64,000 nt of DNA from an uncultured Acetobacteraceae bacterium (GTDB lineage Bacteria > Pseudomonadota > Alphaproteobacteria > Acetobacterales > Acetobacteraceae). The stretch lies in the NCBI GenBank assembly GCA_964247755.1, contig CAXTVX010000006.1, forward strand, positions 8,022 through 72,021, read 5' to 3'. Below, piece by piece: positions 1 through 64,000 of the stretch. A program made the position numbers and the translations under genes. Below the pieces are notes generated by a model. That model did not search any database. It was not told where the DNA came from and saw nothing but the letters and a program-made list of their open reading frames with translations. Within the stretch, counting starts at the first letter, position 1, and each line of letters opens with the position of its first letter.

Positions 1-79
1 CAGGATCGGACGGTCCCAGTTCGGGCGGGCCCAGGTCAGGCGGAAACGGCGGCGCCGGTGGCTCGGGGATGTCGCTCAA
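1..79 (-). CDS. Possible N-terminus of a gene running off the left edge ([26 protein letters not shown]...)
   Basis: TTG at 79-77 opens a Pro-rich frame that stays open to the window edge, downstream of ssb. gyrA often follows ssb in Alphaproteobacteria, but no diagnostic motif is visible. Confidence 0.3.
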
Positions 80-239
80 CAGGAAATCCGTCAGTCGGGC
101 GCCGGATCACGGCGGCCGAAGCGCTCGGCGCCGGCTGCCTGGTCAGGCGCGCAAGGAAACACGGCGCCGCTTCATGCGCACCGCGGCGCGCAGACTAGCA
201 CGCGTGCCGCCATCGCGGAAACATGCGGCGCCGAAGGCG

Positions 240-794
240 CTAGAACGGGATCTCGTCGTCCAGGTCGTTGCCGGACGGCTCCCAGCCACCGCTGCCGCCG
301 CCGCCCTGGCCTCCTTGGCCGCCGCCGGACGGTGCCCGTGCACCGCCACGCGGCGCGCCGGTCGCCTTCGCGGCGCCGCTGTAGTTCCCGCCGCTGCTGC
401 TGCCGCCATAGCCGGCCTCGCCGCCGGCTTCCTCACCGCCGCGGCCGGAGTCGAGCAGGGTCAGCTCGCCGCGGAACCGGTCGATCACCACCTCGGTGGT
501 GTACTTTTCCTGTCCCGACTGGTCGGTCCACTTGCGTGTCTGCAGCGAGCCCTCGACGTAGACCTTCTTGCCCTTGCGGCAGTAGCGCTCGACCACGTCG
601 GCGATGCGCTCGTTGAACACCACCACGCGATGCCACTCGGTCTTCTCGCGCCGCTCGCCGGAGCCCTTGTCGTTCCAGGTCTCGCTGGTCGCCAGGGTGA
701 AGTTGACGATCTTGGTCCCGTTCTGGGCATTCCGGACCTCCGGATCCTTTCCCAGGTTCCCGACCAGGATCACCTTGTTGACGCTGCCGGCCAT
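240..794 (-). CDS. ssb: Single-stranded DNA-binding protein
   Basis: [23 protein letters not shown]-fold, Gly-rich linker, acidic tail DLDDEIPF. Confidence 0.98.
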
Positions 795-899
795 CGCAAC
801 TTCCTGTTCCGCTCCCGGATCCGCCCATGTGCGGCGCCGGCGTCCATCATGTGGGGTCGCAGCCCCTTACCTACGCGCCGTACCATGACGGCGGAATAC

Positions 900-914
900 G
901 AACATAGTATGAAC
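900..914. promoter_or_regulatory. LexA (SOS) box, alphaproteobacterial type
   Basis: GAAC-ATAGTAT-GAAC is an exact GAAC-N7-GAAC repeat between divergent ssb and uvrA. Confidence 0.85.
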
Positions 915-947
915 AGGAGGAACCGCTTGGCAAAGAGGAGCCCGGAC

Positions 948-3842
<2,895 letters not shown>

Positions 3843-3876
3843 GCGTTGGAGGCGGCATCCGAACAGGAGTCTCCCC

Positions 3877-4755
3877 ATGCCGGACCAGCCCCAGACCGTC
3901 GGCTTCATCGGCTATGGCGCCATGGCCGTGCTCATGGCCACGCATGTCCGTGCGGCCGGTTACCGTACGATCGCCTACACGCCGTCCGCCAAGGGCGGCG
4001 AGGCGGCAGACGGCTCCGCCATGCTGCCATCGCCGCGGGCGCTGGCCGAGGCGAGCGACATCGTCCTGGTGTCGGTGCCGAACGACGACGCGCTGGCGGC
4101 CTCCGCCTATGGCGAGGACGGCTTCCTACGTGGGCTGAAGCAGGGCGGCTTGGTGATCAACACCAGCTCGGTGTCGCCGGACGCCTCGCGCCGGCTGGCT
4201 GTGACAGGCGGGGAGCGGCAACTCGCCGTGCTCGACGCGCCCGTGTCCGGCAGCACCCCGGAAGCCAAGGCAGGTGAGCTGGTGGTGCTGGTGGGTGGCG
4301 ACGCGGCCGACGTGGCGCGGGCCAAGCCGATCCTGGACGCGATCGGCAAGAAAACGGTGCATGTCGGCCCGTCCGGACAGGGCTCCACCGTCAAGCTCGT
4401 GGTCAACGGCATCATGGTATCCAGCATGGCGGTGATCGCCGAGGCGGTGTCCTACGGGGTGGCGGCCGGGCTTGACCGCGACGCGCTGCTGCAGACGCTG
4501 GACGGGGTCGCGGTGATCTCGCCGCACCACAAGCACAAGCTCGCGGCGGCCGGTGGCGGGGACATCGCAGCGCAGTTCCCGGCCTGGCTCGCGCACAAGG
4601 ATCTCGGCCTGCTGCTGGCCGATGCGGCGGCGCATGGCGTGCCGGTGCCGGCCAACGCCGCCGCGACGCAGCTCATGTCCCTCACCACCCGCAGCCACGG
4701 CAAGGACGACTATTCTGCCGTGCTTCCAGTCACGGAAGCCCTGGGCGGCGGCTGA
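3877..4755 (+). CDS. NAD(P)-dependent oxidoreductase, 3-hydroxyisobutyrate dehydrogenase family
   Basis: VGFIGYGAMA Rossmann motif, LDAPVSGS, GQGSTVKLVVN, KDLGL. Confidence 0.9.
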   Translation: MPDQPQTVGFIGYGAMAVLMATHVRAAGYRTIAYTPSAKGGEAADGSAMLPSPRALAEASDIVLVSVPNDDALAASAYGEDGFLRGLKQGGLVINTSSVSPDASRRLAVTGGERQLAVLDAPVSGSTPEAKAGELVVLVGGDAADVARAKPILDAIGKKTVHVGPSGQGSTVKLVVNGIMVSSMAVIAEAVSYGVAAGLDRDALLQTLDGVAVISPHHKHKLAAAGGGDIAAQFPAWLAHKDLGLLLADAAAHGVPVPANAAATQLMSLTTRSHGKDDYSAVLPVTEALGGG

Positions 4756-4764
4756 CCGGGTCTC

Positions 4765-5613
4765 CTAATGCTCCAGGAACGCGGCGAAGGCGGCCGCGTG
4801 GTCAGGGTGCCAGCGTGACAGCGGCGGCCGGTTCTCGACGAGGTCGCCGGCTGCCCACAGGATGCGCTTTTCGTCCAGCGCACGTGTGACGTCGTTGTCC
4901 GGACACAGGATGTAGAAGTCGCCGTGCCCGAGGCGCTCCAGCATGAAGTCGACCGTCTGCTCCGGGGTCCAGGCGGCGGCCGGCTTCTCGGTGCGCCCGT
5001 TCGCGGTGAGCGGGGTGAACACGAAGCCCGGGATCAGCAGGTGCGCCGTCACCGTGCAGCCCGGGCGGTTGCGCAGGTCGTGTTGCACCGCTTCCGCGAA
5101 CGCCTTCACCCCGGCCTTGGCGACGTTGTAGGCGGGATCGCCCGGCGGCGTGGTGATGCCCTGCTTGGAGCCGGTGATCACGACCAGTCCGGGGCCACCC
5201 GCCGACAGCAGGCCGGGCAGGAACGCGTGGACGGTGTCGATCACGCCGTGGAGGTTGACCTGCAGGATCCTGGTCCAGCTGTCCCCGTCGCCGAGAATGG
5301 CGCTTCCAGGCTGCACCGCCGCGTTGGCCATCACCACGTCGACCCGACCGAACCGGCTGGACACCGCGTCCACCAGCGCCGCCAGCGAGGCACGCGAGGA
5401 AACATCGGTCGCGACGGCCTGCACCGCCTCGGCGCCGCGCGGCGAGCCGGCAGCAACGGTTGCCGCCGCCGCCGCCAGCGTGGCTCCGGGCCGGTCGGCG
5501 ATGACCACGGACAAACCCATCGCGGCGAAGCGTCGACAGGCTGCGAGGCCGATGCCGGACGCACCGCCGGTCACGACCGCCACGTGAAGCGGCTTCAACG
5601 CGTCTGCACCCAT
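4765..5613 (-). CDS. Short-chain dehydrogenase/reductase
   Basis: VVTGGASGIG, MANAA, YNVAK catalytic YxxxK. Confidence 0.9.
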   Translation of the reverse strand: MGADALKPLHVAVVTGGASGIGLAACRRFAAMGLSVVIADRPGATLAAAAATVAAGSPRGAEAVQAVATDVSSRASLAALVDAVSSRFGRVDVVMANAAVQPGSAILGDGDSWTRILQVNLHGVIDTVHAFLPGLLSAGGPGLVVITGSKQGITTPPGDPAYNVAKAGVKAFAEAVQHDLRNRPGCTVTAHLLIPGFVFTPLTANGRTEKPAAAWTPEQTVDFMLERLGHGDFYILCPDNDVTRALDEKRILWAAGDLVENRPPLSRWHPDHAAAFAAFLEH

Positions 5614-5752
5614 CGGCTTGTCCTCGCAACGTCGTCTGGCGCTGATGTAGCAGCCCGTTGCACCAGAGGTGAACGACCGGATGGCCGATGATCATCTCGT
5701 TCCGGCGATGCTCCGGCCGTCGGTCAGGCCGGCCGGAAACCTCCGCCGGCTG

Positions 5753-6583
5753 TCAGGCAGGCAGCATCGAGGCAGCCAGCACCGCGAAACGGTCTCCGAG
5801 GCCGCGATCGCGCGGCGCGTGCGAAGACGTCCCGCCATCCCGCGTCAGGTCGCGCCGCGCCAGGACCAGCGGCAGCAGCGCCACGCGTTGGGCGCCACGC
5901 AACGGGGGGCCGTCCGCTTCGCGCAGGAATGCATCCCCTTCCCGCTTCAGCGCGTCGCGCAGCTCCGGCAGCGCCGCCGCATCCTGCGCCAGCCGCTCCT
6001 GCGACGTCCCGGCCTGGTCCAGCATCTCCTCCGGCATCGGGCATCGTCCCGACGCCAGGATCGCCGGTAGGTGCCGGCGTAGCGCCCCGGTGCCATAGGC
6101 CGCCCCCACAGCCGCCAGCCTGTTCTCGTGTTCGGGCGCGATCCCGAGCACCTGGCCGATCGCCTGCTGCACGCCGCCGGCACCCGACCTCATGGCCGAC
6201 CGCCATTCCGCCAGCGCCCACATCCCCTCCGCTTCCGACTCACGGGCTGAGACCAGCCCGAGCAGCGTGTCCGGCCGCACCGCCCCGTCGTCGAGCAGCG
6301 TGCGCAGCCGGGTGGCCACCGGCTGCGCACGCCAGTCGTTCCGCCGGCCTTCCACCACCTCGCGCCACCATTGCAGCCGGATCAGGGCGGCGATCGGCCC
6401 GCTGCCGGACCGCGACGACGGCAACTCGAGCGCCCGGACCAGCTCGTGGTTGAAGGCGATCAGCGTGAACAGCGCTTCGCGCTTCGCCGCCGGCGCCGGC
6501 AGCGCGGTCAGGAACCGGTCGGGATCGACGCGCCGCGCCAACGCGGCGCCGGAACCGGATCCTGCCTTGTCATCTTTGGACAT
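5753..6583 (-). CDS. Squalene/phytoene synthase family protein (NDUFAF6-like)
   Basis: DPDRFLTAL...LIAFNHEL...IRLQWWRE pattern; start re-called at ATG 6583. Confidence 0.8.
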   Translation of the reverse strand: MSKDDKAGSGSGAALARRVDPDRFLTALPAPAAKREALFTLIAFNHELVRALELPSSRSGSGPIAALIRLQWWREVVEGRRNDWRAQPVATRLRTLLDDGAVRPDTLLGLVSARESEAEGMWALAEWRSAMRSGAGGVQQAIGQVLGIAPEHENRLAAVGAAYGTGALRRHLPAILASGRCPMPEEMLDQAGTSQERLAQDAAALPELRDALKREGDAFLREADGPPLRGAQRVALLPLVLARRDLTRDGGTSSHAPRDRGLGDRFAVLAASMLPA

Positions 6584-6680
6584 GGCGCCCAGATGGAGCC
6601 GACTTGGCGGCGCAGCAAGCTGCGAAGGCAAGCGGTCGTTGGCCGCGCCGCGGCCAAGCAACCTTTGAGGAGAACATCCC

Positions 6681-7289
6681 ATGGCCTTCGAACTGCCGCC
6701 GCTGCCCTATCCTCCGAACGCCCTCGCCGCGCGCGGCATGTGCCAGCAGACGCTGGAGCTGCATCACGGCAAGCACCACCAGGCCTATGTGACCGCCCTG
6801 AACGGCTTCGTCGAGAAGAACGAGGCGCTGCAGGGGAAGTCGCTGGACGAGATCGTGACGCTCAGCCACGGCAAGCCGGACATGGCGCCGGTGTTCAACA
6901 ATGCCGGGCAGCACTGGAACCACATCCTGTTCTGGCAGGGCCTGTCGCCGAACGGCGGCGCGATCCCGGACAGCCTCGAGAGCAAGATCGTCGCCGATTT
7001 CGGTAGCGTCGACGCGTTCAAGGACGCGTTCAAGACTGCTGCCACCACCCAGTTCGGCTCCGGCTGGGCCTGGCTGGTGGTGGGCACGGACGGCAAGCTC
7101 AAGGTGACCAAGACGCCGAACGGCTCAAACCCCTTGGCTGAGGATGCCGGTCGGCCGCTGCTCGGGCTCGACGTCTGGGAGCACTCCTACTACCTCGACT
7201 TCCAGAACCGCCGTCCGGACTACGTGACCAACTTCCTCGACAAGCTGGCCAATTACGAGTTCGCCGATGCCCAGCTCAAGGCGGCCTGA
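6681..7289 (+). CDS. sodB: Superoxide dismutase, Fe/Mn family (Fe-type residues)
   Basis: LHHGKHHQAY, FNNAGQHWNH, QFGSGWAW, DVWEHSYY. Confidence 0.95.
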   Translation: MAFELPPLPYPPNALAARGMCQQTLELHHGKHHQAYVTALNGFVEKNEALQGKSLDEIVTLSHGKPDMAPVFNNAGQHWNHILFWQGLSPNGGAIPDSLESKIVADFGSVDAFKDAFKTAATTQFGSGWAWLVVGTDGKLKVTKTPNGSNPLAEDAGRPLLGLDVWEHSYYLDFQNRRPDYVTNFLDKLANYEFADAQLKAA

Positions 7290-7310
7290 CCGCAATCGCG
7301 GGGCCAGCGC

Positions 7311-8276
7311 CTAGAACAGCAGGCCCTTGCGCAGCATGCCGTGGATGCCCTTCTCGCCGTTCACGGTCTGGGTCACGCGGAAGTCGACAGCCAGCGAGCA
7401 GGTCTGGTAGGCCTGCTCGCGCGACAGGGAAGTGCGGGCGCAGATCATAACGATCATCTCCCGCAGCGCCTGCTTCATCGCCTGGTCCAAGTCCTCGTTC
7501 AGGCCCATCGTGATCCAGTGGGTCGGCGTCTCGGCGCGTGGCATGCGCAGCAGCGGCGCTTCCGAACTGCCCCTGTGCAGCAGGAGCGTGAAGCGACCGT
7601 TCAGGCACATCTCCAGGGCGTTGATGCAGACCTCGCCGTCACCCTGCAACCCATGCCCGTCGCCGGCGGAGAAGTTGGCGCCGGGCACCAGCACCGGCAG
7701 GAACAGCGTGCTGCCGGCGACCAGCTCCTTGTTGTCCAGGTTGCCGCCGAACTGGCGCGGCTCCCGGCTCGATAGCCGGCCGTGACCAGCCGGCGGCGCC
7801 ACGCCCATGATCCCGAAGAACGGCGACAGCGCGAGCTCCGTTCCCCAGGGCAGGCGGCAGGTGCCGCGATCACGGTCCACCGGGATGTGGCTCAGGAAGC
7901 GAGTTGGGAAGTCCTCCGGGAGGGTGCCTGCCAGGGGCCGGAAGCCGCAGTAGCCCCAGTCTGCGGCCGGCTCCACCGCCTCGATCCGCACCTCCAGCAT
8001 GTCCCCGGGCTCCGCCCCGCGGACCGCCACCGGCCCGGTCAGGATGTGGCTGCTGACACGCGCCAGTCCGGCGGCGTGGATCGCCTGCAGCGCCGGCGGG
8101 ATCGGGAAGCCGGTTGCGTTCCGCGGCATCACGTCCAGCCCGCCGGACAGGCACTCCATCGTGATCGTGTCGCCGGGTTCCACCGTCAGCACCGGCGGGA
8201 TGGCGGCGTCGAACACCCCGAACTGGAGCGTCTGCGTCGTGGCGGCGACGTGGTGGGTGATGGCTGCCTGCTCCAT
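7311..8276 (-). CDS. Acetamidase/formamidase family protein
   Basis: HILTGPVAVRGAEPGDMLEV, PFFGIMGVAP, GGNLDNKEL, GDGHGLQGDGEV; start re-called at ATG 8276. Confidence 0.9.
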   Translation of the reverse strand: MEQAAITHHVAATTQTLQFGVFDAAIPPVLTVEPGDTITMECLSGGLDVMPRNATGFPIPPALQAIHAAGLARVSSHILTGPVAVRGAEPGDMLEVRIEAVEPAADWGYCGFRPLAGTLPEDFPTRFLSHIPVDRDRGTCRLPWGTELALSPFFGIMGVAPPAGHGRLSSREPRQFGGNLDNKELVAGSTLFLPVLVPGANFSAGDGHGLQGDGEVCINALEMCLNGRFTLLLHRGSSEAPLLRMPRAETPTHWITMGLNEDLDQAMKQALREMIVMICARTSLSREQAYQTCSLAVDFRVTQTVNGEKGIHGMLRKGLLF

Positions 8277-8471
8277 GAACCGTTCTCCTTGCGCGACGCC
8301 CGACGAGCCGCCTGCTGTGCCGGCCCAAGCGGCCGCAGGACGCGATGGTTCGGCAGGGTGTCGTTCGGAAGACGAAGCAAATTGCCGGACGAGGCAAATC
8401 CGGGCCATACGCGACGTTGTGCTGCAGCAGACCCGGAAGCCCCGGACCTCCATTTGCCCGAAGGACGCCCG

Positions 8472-9578
8472 ATGAACCAGGTCTTTCCCCCTGCTCCGTC
8501 GCCCGAGTTGAAGGCGGACCAGCAGACCCGGTCGCAGCAGGTGGCGCGCAGCGTCCTCGGCGGCGTCCTGGTGTTGCTCGGCCTGTTCACGCTGCGCGAC
8601 TTCCTGCCGGCGCTGGCCTGGGCGGTGATCTTCGCCATCGCCACTTGGCCGCTCTACGGGCGTGCCAAACGCCGCTGGCCGCCGGGCAGGCACAACCTCC
8701 TCCTGCCGCTCCTGTTCACCGCCATGATCGCGCTGGTGTTCCTGATCCCGATCTCGCTGATCGCGTTCGAGGCAGCACGGGAGGCGCAGGGCGTGCTGAG
8801 CTGGGTGGAGCATGCGCGCCATACCGGCGTGCCGGTGCCGAGCTGGGTGCACCGCCTGCCGATCGAGAGCGATGCCGCTGCATCATGGTGGCAGCAGCAC
8901 CTGTCCACCCCGGACGACGCGTCCGACCTGTTCACCTCGATACGCGCCGGCGGCAACCTGCGCATGACCCGCGAGCTCGGCAGCCAGGTCGCGCATCGCA
9001 GCACGCTGTTCGCCTTCAGCATCATCACCTTGTTCTTCCTGTTCCGCGAGGGCGAGACGGTGATCAGGCAGATGCTGGTGGCCAGCCGCCGCGCCTTCGG
9101 GGCACGCGGCGAGCGAATCGGCCGGCAGATGGTGGCATCGGTGCATGGCACCGTCGACGGGCTGGTGCTGGTGGGGCTCGGCGAGGGCTTCCTGCTGGGC
9201 GTCGCCTATGCCGTCGCCGGCACTCCGCATCCGACCCTGTTCGGCGTGCTCACCGCAGTCGCCGCCATGATCCCGTTCTGTGCCGTCATCGCGATCGGAC
9301 TCGCCTCGGCGCTGGTGCTGGCACAAGGCTCCACCGTCGCTGCAATCGCGCTGTTCGTGTTCGGCATGATCGTGGTGTTCGCCTCCGACCACTTCGTACG
9401 GCCGGTGCTGATCGGCGGCGCCACCAAGCTACCGTTCCTGTGGGTGCTGCTCGGCATCCTGGGCGGCGTAGAGGTCTGGGGCCTGCTGGGCCTGTTCCTC
9501 GGACCGGCCATCATGGCAGCCCTCATCCTGCTGTGGCGCGAATGGACCGCTCCAGGCGAAGCGCTGCAGGATGCCTGA
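8472..9578 (+). CDS. AI-2E family transporter
   Basis: Multi-TM protein with DHFVRPVLIGG and LGLFLGPAIMA; start at ATG 8472 after AAGGA. Confidence 0.9.
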   Translation: MNQVFPPAPSPELKADQQTRSQQVARSVLGGVLVLLGLFTLRDFLPALAWAVIFAIATWPLYGRAKRRWPPGRHNLLLPLLFTAMIALVFLIPISLIAFEAAREAQGVLSWVEHARHTGVPVPSWVHRLPIESDAAASWWQQHLSTPDDASDLFTSIRAGGNLRMTRELGSQVAHRSTLFAFSIITLFFLFREGETVIRQMLVASRRAFGARGERIGRQMVASVHGTVDGLVLVGLGEGFLLGVAYAVAGTPHPTLFGVLTAVAAMIPFCAVIAIGLASALVLAQGSTVAAIALFVFGMIVVFASDHFVRPVLIGGATKLPFLWVLLGILGGVEVWGLLGLFLGPAIMAALILLWREWTAPGEALQDA

Positions 9579-9587
9579 ACGGTTCGA

Positions 9588-9664
9588 TGGTCGGGCAGGC
9601 GGGATTCGAACCCACGACCCCCAGTCCCCCAGACTGATGCGCTACCAGGCTGCGCTACTGCCCG
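9588..9664 (-). tRNA. tRNA-Pro(GGG)
   Basis: Minus strand CGGGCAGTAGCGCAGCCTGGTAGCGCA-TCAGT-CTGGGGG-ACTGG...GGTTCGAATCC-CGCCTGCCCGACCA; cloverleaf, anticodon GGG, encoded CCA. Confidence 0.97.
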
Positions 9665-9683
9665 CTTGCCGTTCGGCAGGCGG

Positions 9684-9712
9684 GATGTAGCAGTCTGCTT
9701 CGGGAACCGCAA
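9684..9712 (-). promoter_or_regulatory. Probable sigma70 promoter of tRNA-Pro
   Basis: TTGCGG-N17-TACATC followed by a GC-rich discriminator. Confidence 0.55.
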
Positions 9713-9747
9713 TCGGCGGCAGCCGGTACCTATGCCGGTAGGAGGGC

Positions 9748-10326
9748 CTAGTTCTGCAGGCGCTCGCGGATCAGCTCGAGTTCGCCCAGCACCGTGATCA
9801 GCGCGTGGCGCAGGCGACGCACCTCGGTTTCCAGCTCGTCCGCCTCGACCATCGGTGGACGGAGCGAGAGCTCCGTCTCGTCCGGGTCCGGCGGTGCGGG
9901 GATGTGCTCCACGGAGGCGGGCGGTAGTGCCGGATCGTCGTCGCCGCGGTCGGCCACGTCCGGCGGCGGCAGGTCGCCGGACAAGGTGCCGTCGCCCTCC
10001 CGCAACAGGCGCTGCACGCCCTTGATGGTGTAGCCCTGGATGTAGAGCAGGTCGGAGATGCGGCGCAGCAGGGCGATGTCGTCGGGCCGGTAGTAGCGCC
10101 GGCCGCCGCCCCGTTTCAGCGGCTTGACCTGGGGGAACCTCGTCTCCCAGAACCGCAGCACGTGCTGCGGGATGTGAAGGTCGTCTGCGACCTCACTGAT
10201 GGTGCGGAAGGCGGACGGGCTTTTCTTCGGACGGCCGATGCGGTCTGACGATGCGTCGCGCGGCTCCTCGTCCTGCCCGAACCCGTCCTCGTCTGGCTCG
10301 GACCCCCAGCCGCTGCCCTGGCTCAT
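9748..10326 (-). CDS. MerR family transcriptional regulator
   Basis: [25 protein letters not shown]...RRYYRPDD; conserved position after ihfA. Confidence 0.93.
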
Positions 10327-10637
10327 GCGGCATCATCCTCGCCGGTCGGCTCGTGTCCATTGACACGCGCCTTCAGCACCTGGCTGGGGCGGAACACCAG
10401 CACCGAGCGGGGCAGGATCGGCACCTCCAGGCCGGTCTTGGGGTTGCGGCCAATCCGACGCCCCTTCTGCCTGACAGAGAAGGTGCCGAAGCCGCTGATC
10501 TTGACCGGATCCCCCGCAGCGAGGGCAAGTGCCAGCTGCTCCAGTACCGCTTCCAGCAAAGCCGCCGACTCGTTCCGCGACAGGCCCACCTGGGTGTAGA
10601 TGTGCTCCGCCAGGCTGGCTCTGGTCACGGTACTCAT
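10323..10637 (-). CDS. ihfA: Integration host factor subunit alpha
   Basis: [25 protein letters not shown]; start at ATG 10637. Confidence 0.95.
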
Positions 10638-10643
10638 GACGCG

Positions 10644-10672
10644 ACCGTAAGCAAGGCTGCAACAGCCGTCAA
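10644..10672 (-). promoter_or_regulatory. Probable sigma70 promoter of ihfA (leaderless geometry)
   Basis: TTGACG-N17-TACGGT-N6-ATG, no Shine-Dalgarno. Confidence 0.55.
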
Positions 10673-10849
10673 ACCAACGTTTATCCTCGCGCATGCTCTT
10701 CCGGACTGTGAGCGGACGTAAGCAAGAACATGTTTCTGCTAGACAAACTTGCATAGATGGTACGCGAGCGGACCGATCGGCGGCGGCATCCGGCAGTGTC
10801 CGTGGGTGCGTCCACCCCGAGGTGTCTCCCGGACGCTACAGCCAGGCAG

Positions 10850-11812
10850 CTACACACGCAGCAGTGCCGAACCCCAGGTGAGGCCGCCGCCGAGCGCTTC
10901 CATCAGCACCAGGTCGCCTGGTCGGATGCGGCCATCGCCGACCGCCTCGGCGAAGGCAAGCGGGATGGAGGCCGCCGAGGTGTTGGCATGACGGTCCACC
11001 GTGACCACCACCCGTTCTGGTGGCAGGCCCAGCTTGCGGCCGATCCCGTCGATGATCCGCTTGTTGGCCTGGTGCGGCACCAGCCAGTCCACGTCGGCAT
11101 AGACGAGCCCGTTGGCCGCCAGTGCCTCATCCACCGCCCCGGCCAGCTTGGACACCGCGTGGCGGAAGATCTCGCGGCCGTTCATCCGCAGGTGACCTGT
11201 CGCCTCGTCCCGGCCGGCCCAGCCGTCGACATACAGCAGGTCGCCGGTGCTTCCTTCCGAATGCAGGTGGGTCGACAGCAGCCCGGGTCCGTCCGCCGGT
11301 CCCGCCCGCAGCACCACAGCGCCTGCGCCGTCGCCGAACAGCACGCAGGTGGCGCGGTCGTGCCAGTCCAGCAGGCGCGAGAACACCTCCGCCCCTATGA
11401 CGAGCACGGTACGGGCCTGACCGGAGCGGATCAGCGCGTCGGCCATCGACAAGGCGTAGATGAAGCCGCTGCAGGCCGCGGACAGGTCGAAGGCGAAGCC
11501 GCCGGTCATGCCCAGCGCCGCCTGCACGCGCACCGCGGTTGCGGGAAACGCCTGGTCCGGGGTGCTGGTGGCCAGCAGCACCGCGTCGACCTGCTGCGCC
11601 TCCACCCCGGCGGCCGACAGCGCCGCACGGGACGCGGCGGCGGCCATGAAGGCGCAGGTCTCGTGCGAACCCGCCAGGTAGCGCTGGCCGATGCCGGTGC
11701 GCTCGCGGATCCACGCATCCGAGGTGTCGATCCGGGAGGCGAGCTCGTCGTTGCTGACGACCCGTTCCGGAAGATAGGTGCCGGCGCCGAGAAAGGTGGA
11801 GCGGAACGACAT
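10850..11812 (-). CDS. fabH: 3-oxoacyl-ACP synthase III
   Basis: DLSAACSGF, LFGDGAGA, VPHQAN, HANTSAAS, GGGLTWG; start at ATG 11812. Confidence 0.97.
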   Translation of the reverse strand: MSFRSTFLGAGTYLPERVVSNDELASRIDTSDAWIRERTGIGQRYLAGSHETCAFMAAAASRAALSAAGVEAQQVDAVLLATSTPDQAFPATAVRVQAALGMTGGFAFDLSAACSGFIYALSMADALIRSGQARTVLVIGAEVFSRLLDWHDRATCVLFGDGAGAVVLRAGPADGPGLLSTHLHSEGSTGDLLYVDGWAGRDEATGHLRMNGREIFRHAVSKLAGAVDEALAANGLVYADVDWLVPHQANKRIIDGIGRKLGLPPERVVVTVDRHANTSAASIPLAFAEAVGDGRIRPGDLVLMEALGGGLTWGSALLRV

Positions 11813-11881
11813 GGAGGTCCGTCGGTTCGTTGTGCGGCTGTCGAGGAGCGGCTGTGGCGTGAACCCCTGCCGCGGCGGCAT

Positions 11882-13102
11882 TCAGCCGGTGGCGGCTAAG
11901 CGGCCGGCCGCCGCGACGGTTCCGGCAGCGCCGGCCGGGTCGAGGACGGGCGCGGCGGAGGCAAGGGATAGGTCCGATGCGGCCGCAACCGGCAGCGCCG
12001 GCTCTGGTGCCGCTGGCTGCACCACCGCCGGCTTCGGCGCTCCGGCGTGCTCCGGTTTCGCACCGAGCTCGGCCACGCCGGCGCGTATTCGGTCGTTGAA
12101 GCGATGCGTCACCATATCCATGGCCACGTCGATCGCGTGGGCGAAGGCTTCCGCGTCGGCACCGCCATGCGACTTCACCACCACGCCGTTCAGACCGACC
12201 AGCACGGCCCCGTTGTAGCGCCGCGGGTCGAGCCACTCGCGCATCCGGTCCAGGCCGGGACGCGCCAGCACGTAGCCGAGGCGCGACATCATGCTGGCGT
12301 TGAACACCTGCTTCAGCAGGGTGCCGGCGAGCTTCAGGGCCCCTTCCCCGGTCTTCAGGGCAACGTTGCCAGTGAAGCCGTCCGTGACCACGACGTCGGT
12401 GGTGCCGGCGGTGATGTCATGCCCCTCGACGAAGCCGTGGAACTGGCCGCCGATCGGGCTCACGCGCAGCATCTCGGCCGCCTGGCGCAGCCGGTCGTCG
12501 CCCTTCATCTGCTCCGAGCCGACGTTCAGCAGACCGATGCTGGGTGACGGCAGGCCGAGCACGACGCGGGCGAAGGCCTCGCCCATCACCGCGAACTCGA
12601 CTAGGTTGCGGCTGTCGCAGGCCACGTTGGCGCCGAGGTCGAGCATCACCACGTCGCCGCGTGCCGACGGGCTGATTGCCGCCAAGGCCGGCCGGTCGAT
12701 CCCCGGCATGGTCTTGACCACGATCTTGGCCAGCGCCAGCAGCGCACCCGAATTGCCGGCCGACACCACGCCCTGCGCCTCGTGCCGCGCCACCGCGACC
12801 ATCGCCATGCGCATGGAAGAGTCGCGCAGCCGGAGCGCAGCAGTGCCCTTCATCTCGTTGGTGATGACGGTGGTCGTGTGCCGGACCGTGCAAATCGCCC
12901 GGGCCGCGGGGCAGCGGGCCAGCAAGGGCCCGAGCCGCGCCTCGTCGCCGATCAGCAGGAACCGGGCAGCCGGATGACGCTCGGCCGCCAGGGCCAGGCC
13001 ATCCACCACGATCTCCGGCGCGCCGTCTCCGCCCATGGCGTCGACGGCCAGGGAATAGGCGCCGGCATCCGCGGCCGTCGGCTCGTCCGGGACGACGCTC
13101 AT
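11882..13102 (-). CDS. plsX: Phosphate acyltransferase PlsX
   Basis: AVDAMGGD, VSAGNSGAL, LDLGAN, DGFTGNVALK, VVKSHG. Confidence 0.97.
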   Translation of the reverse strand: MSVVPDEPTAADAGAYSLAVDAMGGDGAPEIVVDGLALAAERHPAARFLLIGDEARLGPLLARCPAARAICTVRHTTTVITNEMKGTAALRLRDSSMRMAMVAVARHEAQGVVSAGNSGALLALAKIVVKTMPGIDRPALAAISPSARGDVVMLDLGANVACDSRNLVEFAVMGEAFARVVLGLPSPSIGLLNVGSEQMKGDDRLRQAAEMLRVSPIGGQFHGFVEGHDITAGTTDVVVTDGFTGNVALKTGEGALKLAGTLLKQVFNASMMSRLGYVLARPGLDRMREWLDPRRYNGAVLVGLNGVVVKSHGGADAEAFAHAIDVAMDMVTHRFNDRIRAGVAELGAKPEHAGAPKPAVVQPAAPEPALPVAAASDLSLASAAPVLDPAGAAGTVAAAGRLAATG

Positions 13103-13168
13103 CCTGCCCTGCCGGTCATCCGCCCAGCACGCCTGCCGAAGCAGCCGCGCATCGGGATCAGGTCCCGC

Positions 13169-13372
13169 TCAGATCCGTACGGCACCCTTCAGCGCCTTGC
13201 CGGCCTGCACGACCTCTCGGCCGTCGTAGTGGCCGCAATGGCCGCAGACATGATGCGGGCGCTTGAGCTCGCCGCAGTTCGAGCAGTCGTTGTGCGCCTC
13301 GCGCGGCAGCGCCTGATGGCTTCGGCGCATGCCGGCACGCGAGGGCGAGGTCTTTCTCTTGGGAACAGCCAT
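13169..13372 (-). CDS. rpmF: 50S ribosomal protein L32
   Basis: [31 protein letters not shown]; start at ATG 13372. Confidence 0.97.
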
Positions 13373-13554
13373 GGGCCTGAGCCCCTCCAGTTTCGTAACG
13401 ACAGGCCGTTGCGTGCCGCACAAGGGATCGCCCGGGAGGACGACGGCGTAGCCAACGCGCGTCAGATGAGCGGCGGCCTCTACCAGAGCTGTCCCGCCTC
13501 CGCAAGCGAGGCGGTCACCAGGAAGCTGCTGCCGCGTTGCCGGATCGTGGTCGG

Positions 13555-14139
13555 CTAGTTGTCGTTGCGCCGCCGCGCAGCCAATGCCGCGAACGGGTTG
13601 GGCCGGTCGGGCGTCGCCGCCTCGACCGCTTCCTCGCCAGGCAACGCAACGCTGCCGATCTCCGGCGGCAGGATTGCTCCCGGCTTGTGTGGATACGGAT
13701 CGAGCGCCAGGGCCAGCTGCTCGGCCGCCGCCTCGCCCAGGTCGATCGTCCCGTTGCCGTAGGGAAGGTCGTCGTCCTCGTCGGGGTCGAGCGACGCCTC
13801 CCCGCGCGTCGCGTCGTCCGGCATCTGCTCGTCCGGCACGAACCGCACCGTGAACTGTTCGGCCACGGTCGCGGTGAACTGGTCGAGCGTGGCGACACAG
13901 ATACGGTCCAGCGTGGCCTGCAACAGCCCGTCCGCGGTCACTCGGCCGGACGGGTCGGCGCCGGACAGGCGGAACCGGCACCGGACGGCCTGCACCGACG
14001 GCACGTCGAGGCGGCGCGCGAGGGCTGCGCACTCCGCAGGGCTCGCCTCCACGGTGGTGTCCAGGGCGATGGAGCCGGCCCGCATGGTGCCAAGCGTCCT
14101 GACCTGGATCCTGCGCGACAGCTCCGGCTGCTGGCTCAC
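13555..14139 (-). CDS. YceD/DUF177 family protein
   Basis: [32 protein letters not shown]; GTG start after GGAGGAG; upstream of rpmF. Confidence 0.9.
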
Positions 14140-14328
14140 CTGGCATCTCCTCCCGCGGTCGGACCATACCGCCTGCGTCACCGTGATTGACACTGCCGGG
14201 CGGTTCGGGCACCCGACGGTGACGTCCCCGTCACCACCAACGCCCCGGTGCCGGTACCCCATCGACTAGGACATGTCGCGCCATCCGGGCAACCGGGCGT
14301 CGACCTCAGGTAAGGACCGTCGCCTGCC

Positions 14329-14898
14329 ATGCCGACCGTCACCCACTTCCTTGCCGCCCGCCGCCTCGGCCTGCTCCTTGGCACCGTCCTAGCTGCGTCG
14401 CCACTGCTGGCCGGCTGCGCCCTGTTCTCGCCGATCCCGACCGAGCGCGGACAGATGGTGGAGAAGGAGGACTACGACAAGCTGGTCCCGGGCACGACCA
14501 CGCGCGCCGACGTGACCACCCTGCTCGGCTCGCCGACCGCGCGCGCCACCTTCGACGACAACACCTGGTTCTACATCGGCGAGGTGACCGCGCCGGTGCC
14601 GCTGGCGCGCCCGAAGATCGATCACCAGCAGGTCCTGGTGCTGAACTTCGACGGCAACGGCACCCTGCGCAGCCTGCGCCGCCTCGACCAGTCCAACGCC
14701 CATGACGTCGCCATGGTCAGCCGGGTCACCCCGTCACCAGGCAGCGAGGCGTCGTTCATGCAGCAGCTGATCGGCAATGTCGGGCGCTACAACCCGCTCG
14801 GCGCGGTAGGCGGCGACACCCTCGGCGGCAACAGCCTGGGCGGCCTCGGCAGCAACAACGGCGCCGGCCACGGCGGCGCCGGCAACACCCTGCCCTAG
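14329..14898 (+). CDS. bamE: Outer membrane protein assembly factor BamE (lipoprotein)
   Basis: LAGC lipobox, TRADVTTLLGSPT, WFYI, divergent from yceD. Confidence 0.88.
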   Translation: MPTVTHFLAARRLGLLLGTVLAASPLLAGCALFSPIPTERGQMVEKEDYDKLVPGTTTRADVTTLLGSPTARATFDDNTWFYIGEVTAPVPLARPKIDHQQVLVLNFDGNGTLRSLRRLDQSNAHDVAMVSRVTPSPGSEASFMQQLIGNVGRYNPLGAVGGDTLGGNSLGGLGSNNGAGHGGAGNTLP

Positions 14899-14929
14899 CC
14901 GGTCCCGATGCCGGACTGGCGGCTGGCGC

Positions 14930-16342
14930 TCAGAACGGCAGCCTGATCCGCGCGCGCAGGCCACCCAGCGGGCTGCGCTCCAGCCAGATGTCGCCGCCAT
15001 GCGCGTGGATGATGTCCCGGGCGATGGTCAGGCCGAGCCCGGTGCCACCGCCCGAGCCGCTCTCGAAGGCGCGGAACATCTGCTCGCGCCGGTGGTCGGG
15101 GATGCCCGGTCCGTCATCGTCCACCACCACCACCACTGCGCGCGCCTCCGCCACGGCGGCGAGCGCGATCCGGCCGCCATGCCGGCGCGCGTTCTCCAGC
15201 AGGTTGGTCAGCACCCGCCGGATCGCCCCCTGGCGCAGCACGATGTCGGGCATCGGCGTCGCGGAAACGGACAGCACCACGGCACCGGCGCGCGCCGCAG
15301 CGGCCGCCACTTCCTCCAGCAGGGCCGGCAGGCATACCGGCTCGGCCTGCTCGGCGCCCTCGCCGCGGGCGAAGGACAGGTAGCCTTCGATCATGCGGTC
15401 CATCTCGGCGACGTCGGACACCATGCCGCCGATGTCGGGAACCAGCGACGCGGCGTCCACCCGGCCGTTCTGCGGCAGCATCGCCAGCGTCAGGCGCAGC
15501 CGGGTCAGGGGCGTACGCAGGTCGTGCGACACGCCGGCCAGCATCGCCGTGCGCTGCGCCACGAAGCGCAGGATCCGCTCCTGCATCCGGTTGAAGGCGC
15601 CCGCCGCCTTGCGCACCTCCTGCGCGCCTTCCGGCCGGATCGGCCCGGGATCGCGCCCCATGCCGAACGCTTCCGCCGCCCGCGCCAGCCGGCGAATCGC
15701 CCGCACCTGGTTGCGCATGAACAGGGCCGCGATGCCGAACAACAGCAGCGCGCTGCCCGCCACCCAGGTCACGAAGATCCAGATCGGGCCGACGTCCAGC
15801 CGCTTGCGCGGTGCCGCCACGTCCAGCACCCCGTCCGGAAGCTGGATGTGGATCGAGACGGTGTGCGGATCCGAGATCCAGTCGACGCTGAACGGCAGGC
15901 CGACCTGCTGCAGCGCCGCTGCCAGGTCCTCGTCCATCGGACCGAGCACGTTGGTCGAGCCGCGGGTCAGCAGGTGCGCATGCGGGCGCATGGTCATGCC
16001 GAGCTGGAACTGGGTGGCAGCACTCTGCAGCAGCCAGTCGCGATCCGCCTTGCGGCGGGTGCGCTCCAGCAGCAGCACCGTTTCCGTGACTTCCCCGCTG
16101 ACCGCGGCCGACAGCCTGCGCGACACCACGTCGAGGTGGCTGCCGTAGAACAGTTCCAGCGAGATGCTCTGGGTCACCAGCAGCGGGATCAGCAGGATCA
16201 GCAGGGAGCGGCCGAGCAGCGAGCGTGGCAGCATGCGGCGCACCGGCCGGTCGAGGCGCAGGCGCCAGGGGATCCGGAACCTCCGGCGCGAGCCGGCCGG
16301 CACCGGTTCCGGCGGCAGCAGGGGCTGCCCGGCGCGGATCAC
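14930..16342 (-). CDS. Sensor histidine kinase, EnvZ-like
   Basis: Two TM, HAMP, SHDLRTPLTRL H-box, NLLENA, DDGPGI, GTGLGL; start uncertain. Confidence 0.92.
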   Translation of the reverse strand: MIRAGQPLLPPEPVPAGSRRRFRIPWRLRLDRPVRRMLPRSLLGRSLLILLIPLLVTQSISLELFYGSHLDVVSRRLSAAVSGEVTETVLLLERTRRKADRDWLLQSAATQFQLGMTMRPHAHLLTRGSTNVLGPMDEDLAAALQQVGLPFSVDWISDPHTVSIHIQLPDGVLDVAAPRKRLDVGPIWIFVTWVAGSALLLFGIAALFMRNQVRAIRRLARAAEAFGMGRDPGPIRPEGAQEVRKAAGAFNRMQERILRFVAQRTAMLAGVSHDLRTPLTRLRLTLAMLPQNGRVDAASLVPDIGGMVSDVAEMDRMIEGYLSFARGEGAEQAEPVCLPALLEEVAAAAARAGAVVLSVSATPMPDIVLRQGAIRRVLTNLLENARRHGGRIALAAVAEARAVVVVVDDDGPGIPDHRREQMFRAFESGSGGGTGLGLTIARDIIHAHGGDIWLERSPLGGLRARIRLPF

Positions 16343-16357
16343 GGCGGCGGCCGCCGG

Positions 16358-17065
16358 TCAGGTCCCGGGCCGCAGGACGTAGCCGCGGCCGCGCACCGTG
16401 TGCAGGAACCGCGGCTCGCGCGGGTCGGCCTCGATGCGCCGGCGCAGCCGCGTCACCTGCACGTCGATCGCCCGCTCGCCGGCCTCGTCCATCTCCAGCG
16501 TGCGTGCGATCGCCTCGCGCGACAGCACCTCGCCCGGATGGCGCGCCAGCACCGTGAGCAGCGCCGACTCGCCGCCGGTCAGGTGCACCGTTCCGTCCGC
16601 GCCCTCCAGCAGCCCGCGCACCGGGTCGAACTCCATCGCACCCAGGCGCACCGGCCGGGCGTTCTCGGTCGGCGCCGGCGGCCCGATCCGGCGCAGCAGC
16701 GCGCGCAGCCGGAGCAGCAGCTCGCGCGGCTCGAACGGCTTGCCGAGATAGTCGTCCGACCCCGCTTCCAGCCCGGCGATCCGGTCCTGCGGCTCGCCGC
16801 GCGCGGTCAGCAGCAGGATCGGCATGTCGTGGCCGTCCTCGCGCAGCGCGCGCGTCAGTTGCAGGCCGGTTTCACCCGGCATGGTCACGTCGAGCACCAT
16901 CAGGTCCGGCTGCATCGAACCCAGCAGCCGCCGGGCGTCGCCGGCGCTGCCGGCGGTCGAGACCCGGAACCCCTGGCCGAGGAGGTAGCGCTGCAGCAGG
17001 CTGCGCAGCGGCGCGTCGTCGTCAACCACCAGGACATGGGCCGCCTCCGCGTCGGTCCCGCCCAT
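16358..17065 (-). CDS. OmpR-family response regulator (PetR-like)
   Basis: VLVVDDD, LDVTMPG, DDYLGKPF, winged helix IDVQVTRLRRRIE. Confidence 0.93.
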   Translation of the reverse strand: MGGTDAEAAHVLVVDDDAPLRSLLQRYLLGQGFRVSTAGSAGDARRLLGSMQPDLMVLDVTMPGETGLQLTRALREDGHDMPILLLTARGEPQDRIAGLEAGSDDYLGKPFEPRELLLRLRALLRRIGPPAPTENARPVRLGAMEFDPVRGLLEGADGTVHLTGGESALLTVLARHPGEVLSREAIARTLEMDEAGERAIDVQVTRLRRRIEADPREPRFLHTVRGRGYVLRPGT

Positions 17066-17640
17066 CAGCCAGCACTCCGGCGCAGCACCGGCGGTGGCGT
17101 CTCCTGCGGCTCCAGCAGGCGTCGCGTGTCCTCGTCCATCACCCCGCGCATGACGCGCCGGAACCCGTCCACCGCGGTGCCGCCCGCGTCGCGATAGGCC
17201 GACACCATGCGCTCGCGCTGCCGCTCGAACAGGCGGCGCTCCAGCGCCCGGCCGGCTTCGGTCAGGCTCAGCAGCCGCTGCCTCCGGTCGCGTGGTCCGG
17301 GAACCTGCAGCACGTAGCCGCGCGCGAGCAGCTCGCCCAGCACACGCGCCAGGCTCTGCTTGGTGATCCGCAGCAGCGCCAGCAGCTCGCTCACCGCGAT
17401 CCCGGGCCTTCGCCCGACGAAGTGCAGCGCGCGGTGATGCGCCCGGCCCAGCCCAAGCTCGGCCAGGATCGCGTCCGCCGATGCGGTCAGGTCGCGATAG
17501 GCGAAGAAGAACAGGTCCTGCGCTAGGCGCATCTGCTCCTCGCGCAGGAACAGCAGCCCGGTGCCGGCGCCGTTCTCGCCCTGTCCGCCCGGACGGGGGG
17601 CTCCCAACCCGTGCGGACCCGTCTTCTGCTCCATTCCCAT
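17065..17640 (-). CDS. MarR family regulator (PetP-like)
   Basis: LFFFAYRD...GLGRAHHRALHF...ITKQSLARVL...DRRQRLLSLT; TGATG overlap with the response regulator. Confidence 0.9.
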   Translation of the reverse strand: MGMEQKTGPHGLGAPRPGGQGENGAGTGLLFLREEQMRLAQDLFFFAYRDLTASADAILAELGLGRAHHRALHFVGRRPGIAVSELLALLRITKQSLARVLGELLARGYVLQVPGPRDRRQRLLSLTEAGRALERRLFERQRERMVSAYRDAGGTAVDGFRRVMRGVMDEDTRRLLEPQETPPPVLRRSAG

Positions 17641-17668
17641 CCGCCCGTGCAGCCCTGCGCGGCCGCAG

Positions 17669-17691
17669 TTAAGACAGCTTCATTGACTTAA
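17669..17691. promoter_or_regulatory. Imperfect palindrome, candidate MarR operator
   Basis: TTAAGACAG-CTTCA-TTGACTTAA (7/9 symmetric) between divergent marR and ilvE. Confidence 0.5.
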
Positions 17692-17711
17692 TGGAAGCGG
17701 CCTTTTAGGCA
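17683..17711 (+). promoter_or_regulatory. Probable sigma70 promoter of ilvE
   Basis: TTGACT-N17-TAGGCA. Confidence 0.6.
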
Positions 17712-17741
17712 TCCGGGAGCGCTGGCAGAAGGACACCGTGC

Positions 17742-18644
17742 ATGACCCTGGTTCCGTTCGACGACCGCGACGGCTCGATCTGGTGGGACGGAAAGCTGAT
17801 CCCCTGGCGCGATGCGAAGCTGCACGTGCTGTCGCATGGGCTGCACTATGCCAGCGCGGTGTTCGAGGGCGAGCGGGCCTATTCGGGTCACATCTTCAAG
17901 CTGCGCGAGCACACCGACCGGCTGATCGAGAGCGGCCGCATCCTCGGCTTCGAGATCCCCTACTCCGCCGACCAGATCGACGACGCCTGCCGGCTGGTGC
18001 TGGCCGAAAGCGGGCTGACCGACGCCTACATCCGGCCGCTCGCCTGGCGCGGCGCGGAGCAGCTTTCGGTGTCGGCGCAGCAGACCAGCATCCACCTGAT
18101 GGTGGCGGTGTGGGCCTGGCCGAACCTGTTCGGCGCCGACCGGATGAAGGGGGTGCGGCTCGGCATGGGCGCGTGGAAGCGGCCACATCCCGAGACGGCG
18201 CCGATCCGCTCCAAGGCGGCCGGGCTGTACATGATCGGCACCATGTCCAAGCACGCGGCCGAGGCGGAAGGGTTCAACGACGCCCTGATGCTGGACTGGC
18301 GCGGCCAGGTGTCGGAGGCCACGGGGGCCAACATCTTCTTCGTCATCGACGGTGCGCTGCACACTCCGATCCCCGATTGCTTCCTCGACGGCATCACCCG
18401 TCGCACGGTGATCGCGCTGGCGCACAAGCGACAGATCCCGGTGGTCGAGCGGGTGATCATGCCCGACGAGATGGCGGGAGCGACGGAGGTGTTCCTGGCC
18501 GGCAGCGCCGCCGAGGTGACGCCGGTGCGGCAGATCGGCACACTCGAGTTCGCCCCCGGCCCGGTCACCGAGACGCTGCTGCGCGACTACGAGGCGCTGG
18601 TGCGCATGTCGCCGGACGAGGTGCGGACCCGGCTCGCCGCCTGA
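17742..18644 (+). CDS. ilvE: Branched-chain amino acid aminotransferase
   Basis: HGLHYASAVFEG, SKAAGLY (PLP Lys), EATGANIF, LDGITRRTV. Confidence 0.95.
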   Translation: MTLVPFDDRDGSIWWDGKLIPWRDAKLHVLSHGLHYASAVFEGERAYSGHIFKLREHTDRLIESGRILGFEIPYSADQIDDACRLVLAESGLTDAYIRPLAWRGAEQLSVSAQQTSIHLMVAVWAWPNLFGADRMKGVRLGMGAWKRPHPETAPIRSKAAGLYMIGTMSKHAAEAEGFNDALMLDWRGQVSEATGANIFFVIDGALHTPIPDCFLDGITRRTVIALAHKRQIPVVERVIMPDEMAGATEVFLAGSAAEVTPVRQIGTLEFAPGPVTETLLRDYEALVRMSPDEVRTRLAA

Positions 18645-18654
18645 TCCGCCCGCA

Positions 18655-19302
18655 TCAGCCGGCGGGCGACAGGCGCCGGCCGAGGCTGCCGATGCGGGCC
18701 ACGTCCGCCAGCCGGCGGTCCAGGAACGCCTCGGTGTCCGGACCGCCGCCGCGACGCAGCCAGTAGAGCAGCGTCGCGGAGTACACCCCTGCCAGCAGCG
18801 CGCGCTTGCTGTACCAGCTGAAGCCGGTGGCAGTGTCGCCGGCCGCCAGCCAGAGCGTGTCCACGGTGCGCAGCAGGCTGCGGGCGGCGGCGGGCCGGTT
18901 GCCCGGGAGCGACAACAGCGACAGGCCGCGGCGGATCGCCTCGCGGTCCGGCTCCGCCTGGTCCAGGCGCGCCAGCAGCAGCGCCCGCACCCGCCGGCTC
19001 AACCTGGTCTCCGCGGTCGGCGTCGCGGCCATGGTGGCGTCGGCGAGTGCGCTGTGCGTTTCCACCATCTCCACCGGGCCGCCGGGGAACAGCAGGTCGG
19101 CATCCGGTCCGGCGGCCTGGCGGAGTGCGCGCACGGTCCAGCCGAGTTCCGGCACCAGCGGCAGCATCGCCCGGATCGCCCCGTCGCGCGCCGGGTCCGG
19201 TTCCAGCGGCGGCGCGAGCCCGCTGTTCGCCAGGTCGACCAGCGCGGACACGCCGGCGGCCAGCGGAACCGCCGACCTCAGCGCCGTGGCCAGCCGGGTC
19301 AC
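18655..19302 (-). CDS. COQ9 family protein (rpsU-divergent type)
   Basis: VPELGWT, TVDTLWLAAGDTATGFSWYSKRALLAGVY, FLDRRL; GTG start. Confidence 0.88.
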   Translation of the reverse strand: MTRLATALRSAVPLAAGVSALVDLANSGLAPPLEPDPARDGAIRAMLPLVPELGWTVRALRQAAGPDADLLFPGGPVEMVETHSALADATMAATPTAETRLSRRVRALLLARLDQAEPDREAIRRGLSLLSLPGNRPAAARSLLRTVDTLWLAAGDTATGFSWYSKRALLAGVYSATLLYWLRRGGGPDTEAFLDRRLADVARIGSLGRRLSPAG

Positions 19303-19835
19303 GCGACGACGCCCATGCCGAAGCGGGCGTATTCAGTCTCGAACCCGAGCCGGGTCAGGTCGGTCATGCGCATCGGGTACAGGATCCCGTCCAGGTGGTC
19401 CTGCTCGTGCTGCAGCACCACCGCCAGGAAGCCGGACGCCTCGCCGGACACAGGCCGGCCGTGCCGGTCCAGCCCGTCGTAGCGGATGCGCGCCGGCCGC
19501 GGCACTGCGCCGCGCAGGCCGGGGATCGACAGGCAGCCTTCGGTCTGCGTCGCCATCTCGTCGCCAATCGGGGTCAGCACCGGGTTGATCAGCGCGTCCA
19601 CCTCGCGCGGCGGGTCATCGGGACCTGCGCTGCGCTGTGCCGGCACGTGGTAGACGAACAGCCGCAACGGCACGTGCACCTGGGGGGCGGCGAGCCCGGC
19701 GCCGGCCGCGTCGTGCATGGTCTCGATCATGTCCTCGATCAGCTGCCTGATCGCAGGCCCTGTCGGGTCCTGCACCGGCTCCGCCTGTCCCAGCAGCACC
19801 GGATGACCCATGCGCGCGATCTTCAACAAGGCCAT
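19299..19835 (-). CDS. def: Peptide deformylase
   Basis: GAGLAAPQ, EGCLS, QHEQDHLDG; start at ATG 19835. Confidence 0.96.
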   Translation of the reverse strand: MALLKIARMGHPVLLGQAEPVQDPTGPAIRQLIEDMIETMHDAAGAGLAAPQVHVPLRLFVYHVPAQRSAGPDDPPREVDALINPVLTPIGDEMATQTEGCLSIPGLRGAVPRPARIRYDGLDRHGRPVSGEASGFLAVVLQHEQDHLDGILYPMRMTDLTRLGFETEYARFGMGVVA

Positions 19836-20023
19836 GACGATCATCCTCGGTGGGAAATGGGCAACCCGACACGACGCCGCTTCCGTCCCGCGGCGATTGT
19901 GCACCGGGACGGCGTTGTGCTATAGCCCCCGCCTCTTCGGATCCCGCGTCGGCGGTGCCCGGACCAGACACGTCGGCGCCCCCCAACGCGGCGTTGGACA
20001 CCCGATCAGGAGTTCATGGCACA

Positions 20024-20227
20024 GTGCAGGTTCTCGTCCGCGACAACAACGTCGACCAGGCGCTCAAGGCGCTCAAGAAGAAGATGCAGCGTGAGGGCAT
20101 CTTCCGCGAGATGAAGCTGCGCCGGCACTACGAGAAGCCGTCCGAGCGACGCGCCCGCGAGGCGGCCGAGGCTGTGCGCCGCGCCCGCAAGATGGAGCGC
20201 AAGCGCCTGGAGCGTGAGGGCTTCTGA
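20024..20227 (+). CDS. rpsU: 30S ribosomal protein S21
   Basis: [25 protein letters not shown]...YEKPS; GTG start after AGGAG. Confidence 0.97.
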
Positions 20228-20253
20228 CAGCCGGACGCATAGGACGCCTATCG

Positions 20254-20290
20254 GGCCGCAACCGGATCATCCCGGCTGCGGCCTTTTTCT
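20254..20290 (+). terminator. Rho-independent terminator after rpsU
   Basis: GGCCGCAACCGG-atcatc-CCGGCTGCGGCC stem followed by TTTTTCT. Confidence 0.8.
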
Positions 20291-20306
20291 TCTCGCGGCC
20301 CGTGCG

Positions 20307-21419
20307 TCAGGCGACGAGCTTGTCCAACTCGCGCAACACTGCCTCGCCCATCACCACGGTGCCGACGCGGGCCTTGCCAGGGCTCATGATGTCGGCGGTG
20401 CGCAGGCCGGTGCCGAGCACGTTGACGCAGGCCTGCTCCACCAGACGGGCCTCGTCGTCGAGCCCGAAGGAATAGCGCAGCAGCATCGCCAGGCTGAGGA
20501 TCTGCGCGAGCGGATTGGCCTGGCCGGTTCCGGCGATGTCGGGCGCGCTGCCATGGATCGGCTCGTACAGCGCCGGCCGCCGCCCGTCCGCGTTGAGCGT
20601 GCCCAGGGTGGCCGAGGGCAGCATGCCGAGACTGCCGGTCAGCATGGAGGCGAGGTCCGACAGCAGGTCGCCGAACAGGTTGCCGGTGACGATCACGTCG
20701 AACTGGCGCGGGTTGCGCACCAGCTGCATGGCGCAGTTGTCGGCGAGCATGTGGGTCAGCGCCACGTCGGGGTAGTCTCGCGCGCGCAGCGCAGTGACCA
20801 CCTGCCGCCACAGCAGGCCGCTCTCCATCACGTTGCTCTTCTCCACCGAGCACACGGCGTTGCCGCGCTGGCGCGCCAGTTCGAACGCGACGCGGGCCAC
20901 GCGCTCGATCTCGCCGGTGTCGTAGACCTCGGTGTTCACGCCGCGGCGCGAGCCGTCCGGCAGCGTCTCGATGCCGCGAGGGGTGCCGAAATAGATGCCG
21001 CCGACGGTCTCGCGCACGATCATGAGGTCGAGGCCGCGTATCACCTCGGGCTTCAGCGTGCTGGCCTCGACCAGGGGGTCGAGCACGGTGGCCGGGCGAA
21101 GGTTGGCGAACAGGCCGAGCTCCTGGCGCAGGCGCAGGATCGCCACCTCCGGACGGTTCTCGAAGGCGACCTTATCCCAGCCGGGACCGCCCACCGCGCC
21201 GAACAGCACCGCGTCGGCGGCACGCGCTGCCTCGATCACCGAGTCGCGGATCGGCACGCCGTAGGCGTCAATCGAGGCGCCGCCGACCAAATCCTCGCTG
21301 ATGTCGAAGCTGATGCCGCGGCGACGGCCGAGCCAGCCGACCACCCGCCCCGCCTCGCGCATCACCTCCGGCCCAATCCCATCGCCGGGAAGCACCAGCA
21401 GCTTCTTGTTCAGCACCAT
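20307..21419 (-). CDS. leuB: 3-isopropylmalate dehydrogenase
   Basis: [39 protein letters not shown]. Confidence 0.97.
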
Positions 21420-21450
21420 GCGCGGTGTATGTCCTGCGGGAGAAAAGGCG

Positions 21451-22073
21451 TCAGGTGACAGGGATGCCGTGCATCCAGGGCCTGGACTGCACGCGGTCCT
21501 GCTCGAAGCGGTCGATCGCCTCCTCGTGCTGGAGGGTCTGGCCGATGTCGTCCAGGCCCTCCAGCAGCAGGTGCCGGCGCAGCGGATCGACGGCGAACGG
21601 CACCTCCTGCCCGTCCGGGCGCACCACCACCTCCCGCTGGAGGTCGACGGTCAGCCGGCTGTTGGCGCCGCCGGCCGCGTCCTGCATCAGCAGGTCGCAC
21701 ACCTCGCGCGGCAGCCGGATCGGCAGGATGCCGTTCTTGAAGCAGTTGTTGTGGAAGATGTCTGCGAAAGAGGGCGCGATCACGCAGCGTATGCCGAAAT
21801 CCAGCAATGCCCAGGGCGCGTGCTCCCGGGACGAGCCGCAGCCGAAGTTCTCGTAGGTGACCAGGATCTGCGCCGCCCTGTACGGCTCGCGGTTCAGCAC
21901 GAAATCGGGCTTCTCCGACCCGTCGGCGTTGTAGCGCATGGCGTCGAACGCGTTCCGCCCCAGGCCGGTGCGCCCGATCGTCTTGAGGAACCGGGAGGGG
22001 ATGATCTTGTCGGTGTCGACGTTGGCTTGCGGCAGCGGCGCAGCGACAGCGGTGAGGACGGTGAACGGCTCCA

Positions 22074-22074
<1 letters not shown>
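21451..22074 (-). CDS. leuD: 3-isopropylmalate dehydratase small subunit
   Basis: [24 protein letters not shown]; start at ATG 22074. Confidence 0.97.
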
Positions 22075-23471
<1,397 letters not shown>

Positions 23472-23493
23472 GACGATCCTTTCCTTCGGGAAC

Positions 23494-23880
23494 CTACTCG
23501 GCGGCGGCGGGCGGCGCGAGCTCGCGCGCCTTTTCGGCGATGCGGGCCGACTTGCCGCGGCGGCCGCGCAGGTAATACAGCTTCGCGCGGCGCACGTCGC
23601 CACGTCGGACCACGAAGATCTCCGCGATGGTCGGCGCGTAGAGCGGGAACACGCGCTCGACGCCCTCGCCGTAGGAGATCTTGCGCACGGTGAAGTTGCT
23701 GCCGAGACCCTTGTTGGAGCGGGCGATCACCACCCCCTCGTAGGCCTGCACGCGGGTGCGCTCGCCCTCCACCACCTTTACCGACACGCGCACGGTGTCT
23801 CCCGGTGCGAAACGTGGCACGGCGCGGGCCTCGGTGAGGCGGGCGATCTGCTCGGCCTCGTACTGCTGGATGACGTTCAT
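23494..23880 (-). CDS. rplS: 50S ribosomal protein L19
   Basis: [41 protein letters not shown]. Confidence 0.97.
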
Positions 23881-24593
23881 GGGTGGAACTCCTTGGAACA
23901 ATCGGCTGTGGCGGTTCGGGCGGCCCACAGGTCGGGGCGGCGCGTGCGGGTCGCCTCCCTCGCCTGCGCGTCCCGCCAGGCGGCAATGGCGGCGTGATGG
24001 CCGGACAGCAGGACCGGCGGAACCGCCCGCCCCTGCCAGTCGGCGGGCCTGGTGTAGTGCGGGTATTCCAGCAGGCCGTCGGCGAAACTTTCCTGGGCGG
24101 CGCTGTCTTCGGAGCCCATCACGCCGGGAAGCAGGCGGATGCAGGCGTCGAGCAGGACCAGGGCGGCGGGCTCGCCGCCGGACAGCACGTAGTCGCCGAT
24201 GCTGAGCTGCTCGGCGTCGCGGGCGTCGAGCACGCGCTCGTCCACGCCCTCGAAGCGGCCGCACAGCACCGTGACGCCGGGGCCGGCGGCCAGACGGCGG
24301 ATGTCGGCCTGCCGCAGCGGGCGGCCACGGGGGGTGAGGTAGACCAGGGGTAACGGGTCATCGGCGGCGGCGGCAATCGCGGCGTCCACCACGTCGGGGC
24401 GCAGGACCATGCCGGCGCCGCCGCCGAACGGGGTGTCGTCCACGGCGCGGTGACGGCCGAGGCCATGCCGGCGCAGGTCATGGGTATGCAGCGACCAAAT
24501 TCCTTCGGCGAGAGCGCGCCCGGCCAGGGAATGACCGAGCGGCCCGGGGAACATGTCCGGGAACAGGGTGAGGATCGTGGCCTGCCAGCTCAT
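23877..24593 (-). CDS. trmD: tRNA (guanine-N1)-methyltransferase
   Basis: [49 protein letters not shown]. Confidence 0.97.
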
Positions 24594-25153
24594 GACGCGG
24601 CCCGCATCGACGCGTCCGGGCGCGCCTCGAGCGACTCGTCTGGAACCTCGATCTCGTCGGGCATCGCCACCACGATCCGGCCGGCAGCGAGCTGCACCTC
24701 CGGTACGCAGAGACGGGTGAAGGGCAGCAGCACGGTCTGGCCACCCTCGCCGAGCTCCAGGATCGGTCCGGCGCCATAGTCGTGCACCGCCAGCACGGTG
24801 CCGACCGGCCGCTCGCCGGCGGCGGTGCGCTCGACCGCGCGCAGGCCAACGAGGTCGGCGAGGTAGAACTCGTCCGGGTCGGGCTCCGGCAGGCGGTCGC
24901 GGTCGACGAACAGGCGGCGGTTGACCAGATGGGCCGCCTCGTCGCGGTCGCGCAGCGTCCGGCCGGCGGCGTCGGTCAGCTCGGCGATGCCGTCGCCGCG
25001 CCAGCGCAGGGTCCAGGACTGCCCGCGATCGTCCGACAGGGCGCCGTAGGCGACGAGATCGGCCGGCACGGCGGCGTAGCTGTGCACGCGCAGGAGCCCG
25101 CGCACGCCATGCGGCCGTCCCACCACGCCCATCAGGATGCGCCGTTCGTCCAT
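24590..25153 (-). CDS. rimM: 16S rRNA processing protein RimM
   Basis: [28 protein letters not shown]; operon position. Confidence 0.95.
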
Positions 25154-25181
25154 TGCCTGGCCGGTCGTACCCGCTGCCGGA

Positions 25182-25523
25182 TCAGGCCGACGCGGCGGCG
25201 TTGGCGGCGGCGCGCTCCTGCGCCTTCTTCTTCGGCGCCGACTGCTTCGGCTGCTCGCGATAGGCCGGCATCGCGGTCAGGCCGGCATGGCCGAGGAAGC
25301 GGGCGACGCGGTCGGTCGGCAGGGCGCCCTGGCTCATCCAGTGCAGGATGCGCTCGCCGGCAAGGTGCACGCGGTCGTCGTGCTCGGCGGGCAGCATCGG
25401 GTTGTAGCTGCCAACCTTCTCGATGAAGCGGCCGTCGCGCGGGGAGCGGCTGTCTGCCACCACGATGTGGTAGTAGGGGCGCTTCTTGGCACCGGCGCGA
25501 GCAAGGCGGATCTTGAGGCTCAT
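25182..25523 (-). CDS. rpsP: 30S ribosomal protein S16
   Basis: [33 protein letters not shown]. Confidence 0.98.
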
Positions 25524-25557
25524 CCTGAGATTCCTGTTCTAGTCAGCTGATATTGAA

Positions 25558-26949
25558 CTAATGCGGCCGGTGCGGCGGCATGCCGCCGGGCGGACGGCCT
25601 TGCGGCATCAGGGCGGACAGCCCGTGACGCATCAGGCCCTTGGCGCCCAGCTTGTTGATCCGCTTCATCATGGTCGACATGTCGTCGAACTGCTTCAGCA
25701 GCCGGTTCACGTCCTGCACCGAGGATCCTGATCCTGCGGCGATCCGCTTCTTGCGCGAGGCCTTGATGATCTCGGGCGTGCGCCGCTCCGCCTTGGTCAT
25801 CGACGAGATGATCGCGGTGTGGCGCTTCAGGATGGAGGTGTCGAGGTCCTTGTCGCCGAGCTGGTCCTTCAGCTTGCCCATGCCGGGCAGCATGTCGAGG
25901 ATGCCGCCGATCGAGCCGAGCTTGTTGATCTGCTTGATCTGCGACGCATAGTCGTCCAGGTCGAACTTGCCGCGCATCATCTTGAGCGCGAGCTTCTCGG
26001 TCTCTTCCTGGTCCAGCGTCTCGGACGCCTTTTCCACCAGGCCGGCGAGGTCGCCGAGGCCGAGGATGCGGCCGGCGACGCGCTCGGGGTGGAAGTCCTC
26101 CAGCGCCTCAAGCTTCTCGCCGGAGCCGGTAAGCTTGATCGGAGCGCCGGTGATGTGCCGCATGGACAGGGCGGCACCGCCACGGGCGTCGCCATCCATG
26201 CGGGTCATGACGATGCCGGTGACGCCGACCGCCTCGTTGAACGCCTTGGCCGTGTTGACAGCGTCCTGGCCGGTCATGGCGTCGACCACCAGCAGCGTCT
26301 CGGCCGGGCTGGTGGCGGCGCGGATCTCGCGCACCTCGGCCATCAGCGCCTCGTCGATCGAGAGCCGGCCGGCGGTGTCGAGGATGACCACGTCGTAGCC
26401 TTCGCGGCGCCCGGTCTCCATCGCACGGCGGGCGATCTGCACCGGGGTCTCGCCGGGCACGATCGGCAGGGAGCCGACGCGGGCCTGGGCGGCGAGCTGC
26501 TGCAGCTGGAGCTGGGCGGCTGGGCGCTGGGTATCGAGGCTCGCCAGCAGCACGCGGCGGCGCTCGCGCGCCTGCAGGCGCAGCGCGATCTTGCCGGAGG
26601 TGGTGGTCTTGCCGGAGCCCTGGAGGCCGACCATCAGGATCGGCACCGGGGCAGCGGCGTTCAGGTTGAGCGGTACCGCGCCGGCGCCGCCGAGCTGGTC
26701 GATCAGCACGTCGTTGACGATCTTGGCCACCGCCTGGCCGGGGGAGATGCTGTCCAGCACCTCGCGACCGACGGCGCGCTCGCGCACCCGGGCGGTGAAC
26801 TCCTTGACCACCGGCAGCGCCACGTCGGCGTCCAGCATCGCCAGCCGGACCTCGCGCATCGCCTCGACGACGTCGGCCTCCGACAGTACGCCGCGCGTGC
26901 GGAGGCGGTCGAACACTCCGGTGAGCCTGCCTGACAGAGCGTCGAACAC
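25558..26949 (-). CDS. ffh: Signal recognition particle protein
   Basis: GLQGSGKTTT, DTAGR, DAMTGQDA, TRMDGDARGG, M domain; GTG start. Confidence 0.98.
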   Translation of the reverse strand: MFDALSGRLTGVFDRLRTRGVLSEADVVEAMREVRLAMLDADVALPVVKEFTARVRERAVGREVLDSISPGQAVAKIVNDVLIDQLGGAGAVPLNLNAAAPVPILMVGLQGSGKTTTSGKIALRLQARERRRVLLASLDTQRPAAQLQLQQLAAQARVGSLPIVPGETPVQIARRAMETGRREGYDVVILDTAGRLSIDEALMAEVREIRAATSPAETLLVVDAMTGQDAVNTAKAFNEAVGVTGIVMTRMDGDARGGAALSMRHITGAPIKLTGSGEKLEALEDFHPERVAGRILGLGDLAGLVEKASETLDQEETEKLALKMMRGKFDLDDYASQIKQINKLGSIGGILDMLPGMGKLKDQLGDKDLDTSILKRHTAIISSMTKAERRTPEIIKASRKKRIAAGSGSSVQDVNRLLKQFDDMSTMMKRINKLGAKGLMRHGLSALMPQGRPPGGMPPHRPH

Positions 26950-26959
26950 GATGAGGCCA

Positions 26960-27014
26960 CCCCAAACGAGCAGGCGCCGCTGCGCGAGCCTTCGCGAAGC
27001 GACGTGTCTAATTG
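26960..27014 (-). ncRNA. Candidate ffh leader (cis-regulatory RNA hairpin)
   Basis: Minus strand CGUCGCU-U-CGCGA-AGGC-UCGCG-C-AGCGGCG stem-loop (26975-27004) followed by CUCGUUUG, between the promoter and the ffh start. Confidence 0.5.
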
Positions 27015-27020
27015 CCGCGG

Positions 27021-27049
27021 TGCCTAGACCCGGCTGGCCGGACTGTCAA
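27021..27049 (-). promoter_or_regulatory. Probable sigma70 promoter of the ffh operon
   Basis: TTGACA-N17-TAGGCA. Confidence 0.65.
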
Positions 27050-27116
27050 TCGCGGCACGTGGAGCCGCGCCCTGGCAGGGTTGACGTCCGGGCTGCGAGG
27101 GCGCCGGATCGCGTGG

Positions 27117-27557
27117 ATGGATGCCGTTCCAGAGGACGCGGTTCACGCCCGCGGCGACACCATCCGCCGCCAGCTGGAGCATGAGGACGGCCTGACGGTC
27201 AACCGCCTGTCCTGGCTGGTGGCGTCGCAGTCGTTCCTGTTCACTGCCTATGCCATCGTATTGAACGGCCTGCCTCTGGCCCATGACCGGTTCGTGGCCG
27301 TCAGGCAGGGCGAGCTGCTGCGCATCGTGCCGGAACTGGGGGTGGCCACCAGCGGGCTGATCTACCTCGGCGTGCTGGCGGGCCTGTGGGTGACGACGGC
27401 GCTGCGCCGGGCACTGAGGGAGCCGCGGCATCGGATGGTCACCGCGAGACCGCCGCTACCGGGCAACGCGGCGACGCACGCGCTGGGCCTTGCGGCGCCG
27501 CTGCTGCTGCCGCCGATCTTCTTCGGGGCCTGGGCGGTCCTGCTGCTGGGCTGGTAG
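27117..27557 (+). CDS. Small 3-TM membrane protein of unknown function
   Basis: 146 aa from ATG 27117; QLEHEDGLTVNRLSWLVASQSFLFTAYA then three hydrophobic helices; fills the ffh-kup gap. Confidence 0.7.
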   Translation: MDAVPEDAVHARGDTIRRQLEHEDGLTVNRLSWLVASQSFLFTAYAIVLNGLPLAHDRFVAVRQGELLRIVPELGVATSGLIYLGVLAGLWVTTALRRALREPRHRMVTARPPLPGNAATHALGLAAPLLLPPIFFGAWAVLLLGW

Positions 27558-27650
27558 GCGAGCCGCGGACGCGACGACAGGCGTTTCTGCCCCTGGTCCC
27601 CGGCCGGTCCCGGTCCGATGATCCGCTGCCGACCGCGACGAAGGATGACG

Positions 27651-29606
27651 ATGGCTCCCTCCCCCGATGCCCATGACCGTCCGCCGCTCGCCGTCGGCAT
27701 GCTAGCAGCACTTGGGATCGTCTACGGCGATCTCGGCACCAGCCCGCTCTACACCATGCAGACGGTGCTGGAGACCGCGGGCGGCAAGCTGTCGACAGAG
27801 TCGGTGCTGGGCGTGCTGTCGCTGATCGTCTGGGCGCTGATCCTGGTGGTGGCGATCAAGTACTGCCTGTTCGTGATGCGCGCCGACAACCGCGGCGAGG
27901 GTGGCATCCTGGCGCTGACCGCGCTGGTGACGGGCACCGTGCCGGAGGAGGAGGAGGGCAACGCCAGCCGTCCCAACCGCAGCGCCCGCGTCACCGCCGT
28001 GCTGCTGACGCTGGGGCTGTTCGGCGGCGCCCTGCTGTATGGCGACGGCATCCTCACGCCGGCGATCTCGGTGTTGAGCGCGCTCGAAGGGGTCAAGGTC
28101 GCGACGCCCGCGCTGTCGCACTGGGTGCTGCCGGCGGCCGTGATCGTGCTGCTCGGCCTGTTCGCGCTGCAGCCGGTCGGCACCGCGCGGATCGGCACCC
28201 TGTTCGGGCCGATCATGCTGCTGTGGTTCGCGGTGATCGGCACGCTGGGCCTGATCGCGACGCTGCGCCACCCCGAGGTGCTGTGGGCGATCGACCCGCG
28301 GCACGGCATCCGGTACCTGCTGGGCGGCCACTGGAAGAGCCTCGCCGTGCTGGGCGGCGTGTTCCTGGCGCTGACCGGGGCGGAGGCGCTGTATGCCGAC
28401 ATGGGGCATATCGGCCGGCTGCCGATCCGGATGTCCTGGTACGGGATCGTGCTGCCGGCGCTGCTGCTGTGCTACGCGGGGCAGTCGGCGAGCCTGATCG
28501 GGCTGGCCAAGCTGCCGGACAACCCGTTCTACGGCATCATCCCGCACGGGATCTTCGCGGTGGCGATCTGGCCGCTGGTGGTGCTGGCCACCTGCGCCAC
28601 CATCATCGCCAGCCAGGCGATCATCACCGGGGTGTTCTCCATGACCAGGCAGGCGATCCAGCTCGGCTGGTTCCCCGGCCTCAACATCCGGCAGACCTCG
28701 GACAAGGAGTACGGCCAGATCTACGTGCCGGTGGTGAACTGGGTGATGATGGTGTTCACCCTGCTGCTCACGGTCGGGTTCGGTTCCTCGGCACGGCTGG
28801 CCGGCGCCTATGGCATGGCGGTCTCGACCACCATGCTGCTGACCACCGCGCTGCTGTTCTCCTACCTGCGCCACGTCGCGCGCTGGAGCGTGGTGGCGGC
28901 GCTGGCGCCGGTTTCGGTGTTCCTCGCCATCGACGTGGCGTTCTTCTGCGCCAACCTGCTCAAGATCGCCGAGGGCGGCTTCGTGCCGCTGCTGGCCGGC
29001 GCCCTGGTGTTCGCCATCATGAGCACCTGGCGGACCGGCGTGGCGGCGCTGCGCGCGTCTGGCGCGGAGCAGGTGGTGGCGCCCGAGCGCTTCCTGAAGC
29101 GGATCACCGACGGCAAGGTGTCCCGCGTTCCCGGCGCCGCGGTGTTCCTCACCGCCCTGCGCCAGCCGATCCCGCCGAACATGGTCGGACACGTCGACCA
29201 GTTCGGCGCGCTGCACGAGCAGGTGGTGACGCTGACGGTGGCGTTCGAGCAGGTGCCGCGGGTCGCGGCGGAGGAACGGATCACGCTGCAGCGCTACGGC
29301 GGCGGGGTGTGGCACGTGATCGCCCGGTTCGGCTTCGTCGAGATCCCGCTGCTGCAGGCGACCCTGAACGAGGCGACGCATCAGGGCTGCCCGGTGGTGC
29401 CGCAGCAGGCGGTGTTCATCGGCGGCCGCGACGAGGTGGTGCGGCGGCCCGACTCCGACGATGGCGGGGCATCGGCCCGGCCGCGCCTCGCCGGGTGGCG
29501 CCGGCGCCTGTTCGGGGTCATGTATCGCAACGCGGTGCACCTGGTGGACCGCTTCGACCTCCCGGCCGACCGCTACGTGCAGATCGGCCGCCAGGTCGGG
29601 CTGTGA
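27651..29606 (+). CDS. kup: KUP/HAK/KT potassium transporter
   Basis: GIVYGDLGTSPLY, ADNRGEGG, YGDGILTPAISVLSALEG, TGAEALYADMGH, GQIYVP; start after AAGGA. Confidence 0.95.
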   Translation: MAPSPDAHDRPPLAVGMLAALGIVYGDLGTSPLYTMQTVLETAGGKLSTESVLGVLSLIVWALILVVAIKYCLFVMRADNRGEGGILALTALVTGTVPEEEEGNASRPNRSARVTAVLLTLGLFGGALLYGDGILTPAISVLSALEGVKVATPALSHWVLPAAVIVLLGLFALQPVGTARIGTLFGPIMLLWFAVIGTLGLIATLRHPEVLWAIDPRHGIRYLLGGHWKSLAVLGGVFLALTGAEALYADMGHIGRLPIRMSWYGIVLPALLLCYAGQSASLIGLAKLPDNPFYGIIPHGIFAVAIWPLVVLATCATIIASQAIITGVFSMTRQAIQLGWFPGLNIRQTSDKEYGQIYVPVVNWVMMVFTLLLTVGFGSSARLAGAYGMAVSTTMLLTTALLFSYLRHVARWSVVAALAPVSVFLAIDVAFFCANLLKIAEGGFVPLLAGALVFAIMSTWRTGVAALRASGAEQVVAPERFLKRITDGKVSRVPGAAVFLTALRQPIPPNMVGHVDQFGALHEQVVTLTVAFEQVPRVAAEERITLQRYGGGVWHVIARFGFVEIPLLQATLNEATHQGCPVVPQQAVFIGGRDEVVRRPDSDDGGASARPRLAGWRRRLFGVMYRNAVHLVDRFDLPADRYVQIGRQVGL

Positions 29607-29708
29607 TCGGGCGGCCAGATCCACGGGCTGGCCCGATGGGCTGACGCGGATCGGATGCTGGGGTAGTTTGTCCGCCAGACGATCGTCGGCGGACGGGAAA
29701 GGATCATC

Positions 29709-29891
29709 ATGGCCTACAAGGTGAACTACAACTTCCAGAAGGCCGAGCGCGACCGGGCCAAGGCGGCGAAGAAGGAAGCCAAGGCGCGCGAGAAGCAGGC
29801 CGCCCGCACCGGCGGCACCGAGGCGGCGGAGCCGTCGGACGCGACGCAGGACGCCGAGCCCGGCGCGCCGGCGGCGTCGCATCCGGAATAG
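29709..29891 (+). CDS. Small basic hypothetical protein (60 aa)
   Basis: Strong RBS GAAAGGA; MAYKVNYNFQKAERDRAKAAKKEAK charged helix. Confidence 0.75.
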   Translation: MAYKVNYNFQKAERDRAKAAKKEAKAREKQAARTGGTEAAEPSDATQDAEPGAPAASHPE

Positions 29892-30038
29892 TCGACGCCT
29901 TCCTGCCGGGAGCGCGCGCCTGCGCGGATGCGGCGCCGTCGCTCCCGGCGGCATCCGGGCCGGTTCCGGTAAGACAGGACACGCGTGGCGCCGGAGCCGC
30001 AAAGGGCTGCCGGTCGATCCGGGCGCGAGCCGGCCCCG

Positions 30039-31487
30039 TCAGGCGTCGGCGTAGGGGTTGCGGGTACCGCGCAGCAGCAGCCGGATCGGCGTGCCGGGCA
30101 TGCCGAAGGTTTCCCGCAGGCCGTTGACCAAGTAGCGCTGGTAGTCCTCCGGCAGCATCTCGGCGCGAGTGCCGAACAGGATGAAGGTCGGCGGACGCGC
30201 CTTGGCCTGGGTCATGTAGCGCAGCTTCAGCCGCCGTCCCTCGACCAGCGGCGGCGTGTGCCGCTCCAGCGCCCCCTCGAACCAGCGGTTGAGCGCGCCG
30301 GTCGGCACCCGCTTGTTCCATATCTCGTGCGCCGCCCGGACCACCGGCAGCAGCTTGCCCACCCCTGCCCCGGTCAGCGCCGAGAACGACACCACCGGGA
30401 TGCCGCGCATCTGCGACAGCGAGAACTCGATGCGGTCGGAGATCGCCTGCCGGGTGGCGATCCGGTCCTCCACCGCATCCCACTTGTTCAGCGCCAGCAC
30501 GCAGCCGCGGCCCTCGCGCTCGATCAGGCGGGCGATCTGCAGGTCCTGGTCGTGCACGCCGAGCGTGGCGTCGATCGCCAGCACCACGATCTCGGCCATC
30601 TTCAGCGCTTCCAGCGAGGCGGAGACCGACATCTTCTCCAGCTCGGCCTCGATCCGCGCCTTGCGGCGCAGGCCGGCGGTGTCGACCAGCTCGATAGGCC
30701 CAAGCGCGTCGGAGAACTGCACCGACACCGCGTCGCGGGTCAGGCCCGGCTCCGGACCGGTGATCATCCGCTCCTGGCCGAGCAGCCGGTTGAGCAGCGT
30801 CGACTTGCCGGCGTTCGGACGCCCGACGATGGCGAGCCGCAGCGGTCCCGGCGGGCGCGGCGGCAGCACGATCTCGCCGTCCTCGCCCACCTCCTCGATA
30901 TCCGGCTCGTCGGCATCGGGGATCGGTTCGGCCTGCTCCGGCGGCAGGCGGTCTACGATCTCGCTCATCAGGTCGGCCAGGCCCTCGCCGTGCTCGGCCG
31001 ATACCGCGAGCGGGCTGCCGAGCCCCAGCCTGTAGGCATCCAGCGCCGCCGCGGTGCCGGCACGGCCTTCCGCCTTGTTGGCGACCAGCAGCACCGGCCG
31101 GCCCTGGCGGCGCAGCCAGGTGGCGAAGTGCGAGTCCGCGGGCGTGATGCCGGACCGCGCGTCGATGCAGAACAGCACCAGGTCGGCCTCGGCGACGGCG
31201 TGTTCGGAGGAGGCGCGCATGCGGCCGTACAGGCTGTCGGGGGCCGCCTCCTCGAGCCCGGCGGTGTCGATCAGGCGCACCCGGCGCCCGCGCAGCAGGG
31301 CCTCGGCGTCCTTGCGGTCGCGGGTCACGCCGGGAGTGTCGGACACGATGGCGCTGCGACGGCCGGACAACCGGTTGAACAGGGTGGACTTGCCGACGTT
31401 CGGACGCCCGGCGATCACCACCACCGGCAGGAGCCGGTACGGCGTGGTGTCGGTCGGCGGCGGCGCCGAGCGGCTGCCGCGCCTCAC
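30039..31487 (-). CDS. der: Ribosome biogenesis GTPase Der
   Basis: Two GTPase domains ([16 protein letters not shown]; [16 protein letters not shown]) and KH-like C-terminus. Confidence 0.97.
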
Positions 31488-31511
31488 CCGGGTCCACCGG
31501 AAGGATCGGGC

Positions 31512-32888
31512 TCAGCCATAGGCGGACAGCATGCCGTCCTCGCTGATCGCCAGCATGTGGCCGCTGGCCGCGATCGGCGTCATGGCGATCAGGCTGGACA
31601 CCTTGGCGGTGTCGCCGAGCTTGCCCGTAACGGCGTCCACCGTGATCATGCCCTGCCTCGGGAAATCGCTGACGCAGATGAGCTGGCCGTTCGCCAGCAG
31701 CGGGCCGCTCCACTCGATCGGCCCCTTGCCCGGCTTGGGGCGCCGGAACCGCGGCAGGGTGGTGACCCAGCGCACGTGGCCGTTGGTCTTGTCGAGGCAG
31801 GCGAGCTGCTGGTCCTGGCTCAGCAGGAACAGCCACTCGCCGACCACCACCAGCCCGTCCTTGCCGGCGACGGTGCGCTCCCACAAGCGGCGGCCGGAGC
31901 GCAGGTCGATCGCGGTCAGCACCTGGCCGACGCTGATCACGTAGGCGGTGCCGTCGGAGATCACCGGCAGGCCGTGCACGGAGGAGAAGTCCAGGATCGA
32001 GTTGCGGCCGCCGGTGGTGCCCAGCGTGTCGCTCCACAGCAGCTCGCCGGTCTGGGCGCGGATCGCGGCGATGTCGCCGGAGCCGAAGCCCGCCAGCACC
32101 GTGCCGCCAACCACCGCCGGCGCCGGCTGGCCGAACACGATTGTTTCCGAGGCGCTCGCCTGGTACATCCAGGCCTGTCTGCCGGTCGCGGCGTCGAGCG
32201 CGAACAGCTTCTCATCGATGGTGCCGAAGAACATGCGCCCGTCGACCACGGTGGGCGCCGACCGGCCCGGCGTGCCGACGCCGGTGCGCCAGCGGATGGT
32301 GCCGTTGGACGCGTCGAGCGCCAGCGACTCGGCGACACCGTCCACCACGTAGATGGTGCCGTCGGCGAAGGTCAGGCCGCCGCCGACGTTGGAGGAGCGG
32401 CTCTTCTTCGGCCGGGTGTCGGTGCGCCAGATGCGCGCGCCGCTGGCGAGGTCGAACGCGCCGACCACGCCGTTGGCGTCCATCGCGTAGACGCGCCCGT
32501 CCGCCACCACCGGCTCCGCCGCCAGCACGCCGCGATCGCCGGCACCGGTGCCGAGGCGGGCGCTCCAGATCCGACGCGTGCCGCCGACCCGGGCGTTGAT
32601 CGATTCGTGGCTCGGCACCCGTCCGGGCTGCTGCCAGTCGGCCTCGATCACCGCCTCGGGCAGGCCGATCGGGGTGGTGTCGCTCTCGTCGACGGTGAGG
32701 CCGGCGCCGATGCTCAGCACGTCCTCGCGTCGGCCGGCCAGCACCGGCTTCTTGTCGTCCTCGAAGATGCCGCAGCCGGCCAGCGGCAGCGCCAGCACGC
32801 CGAGGCCGCCCAGCAGCAGCCCGCGCCGGCCGAGCCGTGCGGACAGGGTCAGGGCCTCGTGGGCAGGTTCGTCGCGTGGTTGCATCAT
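31512..32888 (-). CDS. bamB: PQQ-repeat beta-propeller lipoprotein (BamB-like)
   Basis: LAGC lipobox, repeated A.D..SG..IW propeller motifs, yfgM-bamB-der synteny; start at ATG 32888. Confidence 0.75.
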   Translation of the reverse strand: MMQPRDEPAHEALTLSARLGRRGLLLGGLGVLALPLAGCGIFEDDKKPVLAGRREDVLSIGAGLTVDESDTTPIGLPEAVIEADWQQPGRVPSHESINARVGGTRRIWSARLGTGAGDRGVLAAEPVVADGRVYAMDANGVVGAFDLASGARIWRTDTRPKKSRSSNVGGGLTFADGTIYVVDGVAESLALDASNGTIRWRTGVGTPGRSAPTVVDGRMFFGTIDEKLFALDAATGRQAWMYQASASETIVFGQPAPAVVGGTVLAGFGSGDIAAIRAQTGELLWSDTLGTTGGRNSILDFSSVHGLPVISDGTAYVISVGQVLTAIDLRSGRRLWERTVAGKDGLVVVGEWLFLLSQDQQLACLDKTNGHVRWVTTLPRFRRPKPGKGPIEWSGPLLANGQLICVSDFPRQGMITVDAVTGKLGDTAKVSSLIAMTPIAASGHMLAISEDGMLSAYG

Positions 32889-33583
32889 CCGCCGGTCTTC
32901 GAGGTGTCGAGGGTGTCGAGAAGTCCGCTCGCCCGAGCGCGCTCGCTTTCGGATGCCGAGCCGTCCTCGGCGAGCCGGGTCAGCTTGCGCTTGGCGTCGG
33001 CGACGTGGCCCAGGCGCAGGTCGATCAGCGCGTCGGCTTCCAGCGCCAGCAGGTGCCACGGGCTTGCGGGCTTGAGGATGTCGCGCAGTCGGGTCTTGAG
33101 CAGGCCGGGATCGGCCTCGTCGGCCTGGTGCTGCACCCAGAGCAGGCTGGCCAGGCCGCGCAGGTCGGGATCGGCGCCGCGATCCTGCGCCACCTGGTCC
33201 CACAGCCCGAGCGCCCGGCGGTGGTCGGTCTTCCAGTCGAGGGCCGCCATGCGCAGACGCGACAGGGTGGCGAAGCCTTCTGGCGCTCGGGCCGCCACCG
33301 CGGCGAACTCGCCGACCGCGCGGTGCTGCTCGGGCGTCGGCGGAGCGTCGGGACCGGCCGCGGCCAGCGGGGCGGTGTCGGCATCCTTCTGCGCCGCGAA
33401 GTAGGCCTCGGCGACGGAAGCGGCACGCTGCTGCTGCCGGTAGTGCAGGTACTGCCACAGGCCGAACACCAGACCGGCCGCGACCAGGATCGCCAGGCCC
33501 ACGACCGCCAGGCGACGCGTCCGGGCGCGCGTGCGCTCGCCGCGAAGATCCGCGTCGATCTCGCTGAAGATGTCGTCGACCAC
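32885..33583 (-). CDS. Membrane-anchored TPR protein (YfgM/DUF2133-like)
   Basis: DIFSEIDADLR, one TM, helical repeats; GTG start, overlaps the bamB start. Confidence 0.85.
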   Translation of the reverse strand: MVDDIFSEIDADLRGERTRARTRRLAVVGLAILVAAGLVFGLWQYLHYRQQQRAASVAEAYFAAQKDADTAPLAAAGPDAPPTPEQHRAVGEFAAVAARAPEGFATLSRLRMAALDWKTDHRRALGLWDQVAQDRGADPDLRGLASLLWVQHQADEADPGLLKTRLRDILKPASPWHLLALEADALIDLRLGHVADAKRKLTRLAEDGSASESERARASGLLDTLDTSKTGG

Positions 33584-33733
33584 AGTTCAGTCCGATTTCC
33601 AGAAGCGCACCGGCTGGCCCGGACGCATGGCGGCGGACCATAGCGGCGGCGCTCCCTGCGGGCAAACGATGACCTGGGCCGCCGGCCGGGTGCCGTTCAG
33701 ACTTCGTTCATCGCTTGGCGGCAGAATGGCGCC

Positions 33734-34132
33734 ATGAAACGGCACACCGCGCTGCTGCTGATCCCGCTGCTCTGCGCCTTCATGCTGACCTGGCTTGGCG
33801 GCTGCGTTCCGGCGACCGTAATCCCGCTCACCGCCGGGGTCGGGGCAGACATCGCCATCTTCCACCGTTCGGTGCCAGACATGGTGTATTCCGCCGTCAC
33901 CGGACGCGACTGCTCGGTGGTGCGGCTGGACGAAGGGCAGAGCTACTGCCGGCCGGTGGACCCTCCGGTGCCGCCGCAGCCGTACTGCACGCGCAGCCTG
34001 GCCGGGGTGGACTGCTGGGCGCATCCGGAGCAGATCCCGGGCCTGCCGATGCAGGTGGCGCAGGGACCGCACGACCTGTCCCCGGAGCAGAACCGGGCGC
34101 GGCTGGCGCGCTGGCCGGTCAGCCTGCAGTAG
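33734..34132 (+). CDS. Hypothetical Cys-rich lipoprotein
   Basis: LGGC lipobox; PDMVYSAVTGRDCSVVRLDEGQSYC..YCTRSLAGVDCW. Confidence 0.75.
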   Translation: MKRHTALLLIPLLCAFMLTWLGGCVPATVIPLTAGVGADIAIFHRSVPDMVYSAVTGRDCSVVRLDEGQSYCRPVDPPVPPQPYCTRSLAGVDCWAHPEQIPGLPMQVAQGPHDLSPEQNRARLARWPVSLQ

Positions 34133-34147
34133 GGGGAAGCCCGGGGG

Positions 34148-34549
34148 CTAGCGCTTCGGCGGCTGCAGCTTCGGAGCGCCTGCCCGCAGCGTTGCCGTCA
34201 GTGCGGAGAAGTTGGCGGCGATCCGCTTCTGCACCGCGCTGCTGGTCGCCTGGATCGCGTCGATCCGCGTGCGCGCCTCGTTGCTGATCGCGGTCTGCTC
34301 GGTCGCAGCCGCCCTGGACACGCAGGCATCGAAGCTGCGGGCCGCGCGCCCATAGGCGGCGACACGGTCGACGCTCGCGTTGTAGCGGTCGACCGTGGCG
34401 GTATCGACCGCGGGCGCCGCCGGCTCGCGGCCGCACTGTCCGGCAGTCCAGCCGGATCCCGGACCGGCCGCGGCGGTTGCCGGCACCGTTGCACCGCAGA
34501 CGGCCAAGCCGCACATCATCGCCCGCAGCACGATCCGAATTCCGCCCAT
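34148..34549 (-). CDS. Hypothetical secreted helical protein
   Basis: Signal peptide (MGGIRIVLRAMMCGLAVCGATVPATAAA), two Cys (QCGREP, FDACV); start at ATG 34549. Confidence 0.65.
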   Translation of the reverse strand: MGGIRIVLRAMMCGLAVCGATVPATAAAGPGSGWTAGQCGREPAAPAVDTATVDRYNASVDRVAAYGRAARSFDACVSRAAATEQTAISNEARTRIDAIQATSSAVQKRIAANFSALTATLRAGAPKLQPPKR

Positions 34550-34645
34550 CTGCGATCCCTGTCCTCGACGCCGTGCCGGTATCCCGGCGCCGCACGGCAT
34601 CGTCAAGCATCGCCCGCAGCGACATGTACCGGGGAGGTAGCCGCC

Positions 34646-35482
34646 ATGGCCGAAGTCGTCCGCAACCGCGATGCCGTGAAGATCCGCCTCGGCACGCTCA
34701 CCAGCGCCGAGGCCGCGGACCGGCTCGCTGCCGGCGCCACCGTGCTGCTGCCGCTCGGCAGCCTGGAGGACCAGGGACCGCACGCGCCGATGGGCGACTA
34801 CCTGTGCGCCGAGCGGATGGCAGAGCTGATCGCCGGCGCCGCGACCGCAGCCGGCCACGACACGGTGGTCGCTCCGGTGCTGCCGTTCGGTGGCCGCGAC
34901 TTCTTCGGCAGCCGGGTGGGCGGCATCGCGCTGGAGCAGACCACCCTGCGCCTGGTGCTGTGCGACATGCTGCACGGGCTGCTTCGCCACCACGTAGTCC
35001 GGCTGGTCGTGGTCAACGGCCATGGCGGCAACGCCCAGGCGATCCACGACGTGACCCAGGAGATCCTGCTGTCGCGCGGCGTGCTGGTCCCGTGTCTCCA
35101 TCTGTGGAGGATGGCAGGGGCGCTGCTGCCGGAGCTGCTGGGGGCGGAGCGGGCGCAGCTTTCCACCGGCCACGGCGCCGACCCGCTGGCCAGCGTGGCG
35201 ATGCACCTGTTCCCCGAACTGGTCCGTCACGACCTGGTTCCGTCTGCGCCGGCGGCACCGCGCCAAGTCGGCGGCCTGGACGTGGTCGGGTTCGGGACCG
35301 CCCGGCTCGGCGGGATCGAGATCGGCGTGCCGGTGGAGATCGGCCACAGCGCGGTGACCGGCGACGCACGCCTGTGTTCGGCCGAAACGGGGGCCGCCAT
35401 CACCGCCCGGCTGGTCGAGGCAGGCAGCGCACTGGTCGTCCATCTCGCGCGGCAGCCGCTGGGAGACCCAGCCGGACGCTGA
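34646..35482 (+). CDS. Creatininase family protein
   Basis: PLGSLEDQGPHAPMGD, VNGHGGN, GHG; RBS GGAGG. Confidence 0.88.
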   Translation: MAEVVRNRDAVKIRLGTLTSAEAADRLAAGATVLLPLGSLEDQGPHAPMGDYLCAERMAELIAGAATAAGHDTVVAPVLPFGGRDFFGSRVGGIALEQTTLRLVLCDMLHGLLRHHVVRLVVVNGHGGNAQAIHDVTQEILLSRGVLVPCLHLWRMAGALLPELLGAERAQLSTGHGADPLASVAMHLFPELVRHDLVPSAPAAPRQVGGLDVVGFGTARLGGIEIGVPVEIGHSAVTGDARLCSAETGAAITARLVEAGSALVVHLARQPLGDPAGR

Positions 35483-35595
35483 TCCGCGGCGCCGGCTGTT
35501 CCTCGTTTCGTGCGGCCACACCGCGCTGGAGCCTCTTGGCCCCGCTCATGTTGCAGCGCACGATAAGATGCGTCCCGTCCCGGAGCAGCCGCCGC

Positions 35596-36849
35596 ATGAC
35601 CGAGATCCTGGCAGAGGCCCCGCCCGTCCGCACCTTCGTGAGTCCGCCCCATGGGCGCGGCTGGGCGATCCTGGCGCTGGCGGTCGGCGGCTTCGCCATC
35701 GGCACTGGCGAGTTCTCCATGATGGGGCTGCTTCCGGCGGTCGCCGGCAGCTTGCACGCGACGTTGCCGCAGGCCGGCCTGCTGATCAGCCTGTATGCAG
35801 CAGGCGTCGTGGTCGGCGCGCCGGTCATCACCGTGCTGTGCGCGCGCATGCCGCGGCGCCGGCTGCTGATGGGGATGATGGCGCTGTATGCGTTCGGCAA
35901 CCTGCTCAGCGCGGCGTCCGACCACCTGTGGACGGTGGGGCTGTTCCGCTTCCTCAGCGGCCTGCCGCACGGCGCCTTCTTCGGCGTCGCGGCCCTGGTC
36001 GCCGCGTCCATGGTTCCGCATGACGAGCGGGCGCGGGCGGTAGGGCGGGTGATGCTCGGCTTGACCGCCGCCACCATCATCGGCGCGCCGCTGGCCGCCT
36101 GGTGCGGCAGCTTCATCGACTGGCACCTGGCGTATTGGGTCGTCGGCGGACTGTCGGCGCTCACCGTGGGGCTGCTGGCAGTGTTCCTGCCAGCGATCCC
36201 GGCGGCGGACGGCGCGTCGCCCCTGACCGAGCTGGGGGCGCTGGCGCGGCTGCAGGTCTGGCTGGCGCTCGCCACCGGGGCGGTCGGGTTCGGCGGCCTG
36301 TTCGCGATCTATACCTTCATCACGCCGGCGCTGGCGGCGGTGACGCACATGGCCCCGGTGGCGATCCCGCTGGTGCTGGTGGTGCTGGGGCTCGGCATGG
36401 CGCTCGGCAACACCGTCGGTGCGTACTTCGCCGACCGCGCGCTGCGTCGGACGCTGGTGGCGATGCTGGTGTGGGACGGGGTGACGGCGCTGCTGTTCGT
36501 CCCAGCGCTGCCGCACTGGTGGGCGGTGACCGGCGACGCGTTCCTGGTCGGCGCCGGGGTGGCGCTGGCGCCGGCACTGCAGACGCGGCTGATGGACGTG
36601 GCGGCGGACGCGCAGGCGCTGGCGGCAGCACTCAACCACTCCGCCTTCAACATCTCCAACGGGCTCGGCGCGTTCCTTGCCGGCGCCGCGGTCACCGCGG
36701 GCTACGGCTGGTCCTCCGCGGGCGTCGTCGGCGCCGGCATGGCGCTTGCCGGACTGCTGATCTTCGCGGTGTCGCTGGCGGTCGAGCGGGTCAGGCCGGT
36801 CGGCGGCGCCGCAGCGCCAGCAGCAAGCCGGCGAGCAGCAGCACCGTGA
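35596..36849 (+). CDS. MFS transporter (DHA1/AraJ-like)
   Basis: FAIGTGEFSMMGLLP, GLPHGAFFG, ALNHSAFN; 12-TM pattern; start at ATG 35596. Confidence 0.92.
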   Translation: MTEILAEAPPVRTFVSPPHGRGWAILALAVGGFAIGTGEFSMMGLLPAVAGSLHATLPQAGLLISLYAAGVVVGAPVITVLCARMPRRRLLMGMMALYAFGNLLSAASDHLWTVGLFRFLSGLPHGAFFGVAALVAASMVPHDERARAVGRVMLGLTAATIIGAPLAAWCGSFIDWHLAYWVVGGLSALTVGLLAVFLPAIPAADGASPLTELGALARLQVWLALATGAVGFGGLFAIYTFITPALAAVTHMAPVAIPLVLVVLGLGMALGNTVGAYFADRALRRTLVAMLVWDGVTALLFVPALPHWWAVTGDAFLVGAGVALAPALQTRLMDVAADAQALAAALNHSAFNISNGLGAFLAGAAVTAGYGWSSAGVVGAGMALAGLLIFAVSLAVERVRPVGGAAAPAASRRAAAP

Positions 36850-37561
36850 GGCCGGCCATCAGGCGCAGCAGCTTCAGCACCGCCAGGCTGTAGCGGCCGG
36901 TGCTCGGGTCGTAGTGGAAGCAGAGCAGGAGGATGGAGGGCGCCCGCTGCCCGATCGTCCCGCCCCGGGCCTGCCGCAGCGCCTCGGCGAGTGCGCCCGG
37001 CTGGGTGCCGAGACCGAGCAGGTAGCCGGACACCACGCCGCCCGGCGTCAGCACCACCAGGCCGGCCGGATGCAGGAACTGCTTGAGCTGCGGGTCATAG
37101 CGGCTGCCGTAGCCGACCCCCTGCTCGATCCGCTCGATCGTGGCGGCGGTGGCGGTGGCGTAGTGCCAGCCTGCAGCGGCGCCAGGGAGCGGATAGCGCG
37201 CCATATCCGCCGCCTTTGCCGCTGCCGCGTCCGACGAGCGCTCGGCCGGATCGATGCTGAGGAACAGCAGGCTGTAGTCGCGCGGCAGCGACAGGCCGCT
37301 CGCCGACAAGGCGTGCAGCGCGTCGTCGCGGACCACGCCGCACAGCATCGGGCAGGCGAAGTAGCCGAGAATCAGCACCGTCGGCTTGTTGTCGAGGAGG
37401 CGGCCCAGCGTTGCCGCGTGGCCGTCGGAGGCGAGCAGCTTCAGGTCCGAGGGCAGGTGGTTGCCGAGACGCTGGGTGAAGCCGATGCCGCTGGTGTCCG
37501 GCGCCGCGGCCAGGAGGCACAGGGACAGCGCCAACAGCAGCCTCCGGCCGAGGCGGCTCAC
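36791..37561 (-). CDS. SCO1/SenC family copper chaperone
   Basis: GYFACPMLCG (CxxxC), SIDP, QFLHPAG (Cu His), C-terminal LLCFHYDP + TM; GTG start overlapping the pyrC stop. Confidence 0.85.
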   Translation of the reverse strand: MSRLGRRLLLALSLCLLAAAPDTSGIGFTQRLGNHLPSDLKLLASDGHAATLGRLLDNKPTVLILGYFACPMLCGVVRDDALHALSASGLSLPRDYSLLFLSIDPAERSSDAAAAKAADMARYPLPGAAAGWHYATATAATIERIEQGVGYGSRYDPQLKQFLHPAGLVVLTPGGVVSGYLLGLGTQPGALAEALRQARGGTIGQRAPSILLLCFHYDPSTGRYSLAVLKLLRLMAGLTVLLLAGLLLALRRRRPA

Positions 37562-38877
37562 CAGGCGAACCGGGCCAGGGCACCGCGCGGCGGCCCGATC
37601 ACGGCGTCGTCGCGCATCACCGGCACCCCGCGCAGGATCGTCGCCACCGGCCAGCCGGTGACGGTCATGCCGTCGAACGGGGTCCAGCCGCAGGGAGTGG
37701 CGATCCAGTCGTTGCGTATGGTGCGGCGGGCCTTCATGTCGACCACGGTGAAGTCGGCGTCGTTGCCGGCGGCAATGCGGCCCTTGCCCGTCATGTTGTA
37801 GACGCGCGCCGGGCCGGCGGCCATCAGGTCGACGAGCCGGGACAAGGACAGCCGGCCGGCGTTCACGTGGTCCAGCATCACCGGCACGATGGTCTGCACG
37901 CCGGTGAGCCCGGCGGGGCACGCCGGCCATTCCTTCCGCTTCGCGGCCAGCGGGTGCGGCGCGTGGTCGGAGGAGACGGTGTCGACCGTGCCGTCGCGGA
38001 TCGCCGCCCAGCTCGCGTCATGGTGCCGGCGGTCGCGGATCGGCGGGTTCATCACTGCCAGGCCGCCCAGGCGCTCGTAGCAGTCGGGGGCGACCTGGGT
38101 GAGGTGGTTCACCAGCACCTCGACGGTGGCGACGTCGCGGGCGTCGCGGAGGTAGTCGAGCTCCTCGGCAGTCGACACGTGCAGGATGTGTACGGCGCGG
38201 CCGGTGCTGCGGGCGAGTGCGATGATCCGGCGGGTGCCGAGGAACGCGCATTCCTCGTCGCGCCAGATCCGGTGTGTGTCGTAGGGCATGCCGGCGTGGA
38301 ACGAGGGCCTGCGCGCCTGCAGCCGGTATTCGTCCTCGCTGTGGAAGGCGATCCGGCGGCGGCCGGAGCGCATCACCGCCTCGATCCCGGCGTCGTCCTC
38401 GATCATCAGGTCGCCGGTGGAGCTGCCGGCGAACACCTTGATCGCGCACACCCCTGCCCGGGTCTCGTACTCGGCCAGCGCTCCGGTGGCGGCGCGGGTG
38501 GCACCGACATAGAAGGCGAAGTCGGTGTAGCTGTGCGCCGACGCGTAGTCCTGCTTCCAGCGCAGCGCGGCGTCGTCGGTGATCGCCGGCCTGGTGTTGG
38601 GCATGTCGAACACGGTGGCGATGCCGCCCAGGATCGCTGCCTGGGTGCCGGTCGGAATGGATTCCACCGCGGCATCGCCGGGGTCGCGCAGGTGCACATG
38701 GGCGTCGATCAGCCCGGGCAGCACGTGCAGGCCGGTGGCGTCCAGCACCTCCGCAGCCTCGTCGTGCGACGCGACGGCGAGGGCGGCGATCCGGCCGTCG
38801 CGGACGCCGATGTCGGTGCGGGCCTCGCCCCAGGGCAGCACGCAGGTGCCGTTGCGTATGATCAGGTCGTAGTGCAT
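37558..38877 (-). CDS. pyrC: Dihydroorotase
   Basis: LIDAHVHLRDPG, DMPNT, HSED, MNPPIR, SSDHAPH. Confidence 0.9.
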   Translation of the reverse strand: MHYDLIIRNGTCVLPWGEARTDIGVRDGRIAALAVASHDEAAEVLDATGLHVLPGLIDAHVHLRDPGDAAVESIPTGTQAAILGGIATVFDMPNTRPAITDDAALRWKQDYASAHSYTDFAFYVGATRAATGALAEYETRAGVCAIKVFAGSSTGDLMIEDDAGIEAVMRSGRRRIAFHSEDEYRLQARRPSFHAGMPYDTHRIWRDEECAFLGTRRIIALARSTGRAVHILHVSTAEELDYLRDARDVATVEVLVNHLTQVAPDCYERLGGLAVMNPPIRDRRHHDASWAAIRDGTVDTVSSDHAPHPLAAKRKEWPACPAGLTGVQTIVPVMLDHVNAGRLSLSRLVDLMAAGPARVYNMTGKGRIAAGNDADFTVVDMKARRTIRNDWIATPCGWTPFDGMTVTGWPVATILRGVPVMRDDAVIGPPRGALARFAW

Positions 38878-38916
38878 GGGCCCGAGCCTAGCGGATCGGG
38901 CGCACGCCCGGGAGGT

Positions 38917-39684
38917 TCAGGCGCCGCCCCAGTTCATGGTCAAGCCCCCATCCATGGTCCACGTCTGGCCGGTCACGTAGTCGCCGTCGTCGGAAGCGAG
39001 GAACAGGGCCAGGCGGGCGATCTCCTCCGCGTGGCCCTCCCGGCGCCAGGGGATCCGCTCCATCGACTTCTCCTTCTTGTCCGGATCGTCCAGCCGGTCC
39101 GCGGTCATCGGGGTGGCGATCAGGCCGGGCGCGATATTGTTGACGTTGATCCGGTGCGGCGCCAGCTCGACGGCGAGGCTGCGGGTGAGCGAGCCGACGC
39201 CGGCCTTCGACATGCCGTAGGGGGCGCTGCCGGGGGTCGGCAGGTGCTGCGCCACCGAGCTGATGGTGACGATCCGTCCCTGCCCGCCCTGGGCCTTGCG
39301 CAGCCGGATGAACTCGCGGCAGCAGAACAGCGGGCCCATGAGGTTGGTCCGCAGCACCAGCTCGAGCATCTCGTCCTCGAGCTCGTCGACCGGGGTGCCG
39401 CCCATGCCCTTGCCGGCGTTGTTCACCAGCACATCGACCACGCCGAGACCGGCGGCAGCCGTGAACAGCGCCCGCACGTCCGCAGGGCTGCCGACGTCGC
39501 CCTGCACCACGACGGCCCTGCGGCCGGCAGCCTCCACGCGGCGCCTGGTTTCGGCCGCTCCGTCGGCATCGGTGTGGTAGCCGATGCAGAGGTCGGCGCC
39601 TTCGGCAGCGAACAGGGTGGCGATGGCCTGGCCGATCCCGGAGTCGGCGCCGGTGACGATGGCGATCCTGCCTTGCAACTTCAT
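38917..39684 (-). CDS. SDR oxidoreductase (glucose 1-dehydrogenase-like)
   Basis: VTGADSGIG, LVNNAG, YGMSK, NNIAPG, YVTGQ; start at ATG 39684 after AGGAG. Confidence 0.9.
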   Translation of the reverse strand: MKLQGRIAIVTGADSGIGQAIATLFAAEGADLCIGYHTDADGAAETRRRVEAAGRRAVVVQGDVGSPADVRALFTAAAGLGVVDVLVNNAGKGMGGTPVDELEDEMLELVLRTNLMGPLFCCREFIRLRKAQGGQGRIVTISSVAQHLPTPGSAPYGMSKAGVGSLTRSLAVELAPHRINVNNIAPGLIATPMTADRLDDPDKKEKSMERIPWRREGHAEEIARLALFLASDDGDYVTGQTWTMDGGLTMNWGGA

Positions 39685-40132
39685 GACCCTGCGGCTCCTG
39701 ATGGGGTTGCCGGAAGAACGCAGCATGTCGTCCGGCGGCCCGGACACGAACCGGTGTAGCGACGGGCGGAACCGGCAGTCCACGTTGGGCAACGCCGGTT
39801 CCGGACGTTCCCGTTCGATCTGTTCCGGGGAGAACAAGCTCTGCCTCGACGGCGGCCGGAAAGCCATGGAGGGTGTTCCGGCCTGGTCTCGCGACGGCCG
39901 CCACGCCGTCACCGCGGCCCGGCGTGGAGATGCGCCTACGAGGCGACGCCAGGCCCGACCGCCACCGAGCCCGCCATCGGCGCATCCCGCGTCTGCACCT
40001 TTGCTTCGGACCGCTTGCTGATCGTCGGCCATGGAACGCCTATGCCGGGGTGGACGGCACGAGGTGGCAAGCCGGTTGCGCCCCGCATGAGCCTCGAACC
40101 GGCCACGGACGCTGGTCGCGCGGACCGGCCGG

Positions 40133-41143
40133 TCAGAACACGGCGCGCGCCATCCAGTAGAACAGCGCGCCCACCACCGCCGAGGCCGGGAGCGTCACCA
40201 CCCAGGCGACCACGATGCTGCGCGCGATGCCCCAGCGCACTGCCGACGCACGACGTGCCGCGCCGACGCCGACGATCGCGCCGGTGACGGTGTGGGTGGT
40301 GGAGACCGGGATGCCGAGGAAGGTGGCGCCGAACAGCGCCACGGCACCTCCGGTCTCGGCGCAGAAGCCCTGGATCGGCTTGAGGTCGGTGATCCGGGTG
40401 CCGACCGTGCGCACGATGCGCCAGCCGCCGCTGAAGGTGCCGAGCGCCATCGCCGCCTGGCAGGACAGCACCACCCAGAGCGGCACGTGGAACGCCCCGG
40501 TCAGCCGCCCCTGCGAGGCCAGCAGCACGGCGATGATGCCCATGGTCTTCTGCGCGTCGTTGCCGCCGTGGCCGAGGCTGATCAGCGAGGACGACACCAC
40601 CTGGAGGGCGCGGTAGCGGCGGTCCACCGCGTTGGGGGTCGAGCGCACCGAGCTCCAGACGGTGAGCAGCATCAGCGCCATTGCCAGGGTGAGCCCGATC
40701 GCCGGCGACAGCACGATCGCCGCCACCACCGGGCCGAGCCCGTGCCACAGGATGGCGGCAAACCCGCCCTTGGCGATCCCGGCGCCGAGCAGGCCGCCGA
40801 TCAGGGCGTGGCTGCTCGAGGACGGGATGCCGAGCAGCCAGGTGAGCACGTTCCAGCTGATCGCGCCGACCAGGGCGCCGAACACCACGGTGGCGTCGAT
40901 CAGGCCCGGCGCCACCAGCCCGGCGCCGACCGTGTGCGCGACGTGCAGGCCGAACACCATGAAGGCGATGAAGTTGAAGAACGCGGCCGCGCCGACCGCG
41001 GTCAGCGGCCGCATCACCCGGGTCGAGACCACGGTGGCGATCGAGTTGGCGGAGTCGTGCATGCCGTTGAGGAAGTCGAACAGCAGCGCGACCGCGACCA
41101 GGGCCGACAGCGCCGGCAGGCCGAGCAGGGTCCCGTGCGCCAC
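40133..41143 (-). CDS. Inorganic phosphate transporter, PiT family
   Basis: NGMHDSANSIATVV, PSSSSHAL, GHGGNDAQK, PVSTTH. Confidence 0.95.
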   Translation of the reverse strand: MAHGTLLGLPALSALVAVALLFDFLNGMHDSANSIATVVSTRVMRPLTAVGAAAFFNFIAFMVFGLHVAHTVGAGLVAPGLIDATVVFGALVGAISWNVLTWLLGIPSSSSHALIGGLLGAGIAKGGFAAILWHGLGPVVAAIVLSPAIGLTLAMALMLLTVWSSVRSTPNAVDRRYRALQVVSSSLISLGHGGNDAQKTMGIIAVLLASQGRLTGAFHVPLWVVLSCQAAMALGTFSGGWRIVRTVGTRITDLKPIQGFCAETGGAVALFGATFLGIPVSTTHTVTGAIVGVGAARRASAVRWGIARSIVVAWVVTLPASAVVGALFYWMARAVF

Positions 41144-41147
41144 CGGC

Positions 41148-41780
41148 TCAGACCTGCTCGACCACGATGCCCTCGATCACGTCGGCCACGTCCTCGCAGC
41201 GATCGACCACGCTCTCGATCAGGTCGTACACCTTTTCCACCGTCAGCTTGGTGCCGGCGGAGGCGTCGCTGGCGAACAGGGCGCGCAAGCCGGTGTTGAG
41301 CAGCTCGTCCGCCCGTCCCTCGGCCTCGCGCACCGCCTCCTGCATCGCCTGCAGCCCGCCCGCGCTGCGGCCGATGGTGGCGAGCAGCGGCATCGCGTCG
41401 CGTATCTCCGTGGTGGCCTGCACCGCACAGTCGGCCATGGCGAGCATCTCGGGGGTGTAGGTGATGCCGTAGAGACGGATCCGCCGGCCGGCCTCCTTCA
41501 TCAGGTCGATGGTGTCGTCCAGCGCGGTGGTCAGGTCGAGGATCTGCGAGCGGTCGAACGGCGTGATGAAGGAGCGGTGGATCGCCTGCACCGTCTGCCG
41601 TGTCACCTCGTCGGCCGCCTCCTCGTGGCGGCACAGCGCGCGGTAGCTCCCGTCGCCGTCGGTGCCGGACAGCAGGCCGCGGAAGGCGATCGCGCCGTCC
41701 ACCACATGACGGGAATGCGCCGCCAGGCGGGCGACGAAGCGCTCGTCCTTCGGCATCAACGCCTTGAAGAATTCGAACAT
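41148..41780 (-). CDS. DUF47 family PiT accessory protein
   Basis: HEEAADEV, FITPFDRSQI, LDDTIDLM, E..ADE, DRCEDVAD; start at ATG 41780. Confidence 0.92.
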   Translation of the reverse strand: MFEFFKALMPKDERFVARLAAHSRHVVDGAIAFRGLLSGTDGDGSYRALCRHEEAADEVTRQTVQAIHRSFITPFDRSQILDLTTALDDTIDLMKEAGRRIRLYGITYTPEMLAMADCAVQATTEIRDAMPLLATIGRSAGGLQAMQEAVREAEGRADELLNTGLRALFASDASAGTKLTVEKVYDLIESVVDRCEDVADVIEGIVVEQV

Positions 41781-42276
41781 GCCGTTCCATCGCCCCGATA
41801 AAGCCGCGACCGTCTCCTGCTTGTAGTCCAGGCCGCGCCATCCGCCACATGCCGCAGCGCTGTCGGTCATGCGGCCAGGGCGTTCGCCGGATGGGGCGAT
41901 GACCGATGCCACCCTTATCCGGACGGCGGGCCCGTGGAAGCGGCTCGGCGCCGGGCACGACCGGAAGATGGCAGGGTGACGCCGACCCATGTCCCGCCGC
42001 GGCAGCGTGCGGTCCACGAGTGGCTGGAAGGTGTCACGCGTGGCGCGGCCCCAGGGTCCGGGTGCCCGCGTCTGCGGCGACTGCCACGTCGGCAACCCTG
42101 GTCCGACCGCCAACGGCGACGGTACACGCCGATCCGAATCCGCAGCCTGGACCGGACGTGACCGGCAACCCGGTGCACGACCCGTGATCCGGCCCGGCCT
42201 GTCGCCGGCGACGGCGGCAAGCGGTCTCGACCTGCACGATGGACCTGCCTGGTTCGGTTCTTGCTACAACAGTGCC

Positions 42277-43374
42277 ATGCGTGATCCGTGCTGGCAGGCC
42301 GCGTGGACTGCGATTGAACCTCTGCTCCGCCGCCACGACCGCCTGCTGCTGCCGCGTGGCGACTGGCCGTGCCCGGCTCGGCCGGTGCGGTTCTACGACA
42401 ACGAGATCCGGATCGGACAGGCCAGTGTGCTGGTGCTGCACAAGGGCAAGCTCGCCGGGCTCGGCAAGCCGGCGCTGCAGGCGGTGATGCGGCGGTGGCG
42501 CTTCGTGTTCGCCAACGAGGTCCTGGTCTGCTTCCGCAAGGCCGCCCCGTTTCCGCTCAGGAAGCAGCCGCACATCGAGGACGTGCATGCCTGCACGCTG
42601 TACGAGCACGTCCATTCGGACCGCCTGAAGCGGATCGCCGGCACGGTCTACTTCTCGCACATCCCGAAGGCCGCCGGCACCGCGGTCTGGACCGCTCTGA
42701 GCCAGCGAGTCCGGTCGAGCATCTATTACGACTCGTTCGAGACCTTCCGCAGCAACCCGCCGCGACCGGGCGAGTACGACCTGGTCGGCGGCCACGTGCC
42801 GTTGCCGCTGCTGCTCGCCCATGCTGCCGAAGGGGACCGGGTGGTGGGACTGGTCAGGGAGCCGACCGCGCGGTTCCGCTCCGCCTTCCTGCACAGCCGA
42901 CGCGCGGAGGAGGACCCCGTCACCTTCACGCCGATCATGCAGGCGATGCGCCGCGACCCGCTGCTGGCATTCCTGCACACCCATAACGGGCAGATGGAGC
43001 TGCGCCAGCAGCTGCTGATGCTGGGCTTCGACTACGCGTCCGACTATGCCGTGCACCGGGACGCGGAGCTGCTCGGCGTCGCCAGGCGGCTGCTCGGCGA
43101 CGAGCGGTGCCTGTTCCGGCCGACCGAGCAGATCGACGGCTTCGTGTCGGAAGTGGCAGACATGCTCCGGATCGACCTTTCCGGCGCACCCCTCGGCCGC
43201 GTCAACGCAGCGAGCCTGGAACAGACTGACCAAGCGACGGCGGAGTTCGGGGAAGCGCTGCCGCTGATCGTCGCAGGCAACGGCTGCGAACGCGCTCTGT
43301 ACGAATTCGTGGCGTCCAGTGGCGTGCAGGACCGGCCGTCCGGGGCTCCCTCGCCGCACCAGGCCGAAGCTTGA
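42277..43374 (+). CDS. Sulfotransferase-family protein with an extra N-terminal domain
   Basis: FSHIPKAAGT (5'-PSB), GGH, VREPTARFRSAF (3'-PB); start at ATG 42277. Confidence 0.75.
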   Translation: MRDPCWQAAWTAIEPLLRRHDRLLLPRGDWPCPARPVRFYDNEIRIGQASVLVLHKGKLAGLGKPALQAVMRRWRFVFANEVLVCFRKAAPFPLRKQPHIEDVHACTLYEHVHSDRLKRIAGTVYFSHIPKAAGTAVWTALSQRVRSSIYYDSFETFRSNPPRPGEYDLVGGHVPLPLLLAHAAEGDRVVGLVREPTARFRSAFLHSRRAEEDPVTFTPIMQAMRRDPLLAFLHTHNGQMELRQQLLMLGFDYASDYAVHRDAELLGVARRLLGDERCLFRPTEQIDGFVSEVADMLRIDLSGAPLGRVNAASLEQTDQATAEFGEALPLIVAGNGCERALYEFVASSGVQDRPSGAPSPHQAEA

Positions 43375-43505
43375 CGGAAACATTCCGAGCCGGACGCTGC
43401 TGACTGGTTCCGGCGGCGGCCTGGAAGGGCGCTGAACGGCGCCGTCGCCGCGTCCTCCAAACAGTGTCGGAGGGGAAGGAGCCAGTCCGCCTGCGGGACG
43501 CGGGT

Positions 43506-44029
43506 CTAGCGCGTCCGGCAGGCCCGGTCGTCCGGGACGAACTGGAAGCCATCGGCCACAAGGAGGTAGCGGAAGGGTCCGTCGGCACCGCGCTCGTCCC
43601 GTTGTCCGAGCACGACGATCAGGCGGCTGTCGTCCCGGTAGCGCACGGGCTGGAGCAGCCTGATCGGCCAGTTGCTGATCGTCTTCGGCATCCACCGAAC
43701 ATCCCCGGTCAGGGCATCGACCGAGGCCGGCGGATGCAGCCGGCACCGCAGCCCACTTTCGCCAGGATGAAGTGGCCCGCCGCGTCCATCCTATTCCTGT
43801 TGATGGTCCACAGCAGGTCCTCGCCGTGGTCACGCGTCAGCCGGTCCGTCCCGTGGATGATCGCGGACGCCGCATGATCGACGGGTCGGGCCGGATAACA
43901 GCGGAACTGCTCGTCGACGGGGTCCGCGCGGGCCGTACCCGCGCCTGCAAGCAGGATGCCGAGGAAGAGGACATGACCTGCCACCCTTGGTGGATCTCGC
44001 GGAGCCGCCAGCTTCCAGAGCCGGTCCAT
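43506..44029 (-). pseudogene. Frameshifted secreted hypothetical protein
   Basis: Signal peptide ...GCGAGCIR ends in TGA at 43709; a shifted frame continues ASVDALTGDVRWMP...YRDDSRLIVVLG to TAG 43506. One base appears missing near 43728. Confidence 0.65.
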
Positions 44030-44183
44030 CAAGCATCGTGCATCGCTCGAACCTTCTCGACCGAAGCATCTCCGTGAGGATGCATGGCGCGTCCCTGCTT
44101 CTCGGTTAGCCGACGCGATCGGACTGCCGTTGTTCCCTCGTTGTCGACCCACGATGCCAGGCGGAGCAGAACGCCGGCCCGCG

Positions 44184-45977
44184 TCAGGAAGCGAGGGTCT
44201 CGAACACGTCGCCGCTCGGCGGCCGTTCTTCGATGTGGACACGGTGCCAGAGCGCGTAGAACAGCAGCGTCCATGCCGCGTGCTGCTCGCGACGGCCGGC
44301 GGCGTTGCGGAACAGGGCCGACACCCGGTCCGGTGCCGCGACCTCCGCCACGCCCGCCTGTGCCGCCACCAGCGGCGCCAGCCGGTCGCCCTGCGACGCG
44401 ATCCAGGCGCCGACCGGCACGGTGAAGCCCTGCTTCGGCGCGAACGGCTGCGCCTCGGGCATCTCCCGTTCCAGCCAGCGGCGGAGCAGCCACTTGCCGC
44501 GGCCTCCCCGCACCTTGAGCCCGTCCGGCAGCCGGAACGAGGCCGCCGCCACCGCCGGGTCGAGCAGCGGCGTGCGGCCCTCGATGCCGTGCGCCATCAG
44601 GCAGCGGTCGAGCTTCAGCAGCAGGTCGTGCGGCAGCCATTCGGCGATATCGGAGGCCTGCGCCTCGGCCAGCCGGGAGCGGCCGCCGATCCGGCCGAGC
44701 TCGGTGGCGGCGATGCCGCGCCGCCAGTCACGCGCGCGGGCGCCCACGCCGGTGCGTAGCACGCCGAGGCCGTCGAAGGTGCCCCGCCGCCGCATTGGGC
44801 GACCGCCCATCCACCACGGCCGCATCGCGCTGCGGTAGCGCCCGTAGCCGGCGAACAGCTCGTCGCCGCCCTCGCCGCTCAGGATCACCTTGACGTCGCG
44901 GCGCGCGCGCCTGGCCAGCAGCCAGGTCGGGATGATGGCGTAGTCGGCCACCGGGTCGTCCATGCAGGCGACGATCTCCGGCAGGTGGCGCCAGACGGTC
45001 GCCTGGTCGATCCGCAGCACCTCGTGATGCGCGCCCGCCGCCGCGGCTAGGCGTGCCGCCTGCGCGCTCTCGTCGGCGGCCTCCGGCACGTCGAACGCCG
45101 CGGTGAACGCCTGCACCCGGGCGCTGCCGAGCCGGGCCATCATCCGCAGCACGGCGGCGCTGTCGACGCCGCCGGACAGGAACAGGCCGTACGGCACGTC
45201 GGCACGCTGGTGCAGAGCGACGCTCTCCTCCAGCGCCCGGTCGAGCCGGAGAAGCGCGTCGGCCTCGCCGATCTGCTCCACCGGGCCCTCCGGCAGCGCC
45301 GGGATGCGGCTGCGGTCGATCACCCGCCCGTTCGCGACCCGAAGCGTCTCCCCGGGCAGCAGCCGGCTGATGCCGGGGAAGATGGTCTCGCGCCCGGTGG
45401 TGAACTGCAGCTGCAGCAGCTCGTCGCGTGCCGCGTCGCGCAGGGCGCGCCGGGCGAACCCCGCCGCCAGCAGCGCCTGCGGCTCCGAGGCGAAGGCGAT
45501 GCCGTTCGGCAGCTCGGCGACATAGAGCGGCTTGATCCCGAACGGGTCGCGCGACAGCACCAGGTTGTGGGTGCCGCGCTCGTGGATGGCGATCGCATAC
45601 ATCCCGCGCAGGGTGTCGACGTAGTGCGGCCCGTCGCGCAGCCACAGGTGCAGCGGCGGCTCGCAGTCGCTGCCGGTGGCGAAGCGTACTTCCGGCATCG
45701 CGGCACGCAGCTGCAGGTCGTTGTAGATCTCGCCGTTGGCGATCAGCGCCGCCGGGCCCGCGAACAAGGGCTGGTCGCCGCCGTCCAGGTCGATGATCGC
45801 CAGCCGGGTGTGCACCAGCGCCACCCGTCCGACCAGGCTGTGCCCGGCGCCGTCCGGCCCACGATGCGCCAGGGCCCGCACCAGCGCGGTGAGGCTCGCG
45901 CTGTCGAAGCTGCCGGCCTGCCCGACGGAGCCGCCGGGCGGTGCGGGGGCAAATGCGAAGCCGGCAATGCCGCACAT
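44184..45977 (-). CDS. asnB: Asparagine synthase-like glutamine amidotransferase
   Basis: MCGIAG Ntn start, HRGPDG, RLAIID, NGEIYN, RDPFGIKPLY, LSGGVDS, SGEGGDELFAGY. Confidence 0.9.
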   Translation of the reverse strand: MCGIAGFAFAPAPPGGSVGQAGSFDSASLTALVRALAHRGPDGAGHSLVGRVALVHTRLAIIDLDGGDQPLFAGPAALIANGEIYNDLQLRAAMPEVRFATGSDCEPPLHLWLRDGPHYVDTLRGMYAIAIHERGTHNLVLSRDPFGIKPLYVAELPNGIAFASEPQALLAAGFARRALRDAARDELLQLQFTTGRETIFPGISRLLPGETLRVANGRVIDRSRIPALPEGPVEQIGEADALLRLDRALEESVALHQRADVPYGLFLSGGVDSAAVLRMMARLGSARVQAFTAAFDVPEAADESAQAARLAAAAGAHHEVLRIDQATVWRHLPEIVACMDDPVADYAIIPTWLLARRARRDVKVILSGEGGDELFAGYGRYRSAMRPWWMGGRPMRRRGTFDGLGVLRTGVGARARDWRRGIAATELGRIGGRSRLAEAQASDIAEWLPHDLLLKLDRCLMAHGIEGRTPLLDPAVAAASFRLPDGLKVRGGRGKWLLRRWLEREMPEAQPFAPKQGFTVPVGAWIASQGDRLAPLVAAQAGVAEVAAPDRVSALFRNAAGRREQHAAWTLLFYALWHRVHIEERPPSGDVFETLAS

Positions 45978-46999
45978 CAGGTCTTCTCCACCGTGCGCAG
46001 GAACGCCTGCCACCGCGCCAGCACCGGACCGGCGGCGAACTCCGCCTCGTAGCGGGCCCGTCCGGCGGCGGCCAGACGCGCGGCCAGGACCGGGTCCGCT
46101 AGCACCGTGGACAGGGCGTCGCCGAGCGCGCGCGCCTCCTCCAGCGGCACCAGCAGGCCGTCCTCGCCGTCCCGGATCAGCTCGACCGGCCCCTGCGCGC
46201 GCGCCGCCACCACCGGACGGGCGGCCGAGAACCCCTCGATCACCACGTTGCCGAGCGGCTCGTGACGTGACGGGCACACCAGCGCCGCGCAGGCGGCGAT
46301 CAGCGGGCCGGTGTCGTCCACCCAGCCGGGCATGTGTACCCGGCCGGCCACGCCTTCGGAGCGCGCCAATGCTTCGAGCGCCGCCCGCTCCGGGCCCTCG
46401 CCGGCGATCACCAGATGCGCCCGCTCGACGTGGCGCATTGCCCGGATCAGCACGTCGAACGCCTTGTTGCGGTGCAGGCGGCCCAGCGCCAGCAGCATCG
46501 GCAGGTCCGGCGGCACGTCCTCCGACCGGCGCGGCACCGTGCCGGCCAGCTCGGCCGCGAAGTTTGGCAGGTGGTGCACGCGCGATGATGCCCAGCCCTG
46601 GCCCGCGATCCAGTCCGCGATGCCGCGCGTGTTGCCGATCAGGTGGTCGCAGCGCCGGTAGTTGGACAGGTCGTAGAACCCGCCCAGCCGGCCTGCCAGC
46701 ACCCAGTCGCCGCGTGGCGTCAGCCGGCTGGCGCGGTTCATCCAGGCCACCGTGACGCGCGGCTGGAACCGGCGCAGCGCTGCGCCGATCCGCGGTCCGG
46801 TCAACAGGTCGAGCCGGCCGCCGAAGCGCAGCTCGACCGGGTGCAGCCCGCCGGCGCGGAGCCGGGCGGCGCGGGCGGGGTTGCGTCGGATCAGCGGCAG
46901 CGTCTCGGTTGCATCCGCGGCGAGTGCCACCGACAGGCGCTCGAAGAACAGCTCGGCGCCGCCGGACGCCGCCCCGGCCATGACCTGCGCCACCCTCAC
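45977..46999 (-). CDS. Glycosyltransferase family 4
   Basis: GGAELFF, GRLHRNKAFD, AGEGPER, SRHEPLGNVVIE; GTG start. Confidence 0.92.
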   Translation of the reverse strand: MRVAQVMAGAASGGAELFFERLSVALAADATETLPLIRRNPARAARLRAGGLHPVELRFGGRLDLLTGPRIGAALRRFQPRVTVAWMNRASRLTPRGDWVLAGRLGGFYDLSNYRRCDHLIGNTRGIADWIAGQGWASSRVHHLPNFAAELAGTVPRRSEDVPPDLPMLLALGRLHRNKAFDVLIRAMRHVERAHLVIAGEGPERAALEALARSEGVAGRVHMPGWVDDTGPLIAACAALVCPSRHEPLGNVVIEGFSAARPVVAARAQGPVELIRDGEDGLLVPLEEARALGDALSTVLADPVLAARLAAAGRARYEAEFAAGPVLARWQAFLRTVEKT

Positions 47000-47907
47000 G
47001 GCACGGGGTCCCGTGCCAGCAGCGCCAGCGCCGCCTGTGCGACCGCCTCGACGCCGAGCCCGTCGATCGGCGCCTCGCCTTCCGGGCCGGGTGCCGCGAC
47101 GAAACCCGCCCGCCTGCCCACCGGGGCGTATTCCGACGAGCGGCTGGGTCCGAACAGCCCCAGCGTGGCGATGCCGGTCGCGGCAGACAGGTGCATCAGC
47201 CCGGAATCGTTGCCGACATACAGCGCGCAGCGACGCAGGCAGGCCGCCACCTCGGCAAGCGACAGCCGGCCGCGCAGGTCGACCGCGCCGGGGAGCCGAT
47301 CGACCAGGGCCTGGCCCAGCGCGTGCTCCGCCGCGCCGGGACCTGCGAACACCACCGGCACCGCGTCCGGCATCACGCTCTTGAGCCGTCCGAACAGGGC
47401 GGCGAACCGCTCTGCCGGCCAGATCTTGCCGGTCCAGTTCGCGGTCGGGCCGAGGGCGACCAGGGTGCGGCCGCCGGGCAGGAGCGTCTCGGCGCGGCGC
47501 CGGTCGGCGGGACCGGTCCAGGCCACCGGCGCCGGCGGCGGCACCAGGCCGAGCACCCCGGCCAGATGCGCGATGCGGTGACCGGGACGGCGGCCGCCGC
47601 GCATGATCGCCCGCCGGCGCGCCAGCAGGGCCAGGGTGACGGCGGAGCCGCGCAGGTCCACCGCCAGGTCCCAGCGGGTGGCCACGCAGGCACGCCACAG
47701 CGACCACCAGTGCCGGTCGTAGCGCCGCTTCTCCACCACCAGCAGACGCGACAGCCCCGGCATCCGCTCGAACAGCCCGGCCGCGACCGGCCCGCAGGCG
47801 ACCGTCACCTGCGGATCCGGCAGGTGATGCAGCAGGTGGTCCAGCAGCCCGGTGGACAGGACCGCGTCACCGAGCCGGGTCGCGGTGATGAACAGAATGC
47901 GGGTCAG
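46996..47907 (-). CDS. Glycosyltransferase family 9 (heptosyltransferase-like)
   Basis: RILFITATRLGDAVLSTGLL, DLRGS, GNDSGLMHLSAA, LFGPS; apparent CTG start at 47907. Confidence 0.85.
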   Translation of the reverse strand: MTRILFITATRLGDAVLSTGLLDHLLHHLPDPQVTVACGPVAAGLFERMPGLSRLLVVEKRRYDRHWWSLWRACVATRWDLAVDLRGSAVTLALLARRRAIMRGGRRPGHRIAHLAGVLGLVPPPAPVAWTGPADRRRAETLLPGGRTLVALGPTANWTGKIWPAERFAALFGRLKSVMPDAVPVVFAGPGAAEHALGQALVDRLPGAVDLRGRLSLAEVAACLRRCALYVGNDSGLMHLSAATGIATLGLFGPSRSSEYAPVGRRAGFVAAPGPEGEAPIDGLGVEAVAQAALALLARDPVP

Positions 47908-47955
47908 GACGAGGGCTCCGGCAGCGCGGGCGGACCTCCTAGTCTCTTTCTCCAG

Positions 47956-47984
47956 TTGCCGGAAGGCGCCGGCTCGCCCAAGTT
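47956..47984 (+). promoter_or_regulatory. Probable sigma70 promoter of ygfZ (leaderless geometry)
   Basis: TTGCCG-N17-CAAGTT-N6-ATG, no SD. Confidence 0.5.
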
Positions 47985-47990
47985 CGGTTC

Positions 47991-48815
47991 ATGTCCAAGC
48001 TCGCCCTCCTTCCCGATCGTGCGGTCCTGTCGGTGCAAGGTCCGGACCGCGTGACGTTCCTGCAGGGGCTGGTCTCCAACGACGTGTCGCTCGCGGGTCC
48101 CGGCCGGTCGGTGTGGGCGGCGCTGCTGACGCCGCAGGGCAAGTACCTGGCCGACTTCTTCGTGCTGTCGGACGGCGAGCGGCTGCTGCTGGACTGCGAG
48201 CGGCCGCAGGCGGCAATGCTGGTGCAGAAGCTTTCGCAGTTCCGGCTGCGTGCGGCGGTGGAGGTGACGGAGACGCCGCTTGCGGTGTTCGCAGCCTGGG
48301 ACGGCGTGCCGGCCGTGCCGGCGGGGGCAGTCGCGGCGCCCGATCCGCGGCTTCCGGAGGCCGGATGGCGGATCCTGGCCGACGAGGCGCCGGAGACGGA
48401 TGTCGACGAGGCCGACTACGACCGCCACCGCCTGCTGCTCGGCCTGCCGGACGGCACCCGCGACTGCGAGCCGGACCGGACGGTGCTGCTGGAAGCCGGC
48501 TTCGACGAGCTGGGCGGAATCTCCTGGACCAAGGGCTGCTACATGGGCCAGGAGCTGACCGCGCGCACCCGCTATCGCGGCCTGCTCAAGCGCCGGCTGG
48601 TGCCGGTGAGCGCGGAGGGCGCGCTGCCGCCGCCCGGCACCGTGCTGACCGGGAACGGCCGCGAGGTCGGCACCATGCGCTCGTCGCGGGAAACGCTGGG
48701 GCTCGCAGTGCTGCGCCTGGAGCACCTCCACGGCGCGCTCGACTACGAGGGCGGCACCCTGCAGGCCCGGGTGCCGGACTGGATGCGCCTGCCCGAGGCG
48801 AAGGCCGCCTCGTGA
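47991..48815 (+). CDS. ygfZ: Folate-binding Fe-S maturation protein YgfZ
   Basis: FLQGLVSND, LLTPQGK, signature KGCYMGQE. Confidence 0.92.
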   Translation: MSKLALLPDRAVLSVQGPDRVTFLQGLVSNDVSLAGPGRSVWAALLTPQGKYLADFFVLSDGERLLLDCERPQAAMLVQKLSQFRLRAAVEVTETPLAVFAAWDGVPAVPAGAVAAPDPRLPEAGWRILADEAPETDVDEADYDRHRLLLGLPDGTRDCEPDRTVLLEAGFDELGGISWTKGCYMGQELTARTRYRGLLKRRLVPVSAEGALPPPGTVLTGNGREVGTMRSSRETLGLAVLRLEHLHGALDYEGGTLQARVPDWMRLPEAKAAS

Positions 48816-49213
48816 GCGACGAACCGGACCCACCGTCGGTGCTGGACGAGGTGGCGTTCAACCCGGCCGGGCTGGTGGCCGCGATCGCGCAGCAGCACGA
48901 CACCGGCGAGGTGCTGATGCTGGCGTGGATGAACCGGGCGGCGCTGGCCGAAACGCTTGAGACGGGCCAGGTCTGCTACTGGAGCCGCAGCCGCAGGCAG
49001 CTCTGGCGCAAGGGAGAAACCTCCGGCCAGACCCAGCGCCTGGTCGAGCTGCGCCTCGACTGCGACCGCGACGCCCTGCTGCTGCTGGTCGACCAGACCG
49101 GGGTGGCCTGCCACACCGGCCGGCGCTCCTGCTTCTTCGACGCGCTGCGCGACGGCAGGTTGGTCGCGGTGTCCGAGCCGGAGGTCGACCCTGAGCGGCT
49201 CTACGGCGCCTGA
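48812..49213 (+). CDS. hisI: Phosphoribosyl-AMP cyclohydrolase
   Basis: MLAWMN, YWSRSR..LWRKGETSG, DCDRD, ACHTGRRSCF; GTG start overlapping the ygfZ stop. Confidence 0.95.
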   Translation: MSDEPDPPSVLDEVAFNPAGLVAAIAQQHDTGEVLMLAWMNRAALAETLETGQVCYWSRSRRQLWRKGETSGQTQRLVELRLDCDRDALLLLVDQTGVACHTGRRSCFFDALRDGRLVAVSEPEVDPERLYGA

Positions 49214-49223
49214 CACGGAACCG

Positions 49224-50369
49224 TTGATCTGGCTGATGGCCGGGGAGGCCAGCGGCGACGTGCTGGGCGGGCGGCTGCTGGCGGCACTGCGGCGGCAGCG
49301 TCCGGGGCTCAGGTTCCGCGGCATCGGCGGCGTCCGCATGGCGGAGGCGGGGCTCGACACCCTGTTCCCGATGCGCGAGCTGGCGGTGATGGGGCTGGTC
49401 GAGATCCTGCCGCGGATCCGCGCCCTGTCGCGCCGCCTCGATCAGGCGGTGGCCGACATCGCCGCCGCCCGCCCGGACCTGGTGGTGACCATCGACAGCC
49501 CGGGCTTTGCGCTCAGGCTGCTCAGGCGGATCGCCGGGCTCGGCATCCCGCGCGTGCACTATGTGGCGCCGCAGGTCTGGGCCTGGCGCGAGCACCGGGT
49601 GCGCGAGTTCCCGGGCCTGTGGGAGCGGCTGCTCTGCCTGCTGCCGTTCGAGACCGCGTTCTTCGCAGGGCACGGACTAGACGCCCGTTTCGTCGGCCAT
49701 CCGGTGCTGCAGTCCGGTGCCGGGAGCGGCGACGCGGCGCGGTTCCGTGCCCGGCACGGGCTTGATCCGGCGGCGCCCGTGCTGGTGCTGATGCCGGGCA
49801 GCCGGCGCAGCGAGGTGCCGCGCCTGCTGCCGGTGTTCGGCCGCACCCTGTCGCGTCTGGCGGAACGGGTCCCGGGGCTGGTGCCGGTGGTGGTGGTGTC
49901 GCCGGTGGTGGCGCAGGCGGTGGCGCGGGCGGTGCGTCGCTGGCCGGCGCAGCCGGTGCTGGTGACGGAGCTCGACGACAAGCACGACGCCTTCGCCGCC
50001 GCGGGTGCGGCACTCACCAAGTCGGGCACCTCGACCCTGGAGCTGGCCCTGGCGGGGGTACCGATGGCGGTCACGTACCGGGTCAACCCGCTCACCGCCG
50101 CCATCGCCCGCCAGCTGATCCGGGTGCAGCACGTGGCGATGGTCAACCTGCTGGCCGGGCGCCGCCTGGTGCCGGAGCTGCTGCAGGGGGACTGCCGGCC
50201 GGACCGGCTGGCGCGGACGGTGGAGCGGCTGCTCGGCGATCCGGACGCGGCGAGAGCGCAACGCGCCGGCTTCCGCACGGTGATCGACTCGCTGTCGGCG
50301 GGCGACGAGGCGCCCGCCGACGCGGCGGCGCGCGAGATCCTGGCCCTGCTCGACGAGACCGGGCGGTGA
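49224..50369 (+). CDS. lpxB: Lipid-A-disaccharide synthase
   Basis: AGEASGD, LAVMGLVE, IDSPGF, YVAPQVWAWR, PGSRRSE, SGTSTLE; start uncertain (TTG 49224 or CTG 49191). Confidence 0.95.
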   Translation: MIWLMAGEASGDVLGGRLLAALRRQRPGLRFRGIGGVRMAEAGLDTLFPMRELAVMGLVEILPRIRALSRRLDQAVADIAAARPDLVVTIDSPGFALRLLRRIAGLGIPRVHYVAPQVWAWREHRVREFPGLWERLLCLLPFETAFFAGHGLDARFVGHPVLQSGAGSGDAARFRARHGLDPAAPVLVLMPGSRRSEVPRLLPVFGRTLSRLAERVPGLVPVVVVSPVVAQAVARAVRRWPAQPVLVTELDDKHDAFAAAGAALTKSGTSTLELALAGVPMAVTYRVNPLTAAIARQLIRVQHVAMVNLLAGRRLVPELLQGDCRPDRLARTVERLLGDPDAARAQRAGFRTVIDSLSAGDEAPADAAAREILALLDETGR

Positions 50370-51793
50370 GCGGAACCGCACCATCCGACGCCGCCTGGAC
50401 CCTGCCCGGCCGGTTCGGGCCGGAACGCTGGCAGCGCGAAGCGGACCGGTTCACGGCCGTCGCGGTAGCGGGCGACCGGATCGCCCTGCCCACCGACCGC
50501 GTGACCGAGGCCCGGCTGCGCAGCCGCGAGGCCGCCTGCGCGCATCCGGGCCCGTTCCCGCTCGCCTTCCGCTTCTGCCCGGACTGCGGCGCGGCCCTGG
50601 CGGAGGCGCCAGGGGAACCCGACGCGGAAGCCTGGTCGCCGCCGTTCGGTGCCGCCACCGGGTTGCCGGCCCGGGACGAGACGGTCGAGCCGGATCCGGC
50701 CAGCCACGAGGAGATCGCGGTCCCGCCGTCTTCCGCGCTCGGCTTCGCCGTGGCCGGCACGCCGCCGATGCTGCTGGCCTGCGACCGGGTCGACGGCTGG
50801 GTCAGGGCCTGGTCGGAGCTCGGCCGGCGGTGGATCGACCGCGTCCAGCTGCCGCCGTGCACCGTTCTGCCCGCCTGGAGCTGGGCCGCCGCCGCCGACG
50901 CGTCGGGCCTGTCGCTGCCGACCGATCGCGGCCCCGCCTTCATCGGGCTGACCGCGCCGCGGCGGGCGCCGGTGGCGCTGCTGGAGGGTCCTGCGCCGCT
51001 GGGCGGGGCCGGCGTGCTGCGCAGCCAGGTCGCCCTGCCGGTGCGGGATGCTGCCGGACTGGCGCTTGCCGTGCTCGATCGTGCGGCACCCGAGCGCGGC
51101 TGGTCGCTGCTGCCGGTGCCGGGAGCCGCGGCGGAGGCGCTGGCAACCCCGGTGGCGACCGGCGACCGGCTGCTCTGGTGCGGACCCACGGGACTGCTCA
51201 CGCTGCAGGCGGGGCCGGACGGTTCCACCGCCCATTGGCAGGGCTGGCAGGACGGGATCTGGCCGCTGCCCGGCGTGCGCCCGGTGGCGGAGCCGAACGG
51301 CACCCTGCACCAGCTCGCCAGGCTCGATCCGCACACGCTGGTGCTGCAAAGCCTGTCCACTCCGGGCCAGGTGCCGGAACGCCGGGCCGCCCGCGGCTAC
51401 ACCCCCGGCACCGGTCGGGCGGTGTTCCGCGAGAACGCCCGGCTACGACTGCCCTGGGACAAGCGCGCAGCCTCGGACTACGTGATTCCGGACGGCACCT
51501 TCCTGCTGCCGCTGCTGGAGTTCGGCGGCGGCCGGACCGTTCTGGTGCTGTGCACCGGCCGCGACCGGCTCGGCCGCTTCCTGGGCGATCCAACCGCGCC
51601 GGACGATGCGGACGCGGACCACGCCTGCACCCTGTTCTACAGCCGCGGTCCGCGCGTGCTCGAGCCGCTGGACTGCCTGCTGCGCGCGCGGGACGCGTCC
51701 GACCTGTCGGTGTTCCTCCATGCCGGCTGGCTCTACGCCCACGGCGCCCGCGACGGAGGCTGCCATCGGTGGCGGCTGCGCGATGCGGGCTAG
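50366..51793 (+). CDS. Hypothetical protein with Zn-ribbon and beta-rich (propeller-like) region
   Basis: C-x-H...RFCPDCG near the N-terminus, many short Trp-containing strands, no signal or TM seen; GTG overlaps the lpxB stop. Confidence 0.75.
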   Translation: MSGTAPSDAAWTLPGRFGPERWQREADRFTAVAVAGDRIALPTDRVTEARLRSREAACAHPGPFPLAFRFCPDCGAALAEAPGEPDAEAWSPPFGAATGLPARDETVEPDPASHEEIAVPPSSALGFAVAGTPPMLLACDRVDGWVRAWSELGRRWIDRVQLPPCTVLPAWSWAAAADASGLSLPTDRGPAFIGLTAPRRAPVALLEGPAPLGGAGVLRSQVALPVRDAAGLALAVLDRAAPERGWSLLPVPGAAAEALATPVATGDRLLWCGPTGLLTLQAGPDGSTAHWQGWQDGIWPLPGVRPVAEPNGTLHQLARLDPHTLVLQSLSTPGQVPERRAARGYTPGTGRAVFRENARLRLPWDKRAASDYVIPDGTFLLPLLEFGGGRTVLVLCTGRDRLGRFLGDPTAPDDADADHACTLFYSRGPRVLEPLDCLLRARDASDLSVFLHAGWLYAHGARDGGCHRWRLRDAG

Positions 51794-53258
51794 AACGGGC
51801 GTGGCGCTGCTGTGGTGCGGCCTGATGGCGGTCCGGCCGGCGCTGGCGCAGGTGAGCTCGCTCTACCTGATCCAGGACTCCGGCTGGATGGAGCCGTTCT
51901 ACACCGACACGGCCGCGCCGTTCCGGCCGTTGCTGAACGCGCTGGTGGCAGCCTCGCACGCCGACGGCGAGGTCGTCGTCGCCGGCTTCGACCAGGACGG
52001 CCAGGTCCCGGGTCGGCATTCCCCGGACGTGCTCTACCGCGGCCGGTTCGACCCGGCGCGGGTCGCGGCCGCGGTGGCGGCGCTCGACCTGCCGCACCAG
52101 CCGGACGGCCACCTGGCCGATGCCGACTTCGATGGCGCGCTGGTGCGCGGCATCGACACGGTCCTGGACGGCCATCCGGGCATCGTCTGGCTGGTCACCA
52201 ACAACCGCAACTCGCCCGGCAACAGCCAGCGCGTGGACGAGAACACCCGCGCCTTCGCGCAGGCGCTCGGATCGAGCCCGGCGCTGCCGGTGGTAGTGGC
52301 GTATCCGGTGCGGCTGCCGGCGACCGGGCGGCTCTACAGCGCACAGGGGCTGATCGTGTACGGGATCGCCTACGGCGCGCAGGCCGCGGTCGCGTTGCGC
52401 CGATCGACCGCGAGCCCGGCGCTCAGGCAGCTGTTCAGCGACCCGGCGGTGCAGCTCAAGCCGCTGGACCAGGCGCCGCTGCGCTTCACCCCGGACGCCA
52501 CCCTCACTCCCGGCCTCATCGCCAGCCGGGGCATCGACGGCAGCCTGCGTATCGCCGGCGTGCCCGGCGGCCGGGCCTCGAACGTCGAGATCGCCGGCAC
52601 GCTGCGCTCCGACTACTACCCGCACGTGATCGACCGGGCGCGGCTGTCGCTGCGTTGGGACCGGCTGGAGCAGGTTGCCGGCCGCCCGGCGCTGCCGCTT
52701 CCTGCGGCGACGATCGCGCCGGGCGAGGTCGACGGGCTCGGTCCGGGTGCGGCGCTGCGCGTGCGGATACGGCTGGACATCCCGCGCATCGACCGCGCGC
52801 CCGGCCTCGCCGGCTGGCTGCAGAAGGACGTGGCGCTGCACGGCACGCTCGCGGTCGGCCTGTCGAACCTCCGCCTGTCGCTGCAGGACGGGTTCGTGGC
52901 CAAGATGACGCAGGTGGCGGCACTCGATCAGCTGCCGGGGGTGTTCTTCGACAACAAGACGGTGGCGGCCGCATCGGCGGTGCTGCCGGTCACGCTGGTG
53001 GTGCATTATTCCGCCGTGCCGCTGATCCTGGCACTGTGCAGCCTGTCGGTCCTGCTGCTGCTCCTGGCCCTGCTGCTGGTGCTGCTGCGCCGCGAGCGCG
53101 AGCACCTCCTGCCGCTCGACGGGCAGGTGCGCCGGGTGCGGCTGCGTCCGTTCGGGACCAGGCAGATCACGCTGCCCGCGGGCCGAACCTTCGTCCTGCG
53201 CGGCCGCCTTGTCGGGGCCCCGCGGATCGTGCGACGCCCGGACAGCGATCCGCGCTGA
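51783..53258 (+). CDS. Membrane-anchored secreted protein with vWA-like domain
   Basis: Signal peptide (RPALA|Q), LYLIQDSGWME (MIDAS-like), DADFDGAL, IVWLVTNN, beta-sandwich region, TM at ~53020-53090, short tail. Confidence 0.7.
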   Translation: MRARTGVALLWCGLMAVRPALAQVSSLYLIQDSGWMEPFYTDTAAPFRPLLNALVAASHADGEVVVAGFDQDGQVPGRHSPDVLYRGRFDPARVAAAVAALDLPHQPDGHLADADFDGALVRGIDTVLDGHPGIVWLVTNNRNSPGNSQRVDENTRAFAQALGSSPALPVVVAYPVRLPATGRLYSAQGLIVYGIAYGAQAAVALRRSTASPALRQLFSDPAVQLKPLDQAPLRFTPDATLTPGLIASRGIDGSLRIAGVPGGRASNVEIAGTLRSDYYPHVIDRARLSLRWDRLEQVAGRPALPLPAATIAPGEVDGLGPGAALRVRIRLDIPRIDRAPGLAGWLQKDVALHGTLAVGLSNLRLSLQDGFVAKMTQVAALDQLPGVFFDNKTVAAASAVLPVTLVVHYSAVPLILALCSLSVLLLLLALLLVLLRREREHLLPLDGQVRRVRLRPFGTRQITLPAGRTFVLRGRLVGAPRIVRRPDSDPR

Positions 53259-53278
53259 GATCGCGTCCAGGACAGGTC

Positions 53279-53746
53279 ATGCCAGAGCCGTCGCCCCAGA
53301 CCCCGCCGGACTTCAACATCAAGCCGCCGGCGGATGCCCTGCCGCAGCAGCCGGCACCGGTCGCGCCGACGCCCGGCGCGATCCAGCCGGGTACGCCGAT
53401 CAGCGCCGCCGGCCTGCCGGGCGACACCGGCCTGTCCAGCACCGGCGAGGTGATCGGCGTGGCGATCCTGCTGCTGCTGGCGGTCGCGATCTTCCTCGTC
53501 CGCGGCGCGGTGCGCAGCCACCTGATCGCGCAGCGTGCCTCGCCCTCGGCTGCCGGCAGCGCCGGCTGGGCGCTGTTCGCGTTCCTGCTGTCGCTGTCGG
53601 TGCTGATCGTGTTCGGCCTGCTCGGCGACCTGTGGGGGGCGCTCGCCTTCGTGCTGCCGCTGCTGCTGCTGGTCGTGGTGACGCTGGTGCTGTTCGTGCT
53701 GCTCTACCGTTCCGCCGCGCGCGGCCATGCGCCGCGACGGCGCTGA
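53279..53746 (+). CDS. Pro-rich 3-TM membrane protein
   Basis: About 55-aa Pro-rich N-terminus then three hydrophobic helices; ATG 53279 after AGGA. Confidence 0.8.
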   Translation: MPEPSPQTPPDFNIKPPADALPQQPAPVAPTPGAIQPGTPISAAGLPGDTGLSSTGEVIGVAILLLLAVAIFLVRGAVRSHLIAQRASPSAAGSAGWALFAFLLSLSVLIVFGLLGDLWGALAFVLPLLLLVVVTLVLFVLLYRSAARGHAPRRR

Positions 53747-53760
53747 GGAACACACTGCCC

Positions 53761-56700
53761 ATGTCCAGCACCCAAGCGACGACGCTTCCCGACGCCGAGC
53801 GCGCCAACTCCGATCGTCCGGCGGCAAGGCGGGTGCAGCCGACCCTGTTCGTGGGCCTCGGCGGCACCGGCATGCAGATCCTGCTGCGCCTGCGCCGGCG
53901 CATCCTCGCCGGCGACTGGAACGGACGCCGGATCGACGACCTCGCCCGCTTCCCGATCGCCTCGTTCGTCTACTTCGACACCGACCTGCGTACCGCGATC
54001 GAAAGCGACCGGCAGCAGGCGACCGACCCGCTGGCCCGCCTGGTGGCGTTCCGCGAGAACGAGCGGCTGCAGCACGCGGTCGACGTCAAGCGCTACATGA
54101 AGGACATCGACCGCTATCCGCTGATCGCGGACTGGCTGCCCGTGGCCGACTTCTCGCTGATCAACACCGAGAAGGGTGCCGGCCAGGTGCGGGCGATCTC
54201 GCGGCTGCTGTTCTTCGACCAGTTCCGCAAGCTCACCGACCTGCTGCGCGAGCGCGCCGACGGGCTGCTGCGTTCGGTCGGTCGGCAGGACGACCTCGCG
54301 CATCTCAACCTCGAGATCGAGAACCGGCTGCGCGTGGTGGTGTGCTGCTCGGCCGCTGGCGGCACCGGCTCGGGCTCGTTCATCGACCTGGGCCTGGCGC
54401 TGCGCTCGCTGATCCACCCCAGCCCCACGGTGGAACTCGTGCTGCTGCTGCCCGGCGGCTACCACGAGCACCAGCGGCAGCGGGTGAACGCCAACGGCTA
54501 CGCGGCGCTGATGGAGCTCGAGCACGCGATGCGGCCGAATCCGCAGCCGCCCTTCGTGGAGGCGTGGGCCGAGCACCAGGGGCCGGCGGCGAACATCGCG
54601 CCGTACGACGACGTCTACCTGCTCGACACCCGCAACGTGCTCGACGACGGCCTCGATTCGGTCGAGGACCTGTACGACATGGCGGCCGACATCCTGTTCG
54701 AGGATTTCGGCGCCAGCGAGTTCGCCGCCGCCAAGCGCTCGATCGCGGTGAACCAGGCGCAGCACAAGATCGACAACTACGAGCCGCCGCTGCCGGCGCA
54801 TCTCGGCCGGCAGTCGCTGCGCTACAGCCAGCTGTTCTCCACCTTCGGCCAGGCGACCATCGACACCAAGAGCCGCGTGGCGGTGGATGCCGCGGCGGCG
54901 GTCGCGTCCAAGGCGATGCTCAAGGCGTACTTCAACGTCGCCCTGGAGGACTCCGGACGCCTGCCGACGCCGGCCGAGCGCGACGACTTCCTCCAGCGGC
55001 AGTTCTTCCTGCAGCCGAGCGCGTTCCACCACGTGCTGCCCGGTGCGGCCGACGCGTCGGCGATCAACGAGCCGTTCCTCCTCGACCGCCTGCTGGAGGA
55101 CGAGACCGGACAGTCGGTGCTGGGCGGGATCGACCGCGACCTGCTCGCCACCTACCAGTCGGAGGGCTTCCAGGCTGCCGACCCGCGCAACCTGCCGACC
55201 CTGGTGCTTCGCGAGTTCGAGCAGCGGCATGGCGACGTGATGGGCACCATCCGGCACAAGACCGGCTCCGGGCTTGCCGCCGACCGAATCCTCGCCACCC
55301 GGCAGCGGCTCACGTCGGAGCGGCGCGGCGCCGGCCCGGGAGGCCTGCGCGCGGTGCTGTACGACTACCTCGACCAGCGCGACCGCGGCGGCCTGGACTA
55401 CACCATCCGTCTGGTCGAGGACTCCAAGCTGCGGCTGGAAGCGGAGATCGCCCGGCTGGACGAGGTGGAGGCGCGTTATGCCGCCCGCGCCGGCGACACG
55501 CAGCACCGCTTCGAGCAGTCGCTGGACAACCTGCGGGAAGCGGTCAACCGCCGTTTCCCGTTCGGGCCGGACCGCCGCGCCGCCGAGCGCTACCTGGAGC
55601 ACCTGCGGACCGAGACCTCCTACTATCTCGCCATGCAGCTCCGCCGTCAGGCGGCGGTGGAGGCGCGCGCGTTCCTGCGCGAGATGTCGGAGGCGCTCGG
55701 CACGCGGCGCGGCCAGGACGCCGACGGCAACACGCTGTGGGACGGCGCCGTCGCCGAGCTGGTGCAGGGCCGCGTGCTGGTGCGCCACACGCTGGGCGAG
55801 TTCGACGCCGAGATCGCGCTGCTTCGCGACGCGGTGTCCCGGCGCGACGCCGGCACCTTCGTGGTGCTGCCCGAGGCGGATGCCGACGCGCGTGCCATGC
55901 TCAAGAGCGACCCGGCGGAGATCGAGCGCTGGGCGGCGGAGATGTTCCGCGACGAGGGCGGCTCGCGCACCTTGTTTCCCATCCTGCGCGACGACACGGG
56001 GCGCGCCCTGCTGCTCAACCGCCTGCGCGGCTTCGCCCGGGTGCAGCTCGCGCCGCGCGCGGAGGCGCTGCGCTCGGCGCAGTCGATCCTGCTCGACATG
56101 AGTGCGCGCGACCGCATCGCCCTGTTCGGCCGCGCCATGGTCCGCGCCATGCCCTGGCTCGACGCGTCGTTCGACCATCTCGGCGACAACTTCGCCATGG
56201 GCCCGCGCTACACCCTGCTGATCGCGGTGGACGATAAGGAAGCGTTCGAGCGCAACTTCCGCGCCGAGATCGAGCAGGTGGTGCCCACCGGTCGGCTCGG
56301 CATCGGGCCGCCGCAATATCTGAACTCGGGGCTTCGCGACCGCATCCTGATCTATTGCGAGCTGAGCGGCATCCCGCTCGACAGCATCGATCCGCTGCGC
56401 TCCGAATGGCGCGTCTCCTACCAGCTGGAGCAGAAGCGCCCGCTGCCGCTGCACACCCACCGGCAGAGCGAGCGCTTCCCCGACCCCGTCGTGCCGAGCA
56501 CGCGCGAGATCGAGGAGATGCGTCGCAACATGGGGCTGTTCCTGCGCGGCGTCGCGTACGGCATCCTTGCCCGTGGCGCCCGTCCCGGACAGCCGTACCA
56601 GATCGACCTCGGCGGCGGCGACTGGGGCGATGCCGGCACCGAGCGGATCATACGCGGCAGCGGCTTCTCCCGGCACCGCGACAAGGTGCAGACGCGGATC

Positions 56701-57366
56701 GAGGCGTTCGAGCGGGCCTGGAGCCCGATCCAGCTTCTCGCGGCCGCGGCGCTGGTCGCCTGGACCGGGGAGCGTGTCTACGCCGCGCGCCTGCAGCGCA
56801 TCGGCCCGACCCAGACCGACCGCATCCCCGGCCTGGTGCAGATCCTGGCGGCCGAGCTGTCGCGGCAGATGCGCGACCGCGCCGGCGCCATGGCCGGCGC
56901 GCCGGACGATCCGGACGCGCTGTATGGCCGGCTCCGCCGCACGATCCCGGACTGGACCGAGGCGCTGCCCGGCAGTGCCGCCGACGCCGATCCGCACGAC
57001 GCGAACACCGATCCGAACGACCAGCCCGAGGCGCGGGCGCAGGACAAGCGACGGATCGTCCCGGCTCGGTTCGCTACCGAGGCGCTGCAGCGGGTCGCGG
57101 CCGAGGCGCCCGCCGTCGCGCCGGGTGTGGTGTCGGAAACAGGCGTCATGCCGTCCTGGCACCTGTCGATCGCCAGGAGGCTGTCCGGCCCGTTCGGCCT
57201 GCCCCAGCTCGGGACGCTCGCTGCCGGGGGCACGCTGAAGGAGGGTACCAACGTCCGCCTGCTGGGCGGCACCACCTGGCAGCGCGTGCGCGACGTGCCG
57301 GTGCTGCTGGCGCTGCTGCGCGATACCCTGCCGGAGGACGAGGACGCGCTGCCGGATGACGAGTAG
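53761..57366 (+). CDS. Divergent tubulin/FtsZ-superfamily GTPase (Tubulin_2/FtsZl1-like), 1201 aa, with C-terminal GYF_2-like domain
   Basis: LFVGLGGTG, YFDTD, EKGAGQVRAISR, SAAGGTGSG, LLLP, NANGYAAL, YLLD; long helical middle; C-terminal WHL..RLSGPF..QL..L..GG......V...G...W. Confidence 0.85.
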   Translation: MSSTQATTLPDAERANSDRPAARRVQPTLFVGLGGTGMQILLRLRRRILAGDWNGRRIDDLARFPIASFVYFDTDLRTAIESDRQQATDPLARLVAFRENERLQHAVDVKRYMKDIDRYPLIADWLPVADFSLINTEKGAGQVRAISRLLFFDQFRKLTDLLRERADGLLRSVGRQDDLAHLNLEIENRLRVVVCCSAAGGTGSGSFIDLGLALRSLIHPSPTVELVLLLPGGYHEHQRQRVNANGYAALMELEHAMRPNPQPPFVEAWAEHQGPAANIAPYDDVYLLDTRNVLDDGLDSVEDLYDMAADILFEDFGASEFAAAKRSIAVNQAQHKIDNYEPPLPAHLGRQSLRYSQLFSTFGQATIDTKSRVAVDAAAAVASKAMLKAYFNVALEDSGRLPTPAERDDFLQRQFFLQPSAFHHVLPGAADASAINEPFLLDRLLEDETGQSVLGGIDRDLLATYQSEGFQAADPRNLPTLVLREFEQRHGDVMGTIRHKTGSGLAADRILATRQRLTSERRGAGPGGLRAVLYDYLDQRDRGGLDYTIRLVEDSKLRLEAEIARLDEVEARYAARAGDTQHRFEQSLDNLREAVNRRFPFGPDRRAAERYLEHLRTETSYYLAMQLRRQAAVEARAFLREMSEALGTRRGQDADGNTLWDGAVAELVQGRVLVRHTLGEFDAEIALLRDAVSRRDAGTFVVLPEADADARAMLKSDPAEIERWAAEMFRDEGGSRTLFPILRDDTGRALLLNRLRGFARVQLAPRAEALRSAQSILLDMSARDRIALFGRAMVRAMPWLDASFDHLGDNFAMGPRYTLLIAVDDKEAFERNFRAEIEQVVPTGRLGIGPPQYLNSGLRDRILIYCELSGIPLDSIDPLRSEWRVSYQLEQKRPLPLHTHRQSERFPDPVVPSTREIEEMRRNMGLFLRGVAYGILARGARPGQPYQIDLGGGDWGDAGTERIIRGSGFSRHRDKVQTRIEAFERAWSPIQLLAAAALVAWTGERVYAARLQRIGPTQTDRIPGLVQILAAELSRQMRDRAGAMAGAPDDPDALYGRLRRTIPDWTEALPGSAADADPHDANTDPNDQPEARAQDKRRIVPARFATEALQRVAAEAPAVAPGVVSETGVMPSWHLSIARRLSGPFGLPQLGTLAAGGTLKEGTNVRLLGGTTWQRVRDVPVLLALLRDTLPEDEDALPDDE

Positions 57367-57985
57367 GACCCGGCACGGCGGCTGGAGCGCCCTGCTGCTG
57401 CTGGCAGCCCTGCCCGGTTCCGCCAGTGCCCAAGCAATACCGCTGGAGCAGGCAGAGACTGTCGTGGCGACCAGGCTGCAGCAGGTGCTGGAAAACGCGC
57501 CGGCCGACCGGCCGGTGCCGTGGCGGGACGAGGCAAGCGGCCTGTCCGGCACGATCGTCGCAGCACCTGCGACCTTTTCCGGGCGCCCCTGCCGCGCGCT
57601 CCGCTACACCGTGCAGGGCGGCTCCGAGCTGCTGTCGGTCGAGGGCGAGCGCTGCCGCGAGCCGGGTGGGCAATGGGTGGCGGGCCGGTTCGCCGACCGG
57701 ATCGCCGAGACGCCGGCGGCCAACCCAATGATCCGCGACCTCCAGGGGGCGCTGCGGCGGCTCGCCTACTACCGCGGGGCGGTGGACGGCGTCGCATCGT
57801 CCACCCTGACCCGCGCCCTGCTCGCCTTCGAGCACGACGAGCAGGTGCTGCCCGATGCCGAGCCAAGTCCGGACCTGCTGGGGCTCGCCGACGCCGCGAT
57901 CGCGCGCATCCCGGCCGCCGGCTCCTGCACACCGGAGCAGCCGGTGCCGGACGGATGGTCGGCGGCGTGCGGCAGCACACGCTAG
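57356..57985 (+). CDS. Secreted protein: 17-kDa surface-antigen-like domain plus peptidoglycan-binding domain
   Basis: Signal peptide; LENAP..PVPW.D..SG.SG...PCR....CR.PGGQW; IRDLQGALRRLAYYRGAVDG...TRALLAFE. Confidence 0.72.
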   Translation: MTSRTRHGGWSALLLLAALPGSASAQAIPLEQAETVVATRLQQVLENAPADRPVPWRDEASGLSGTIVAAPATFSGRPCRALRYTVQGGSELLSVEGERCREPGGQWVAGRFADRIAETPAANPMIRDLQGALRRLAYYRGAVDGVASSTLTRALLAFEHDEQVLPDAEPSPDLLGLADAAIARIPAAGSCTPEQPVPDGWSAACGSTR

Positions 57986-59062
57986 ATGCCGGACGCACCA
58001 CCATGCCGGCGCTGCGGCGAGATCCTGCAGGCGCCGGTGTCCTTTTGTCCGTTCTGCGGCATGGCGCAGGCGGTGCCCGCCGCCGCTGCCCCGACACCCA
58101 TGCCACCGCCAACCATCGCCCCTGCCCCGCCGGCGCAGCCGATGCAGGCAGCCGCGCGGCAGCCGATCGTGCCACCCGTGGCCCCCACGCCGCCGCCATC
58201 ACCGCCGCCCCGCACGTCGCCAGGCGGCGCATCGCCGGTCCGGGTGGTCCCGGTGCCGTCCCGTCCGCCACGGCGCCAGCCGACGCCGGCCGCTCGTGCC
58301 GCCCGCGCCACCGCGATACGCAAGCTGGTGCTGGCCGGCATCATCCTGGCCTGCGCCGCGGTGCTCTGGCACCACCTGACTGTCGTGCCGCGCGGCACCC
58401 TGCTGGTGCATCTGACCCGCCCGGTGGACGGCACGGTGCTGGTCGACGGCAGCCCGTCCGGCGCTCCCGACCGGCCGATCCCGGTCGAGGCCGGCCGGCA
58501 CGAGGTCGGTTTCGCCGCCCCCGACTGGAGCACGCTCCCAGTTACGATCGCGCTGCGTGGCGGAAGCACGCGCACCGTGTCGCTGTCGCCCTCGCCACGC
58601 CGGGCCACGCTCGGGCTGGACAGCATCCCGCCCGGCGCCAGCCTGAGCGTGAACGGGCGCCGGATCGGGCATGCGCCCATGAGCCTGTCGCTGCCGCCCG
58701 GGTCCTATCGCCTTGGCGCGGAGCTGCCGGGCGTCGAGCCGGACCAGCAGCGTCTGACCCTGGCACCGGGAGAACGGCGCAGCCTCGGCCTGGTCCTGCA
58801 GCCGCTGCCGGTCCGGACCCTGCACCTGTCCGCGCCAGCCGGCGCCTGGAGCGACCCGGTGACGCTGCCGCCGCACGCGCACGTCACGGTGCTGTTCGGC
58901 GGCCCGATCCGGCTGCGGGTCGGCGGCCGGGTGGTGCTTCTGGACGGCGGCGCGCCGGCCAGCCTAGGGTCGCTCGATGGCGACGCGCTGTCGTTCACCG
59001 CCGTGGGCGGCGATCCGGTGCCGGTGCTCCTCCTCATTCGCAGCGTCGGCGCGCCCGGCTGA
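57986..59062 (+). CDS. Zn-ribbon / Pro-rich / TM / tandem PEGA-like protein
   Basis: CRRC..FCPFCG, Pro-rich linker, TM (LVLAGIILACAAVLW), two PEGA-like repeats (GTVLVDG; DSIPPGASLSVNG..IG.APM..LPPGSY). Confidence 0.8.
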   Translation: MPDAPPCRRCGEILQAPVSFCPFCGMAQAVPAAAAPTPMPPPTIAPAPPAQPMQAAARQPIVPPVAPTPPPSPPPRTSPGGASPVRVVPVPSRPPRRQPTPAARAARATAIRKLVLAGIILACAAVLWHHLTVVPRGTLLVHLTRPVDGTVLVDGSPSGAPDRPIPVEAGRHEVGFAAPDWSTLPVTIALRGGSTRTVSLSPSPRRATLGLDSIPPGASLSVNGRRIGHAPMSLSLPPGSYRLGAELPGVEPDQQRLTLAPGERRSLGLVLQPLPVRTLHLSAPAGAWSDPVTLPPHAHVTVLFGGPIRLRVGGRVVLLDGGAPASLGSLDGDALSFTAVGGDPVPVLLLIRSVGAPG

Positions 59063-59076
59063 TCGGCGCCTTCTTC

Positions 59077-60021
59077 ATGCATTCCGTGCTGTCCGTCCTG
59101 CTGCCGATCTTCGGCCTGATCCTGGCTGGCTACGCGTGCGGGCGCCGCGGCTGGCTCGGGGCCGGTGCCACCGACAGCCTCAACCGCTTCGTGGTGCGCC
59201 TGGCGCTGCCGGCCGAGCTGTTCGACACACTGGCGCGGGTGACGCGGGCGCAGATCGACCATCCGTCGTTCATCGCCGCCTTCGCTGGGGGCATGCTCCT
59301 CACCTTTGCCGTCGGCTTCGTGCTCGACTACCGGCGCCCGGTCGAGCGCGCGCACCGGCTGTCCGGCGCCACGATCGAGGGGCTGACCGCGGGCTACGCC
59401 AACACCGCCTTCATCGGCATCCCGCTCTGCCTCGGCGTGTTCGGCCCGGCCGGGCTGCCGCCGGTGGTGCTGGCGACCCTGCTGACCGTGTGCGCCCTGT
59501 TCGCGCTGGCGATCGGGCTGGTGGAGCTCGATGCGGAAGGCGGCCAGGGGGTCGGCCGCACCGTCCTGAAGGTCGCGGTGGCGCTGCTGCGCAACCCCCT
59601 GGTGGCGGCGCCGATCGCGGGCGCCCTGGTGAACCTGTCCGGGATCGGCCTCCCCGCGCCGGTGTCCCGCTTCACCAGCCTGCTCGGCGACGCCGCCAGT
59701 CCCTGCGCCCTCGTCACCATCGGCCTGTTCCTGGCGGAAACCGGCGGCCGGGCGGCCTCGCTGCCGGCGGTGATCCGGGTGGTCGCGGCCAAGCTGCTGT
59801 TGCAGCCGGCGCTGACCGCGCTGCTGGCGTTCCCGGTGTTCCGGCTCGAGCCGCTCTGGGCGCAGTCGGCGGTGCTGATCGCCGCCCTTCCGGTCGGCAC
59901 CGGGCCGTTCATGCTGGCCCGGCTCTACAACCGCGAGGCCGACGTCGCCAGCCGCGCCACTCTGGTCTCGACGCTGCTGTCCCTGGTGACAGTGTCGCTG
60001 CTGCTGGACTGGATCGGCTGA
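59077..60021 (+). CDS. AEC family transporter
   Basis: LLPIFGLILAGY, LNRFVVRLALPAELF, ANTAFIGIP, LLRNP, AKLLLQP; start at ATG 59077. Confidence 0.92.
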   Translation: MHSVLSVLLPIFGLILAGYACGRRGWLGAGATDSLNRFVVRLALPAELFDTLARVTRAQIDHPSFIAAFAGGMLLTFAVGFVLDYRRPVERAHRLSGATIEGLTAGYANTAFIGIPLCLGVFGPAGLPPVVLATLLTVCALFALAIGLVELDAEGGQGVGRTVLKVAVALLRNPLVAAPIAGALVNLSGIGLPAPVSRFTSLLGDAASPCALVTIGLFLAETGGRAASLPAVIRVVAAKLLLQPALTALLAFPVFRLEPLWAQSAVLIAALPVGTGPFMLARLYNREADVASRATLVSTLLSLVTVSLLLDWIG

Positions 60022-60196
60022 GGTCCGTCTTTTGGCGTCGTTTCGCGCGTATAAAGATTGCGTATCGAACTGAATTTGGCGTAATTATTAACGGTTCGGA
60101 AAGATTTCGACACACGGGACAGGTCAGGACGGCCGGACGCAGCGCCGCTGCCGGTCGTGACGATGCGCCCGTGTCCGCCCTGATCGGAGAAACCGC

Positions 60197-62389
60197 TTGT
60201 CTCGAATCATTAGAAAGCACGCTGCACGGGCAGGCCTCGGCGCCGCGCTGCTCGCCTGCACCATGTCGGCGGCGGTGTCCGCCCCGCCCGCGACGCTGGC
60301 CGGCAACGTCGCCGGCTGGGTCCAGTCCGCGATCGAGACCGGCACCGCGCCGGACGACCAGGCGGTGTCGATCGTCGTGCACATGGCGCTGAAGGACAAG
60401 GCCGGGCTGGCGGGCCTGGTCGCCTCGGTGTCCACGCCGGGCAGCGTCCAGTACGGCCACTACCTGAGCGCCGCCGACTTCCAGGCCCGTTACGCGCCCG
60501 ACGCGTCCGACGTCGCCGCGGTGCGGGACATGCTGGCCGAGGCCGGAATGGCGCACGTGACGGTCGGGCCGCTCGGCGCCTACGTGTCGGCGACGGCCAC
60601 GGTCGGCCAGTTGCGCACCGCGTTCGCGGTCAGCCAGAAGCTGTACCGCTACGGCAGCACCACCCTGCGCGCCAACAAGGAGGCGCCGCGCGTGCCGGCC
60701 GCGCTGGCCGCCAAGATCCTGTTCATCGAGGGCCTCGACGACACCACCTTCCTCAAGCGGCCGCAGCACATCTCGGTCACCGCCGGCACCCTGACGGCGC
60801 CCACCGCCCGGTCGTTGGCGCTGTCGTCGGCCGCGAGCCCCGCGGTGCTGGCGCCGCCGGTGGCGTCCAACACGCCGTCGCCCTATTGCAGCACCTATTT
60901 CGGCGACGCCAACGCCACGCTGAGCACCCAGCCGGCGCCTTATGGCAAGACGCTGCCCTGGCTGTCCTGCGGCTATACCCCGCAGCAGATCCAGTCCGCC
61001 TACGGGCTCAACCCGTTCAACATCGGCCTCGATGGGCGTGGCGTGACGGTGGCCATCCTTGATGCCTACGCCTCGCCCACCCTGCAGTCGGACGGCAACC
61101 ACTACGCCACCCGCCACCACCTGCCGGCGCTGACCTCTGCCAACTTCTCGGAAGTCATCCCGGCCGGCATCTACGACGTGTCCGCCAGCGAGGCCTGCGG
61201 CCCGTACGGCTGGTGGACCGAGGAGTCGCTCGACGTCGCGGCGGTGCACGGCTCGGCGCCGGGTGCGAAGATCGTCTATGTCGGCGCGCGCGACTGCGGC
61301 AGCTCGCTGACCACCGCGCTGCTCGACACCATCTACGACCACCGCGCCGACATCATCACCAACAGCTACGGCAACAACGGCGAGGACGTGTCGCCGGCCG
61401 ACGTCGCCACCGAGGACCAAGCCTTCATGGCGGCGGCGGCGCAGGGCATCACCGTGCTGTTCTCGTCTGGCGACGATGGCGACCTGTCGCAGGACAACGG
61501 CGTCGCCACCGGGTCGTGGGAAGCCACCAGCGCTTACGTCACCGGCGTCGGCGGCACCTCGCTGTTGCTCACCAACAGCCGCGGCGCCAAGACCGAATAT
61601 GGCTGGGGCACCTATCGCGACTTCCTGGCCAACGCGACGGTGAACAGCGCCACCTCGATCACCACCAGCGGCCTGACCACTACCACGGTGGACGGCAGCA
61701 CCTTCCCGGCGTTCAGCTTCTATTCCGGCAGCGGCGGCGGCATCAGCCTGCTCGAGGCGCAGCCCGAGTACCAGGCGGCGGTGGTGCCGGCGGCGCTGGC
61801 GACCACGCTGAACGAGGCGAGCGGCGAGTCGGTGCCGCTGACGCCGCACCGCGTCAGCCCCGACATCTCAGCCGACGCCGATCCCTATACCGGCTACCTG
61901 TATGGCGAGACCTATACCATCGCGAACGACGGCCACAGCGACATCGGCTGCACGCCGGAAAGTGCGACCACAGAGTACTGCGAGATCGACGAGGGCGGCA
62001 CCAGCCTCGCCTCGCCGCTGACCGCCGGCGTGATGGCGACCGTGAACGAGGTTCACGGATTGCTGGGCCGGCCGTTCGTCGGCTTCGCCAACCCGTGGCT
62101 GTACAGCCACCGCATCGGCCAGACCGCCAACAGCGCCGGCATCAACCAGGTCAAGCCGCCGGCCACGCCGACTGCGGTGCTGCGCGGCTACGTCACCGAC
62201 CCGAACGAGGTCCGTGTGGTGACGATCAACTCGGTGCCGGACCTGATCATCACCGCACCCTTCGCGCTGCAGGTCTGCTCCACCGCGATCTGCGAAGGCA
62301 TCGACGACGTGTTCAACTACACCACCCCCGGCTACAACGACGTCACCGGATTGGGGGTGCCATTCGTTCCGCTGCTGGCGCTGCAGTAG
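60197..62389 (+). CDS. Secreted S53 (sedolisin/kumamolisin) peptidase with prodomain
   Basis: Signal peptide, prodomain, EESLDV (Glu/Asp), SSGDDG, GGTSLASP (catalytic Ser), GYNDVTGLG; TTG start after GGAGA. Confidence 0.92.
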   Translation: MSRIIRKHAARAGLGAALLACTMSAAVSAPPATLAGNVAGWVQSAIETGTAPDDQAVSIVVHMALKDKAGLAGLVASVSTPGSVQYGHYLSAADFQARYAPDASDVAAVRDMLAEAGMAHVTVGPLGAYVSATATVGQLRTAFAVSQKLYRYGSTTLRANKEAPRVPAALAAKILFIEGLDDTTFLKRPQHISVTAGTLTAPTARSLALSSAASPAVLAPPVASNTPSPYCSTYFGDANATLSTQPAPYGKTLPWLSCGYTPQQIQSAYGLNPFNIGLDGRGVTVAILDAYASPTLQSDGNHYATRHHLPALTSANFSEVIPAGIYDVSASEACGPYGWWTEESLDVAAVHGSAPGAKIVYVGARDCGSSLTTALLDTIYDHRADIITNSYGNNGEDVSPADVATEDQAFMAAAAQGITVLFSSGDDGDLSQDNGVATGSWEATSAYVTGVGGTSLLLTNSRGAKTEYGWGTYRDFLANATVNSATSITTSGLTTTTVDGSTFPAFSFYSGSGGGISLLEAQPEYQAAVVPAALATTLNEASGESVPLTPHRVSPDISADADPYTGYLYGETYTIANDGHSDIGCTPESATTEYCEIDEGGTSLASPLTAGVMATVNEVHGLLGRPFVGFANPWLYSHRIGQTANSAGINQVKPPATPTAVLRGYVTDPNEVRVVTINSVPDLIITAPFALQVCSTAICEGIDDVFNYTTPGYNDVTGLGVPFVPLLALQ

Positions 62390-62406
62390 GCCCTGCCGGG
62401 CGATAT

Positions 62407-62438
62407 GGCGGCGGAGCGATGCTCCGCCGCCTAGTTTT
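62407..62438 (+). terminator. Terminator hairpin between the convergent S53 and lysE genes
   Basis: Perfect 11-bp stem GGCGGCGGAGC-gat-GCTCCGCCGCC followed by TAGTTTT. Confidence 0.75.
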
Positions 62439-63051
62439 GCCGGACGCCCGCTGCCAGGCCAGCGGCGATGAGGACGCCTCCACTCGCTCGCTTCGCCCAC
62501 CGTCCGGCAGAGCGACGCGTCGTCAGCTGCGAAGCCTTCACCGCACCGAGGGCGTAGAGCGTGTCGGTGAAGCCGACGACCGCGCCGAAGGTCAGCACCA
62601 GGATCACGGCCTGCTCGGCGTAGTTGCCGCCCGGGCTGATGAACTGCGGCGCGAAGGCGATGAAGAACACGATGGTCTTGGGGTGGAAGACGCCGACGGC
62701 GATGTTGCCGGCGAACGCGGCCCGCGGTGAGACCGCCCTCCGGGGAAGCGCGTCAACCGGCTCGTTCCTGGCCTCCACGATCGCCGCCAGGCCCAGACCG
62801 ATCAGGTAGAGCGCTCCGAGCCATTTCAGCGTGGTGAAGGCCAGCGCCGACCCGGCAAGCAGCGTATCGACTCCTGCCAGGGATAGGCTCATCGCCATGA
62901 TGTTGCCGGCTGCCATGCCGGCTACCGAGGCCAGGGCCGTCCTGCGGCCCGAACCGATCGCGTAGCCGACGATGCTCATCACCCCGGGGCCCGGAACCAG
63001 CCCCATGAGCAGGGAAGCCAATGCGAAACCCATCCAGAGATGCGTGTCCAT
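62431..63051 (-). CDS. LysE/RhtB family translocator
   Basis: LVPGPGV, G.R.ALASVAG, KWLGALYLIGLG, HPKTIVFF. Confidence 0.92.
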   Translation of the reverse strand: MDTHLWMGFALASLLMGLVPGPGVMSIVGYAIGSGRRTALASVAGMAAGNIMAMSLSLAGVDTLLAGSALAFTTLKWLGALYLIGLGLAAIVEARNEPVDALPRRAVSPRAAFAGNIAVGVFHPKTIVFFIAFAPQFISPGGNYAEQAVILVLTFGAVVGFTDTLYALGAVKASQLTTRRSAGRWAKRASGGVLIAAGLAAGVRQN

Positions 63052-63161
63052 CCTGTCCCCATGACCATCTGGCCAGCCTCAGTGCGGAACGAACGGCGTT
63101 TCGGCTGATCCCGTGTCCACGACCTGTCCGTGTGGGCCAGCCATGGCTGCGCGGAGGTACC

Positions 63162-63349
63162 GATCAGGTCCGAACCATGAACCGGCGACCAGTGGCCGGC
63201 AATGATGTACCTGATCCTGGGATACCGGTTTTCGAGCCTGTGCAGCGTCCGGGCCGATCCGCCCGGGCGAGGTTGCTGCTGACCCGTTCCTTCAGGATGT
63301 TCCCGGCATGCGGCACATCTTGGTTCGGGAAATAGACGAAGGCGAGGTC
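63162..63349 (-). pseudogene. C-terminal remnant of a CphA-like (subclass B2) metallo-beta-lactamase-fold gene
   Basis: Frame A DLAFVYFPNQDVPHAGNILKERVSSNLARAD, frameshift near 63255, frame B ARTLHRLENRYPRIRYIIAGHWSPVHGSDLI. Confidence 0.6.
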
Positions 63350-64000
63350 GCCGACACGGGCGAGATCCGCGTCACATTCTTCACGGCGGCGTTTGTTCCC
63401 CTGTCATGCATTATCCCGTCGCCGCTGTGCCTCGCTTGGCTGCGCGCTTCTCGCGTCGCCTGATCGATCCGGGCGAGGAACTTGGACACGGCTGGGCTTG
63501 TCTCGGCATATCGTGCCACCCACCGCTACATCTTCAGTGCCACCTTCGGGAACTGGCGTGTTGGCCAAGGCGGAAACGGCAGATGAAGCCCGTAGTCGTG
63601 AGCGCGATCCCGTCCGACCGGCAGGTGGTGCTCGTGGACACGGCGCGTCCACCCTTGCCTGCAGCTTGGCTGCGCGCATCAGGTCGCCGCGCGCCTGCGT
63701 CGACGCTGCCGCCTGGCGTGGCTCCTGCTCCTGGAAGGTGGCAGGCGTGTCATCACTCATCACCCAGCCCGCGCGGCTTGATGCCGGCCACCGTGCAGAG
63801 CGGGGAGGACATTGACGCTACGGTGTCTGCCTTGCCTGCTCGACCGCGGCGACCACGGCCTGCGCGGCAAGGTCCAAGCGCGCTGCATGGCCCGGTACCT
63901 CGCGAAGAACGCGTTTCCGTACGGCCCTGCTTGTCGGTACGCTTCATGTCCTTCGGGAACGGCGCCACCATCCGCGTCGTCTCCCCGTCGGTGCAGAAGG

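What the first reader, a model, noticed from the sequence alone, without database searches (positions are those of the whole stretch)
50366..59062. Six-gene trans-envelope system built around a giant tubulin-like GTPase
Seen: six co-directional genes with spacings of -11, +20, +14, -11 and 0 nt. They encode (A) a cytoplasmic Zn-ribbon/beta-rich protein, (B) a periplasmic vWA-like protein with a C-terminal TM, (C) a Pro-rich 3-TM protein, (D) a 1201-aa tubulin-fold GTPase with GYF_2, (E) a secreted peptidoglycan-binding protein and (F) a Zn-ribbon-TM-PEGA protein. Known: Makarova and Koonin (2010) described FtsZ-like families (FtsZl1) in operons with vWA and membrane proteins and predicted membrane remodelling; I know of no functional characterisation. 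Unlike many such loci, no kinase, FHA or extra GTPase is present here, while a cell-wall anchor is. Inference: a cytoplasm-to-peptidoglycan machine (filament, membrane adaptors, periplasmic adhesin, wall tether) for envelope remodelling, stress sensing or contact/defence.
Basis: partly seen in the sequence, partly recalled or inferred. Interest (0 to 1): 0.88.

Follow-up and report, generated by a model that had tools for sequence, protein, structure and literature searches.

The report
Conserved tubulin-like envelope gene cassette
Six adjacent genes form a real, conserved cassette that links a giant tubulin-like GTPase in the cytoplasm to membrane, periplasmic and cell-wall-binding partners; the protein family has been known from computation since 2010, but its function has never been tested.

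Summary
All six genes (A-F, 50366-59062, + strand) are real, with exactly the stated spacings. The domain calls check out:
- D is Pfam Tubulin_2 (E 1.8e-51) plus GYF_2.
- B has a vWA fold with a degenerate metal site, a beta-sandwich stalk, a TM helix and a short tail.
- A is a cytoplasmic beta-propeller with a zinc knuckle.
- C is a small membrane protein with three predicted TM helices.
- E is exported and peptidoglycan-binding.
- F is zinc ribbon, Pro-rich linker, TM, PEGA.

A-B-C-D is an invariant core: 63 of 63 related loci from alpha-, beta- and gammaproteobacteria have it. F-like partners are frequent and E-like ones less so.

Two species of the same genus lack exactly A-F. In them lpxB abuts the downstream transporter gene, so the six genes behave as one unit.

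This is a proteobacterial subtype of the FtsZl1/Tubulin_2-vWA operons predicted by Makarova and Koonin (2010). It lacks the extra GTPase and kinase of other subtypes, and I found no description of it.

New leads are a GltJ-like GYF domain on D opposite a zinc ribbon plus Pro-rich linker on F, and recurrent TerD/ter-cluster linkage in relatives.

Function is untested. I favour an envelope-surveillance scaffold; defence and membrane remodelling are rivals.

This scan noted what is probably the same cassette type before, in Massilia.

The parts
50366..51793 (+). Gene A: cytoplasmic beta-propeller (475 aa) with a zinc knuckle (aa 58-75, nt 50537-50590)
   Evidence: GC3 0.90. No TM helix. AlphaFold pLDDT 93.4, pTM 0.91. 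Foldseek hits are BamB/WD40/PQQ-type propellers. C58, C71 and C74 are kept in 31-33 of 36 homologues, and position 60 is C or H in 20 of 36. A homologue lies in every related locus with enough flank.
51783..53258 (+). Gene B: type-I membrane receptor. Signal peptide, vWA-fold head (aa 22-212, nt 51846-52418), beta-sandwich stalk, TM helix (aa 412-436, nt 53016-53090), small cytoplasmic beta tail
53279..53746 (+). Gene C: 155-aa membrane protein with three predicted TM helices; Pro/Ala-rich acidic N-terminal tail carrying a conserved [D/G]-F-x-[I/L]-P-x-P motif (aa 11-17, nt 53309-53329)
   Evidence: Hydropathy. Positive-inside reasoning on the sequence puts the N-terminal tail in the periplasm. 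The motif recurs in alpha-, beta- and gammaproteobacterial homologues. A homologue lies in all related loci.
53761..57366 (+). Gene D: 1201-aa tubulin-superfamily GTPase (FtsZl1/Tubulin_2). Tubulin_2 domain aa 29-384 (nt 53845-54912), T4 signature AGGTGSG aa 199-205 (nt 54355-54375), long family-specific body, GYF_2 aa 1133-1181 (nt 57157-57303), acidic C-terminal tail
   Evidence: PF13809 at 175.9 bits (cut-off 27) and GYF_2 at 26.7 bits. 35/35 aligned homologues are Tubulin_2 and 32/35 have GYF_2. The T1 and T4 glycines are invariant. The GYF part matches PDB 7z3c, the GltJ/AgmX GYF domain, at E 1.5e-8. D is the most conserved gene of the cassette, with median 84.5% identity in the genus.
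57356..57985 (+). Gene E: exported 209-aa protein with 17kDa_Anti_2 (aa 43-112) and PG_binding_1 (aa 124-175, nt 57725-57880)
   Evidence: Pfam hits. Signal-peptide-like N-terminus ending ASA-Q. E-like genes occur in 17/53 related loci.
57986..59062 (+). Gene F: zinc ribbon (aa 7-26, nt 58004-58063), Pro-rich basic linker, TM helix (aa ~113-133, nt 58322-58384), periplasmic PEGA domains (best stretch aa 208-273, nt 58607-58804)
   Evidence: PEGA E 7e-14 in two stretches; the Zn_Ribbon_1 hit is weak. TM helix. The zinc ribbon, Pro-rich linker (15-38% Pro) and TM helix are shared by F-like partners in alpha-, beta- and gammaproteobacteria, while the periplasmic domain varies.

Best explanation
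The six genes are one accessory cassette of the FtsZl1 (Pfam Tubulin_2)-vWA class. Its invariant core has four parts:
- B, an integrin-like type-I receptor: periplasmic vWA head on a beta-sandwich stalk, one TM helix and a short cytoplasmic tail.
- C, a small membrane protein with three predicted TM helices and a periplasmic motif-bearing tail.
- A, a cytoplasmic beta-propeller with a zinc knuckle.
- D, a 1,201-aa tubulin-superfamily GTPase ending in a GYF_2 adaptor.

E (peptidoglycan-binding) and F (zinc ribbon, Pro-rich linker, TM, PEGA) add a tie to the cell wall.

The mechanism I commit to is an envelope-surveillance switch:
1. B, with C, registers a periplasmic cue such as envelope damage or a ligand.
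2. The signal crosses the membrane to A and D.
3. GTP-bound D assembles into a membrane-proximal scaffold.
4. The GYF domain of D docks on the cytoplasmic Pro-rich linker of F, which with E fastens the assembly to peptidoglycan.
5. The output is local stabilisation or remodelling of the envelope. In other lineages it is coupled to periplasmic proteases, caspases or Ter proteins.

Shown: gene structure, domain identities and the folds of A and B, predicted topology, co-occurrence, and presence or absence as one block.

Inferred: every protein-protein contact, the direction of signalling, D self-assembly, and the output.

My odds are about 0.9 that this is a functional unit of the FtsZl1 class and about 0.4 for the surveillance-scaffold mechanism.
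For: Unit:
- A-B-C-D is present in 63/63 related loci with enough flank (58 in the order ABCD, 5 in the order BCAD), across alpha-, beta- and gammaproteobacteria.
- A-F is syntenic in 11/11 genus loci.
- The two congeners without D also lack B, and in them lpxB is joined directly to the transporter gene, which is the exact absence of A-F.

Identity:
- D is Tubulin_2 with invariant T1 and T4 motifs.
- A canonical FtsZ lies elsewhere in the genome.
- B has a vWA fold.
- A is a propeller.

Coupling between D and F:
- The GYF of D is related to the GltJ GYF domain, which binds a Pro-rich sequence in vitro and in vivo (PMC11135422).
- F-like partners keep the zinc ribbon, Pro-rich linker and TM helix while their periplasmic domain changes.
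- The C-terminal adaptor of D is itself swappable: GYF_2, a double zinc ribbon, or SHOCT.

Envelope and stress theme:
- Partners carry PG_binding_1, PEGA, SH3_3, TonB_C, OmpA, Gly-zipper/17-kDa antigen and periplasmic Trypsin_2 domains.
- TerD is fused to A in several homologues, and in one locus the operon sits beside a full ter cluster. TerD genes adjoin D in 3 of 80 loci.

Selection:
- D (median 84.5% identity in the genus) is more conserved than lpxB (81.5%), while A (62%), E (63%) and F (50%) diverge fast.
Against: - No interaction, localisation, GTPase or polymerisation data exist for any member, in the literature I could search.
- FtsZl1 proteins lack a recognisable T7 loop and C-terminal polymerisation domain (PMC2875224), so canonical filament formation is doubtful.
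- My profile comparison with FtsZ gave only a weak local match at the T4 loop.
- The tubulin fold of D was not tested by structure.
- The MIDAS motif of B is degenerate, so metal-dependent ligand binding is unlikely.
- Methylobacterium loci have A-B-C-D but no E or F within 10 kb, so the wall tether is dispensable.
- In one congener a PEPCK gene lies antisense between B and C, so single-transcript expression is not obligatory.
- The TerD link is present in only a minority of relatives and not in this cassette.
Confidence: 0.4

Rival explanations
1. It is an anti-phage or other conflict system of the kind described by Kaur et al. 2020 (eLife, PMC7159879). An envelope-proximal vWA sensor detects an invader, and the tubulin-like NTPase sets a threshold or acts as a multimerising effector that leads to growth arrest or cell death.
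For: - The domain vocabulary matches the GAP1-N2 GTPase-centric systems: tubulin, an extracellular vWA domain, zinc ribbons, TM proteins with PEGA/SH3 domains, and GYF with trypsin.
- The distribution is patchy: 3 of 143 genera of the family.
- The cassette is present or absent as a block within the genus.
- A, E and F evolve fast.
- Two caspase genes flank the Azospirillum plasmid variant.
- Relatives are linked to TerD and ter genes. From my own knowledge, ter loci are reported to confer phage and colicin resistance.
Against: - None of the six proteins hits PADLOC.
- The defining DO-GTPase and GAP1 components are absent.
- This cassette has no obvious toxic effector.
- It is kept in 19 of 21 other genus genomes, embedded in an lpxB-transporter operon rather than a defence island.
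- It is almost absent from plasmids (3 of 72,556) and phages.
Confidence: 0.25
2. It is a constitutive cytoskeletal or membrane-remodelling machine, as Makarova and Koonin proposed. D polymers on the inner membrane shape the membrane, drive vesicle formation or organise local envelope growth, and B, C, E and F act as anchors.
For: - D belongs to the tubulin superfamily, with conserved GTP-binding loops.
- All partners are membrane or periplasmic proteins.
- D is under stronger constraint than neighbouring housekeeping genes.
- The original prediction is in PMC2875224.
Against: - The polymerisation elements of FtsZ are not recognisable in FtsZl1.
- Two healthy congeners (genomes 100% and 97% complete) lack the cassette entirely, and so do most genera of the family. 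It therefore cannot serve a general growth function.
- No lipid-binding or membrane-bending domain was found.
Confidence: 0.2
3. It is an adhesion or gliding-type trans-envelope complex, analogous to the Myxococcus Agl-Glt focal adhesion (vWA adhesin, zinc-ribbon/GYF membrane protein, GTPase, cytoskeleton).
For: - The GYF of D is the closest sequence relative of the solved GltJ GYF domain.
- F resembles the layout of GltJ without its GYF domain.
- One F-like partner carries TonB_C.
- A vWA protein is present.
Against: - There is no proton-driven motor (TolQR/ExbBD/AglRQS-like) and no outer-membrane component in the cassette.
- B is anchored in the inner membrane.
- The zinc ribbon and GYF domain are on different proteins.
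- Attia et al. state that zinc-ribbon/GYF proteins outside Myxococcales do not correlate with MglA/B or AglZ.
Confidence: 0.05
4. The six genes are only neighbours, without a shared function.
For: - Tight spacing also joins lpxB and the transporter gene to the run.
- One congener has a foreign gene between B and C.
Against: - A-B-C-D is linked in 63/63 loci across three proteobacterial classes, including after a gene-order change (BCAD).
- The six-gene block is exactly absent in two congeners.
- Fusions (TerD-A) and domain swaps lie within the same neighbourhoods.
Confidence: 0.03

Closest known systems
FtsZl1 ('FtsZ-like 1', Pfam Tubulin_2 PF13809) operons with vWA, membrane and OmpA-type proteins (Makarova and Koonin 2010, PMC2875224)
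   Same: - A giant protein of about 1,000-1,200 aa with an N-terminal divergent tubulin/FtsZ GTPase domain, the GGTGSG signature and family-specific inserts between T1 and T4.
- It coexists with a canonical FtsZ.
- It is operonic with a vWA protein, membrane proteins and a peptidoglycan-binding protein.
- No experimental function is known.
   Different: - The paper lists only four alpha- or betaproteobacterial members, with other neighbours (COG2304 vWA giants, OmpA). It lists none of the genera found here.
- This subtype has a fixed A-B-C-D core: a propeller, a vWA-stalk-TM receptor that no Pfam or COG-type model recognises, and a small 3-TM protein.
- D carries a C-terminal GYF_2 adaptor.
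- There is no kinase or extra GTPase.
GAP1-N2-type GTPase-centric conflict systems with tubulin and vWA components (Kaur, Burroughs, Iyer, Aravind 2020, PMC7159879)
   Same: Tubulin-domain protein with a helical C-terminal extension; a vWA domain facing outward; zinc ribbons; TM proteins ending in PEGA or SH3; occasional GYF, trypsin and caspase partners; inferred action next to the membrane and wall.
   Different: - Those systems are defined by a DO-GTPase plus GAP1 and FNIII-repeat proteins. The tubulin theme is reported as restricted to Firmicutes and Actinobacteria.
- Here there is no P-loop GTPase, GAP1 or FNIII protein, and the hosts are Proteobacteria.
GltJ zinc-ribbon/linker/GYF switch of the Myxococcus xanthus Agl-Glt focal-adhesion machinery (Attia et al. 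2024, PMC11135422; PDB 7z3c)
   Same: - A bacterial GYF_2 domain (profile match E 1.5e-8).
- A zinc ribbon followed by a flexible Pro-rich linker on a single-pass membrane protein whose periplasmic part reaches the wall.
- Partnership with a GTPase and a cytoskeletal element.
   Different: - The zinc ribbon and linker (F) and the GYF domain (D) are on separate proteins.
- The GTPase is tubulin-like, not Ras-like.
- No MglA/MglB/AglZ, motor or outer-membrane parts are present.
- The resemblance is at the level of domains, not of the system.
Ter (tellurite-resistance) stress-response clusters (TerD, TerC and linked biosynthetic genes)
   Same: - In relatives, TerD is fused to the A propeller or to the zinc ribbon of an F-like partner.
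- One operon of this family is divergent from a full ter cluster.
- Both are envelope or stress-associated accessory systems.
   Different: No TerD or TerC gene lies in or beside this window's cassette. The link is seen in 3 of 80 loci only.
Integrins and other vWA-stalk-TM-tail receptors
   Same: B has a vWA head on beta-sandwich 'leg' domains, a single TM helix and a short cytoplasmic tail next to a cytoskeleton-family protein.
   Different: The MIDAS motif is degenerate (Q-x-S-x-W). There is no sequence relationship beyond the fold. B is a single chain, and signalling is unproven.

Membership tests
FtsZl1 / Pfam Tubulin_2 (PF13809) | Significant match to the family model over the whole GTPase domain | tested here: met
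   175.9 bits against a cut-off of 27, E 1.8e-51, model positions 1-352 of 356. 35/35 aligned homologues match.
FtsZl1 / Pfam Tubulin_2 (PF13809) | Tubulin/FtsZ GTP-binding loops: glycine-rich T1 and the T4 signature [A/G]GGTG[S/T]G | tested here: met
   GLGGTG at aa 32-37 and AGGTGSG at aa 199-205. G34, G35, G37 and A199-G203 plus G205 are invariant in 35 sequences.
FtsZl1 / Pfam Tubulin_2 (PF13809) | Tubulin/FtsZ three-dimensional fold | tested here: inconclusive
PF00091 is hit weakly by 9/35 members (best E 0.04). The claim therefore rests on family membership and on the HHpred result reported in PMC2875224.
FtsZl1 / Pfam Tubulin_2 (PF13809) | Present in addition to a canonical FtsZ | tested here: met
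   The genome has one PF00091 FtsZ on another contig (E 2.4e-50) and a single Tubulin_2 gene.
FtsZl1 / Pfam Tubulin_2 (PF13809) | Operon with a vWA-domain protein and membrane proteins | tested here: met
vWA domain (gene B) | vWA alpha/beta fold | tested here: met
vWA domain (gene B) | Intact MIDAS metal site (DxSxS ... T ... D) | tested here: not met
   The position reads Q31-x-S33-G34-W35, invariant in 35 homologues.
GAP1-N2 GTPase-centric conflict systems (Kaur et al. 2020) | DO-clade P-loop GTPase plus GAP1 component | tested here: not met
   No GTPase family other than Tubulin_2 was found in A-F or the flanking genes.
GAP1-N2 GTPase-centric conflict systems (Kaur et al. 2020) | Tubulin, outward-facing vWA, and TM proteins with wall-binding domains | tested here: met
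   compared with the description read.
GltJ-type zinc-ribbon/linker/GYF switch | Bacterial GYF_2 domain related to GltJ | tested here: met
   The profile of D homologues matches 7z3c_A at E 1.5e-8 over aa 1135-1209 of the profile.
GltJ-type zinc-ribbon/linker/GYF switch | Zinc ribbon, linker and GYF contiguous on one membrane protein | tested here: not met
   The zinc ribbon and linker are on F and the GYF domain is on D.
Known anti-phage defence systems (PADLOC-DB 2.0) | Match of any component to a defence-system model | tested here: not met
   0 families for all six proteins at E <= 0.1.
PEGA / PG_binding_1 wall-associated domains (genes F, E) | Match above the Pfam gathering score | tested here: met
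   PEGA 51.9 bits (cut-off 20.8), PG_binding_1 24.9 bits (cut-off 23), 17kDa_Anti_2 27.2 bits (cut-off 26.6).

The most novel reading that the evidence does not exclude
Bacteria have an integrin-like outside-in pathway. A vWA-stalk-TM receptor (B, with C) in the periplasm directly controls GTP-dependent assembly of a tubulin-superfamily protein (D) through a beta-propeller (A). The assembly is fastened to peptidoglycan through a split zinc-ribbon/Pro-rich/GYF adaptor. It serves as a membrane-damage (Ca2+/Ter-linked) repair or alarm scaffold, which would be a new class of bacterial cytoskeleton-coupled envelope signalling.
Probability: 0.15. Interest if true: 0.85.

Novelty: new variant of a known kind. 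Interest (0 to 1): 0.55.

Why it matters
FtsZl1/Tubulin_2 proteins are the most divergent branch of the tubulin superfamily. Sixteen years after their prediction, I found no tested function for any of them.

This subtype has features that make the question experimentally approachable:
- It has a small, invariant four-gene core.
- It occurs in culturable genera: Methylobacterium, Janthinobacterium, Massilia, Variovorax, Azoarcus, Ancylobacter and Acinetobacter calcoaceticus.
- It shows natural presence/absence polymorphism at a single defined site within one genus.
- It offers concrete, testable contacts: GYF with the Pro-rich linker, the B tail with the propeller, and the C motif with the vWA head.
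- Its link to TerD and ter genes suggests which stresses to try first.

If D does assemble in response to a periplasmic receptor, that would be a new way for bacteria to couple envelope state to a cytoskeletal protein.

Tried and rejected
- **Homodimer prediction for D aa 1-470**: no answer. The chains folded poorly (pLDDT 53-54). This is not evidence either way.
- **Profile-profile comparison of the D N-terminus with FtsZ**: only a weak local match at the T4 loop.
- **PDB sequence searches**: the B profile found nothing relevant. The D profile found only the GYF domain.
- **Foldseek of the whole B model against PDB**: dominated by beta-sandwich hits. VIA-align was needed to see the vWA head.
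- **Family libraries**: NCBIfam and PADLOC gave no family for any of the six proteins.
- **ESM Atlas look-ups**: for A, only a weak propeller lead. For D and its C-terminal body, only other Tubulin_2 clusters.
- **Transcription**: no RNA run holds the locus. Four runs of unknown kind gave only contigs of related strains, so there is no evidence on co-transcription.
- **Promoter and terminator scan**: no terminator inside A-F, a weak one after the transporter gene and a strong one after the S53 peptidase gene. This is consensus-level evidence only.
- **Literature searches** for PF13809, Tubulin_2, FtsZl1, DUF4339/GYF_2, and TerD with tubulin: no functional study.
- **Rejected: lpxB and the downstream transporter gene as parts of the system.** They are joined to each other when A-F is absent, and they are unlinked from A-B-C-D in other genomes.
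- **Rejected: the Pro-rich N-terminal tail of C as the GYF ligand.** The positive-inside rule places it in the periplasm.
- **Not resolved**: whether the empty site in the two congeners is ancestral or a deletion.

Full report
**What is there**

The window has 73% GC, so long spurious ORFs are common.

Pfam confirms the following:
- D: Tubulin_2 (aa 29-384, E 1.8e-51) and GYF_2 (aa 1133-1181).
- E: 17kDa_Anti_2 and PG_binding_1.
- F: two PEGA stretches and a weak zinc-ribbon hit.

A, B and C match no Pfam, NCBIfam or PADLOC model.

Frame analysis showed a gene that the plain ORF list hides. It encodes an AEC-type transporter at 59077-60021 and starts 14 nt after F. Upstream, the stop codon of lpxB (48957-50369) overlaps the GTG start of A. 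So spacing alone would give a run of at least eight genes, not six.

**Organism and distribution**

Named homologues place the window in the GTDB genus that holds Lichenicola cladoniae and Endosaccharibacter trunci, in the Acetobacteraceae.

- D is found in 19 of 21 other species genomes of the genus at 81-98% identity.
- In the family as a whole, its N-terminal domain is found in only 7 of 301 genomes, in 3 of 143 genera.
- Full-length relatives (about 1,200 aa, 31-60% identity, Tubulin_2 plus GYF_2) occur in many Alpha-, Beta- and Gammaproteobacteria. Examples are Methylobacterium, Ancylobacter, Aureimonas, Consotaella, Janthinobacterium, Massilia, Duganella, Azoarcus, Variovorax, Stenotrophomonas and Acinetobacter calcoaceticus.
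- In one-genome-per-species contigs, 528 stretches encode a relative.
- The gene is nearly absent from plasmids (3 of 72,556 records) and phages (one weak hit).

**The genes form a unit**

- In 11 of 11 genus loci A-F are syntenic.
- I scanned the 80 best related loci with profiles of each protein. All 63 loci with at least 4.3 kb upstream of D carry A, B and C: 58 in the order ABCD and 5 (one Acetobacteraceae clade) in the order BCAD.
- F-like genes are present in 42 of 53 loci with enough flank on both sides, and E-like genes in 17 of 53.
- Methylobacterium has only A-B-C-D.
- The two congeners that lack D (genomes 100% and 97% complete) also lack B. In both, lpxB is followed directly by the transporter gene, with overlapping stop and start codons (TGATG). 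That is the exact absence of the six genes A-F.

This result defines the cassette boundaries and shows that lpxB and the transporter gene are only flanks.

Linkage to lpxB is also broken in three other congeners. In one of them a DEAD-box helicase gene lies between lpxB and A. In a fourth congener, a PEPCK gene lies antisense between B and C, so a single transcript is not obligatory.

**What the proteins are**

*A.* The model is confident (pLDDT 93.4, pTM 0.91). It is a beta-propeller of the BamB/WD40/PQQ type. It has no TM helix or signal peptide. It carries a conserved C-x-[C/H]-x10-C-P-x-C-G knuckle.

*C.* It has a Pro/Ala-rich, net-acidic N-terminal tail with a conserved [D/G]-F-x-[I/L]-P-x-P motif, and hydrophobic segments consistent with three TM helices. 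The basic residues sit after TM1 and at the C-terminus, so the tail is predicted to be periplasmic.

*D.* It keeps the T1 and T4 GTP-binding loops invariantly, and has further invariant residues along its whole length. The genome has an ordinary FtsZ elsewhere. I could not test the fold of D by structure. My own profile comparison with FtsZ gave only a weak match in the correct register at the T4 loop, and 9 of 35 homologues hit PF00091 weakly.

*F.* It has a cytoplasmic zinc ribbon, a basic Pro-rich linker, one TM helix and periplasmic PEGA domains.

*E.* It has a signal-peptide-like N-terminus and a peptidoglycan-binding domain.

The predicted topology is therefore trans-envelope in the sense of cytoplasm to wall. 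No outer-membrane component was found.

**Leads on mechanism**

1. *A GltJ-like adaptor split over two proteins.* The GYF region of D is the only part with a solved relative: the GYF domain of Myxococcus GltJ/AgmX (7z3c, E 1.5e-8). That domain binds a Pro-rich sequence of AglZ. It lies next to a zinc ribbon and flexible linker that act as a switch on a wall-reaching membrane protein (PMC11135422). Here the zinc ribbon and Pro-rich linker are on F, and the GYF domain is on D.
   - F-like partners across three classes keep just the zinc ribbon, linker and TM helix. Their periplasmic part is PEGA, SH3_3, SH3_3 plus TonB_C, TPR-like or unassigned, and once the zinc ribbon is fused to TerD.
   - The adaptor of D is GYF_2 in 32 of 35 homologues. 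It is a double zinc ribbon or SHOCT in others.
   - In most lineages the GYF domain is followed by a poly-proline tail. In this genus the tail is acidic.
2. *Periplasmic accessory set.* Other lineages place Gly-zipper/17-kDa-antigen lipoproteins, Trypsin_2 proteases and PEGA or OmpA proteins next to the core. An Azospirillum plasmid variant has two caspase genes.
3. *Link to TerD.* Several A homologues carry an N-terminal TerD domain. In one alphaproteobacterial contig, the operon TerD-A, B, C, D is divergent from a full ter cluster: four TerD genes, TerC, PRTase_2/TRSP, StiP/PELOTA_1 and C-C_Bond_Lyase. TerD genes adjoin D in 3 of 80 loci from different lineages.
4. *Uneven rates of change.* Within the genus, D (median 84.5% identity) is more conserved than lpxB (81.5%), the ygfZ-like gene (82.7%) or the transporter (79.6%). 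B (70%), E (63%), A (62%) and F (50%) change much faster.

**Interpretation**

The safest statement is that this is a functional cassette of the FtsZl1/Tubulin_2-vWA class (about 0.9).

For how it works, I favour an envelope-surveillance scaffold (about 0.4). The periplasmic receptor B, with C, relays a cue to A and D. D assembles on GTP at the membrane and is tied to the wall through GYF-linker docking on F, together with E.

Every contact and the output are inferences. The rivals are:
- A conflict or defence system in the sense of Kaur et al. 2020 (0.25). It shares the domain vocabulary but lacks the defining DO-GTPase and GAP1, has no PADLOC hit, and is stably kept in the genus.
- Constitutive membrane remodelling, as first proposed in 2010 (0.2). 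This is weakened because most relatives and two congeners do without the cassette.
- A gliding or adhesion machine (0.05). No motor or outer-membrane part is present.
- Mere neighbours (0.03).

**Comparison with what is known, and novelty**

Makarova and Koonin (PMC2875224) defined FtsZl1 and predicted operons with vWA, membrane, GTPase, kinase and OmpA-type genes. Their lists hold only four alpha- or betaproteobacterial members, with different neighbours. None of the genera found here appears, and the A, B and C families are not among their associated families. Kaur et al. describe tubulin-plus-vWA themes only inside GTPase-centric systems of Firmicutes and Actinobacteria. I found no functional study of any member.

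So this is a new variant of a known, uncharacterised kind.

This scan has already reported tubulin-like cassettes in other genomes, including two Massilia loci that are probably the same subtype. A Massilia niabensis locus in my own set has A-B-C-D, with an F-like gene about 2.4 kb downstream of D. I could not compare sequences with those earlier reports.

**Limits**

- Co-transcription was not tested: no RNA data were found, and the laid runs gave only contigs of related strains.
- The fold and self-assembly of D are untested. The one complex job gave no answer.
- The 80 loci analysed are the closest of the 528 relatives, so the invariance of A-B-C is shown for that subset only.

Noticed in passing
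window 59077-60021 (+): AEC-type (auxin-efflux-carrier-like) transporter gene, by reading of its N-terminal sequence; I ran no family search on it. The plain ORF list hides it inside a longer frame, and it was found by codon-position GC. It starts 14 nt after F. In congeners without the cassette its ATG overlaps the lpxB stop (TGATG), so lpxB and this gene look like the original operon into which A-F is set.
   Followed up: yes
L029:12704-16472 (genus genome G008): A GTP-dependent PEPCK gene (PF00821/PF17297) lies antisense between B and C, together with about 1.7 kb more. This splits the cassette into A-B and C-D-E-F.
   Followed up: partly
L153:1-20130 (metagenome contig); also L065, L096, L102: A TerD-A fusion heads an A-B-C-D operon that is divergent from a complete ter cluster (four TerD genes, TerC, PRTase_2/TRSP, StiP/PELOTA_1, C-C_Bond_Lyase). 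In a Methylococcaceae MAG the gene after D is a zinc ribbon-TerD fusion followed by more TerD genes.
   Followed up: partly
L148 (Azospirillum sp. TSA2s plasmid p2, NZ_CP039644.1 178261-195598): A more distant variant on a mobilizable 352-kb plasmid. A-like and C-like genes lie upstream of D, with no B-like gene between them. The surroundings hold two caspase-family genes, three OmpA-family genes, two DUF4384 genes and a PEGA gene.
   Followed up: no
D C-termini in L039-L118: In most lineages the GYF_2 domain of D is followed (and in Methylobacterium also preceded) by poly-proline runs. In this genus the tail is instead acidic (…LPEDEDALPDDE). GYF-proline self-association or autoinhibition is a possibility that I did not test.
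   Followed up: no
L053 = G012:C152 (JBPBQO010000152.1): This contig is titled 'MAG: Janthinobacterium lividum'. It carries the cassette with D 83% identical to the window, and it belongs to a genome that the genome tool places in the window's own genus. The NCBI organism name looks wrong, or the contig is mis-binned.
   Followed up: no
window 60197-62389 (+) and 62407-62431: A secreted S53 (pro-kumamolisin/sedolisin-type) peptidase gene, followed by the only strong terminator-like hairpin of the region. It is conserved downstream only in the closest congeners.
   Followed up: no
window 44184-47808 (-): A divergent envelope-sugar cluster: an asparagine-synthase-like amidotransferase, a GT4-type glycosyltransferase and a GT9 heptosyltransferase. 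It is followed on the + strand by a ygfZ/CAF17-like gene and lpxB.
   Followed up: no
L024:15974-18054 (genus genome G018): A DEAD-box helicase gene and a possible UDG-like gene lie between lpxB and A. This shows that the left junction of the cassette is a rearrangement hot spot.
   Followed up: no

Follow-up and report, generated by a model that had tools for sequence, protein, structure and literature searches.

The window analysed here is a 64,000-nucleotide stretch of DNA from an uncultured Acetobacteraceae bacterium. The gene termed Z, at positions 53761 to 57366 of its forward strand, encodes a tubulin-like protein of 1201 amino acids (P0001) that is a member of the FtsZl1 ('FtsZ-like 1', Pfam Tubulin_2, PF13809) family. 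The frame runs for 1201 residues without a stop codon, its third-position GC is 0.86 to 0.97 throughout on the plus strand, and a GAGGA ribosome-binding site lies approximately 10 nucleotides upstream of the ATG; Pfam matches and 85 homologues also support the gene. A 1282-residue open reading frame that overlaps Z on the minus strand was rejected as a high-GC artefact. An upstream in-frame TTG at 53209 was likewise ruled out as the start of Z (1385 amino acids), because the extra part is Arg/Ala-rich and runs off-frame over the genes B and C.

Genes A, B, C and Z, in this order, make up a conserved cassette, which is followed at this locus by two further genes, E and F, all on the plus strand. 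Junctions between these genes are either overlaps of 4 to 11 nucleotides or gaps of 0 to 20 nucleotides, and no terminator-like hairpin was found before position 60010. None of the six cassette proteins has a match in PADLOC. Gene A (50366 to 51793, supported by the GC3 frame) encodes a presumed cytoplasmic partner of 475 amino acids that has no Pfam family and in whose translation neither a signal peptide nor a transmembrane (TM) segment was seen. A weak atlas lead connects A to beta-propeller clusters. Gene B (51783 to 53258, 491 amino acids) appears, from its sequence, atlas matches and synteny, to encode an exported vWA-like protein with a signal-peptide-like N-terminus, a C-terminal TM segment and a conserved basic cytoplasmic tail. 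It falls in an atlas cluster annotated 'putative VWA domain-containing protein' (score 0.98). The Pfam VWA domain is detected in just one of 33 members of the B family, the MIDAS position reads Q-N-S-G-W, and a search of PDB sequences with the B profile returned nothing. Gene C (53279 to 53746) encodes a small protein of 155 amino acids with three TM segments, as seen in its translation and in a TM scan of its homologues.

Among related loci, tblastn searches recovered B immediately upstream of Z in all 77 that have upstream DNA. Of 80 loci, 48 gave a match to A upstream and 56 a match to C, and the order is constant across alpha-, beta- and gammaproteobacteria. E and F are lineage-specific accessory genes. 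The product of E (57356 to 57985) is an exported protein with 17kDa_Anti_2 and peptidoglycan-binding (PG_binding_1) domains according to Pfam; the gene is present in 11 of 80 loci, all from Acetobacteraceae, and its adjacency is kept in two rearranged loci (L063 and L064). F (57986 to 59062; 15 of 80 loci by tblastn) encodes a protein with a Zn-ribbon, a proline-rich stretch, one TM segment and a periplasmic PEGA domain (Pfam PEGA and Zn_Ribbon_1). The proline-rich stretch, predicted to be cytoplasmic, spans approximately 70 amino acids inside an N-terminal region of approximately 110.

At least 538 loci are related to Z, and nearly all of those listed are from Pseudomonadota. Of 120 Acetobacteraceae genomes sampled, only 3 carry the gene, each from another genus. 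Its surroundings differ between genomes: a Ter (TerB/C/D) cluster accompanies it in Thiodictyon and IS66 elements do so in Consotaella, and a further locus has DUF4365 and Uma2 genes. Related loci are also present in the genetically tractable hosts Acinetobacter calcoaceticus, Janthinobacterium and Massilia.

Family assignment and GTP-binding head

The match of Z to PF13809 (E = 1.8e-51; 175.9 bits against a cut-off of 27) covers profile positions 1 to 352 of 356 and was recovered as well in a whole-genome scan. Nearly all of the 85 homologues are approximately 1200 amino acids long and carry the same two domains, Tubulin_2 and GYF_2. NCBIfam yielded no meaningful match, and a phmmer search of PDB sequences with residues 1 to 450 gave nothing relevant.

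FtsZl1 was described computationally in 2010 by Makarova and Koonin (Biol Direct 5:33; PMC2875224) as an FtsZ-like head followed by a coiled coil and a helical tail, without a T7 loop or C-terminal domain, whose role is not division and which might form 'filaments by a novel mechanism or none at all'. Z shares with this family an FtsZ-like domain at the N-terminus whose loop is of the GGGTG(S/T)G type (AGGTGSG in Z), family-specific inserts between T1 and T4, the absence of an identifiable T7 or C-terminal domain, and a coiled coil that precedes a helical C-terminal region. Co-occurrence with a canonical FtsZ is a further common trait, and Z may also resemble the family in its operon, which in FtsZl1 codes for exported or membrane proteins, vWA-type and peptidoglycan-binding ones among them. 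However, the proteobacterial subfamily of approximately 1200 residues to which Z belongs has a C-terminal GYF_2 domain, and its fixed core partners are A, B and C, of which only B is vWA-like, and weakly so. In addition, the six-gene cassette showed neither a Ser/Thr kinase gene nor one for a P-loop GTPase. The initial annotation, made from the sequence alone, placed Z in the tubulin/FtsZ superfamily; this reading is right, as supported by the Tubulin_2 match and by the structural comparison below, yet it is a rediscovery, since the family conclusions were already published in 2010. The literature was searched for experiments on FtsZl1 or Tubulin_2; only the 2010 paper and citations that treat the family as an outgroup came up, and no biochemical or genetic data for an FtsZl1 member were found there.

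When the alignment of the Z head was compared by hhalign with the FtsZ of the same genome, only the T4 loop was aligned (probability 1.2%). Homology to FtsZ is therefore not demonstrable at the sequence level by this method, and evidence from the fold is needed. The Tubulin_2 domain comprises residues 29 to 384 (53845 to 54912) and has a pLDDT of 74.7 in an AlphaFold model of the head (residues 1 to 460). Foldseek matched this model exclusively to CetZ, TubZ, FtsZ and tubulins. VIA gave Z-scores of 17 to 19.2 to CetZ, tubulins and FtsZ, with 190 to 230 residues aligned at approximately 3 Å, such that model residues 25 to 367 correspond to tubulin 1 to 272 and E. coli FtsZ 10 to 226. Such a comparison had been proposed as a check, and in it the modelled head superposes on the tubulin/FtsZ GTPase fold. 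The likeness to these proteins extends over the nucleotide-binding fold through H7 and the T1 to T6 order, whereas Z is only approximately 13 to 18% identical to them, carries approximately 800 extra residues and is without a dcw, plasmid-partition or phage context.

The open reading frame and every motif listed in the initial annotation were recovered in place: GLGGTG (residues 32 to 37), FDTD (72 to 75), GAGQ (139 to 142), the T4 signature loop AGGTGSG (199 to 205, exactly at 54355 to 54375), LLLP (228 to 231) and NANGYAAL (243 to 250). Their reading as loops in tubulin order holds for the first five, which trail the strands expected for T1 to T5 in the model, but not for NANGYAAL, which is inside helix H5 (239 to 257) and forms no loop. 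In 49 homologues with identities down to 26%, residues G34, G35 and G37 (T1), D73 (T2), G139 to G141 (T3), and G200, G201, T202, G203 and G205 (T4) are invariant, and D289 and N292 (T6) as well as D310 (H7) are present in 48 of the 49. The spacing of Y305 to D310-I-L is equivalent to that of F182 to D187-V-L in FtsZ. As modelled, the approximately 360 N-terminal residues have the tubulin/FtsZ nucleotide-binding fold with T1 to T6 intact and an H7-like helix. Because the T1 to T4 residues are invariant and those of T6 and H7 nearly so, GTP binding is probably retained.

Beyond the H7-like helix, Z departs from FtsZ. The active site in FtsZ and tubulin polymers is completed across subunits by an acidic T7 loop together with the C-terminal activation domain. 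The T7-equivalent stretch of Z (residues 318 to 336; 54712 to 54768) is basic rather than acidic. It reads K-R-S-x-x-V-N-Q-x-Q-x-K across the family, in contrast to the NxDFAD synergy loop of FtsZ; K325, R326 and N331 never vary among the 49 homologues, 48 of which have K336, and none of the positions is a conserved Asp or Glu. This equivalence is based on spacing alone, and residues 318 to 331 have a pLDDT below 50 in the model. The beta-sheet C-terminal domain is absent from the model past residue 364; structural alignments to tubulins and FtsZ end at model residues 362 to 372, after which helices follow. Pfam detects neither FtsZ_C nor Tubulin_C in Z, and PF00091 reaches 12 bits, short of its cut-off of 33. 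Z is confirmed to lack an acidic T7 loop, as had been noticed from the sequence, and also to lack a C-terminal activation domain.

Z is not the division FtsZ, in agreement with the earlier reading. A canonical FtsZ of 533 amino acids (Tubulin and FtsZ_C domains) adjoins ftsA on a separate contig (C1) of the same genome, and the neighbours of Z are lpxB, A, B, C, E and F, with no dcw or ftsA context.

Helical body and GYF_2 domain

After the head, the predicted models show a body that is specific to the family and largely helical. The body model (residues 436 to 1201, 766 residues) has a pLDDT of 85.9 and is approximately 55% helix by our own count of the listed model elements. It contains one long antiparallel hairpin at residues 544 to 646 (55390 to 55698; pLDDT above 90), which is formed by helices of 53 residues (544 to 596; model 109 to 161) and 42 residues (605 to 646; model 170 to 211). 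The description of this region as some 750 helical, partly coiled-coil residues was roughly right, although several small alpha/beta modules are present besides. Apart from the GYF domain, structure searches matched the body to nothing solved. Specifically, Foldseek found no PDB match to the helical body at E ≤ 1e-3, and an exhaustive VIA search returned only generic helical hairpins and coiled coil with Z-scores of 8 or less, which is below the noise mark for helical models. The ESM Atlas, searched with all 766 residues, returned only the Tubulin_2 and GYF_2 cluster of Z itself. Among 1.84 billion representatives, a profile of the body matched essentially only positions approximately 430 to 1220 of tubulin-like proteins of about 1200 residues, or fragments, and the remaining matches were GYF_2 repeats.

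The GYF_2-like end seen in the initial annotation is borne out by both sequence and fold. PF14237 matches residues 1133 to 1181 (57157 to 57303) with 26.7 bits, just over the cut-off of 25.8. The top Foldseek match of the C-terminus is the GYF domain of GltJ (7z3c, probability 1.0), with the GYF domains of Smy2 and GIGYF also found, and VIA aligned 58 residues at 2.0 Å (Z-score 8.2; model residues 694 to 751). GltJ is part of the Agl-Glt gliding machinery of Myxococcus xanthus, and its bacterial-type GYF domain binds a proline-rich sequence of AglZ, docking this cytoplasmic coiled-coil protein onto an envelope-spanning complex (PMC11135422). The N-terminus of GltJ, with a Zn-ribbon, a proline-rich linker and a TM segment, is resembled by F of the Z locus. 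However, the resemblance of Z to GltJ is confined to one domain of 60 to 70 residues, which is carried by a giant cytoplasmic protein rather than by a membrane protein, and there are no MglA/MglB or Agl-Glt genes among the annotated neighbours of Z (46996 to 63051).

Two proteins of the locus carry proline-containing segments that could be considered as GYF ligands. An alignment of 36 sequences of C reveals a conserved N-terminal G/D-F-x-[LI]-P-x-P motif. This motif is predicted by the positive-inside rule to be periplasmic and would therefore be out of reach for a cytoplasmic GYF domain. A complex prediction for residues 436 to 1201 of Z with C gave scores of 0.16 and 0.11, below the mark of 0.32, and these values are uninformative on binding either way. 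GYF_2 of Z is likely to dock on a proline-rich sequence, and the proline-rich stretch of F is the best local candidate for it. Because E and F are confined to Acetobacteraceae loci while GYF_2 is conserved throughout, the general ligand of this domain must be something else.

Possible functions of the cassette

We infer GTP binding, hydrolysis, oligomeric state and partners of Z alike. The best explanation, and in our view a probable one, is that Z serves as a GTP-regulated cytoplasmic scaffold or switch of an envelope-spanning complex. Z would bind GTP, and the cytoplasmic portions of B, C or both would keep it at the inner membrane. The periplasmic portions of B, C, E and F would sense or anchor envelope events, and Z would couple these to the cytoplasm. 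If GTP is hydrolysed, this would not proceed through the canonical Asp/Glu of T7; a partner or some other element, for instance the invariant K325/R326 stretch, would have to take its place.

Alternatively, Z might be a cytomotive filament former, in which a GTP-dependent polymer with a non-canonical longitudinal interface is tethered through B and C and remodels or moves the membrane. The head has the tubulin/FtsZ fold, conserved membrane partners are present in the operon, and all characterised relatives with this fold polymerise, to our knowledge. Moreover, the invariant, surface-loop-like K325-R326...N331...K336 residues are located where T7 would touch the nucleotide of the next subunit and could constitute a basic finger. 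A role in 'membrane remodelling / vesicle biogenesis' has indeed been proposed for FtsZl1, but the same authors left open 'no filaments at all' (PMC2875224). We consider filament formation unlikely given that Z has neither an acidic T7 nor a C-terminal activation domain, and that a body of 800 residues per subunit would crowd a protofilament.

The patchy spread of the family (3 of 120 sampled Acetobacteraceae genomes against at least 538 related loci overall) and its variable contexts (Ter cluster, IS66, DUF4365 and Uma2) are what might be expected of an accessory stress-response or conflict system, for example against phages, in which B senses envelope damage or an invader and Z is the signalling or effector hub. 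This role is highly improbable in our estimation, as PADLOC recognises none of the six proteins and the conserved core includes no nuclease, protease or pore-type effector. Furthermore, the cassette here is situated among housekeeping envelope genes (lpxB and a heptosyltransferase gene) with no marks of mobile elements.

Z itself adds nothing new in kind and is a typical FtsZl1 member with features published in 2010. Within the tubulin/FtsZ superfamily, no branch is more divergent than FtsZl1, which is also widespread, given the number of loci in the Z subfamily alone. The family exposes a gap in bacterial cell biology that concerns polymerisation by a tubulin-fold GTPase without T7 and activation domain, and the role of a conserved envelope cassette. 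A bolder proposal, to which we assign a low probability, is that FtsZl1 proteins with GYF_2 represent a third use of the tubulin fold: in place of a T7-activated polymer, a GTP switch on a dynamin- or SMC-like helical stalk, which would di- or oligomerise through the hairpin, be activated by the K-R finger or by A, and be coupled to B. If this is true, the vWA-like periplasmic receptor B would be linked to the cytoplasm in a bacterial outside-in device comparable to an 'integrin plus cytoskeletal adaptor'.

A divergent tubulin-family gene

The FtsZl1-family protein, here called Z, is encoded on the forward strand by an ORF of 1201 residues without an internal stop (53761-57366). Long spurious ORFs are plentiful in the window because its GC content is 71%. 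Across the full Z gene, third-position GC in the forward frame is 0.86-0.97, and a GAGGA ribosome-binding site lies approximately 10 nt upstream of the ATG. The in-frame sequence 5′ of 53761 is Arg/Ala-rich off-frame noise that runs across two other genes, and therefore the start at 53761 is right. A 1282-residue ORF on the opposite strand (53704-57552), antisense to all of Z, was rejected as a high-GC artefact because its codon-position GC is wrong for a gene.

Tubulin_2 (PF13809) matches residues 29-384 of Z (E 1.8e-51), GYF_2 (PF14237) matches residues 1133-1181 at a level barely over the cut-off, and the classical Tubulin/FtsZ profile reaches only 12 bits. PF13809 has been equated with FtsZ-like sequences described by Makarova and Koonin, who named the family FtsZl1 in 2010 (PMC2875224). 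Their account includes family-specific inserts between T1 and T4, a T6-H7/T7 region that was not confidently identifiable, the lack of the C-terminal domain of FtsZ/tubulin, a long coiled coil that leads into a helical C-terminal domain, a normal FtsZ present alongside, and operons that also encode vWA, OmpA-like and membrane proteins (PMC2875224). A 2023 superfamily phylogeny used Tubulin_2 proteins solely as a divergent outgroup, and no experimental work on FtsZl1/Tubulin_2 was found in the literature searched. The genome examined here has one Tubulin_2 gene, and a canonical 533-residue FtsZ (Tubulin plus FtsZ_C) adjoins ftsA on another contig. Therefore, Z is not the division FtsZ, in agreement with the initial annotation.

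The tubulin-like head and its T7 position

Residues 1-460 were modelled with AlphaFold2 from 49 homologues; the mean pLDDT is 74.7, with values above 80 across most of the core. A Foldseek search of the PDB yielded 97 matches at E 1e-3 or better, and those listed are all CetZ, TubZ, FtsZ, tubulins or OdinTubulin. The head superposes on such structures: VIA-align gave Z-scores of 17-19.2 over 190-230 residues at 2.7-3.7 Å, with residues 25-367 aligned to tubulin 1-272 and E. coli FtsZ 10-226.

All motifs originally named are present where stated, including AGGTGSG at nt 54355-54375, and the model places them within the fold. Strand S1 (28-33) leads into T1 (GLGGTG), and S2 (67-73) leads into T2 (D73-T-D), after which a family-specific insert of about 60 residues precedes T3 (G139-A-G-Q) and H3. 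Two extra family-specific helices separate H3 from S4 (191-197), which is followed by T4 (AGGTGSG), and S5 (223-229) is followed by T5 (P-G-G). The NANGYAAL sequence falls within H5 (239-257). With a model available, T6 (D289-T-R-N292, after S6 at 284-288) and a short H7-like helix (301-314) are also recognizable, a step past the 2010 sequence analysis. In this helix, the spacing of Y305..D310-I-L matches that of F182..D187-V-L in FtsZ. Residues that contact the nucleotide vary hardly or not at all, even among homologues with as little as 26% identity, which argues that GTP binding has been retained.

The stretch after H7 (318-331) is poorly modelled, with pLDDT below 50, and in this post-H7 region lie the residues that, glycines aside, the family conserves most strongly. 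Specifically, K325, R326 and N331 occur in all 49 aligned sequences and K336 in 48. Counted from D310, N331 falls at what we take to be the place of the first Asn in the FtsZ T7 motif, and the two catalytic Asp positions of FtsZ presumably correspond to one variable residue and K336. Beta-tubulin carries a Lys in place of the catalytic Glu of alpha-tubulin, a situation that K336, judged by spacing, may recall. The absence of an FtsZ-type T7 is upheld in that no acidic T7 is present and these residues of a basic stretch stand there instead. In the head model, helices follow this stretch, and the beta-sheet activation domain is absent.

A helical body with a GYF tail

The remainder of the protein (436-1201) was modelled with a pLDDT of 85.9. 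The pTM is only 0.51 despite this confidence, which suggests that the body modules are mobile. By our own count over the model's listed elements, about 55% of the body is helix. Two helices, 53 and 42 residues long (544-596 and 605-646), pair in a hairpin, alongside several small alpha/beta modules and, at the end, a beta-rich domain. Foldseek found no PDB match at E 1e-3 or better, and its sole high-probability rows were GYF domains, led by Myxococcus GltJ (7z3c). An exhaustive VIA search matched the GYF domain to model residues 694-751 (Z-score 8.2) and otherwise recovered only generic helical hairpins, not above helical-model noise. Pfam and both structural methods thus agree on the GYF_2-like end noted initially. 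The ESM Atlas returned only a Tubulin_2 plus GYF_2 cluster for the body, and a body profile run against 1.84 billion representative proteins found it almost exclusively in proteins of about 1200 residues, where it follows a tubulin-like head. Because GltJ uses a non-canonical face of its GYF domain to bind a proline-rich sequence in AglZ, a coiled-coil protein (PMC11135422), proline-rich docking is the best-founded guess for the tail of Z.

A conserved gene cassette and its possible role

Frame analysis and Pfam place Z in a series of forward-strand genes: a ygfZ-like gene (47991-48815), a hisI-like gene (within about 48750-49210, start not fixed; PRA-CH E 1.8e-36), lpxB (about 49210-50369), the conserved upstream genes A (50366-51793), B (51783-53258) and C (53279-53746), then Z, the accessory genes E (57356-57985; signal peptide, 17kDa_Anti_2 and PG_binding_1) and F (57986-59062; Zn-ribbon, proline-rich stretch, TM segment and PEGA), and an AEC-family transporter gene (59077-60021). 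From lpxB to the transporter gene, junctions are overlaps of 4-11 nt or gaps of 0-20 nt, and on this strand a terminator-like hairpin first appears at 60010. The hisI-like frame is concealed within a longer ORF and, because the gene lies within 48752-49210, ahead of lpxB, the latter probably starts near 49210 and not at the TTG at 48957. Further downstream are a sedolisin-type S53 peptidase gene on the forward strand (60197-62389; Pro-kumamolisin activation domain and Peptidase_S8), with a strong terminator-like hairpin after it (62407-62431), and, on the reverse strand, the gene for a LysE-family exporter (62431-63051). The S53 gene adjoins the cassette in just one related locus.

Both Pfam domains are likewise found together in homologues of about 1200 residues from Acetobacteraceae, Methylobacterium, Aureimonas, Consotaella, Caulobacteraceae, Janthinobacterium, Massilia, Azoarcus, Acinetobacter, Stenotrophomonas, Endozoicomonas, Thiodictyon and others, and at least 538 related loci are present on one-genome-per-species contigs. 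Distribution is patchy, since Z was found in three of 120 other sampled genomes of its own family, each from another genus. When 80 fetched loci were searched with tblastn, B immediately preceded Z in each of the 77 for which upstream sequence was available; A was found in 48 and C in 56. E (11/80) and F (15/80) are confined to Acetobacteraceae, and lpxB is present only at the six loci of the closest relatives. Gene calls at three distant loci likewise show two proteins of about 480 residues and one of about 160 preceding Z. In two uncultured Acetobacteraceae MAGs the core is rearranged to B-C-A-Z, and E and F, encoded on the other strand immediately upstream, nevertheless still adjoin it. In Thiodictyon sp. 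(L004 / L033), A-B-C-Z lies amid the tellurite-resistance-type genes TerD, TerC and TerB, with TerD directly 3′ of Z and two FGE-sulfatase genes and AIM24 also nearby.

B has a signal-peptide-like N-terminus, a putative vWA domain and a beta-rich region; a single TM helix precedes a conserved basic tail, predicted to be cytoplasmic, that carries an L-R-P-F motif. The ESM Atlas assigns the domain to a 'putative VWA domain-containing protein' cluster (score 0.98) and gives less strong leads to VWA_2 clusters. At the sequence level the vWA assignment is weak: one of 33 members has a Pfam-level match (E 0.008). The MIDAS motif of vWA proteins is DxSxS. In aligned B homologues this position reads Q-N-S-G-W-M, which is invariant, and W-I-F-T-N-N-x-N replaces the TDG-type strand; probably the metal site has been altered or lost. 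In C, a low-complexity tail at the N-terminus accompanies three TM helices, a basic first loop with an invariant A..G-W, and a basic C-terminus. By the positive-inside rule the N-terminal tail would be periplasmic, and the G/D-F-x-[LI]-P-x-P motif therein is kept from Acetobacteraceae to Acinetobacter and Thiodictyon. The sequence of A revealed no signal peptide, TM segment or Pfam family; a beta-propeller is suggested by a weak atlas lead and by Trp and Gly residues that are invariant and spaced at intervals.

In the favoured reading, Z would serve in the cytoplasm as a GTP-binding scaffold or switch, tethered to envelope-spanning proteins via the cytoplasmic tail of B, a loop of C, or both. 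Its GYF tail would dock on a proline-rich sequence, such as the stretch that F supplies in this lineage, and hydrolysis would be activated non-canonically. A less likely rival view, in line with the 'membrane remodelling' idea of 2010, is that Z assembles into true cytomotive filaments through a new interface. Another is that the cassette is an accessory stress or conflict system, as its patchy spread and the one locus set within Ter genes might indicate, although this proposal lacks PADLOC support.

The initial observation is confirmed and its interpretation supported, and both restate the family published in 2010. The present analysis adds a model-based assignment of T6 and H7, a basic stretch (K-R...N...K) that is invariant where T7 would lie, a counted A-B-C-Z linkage, and the motifs conserved in C and in the B tail.
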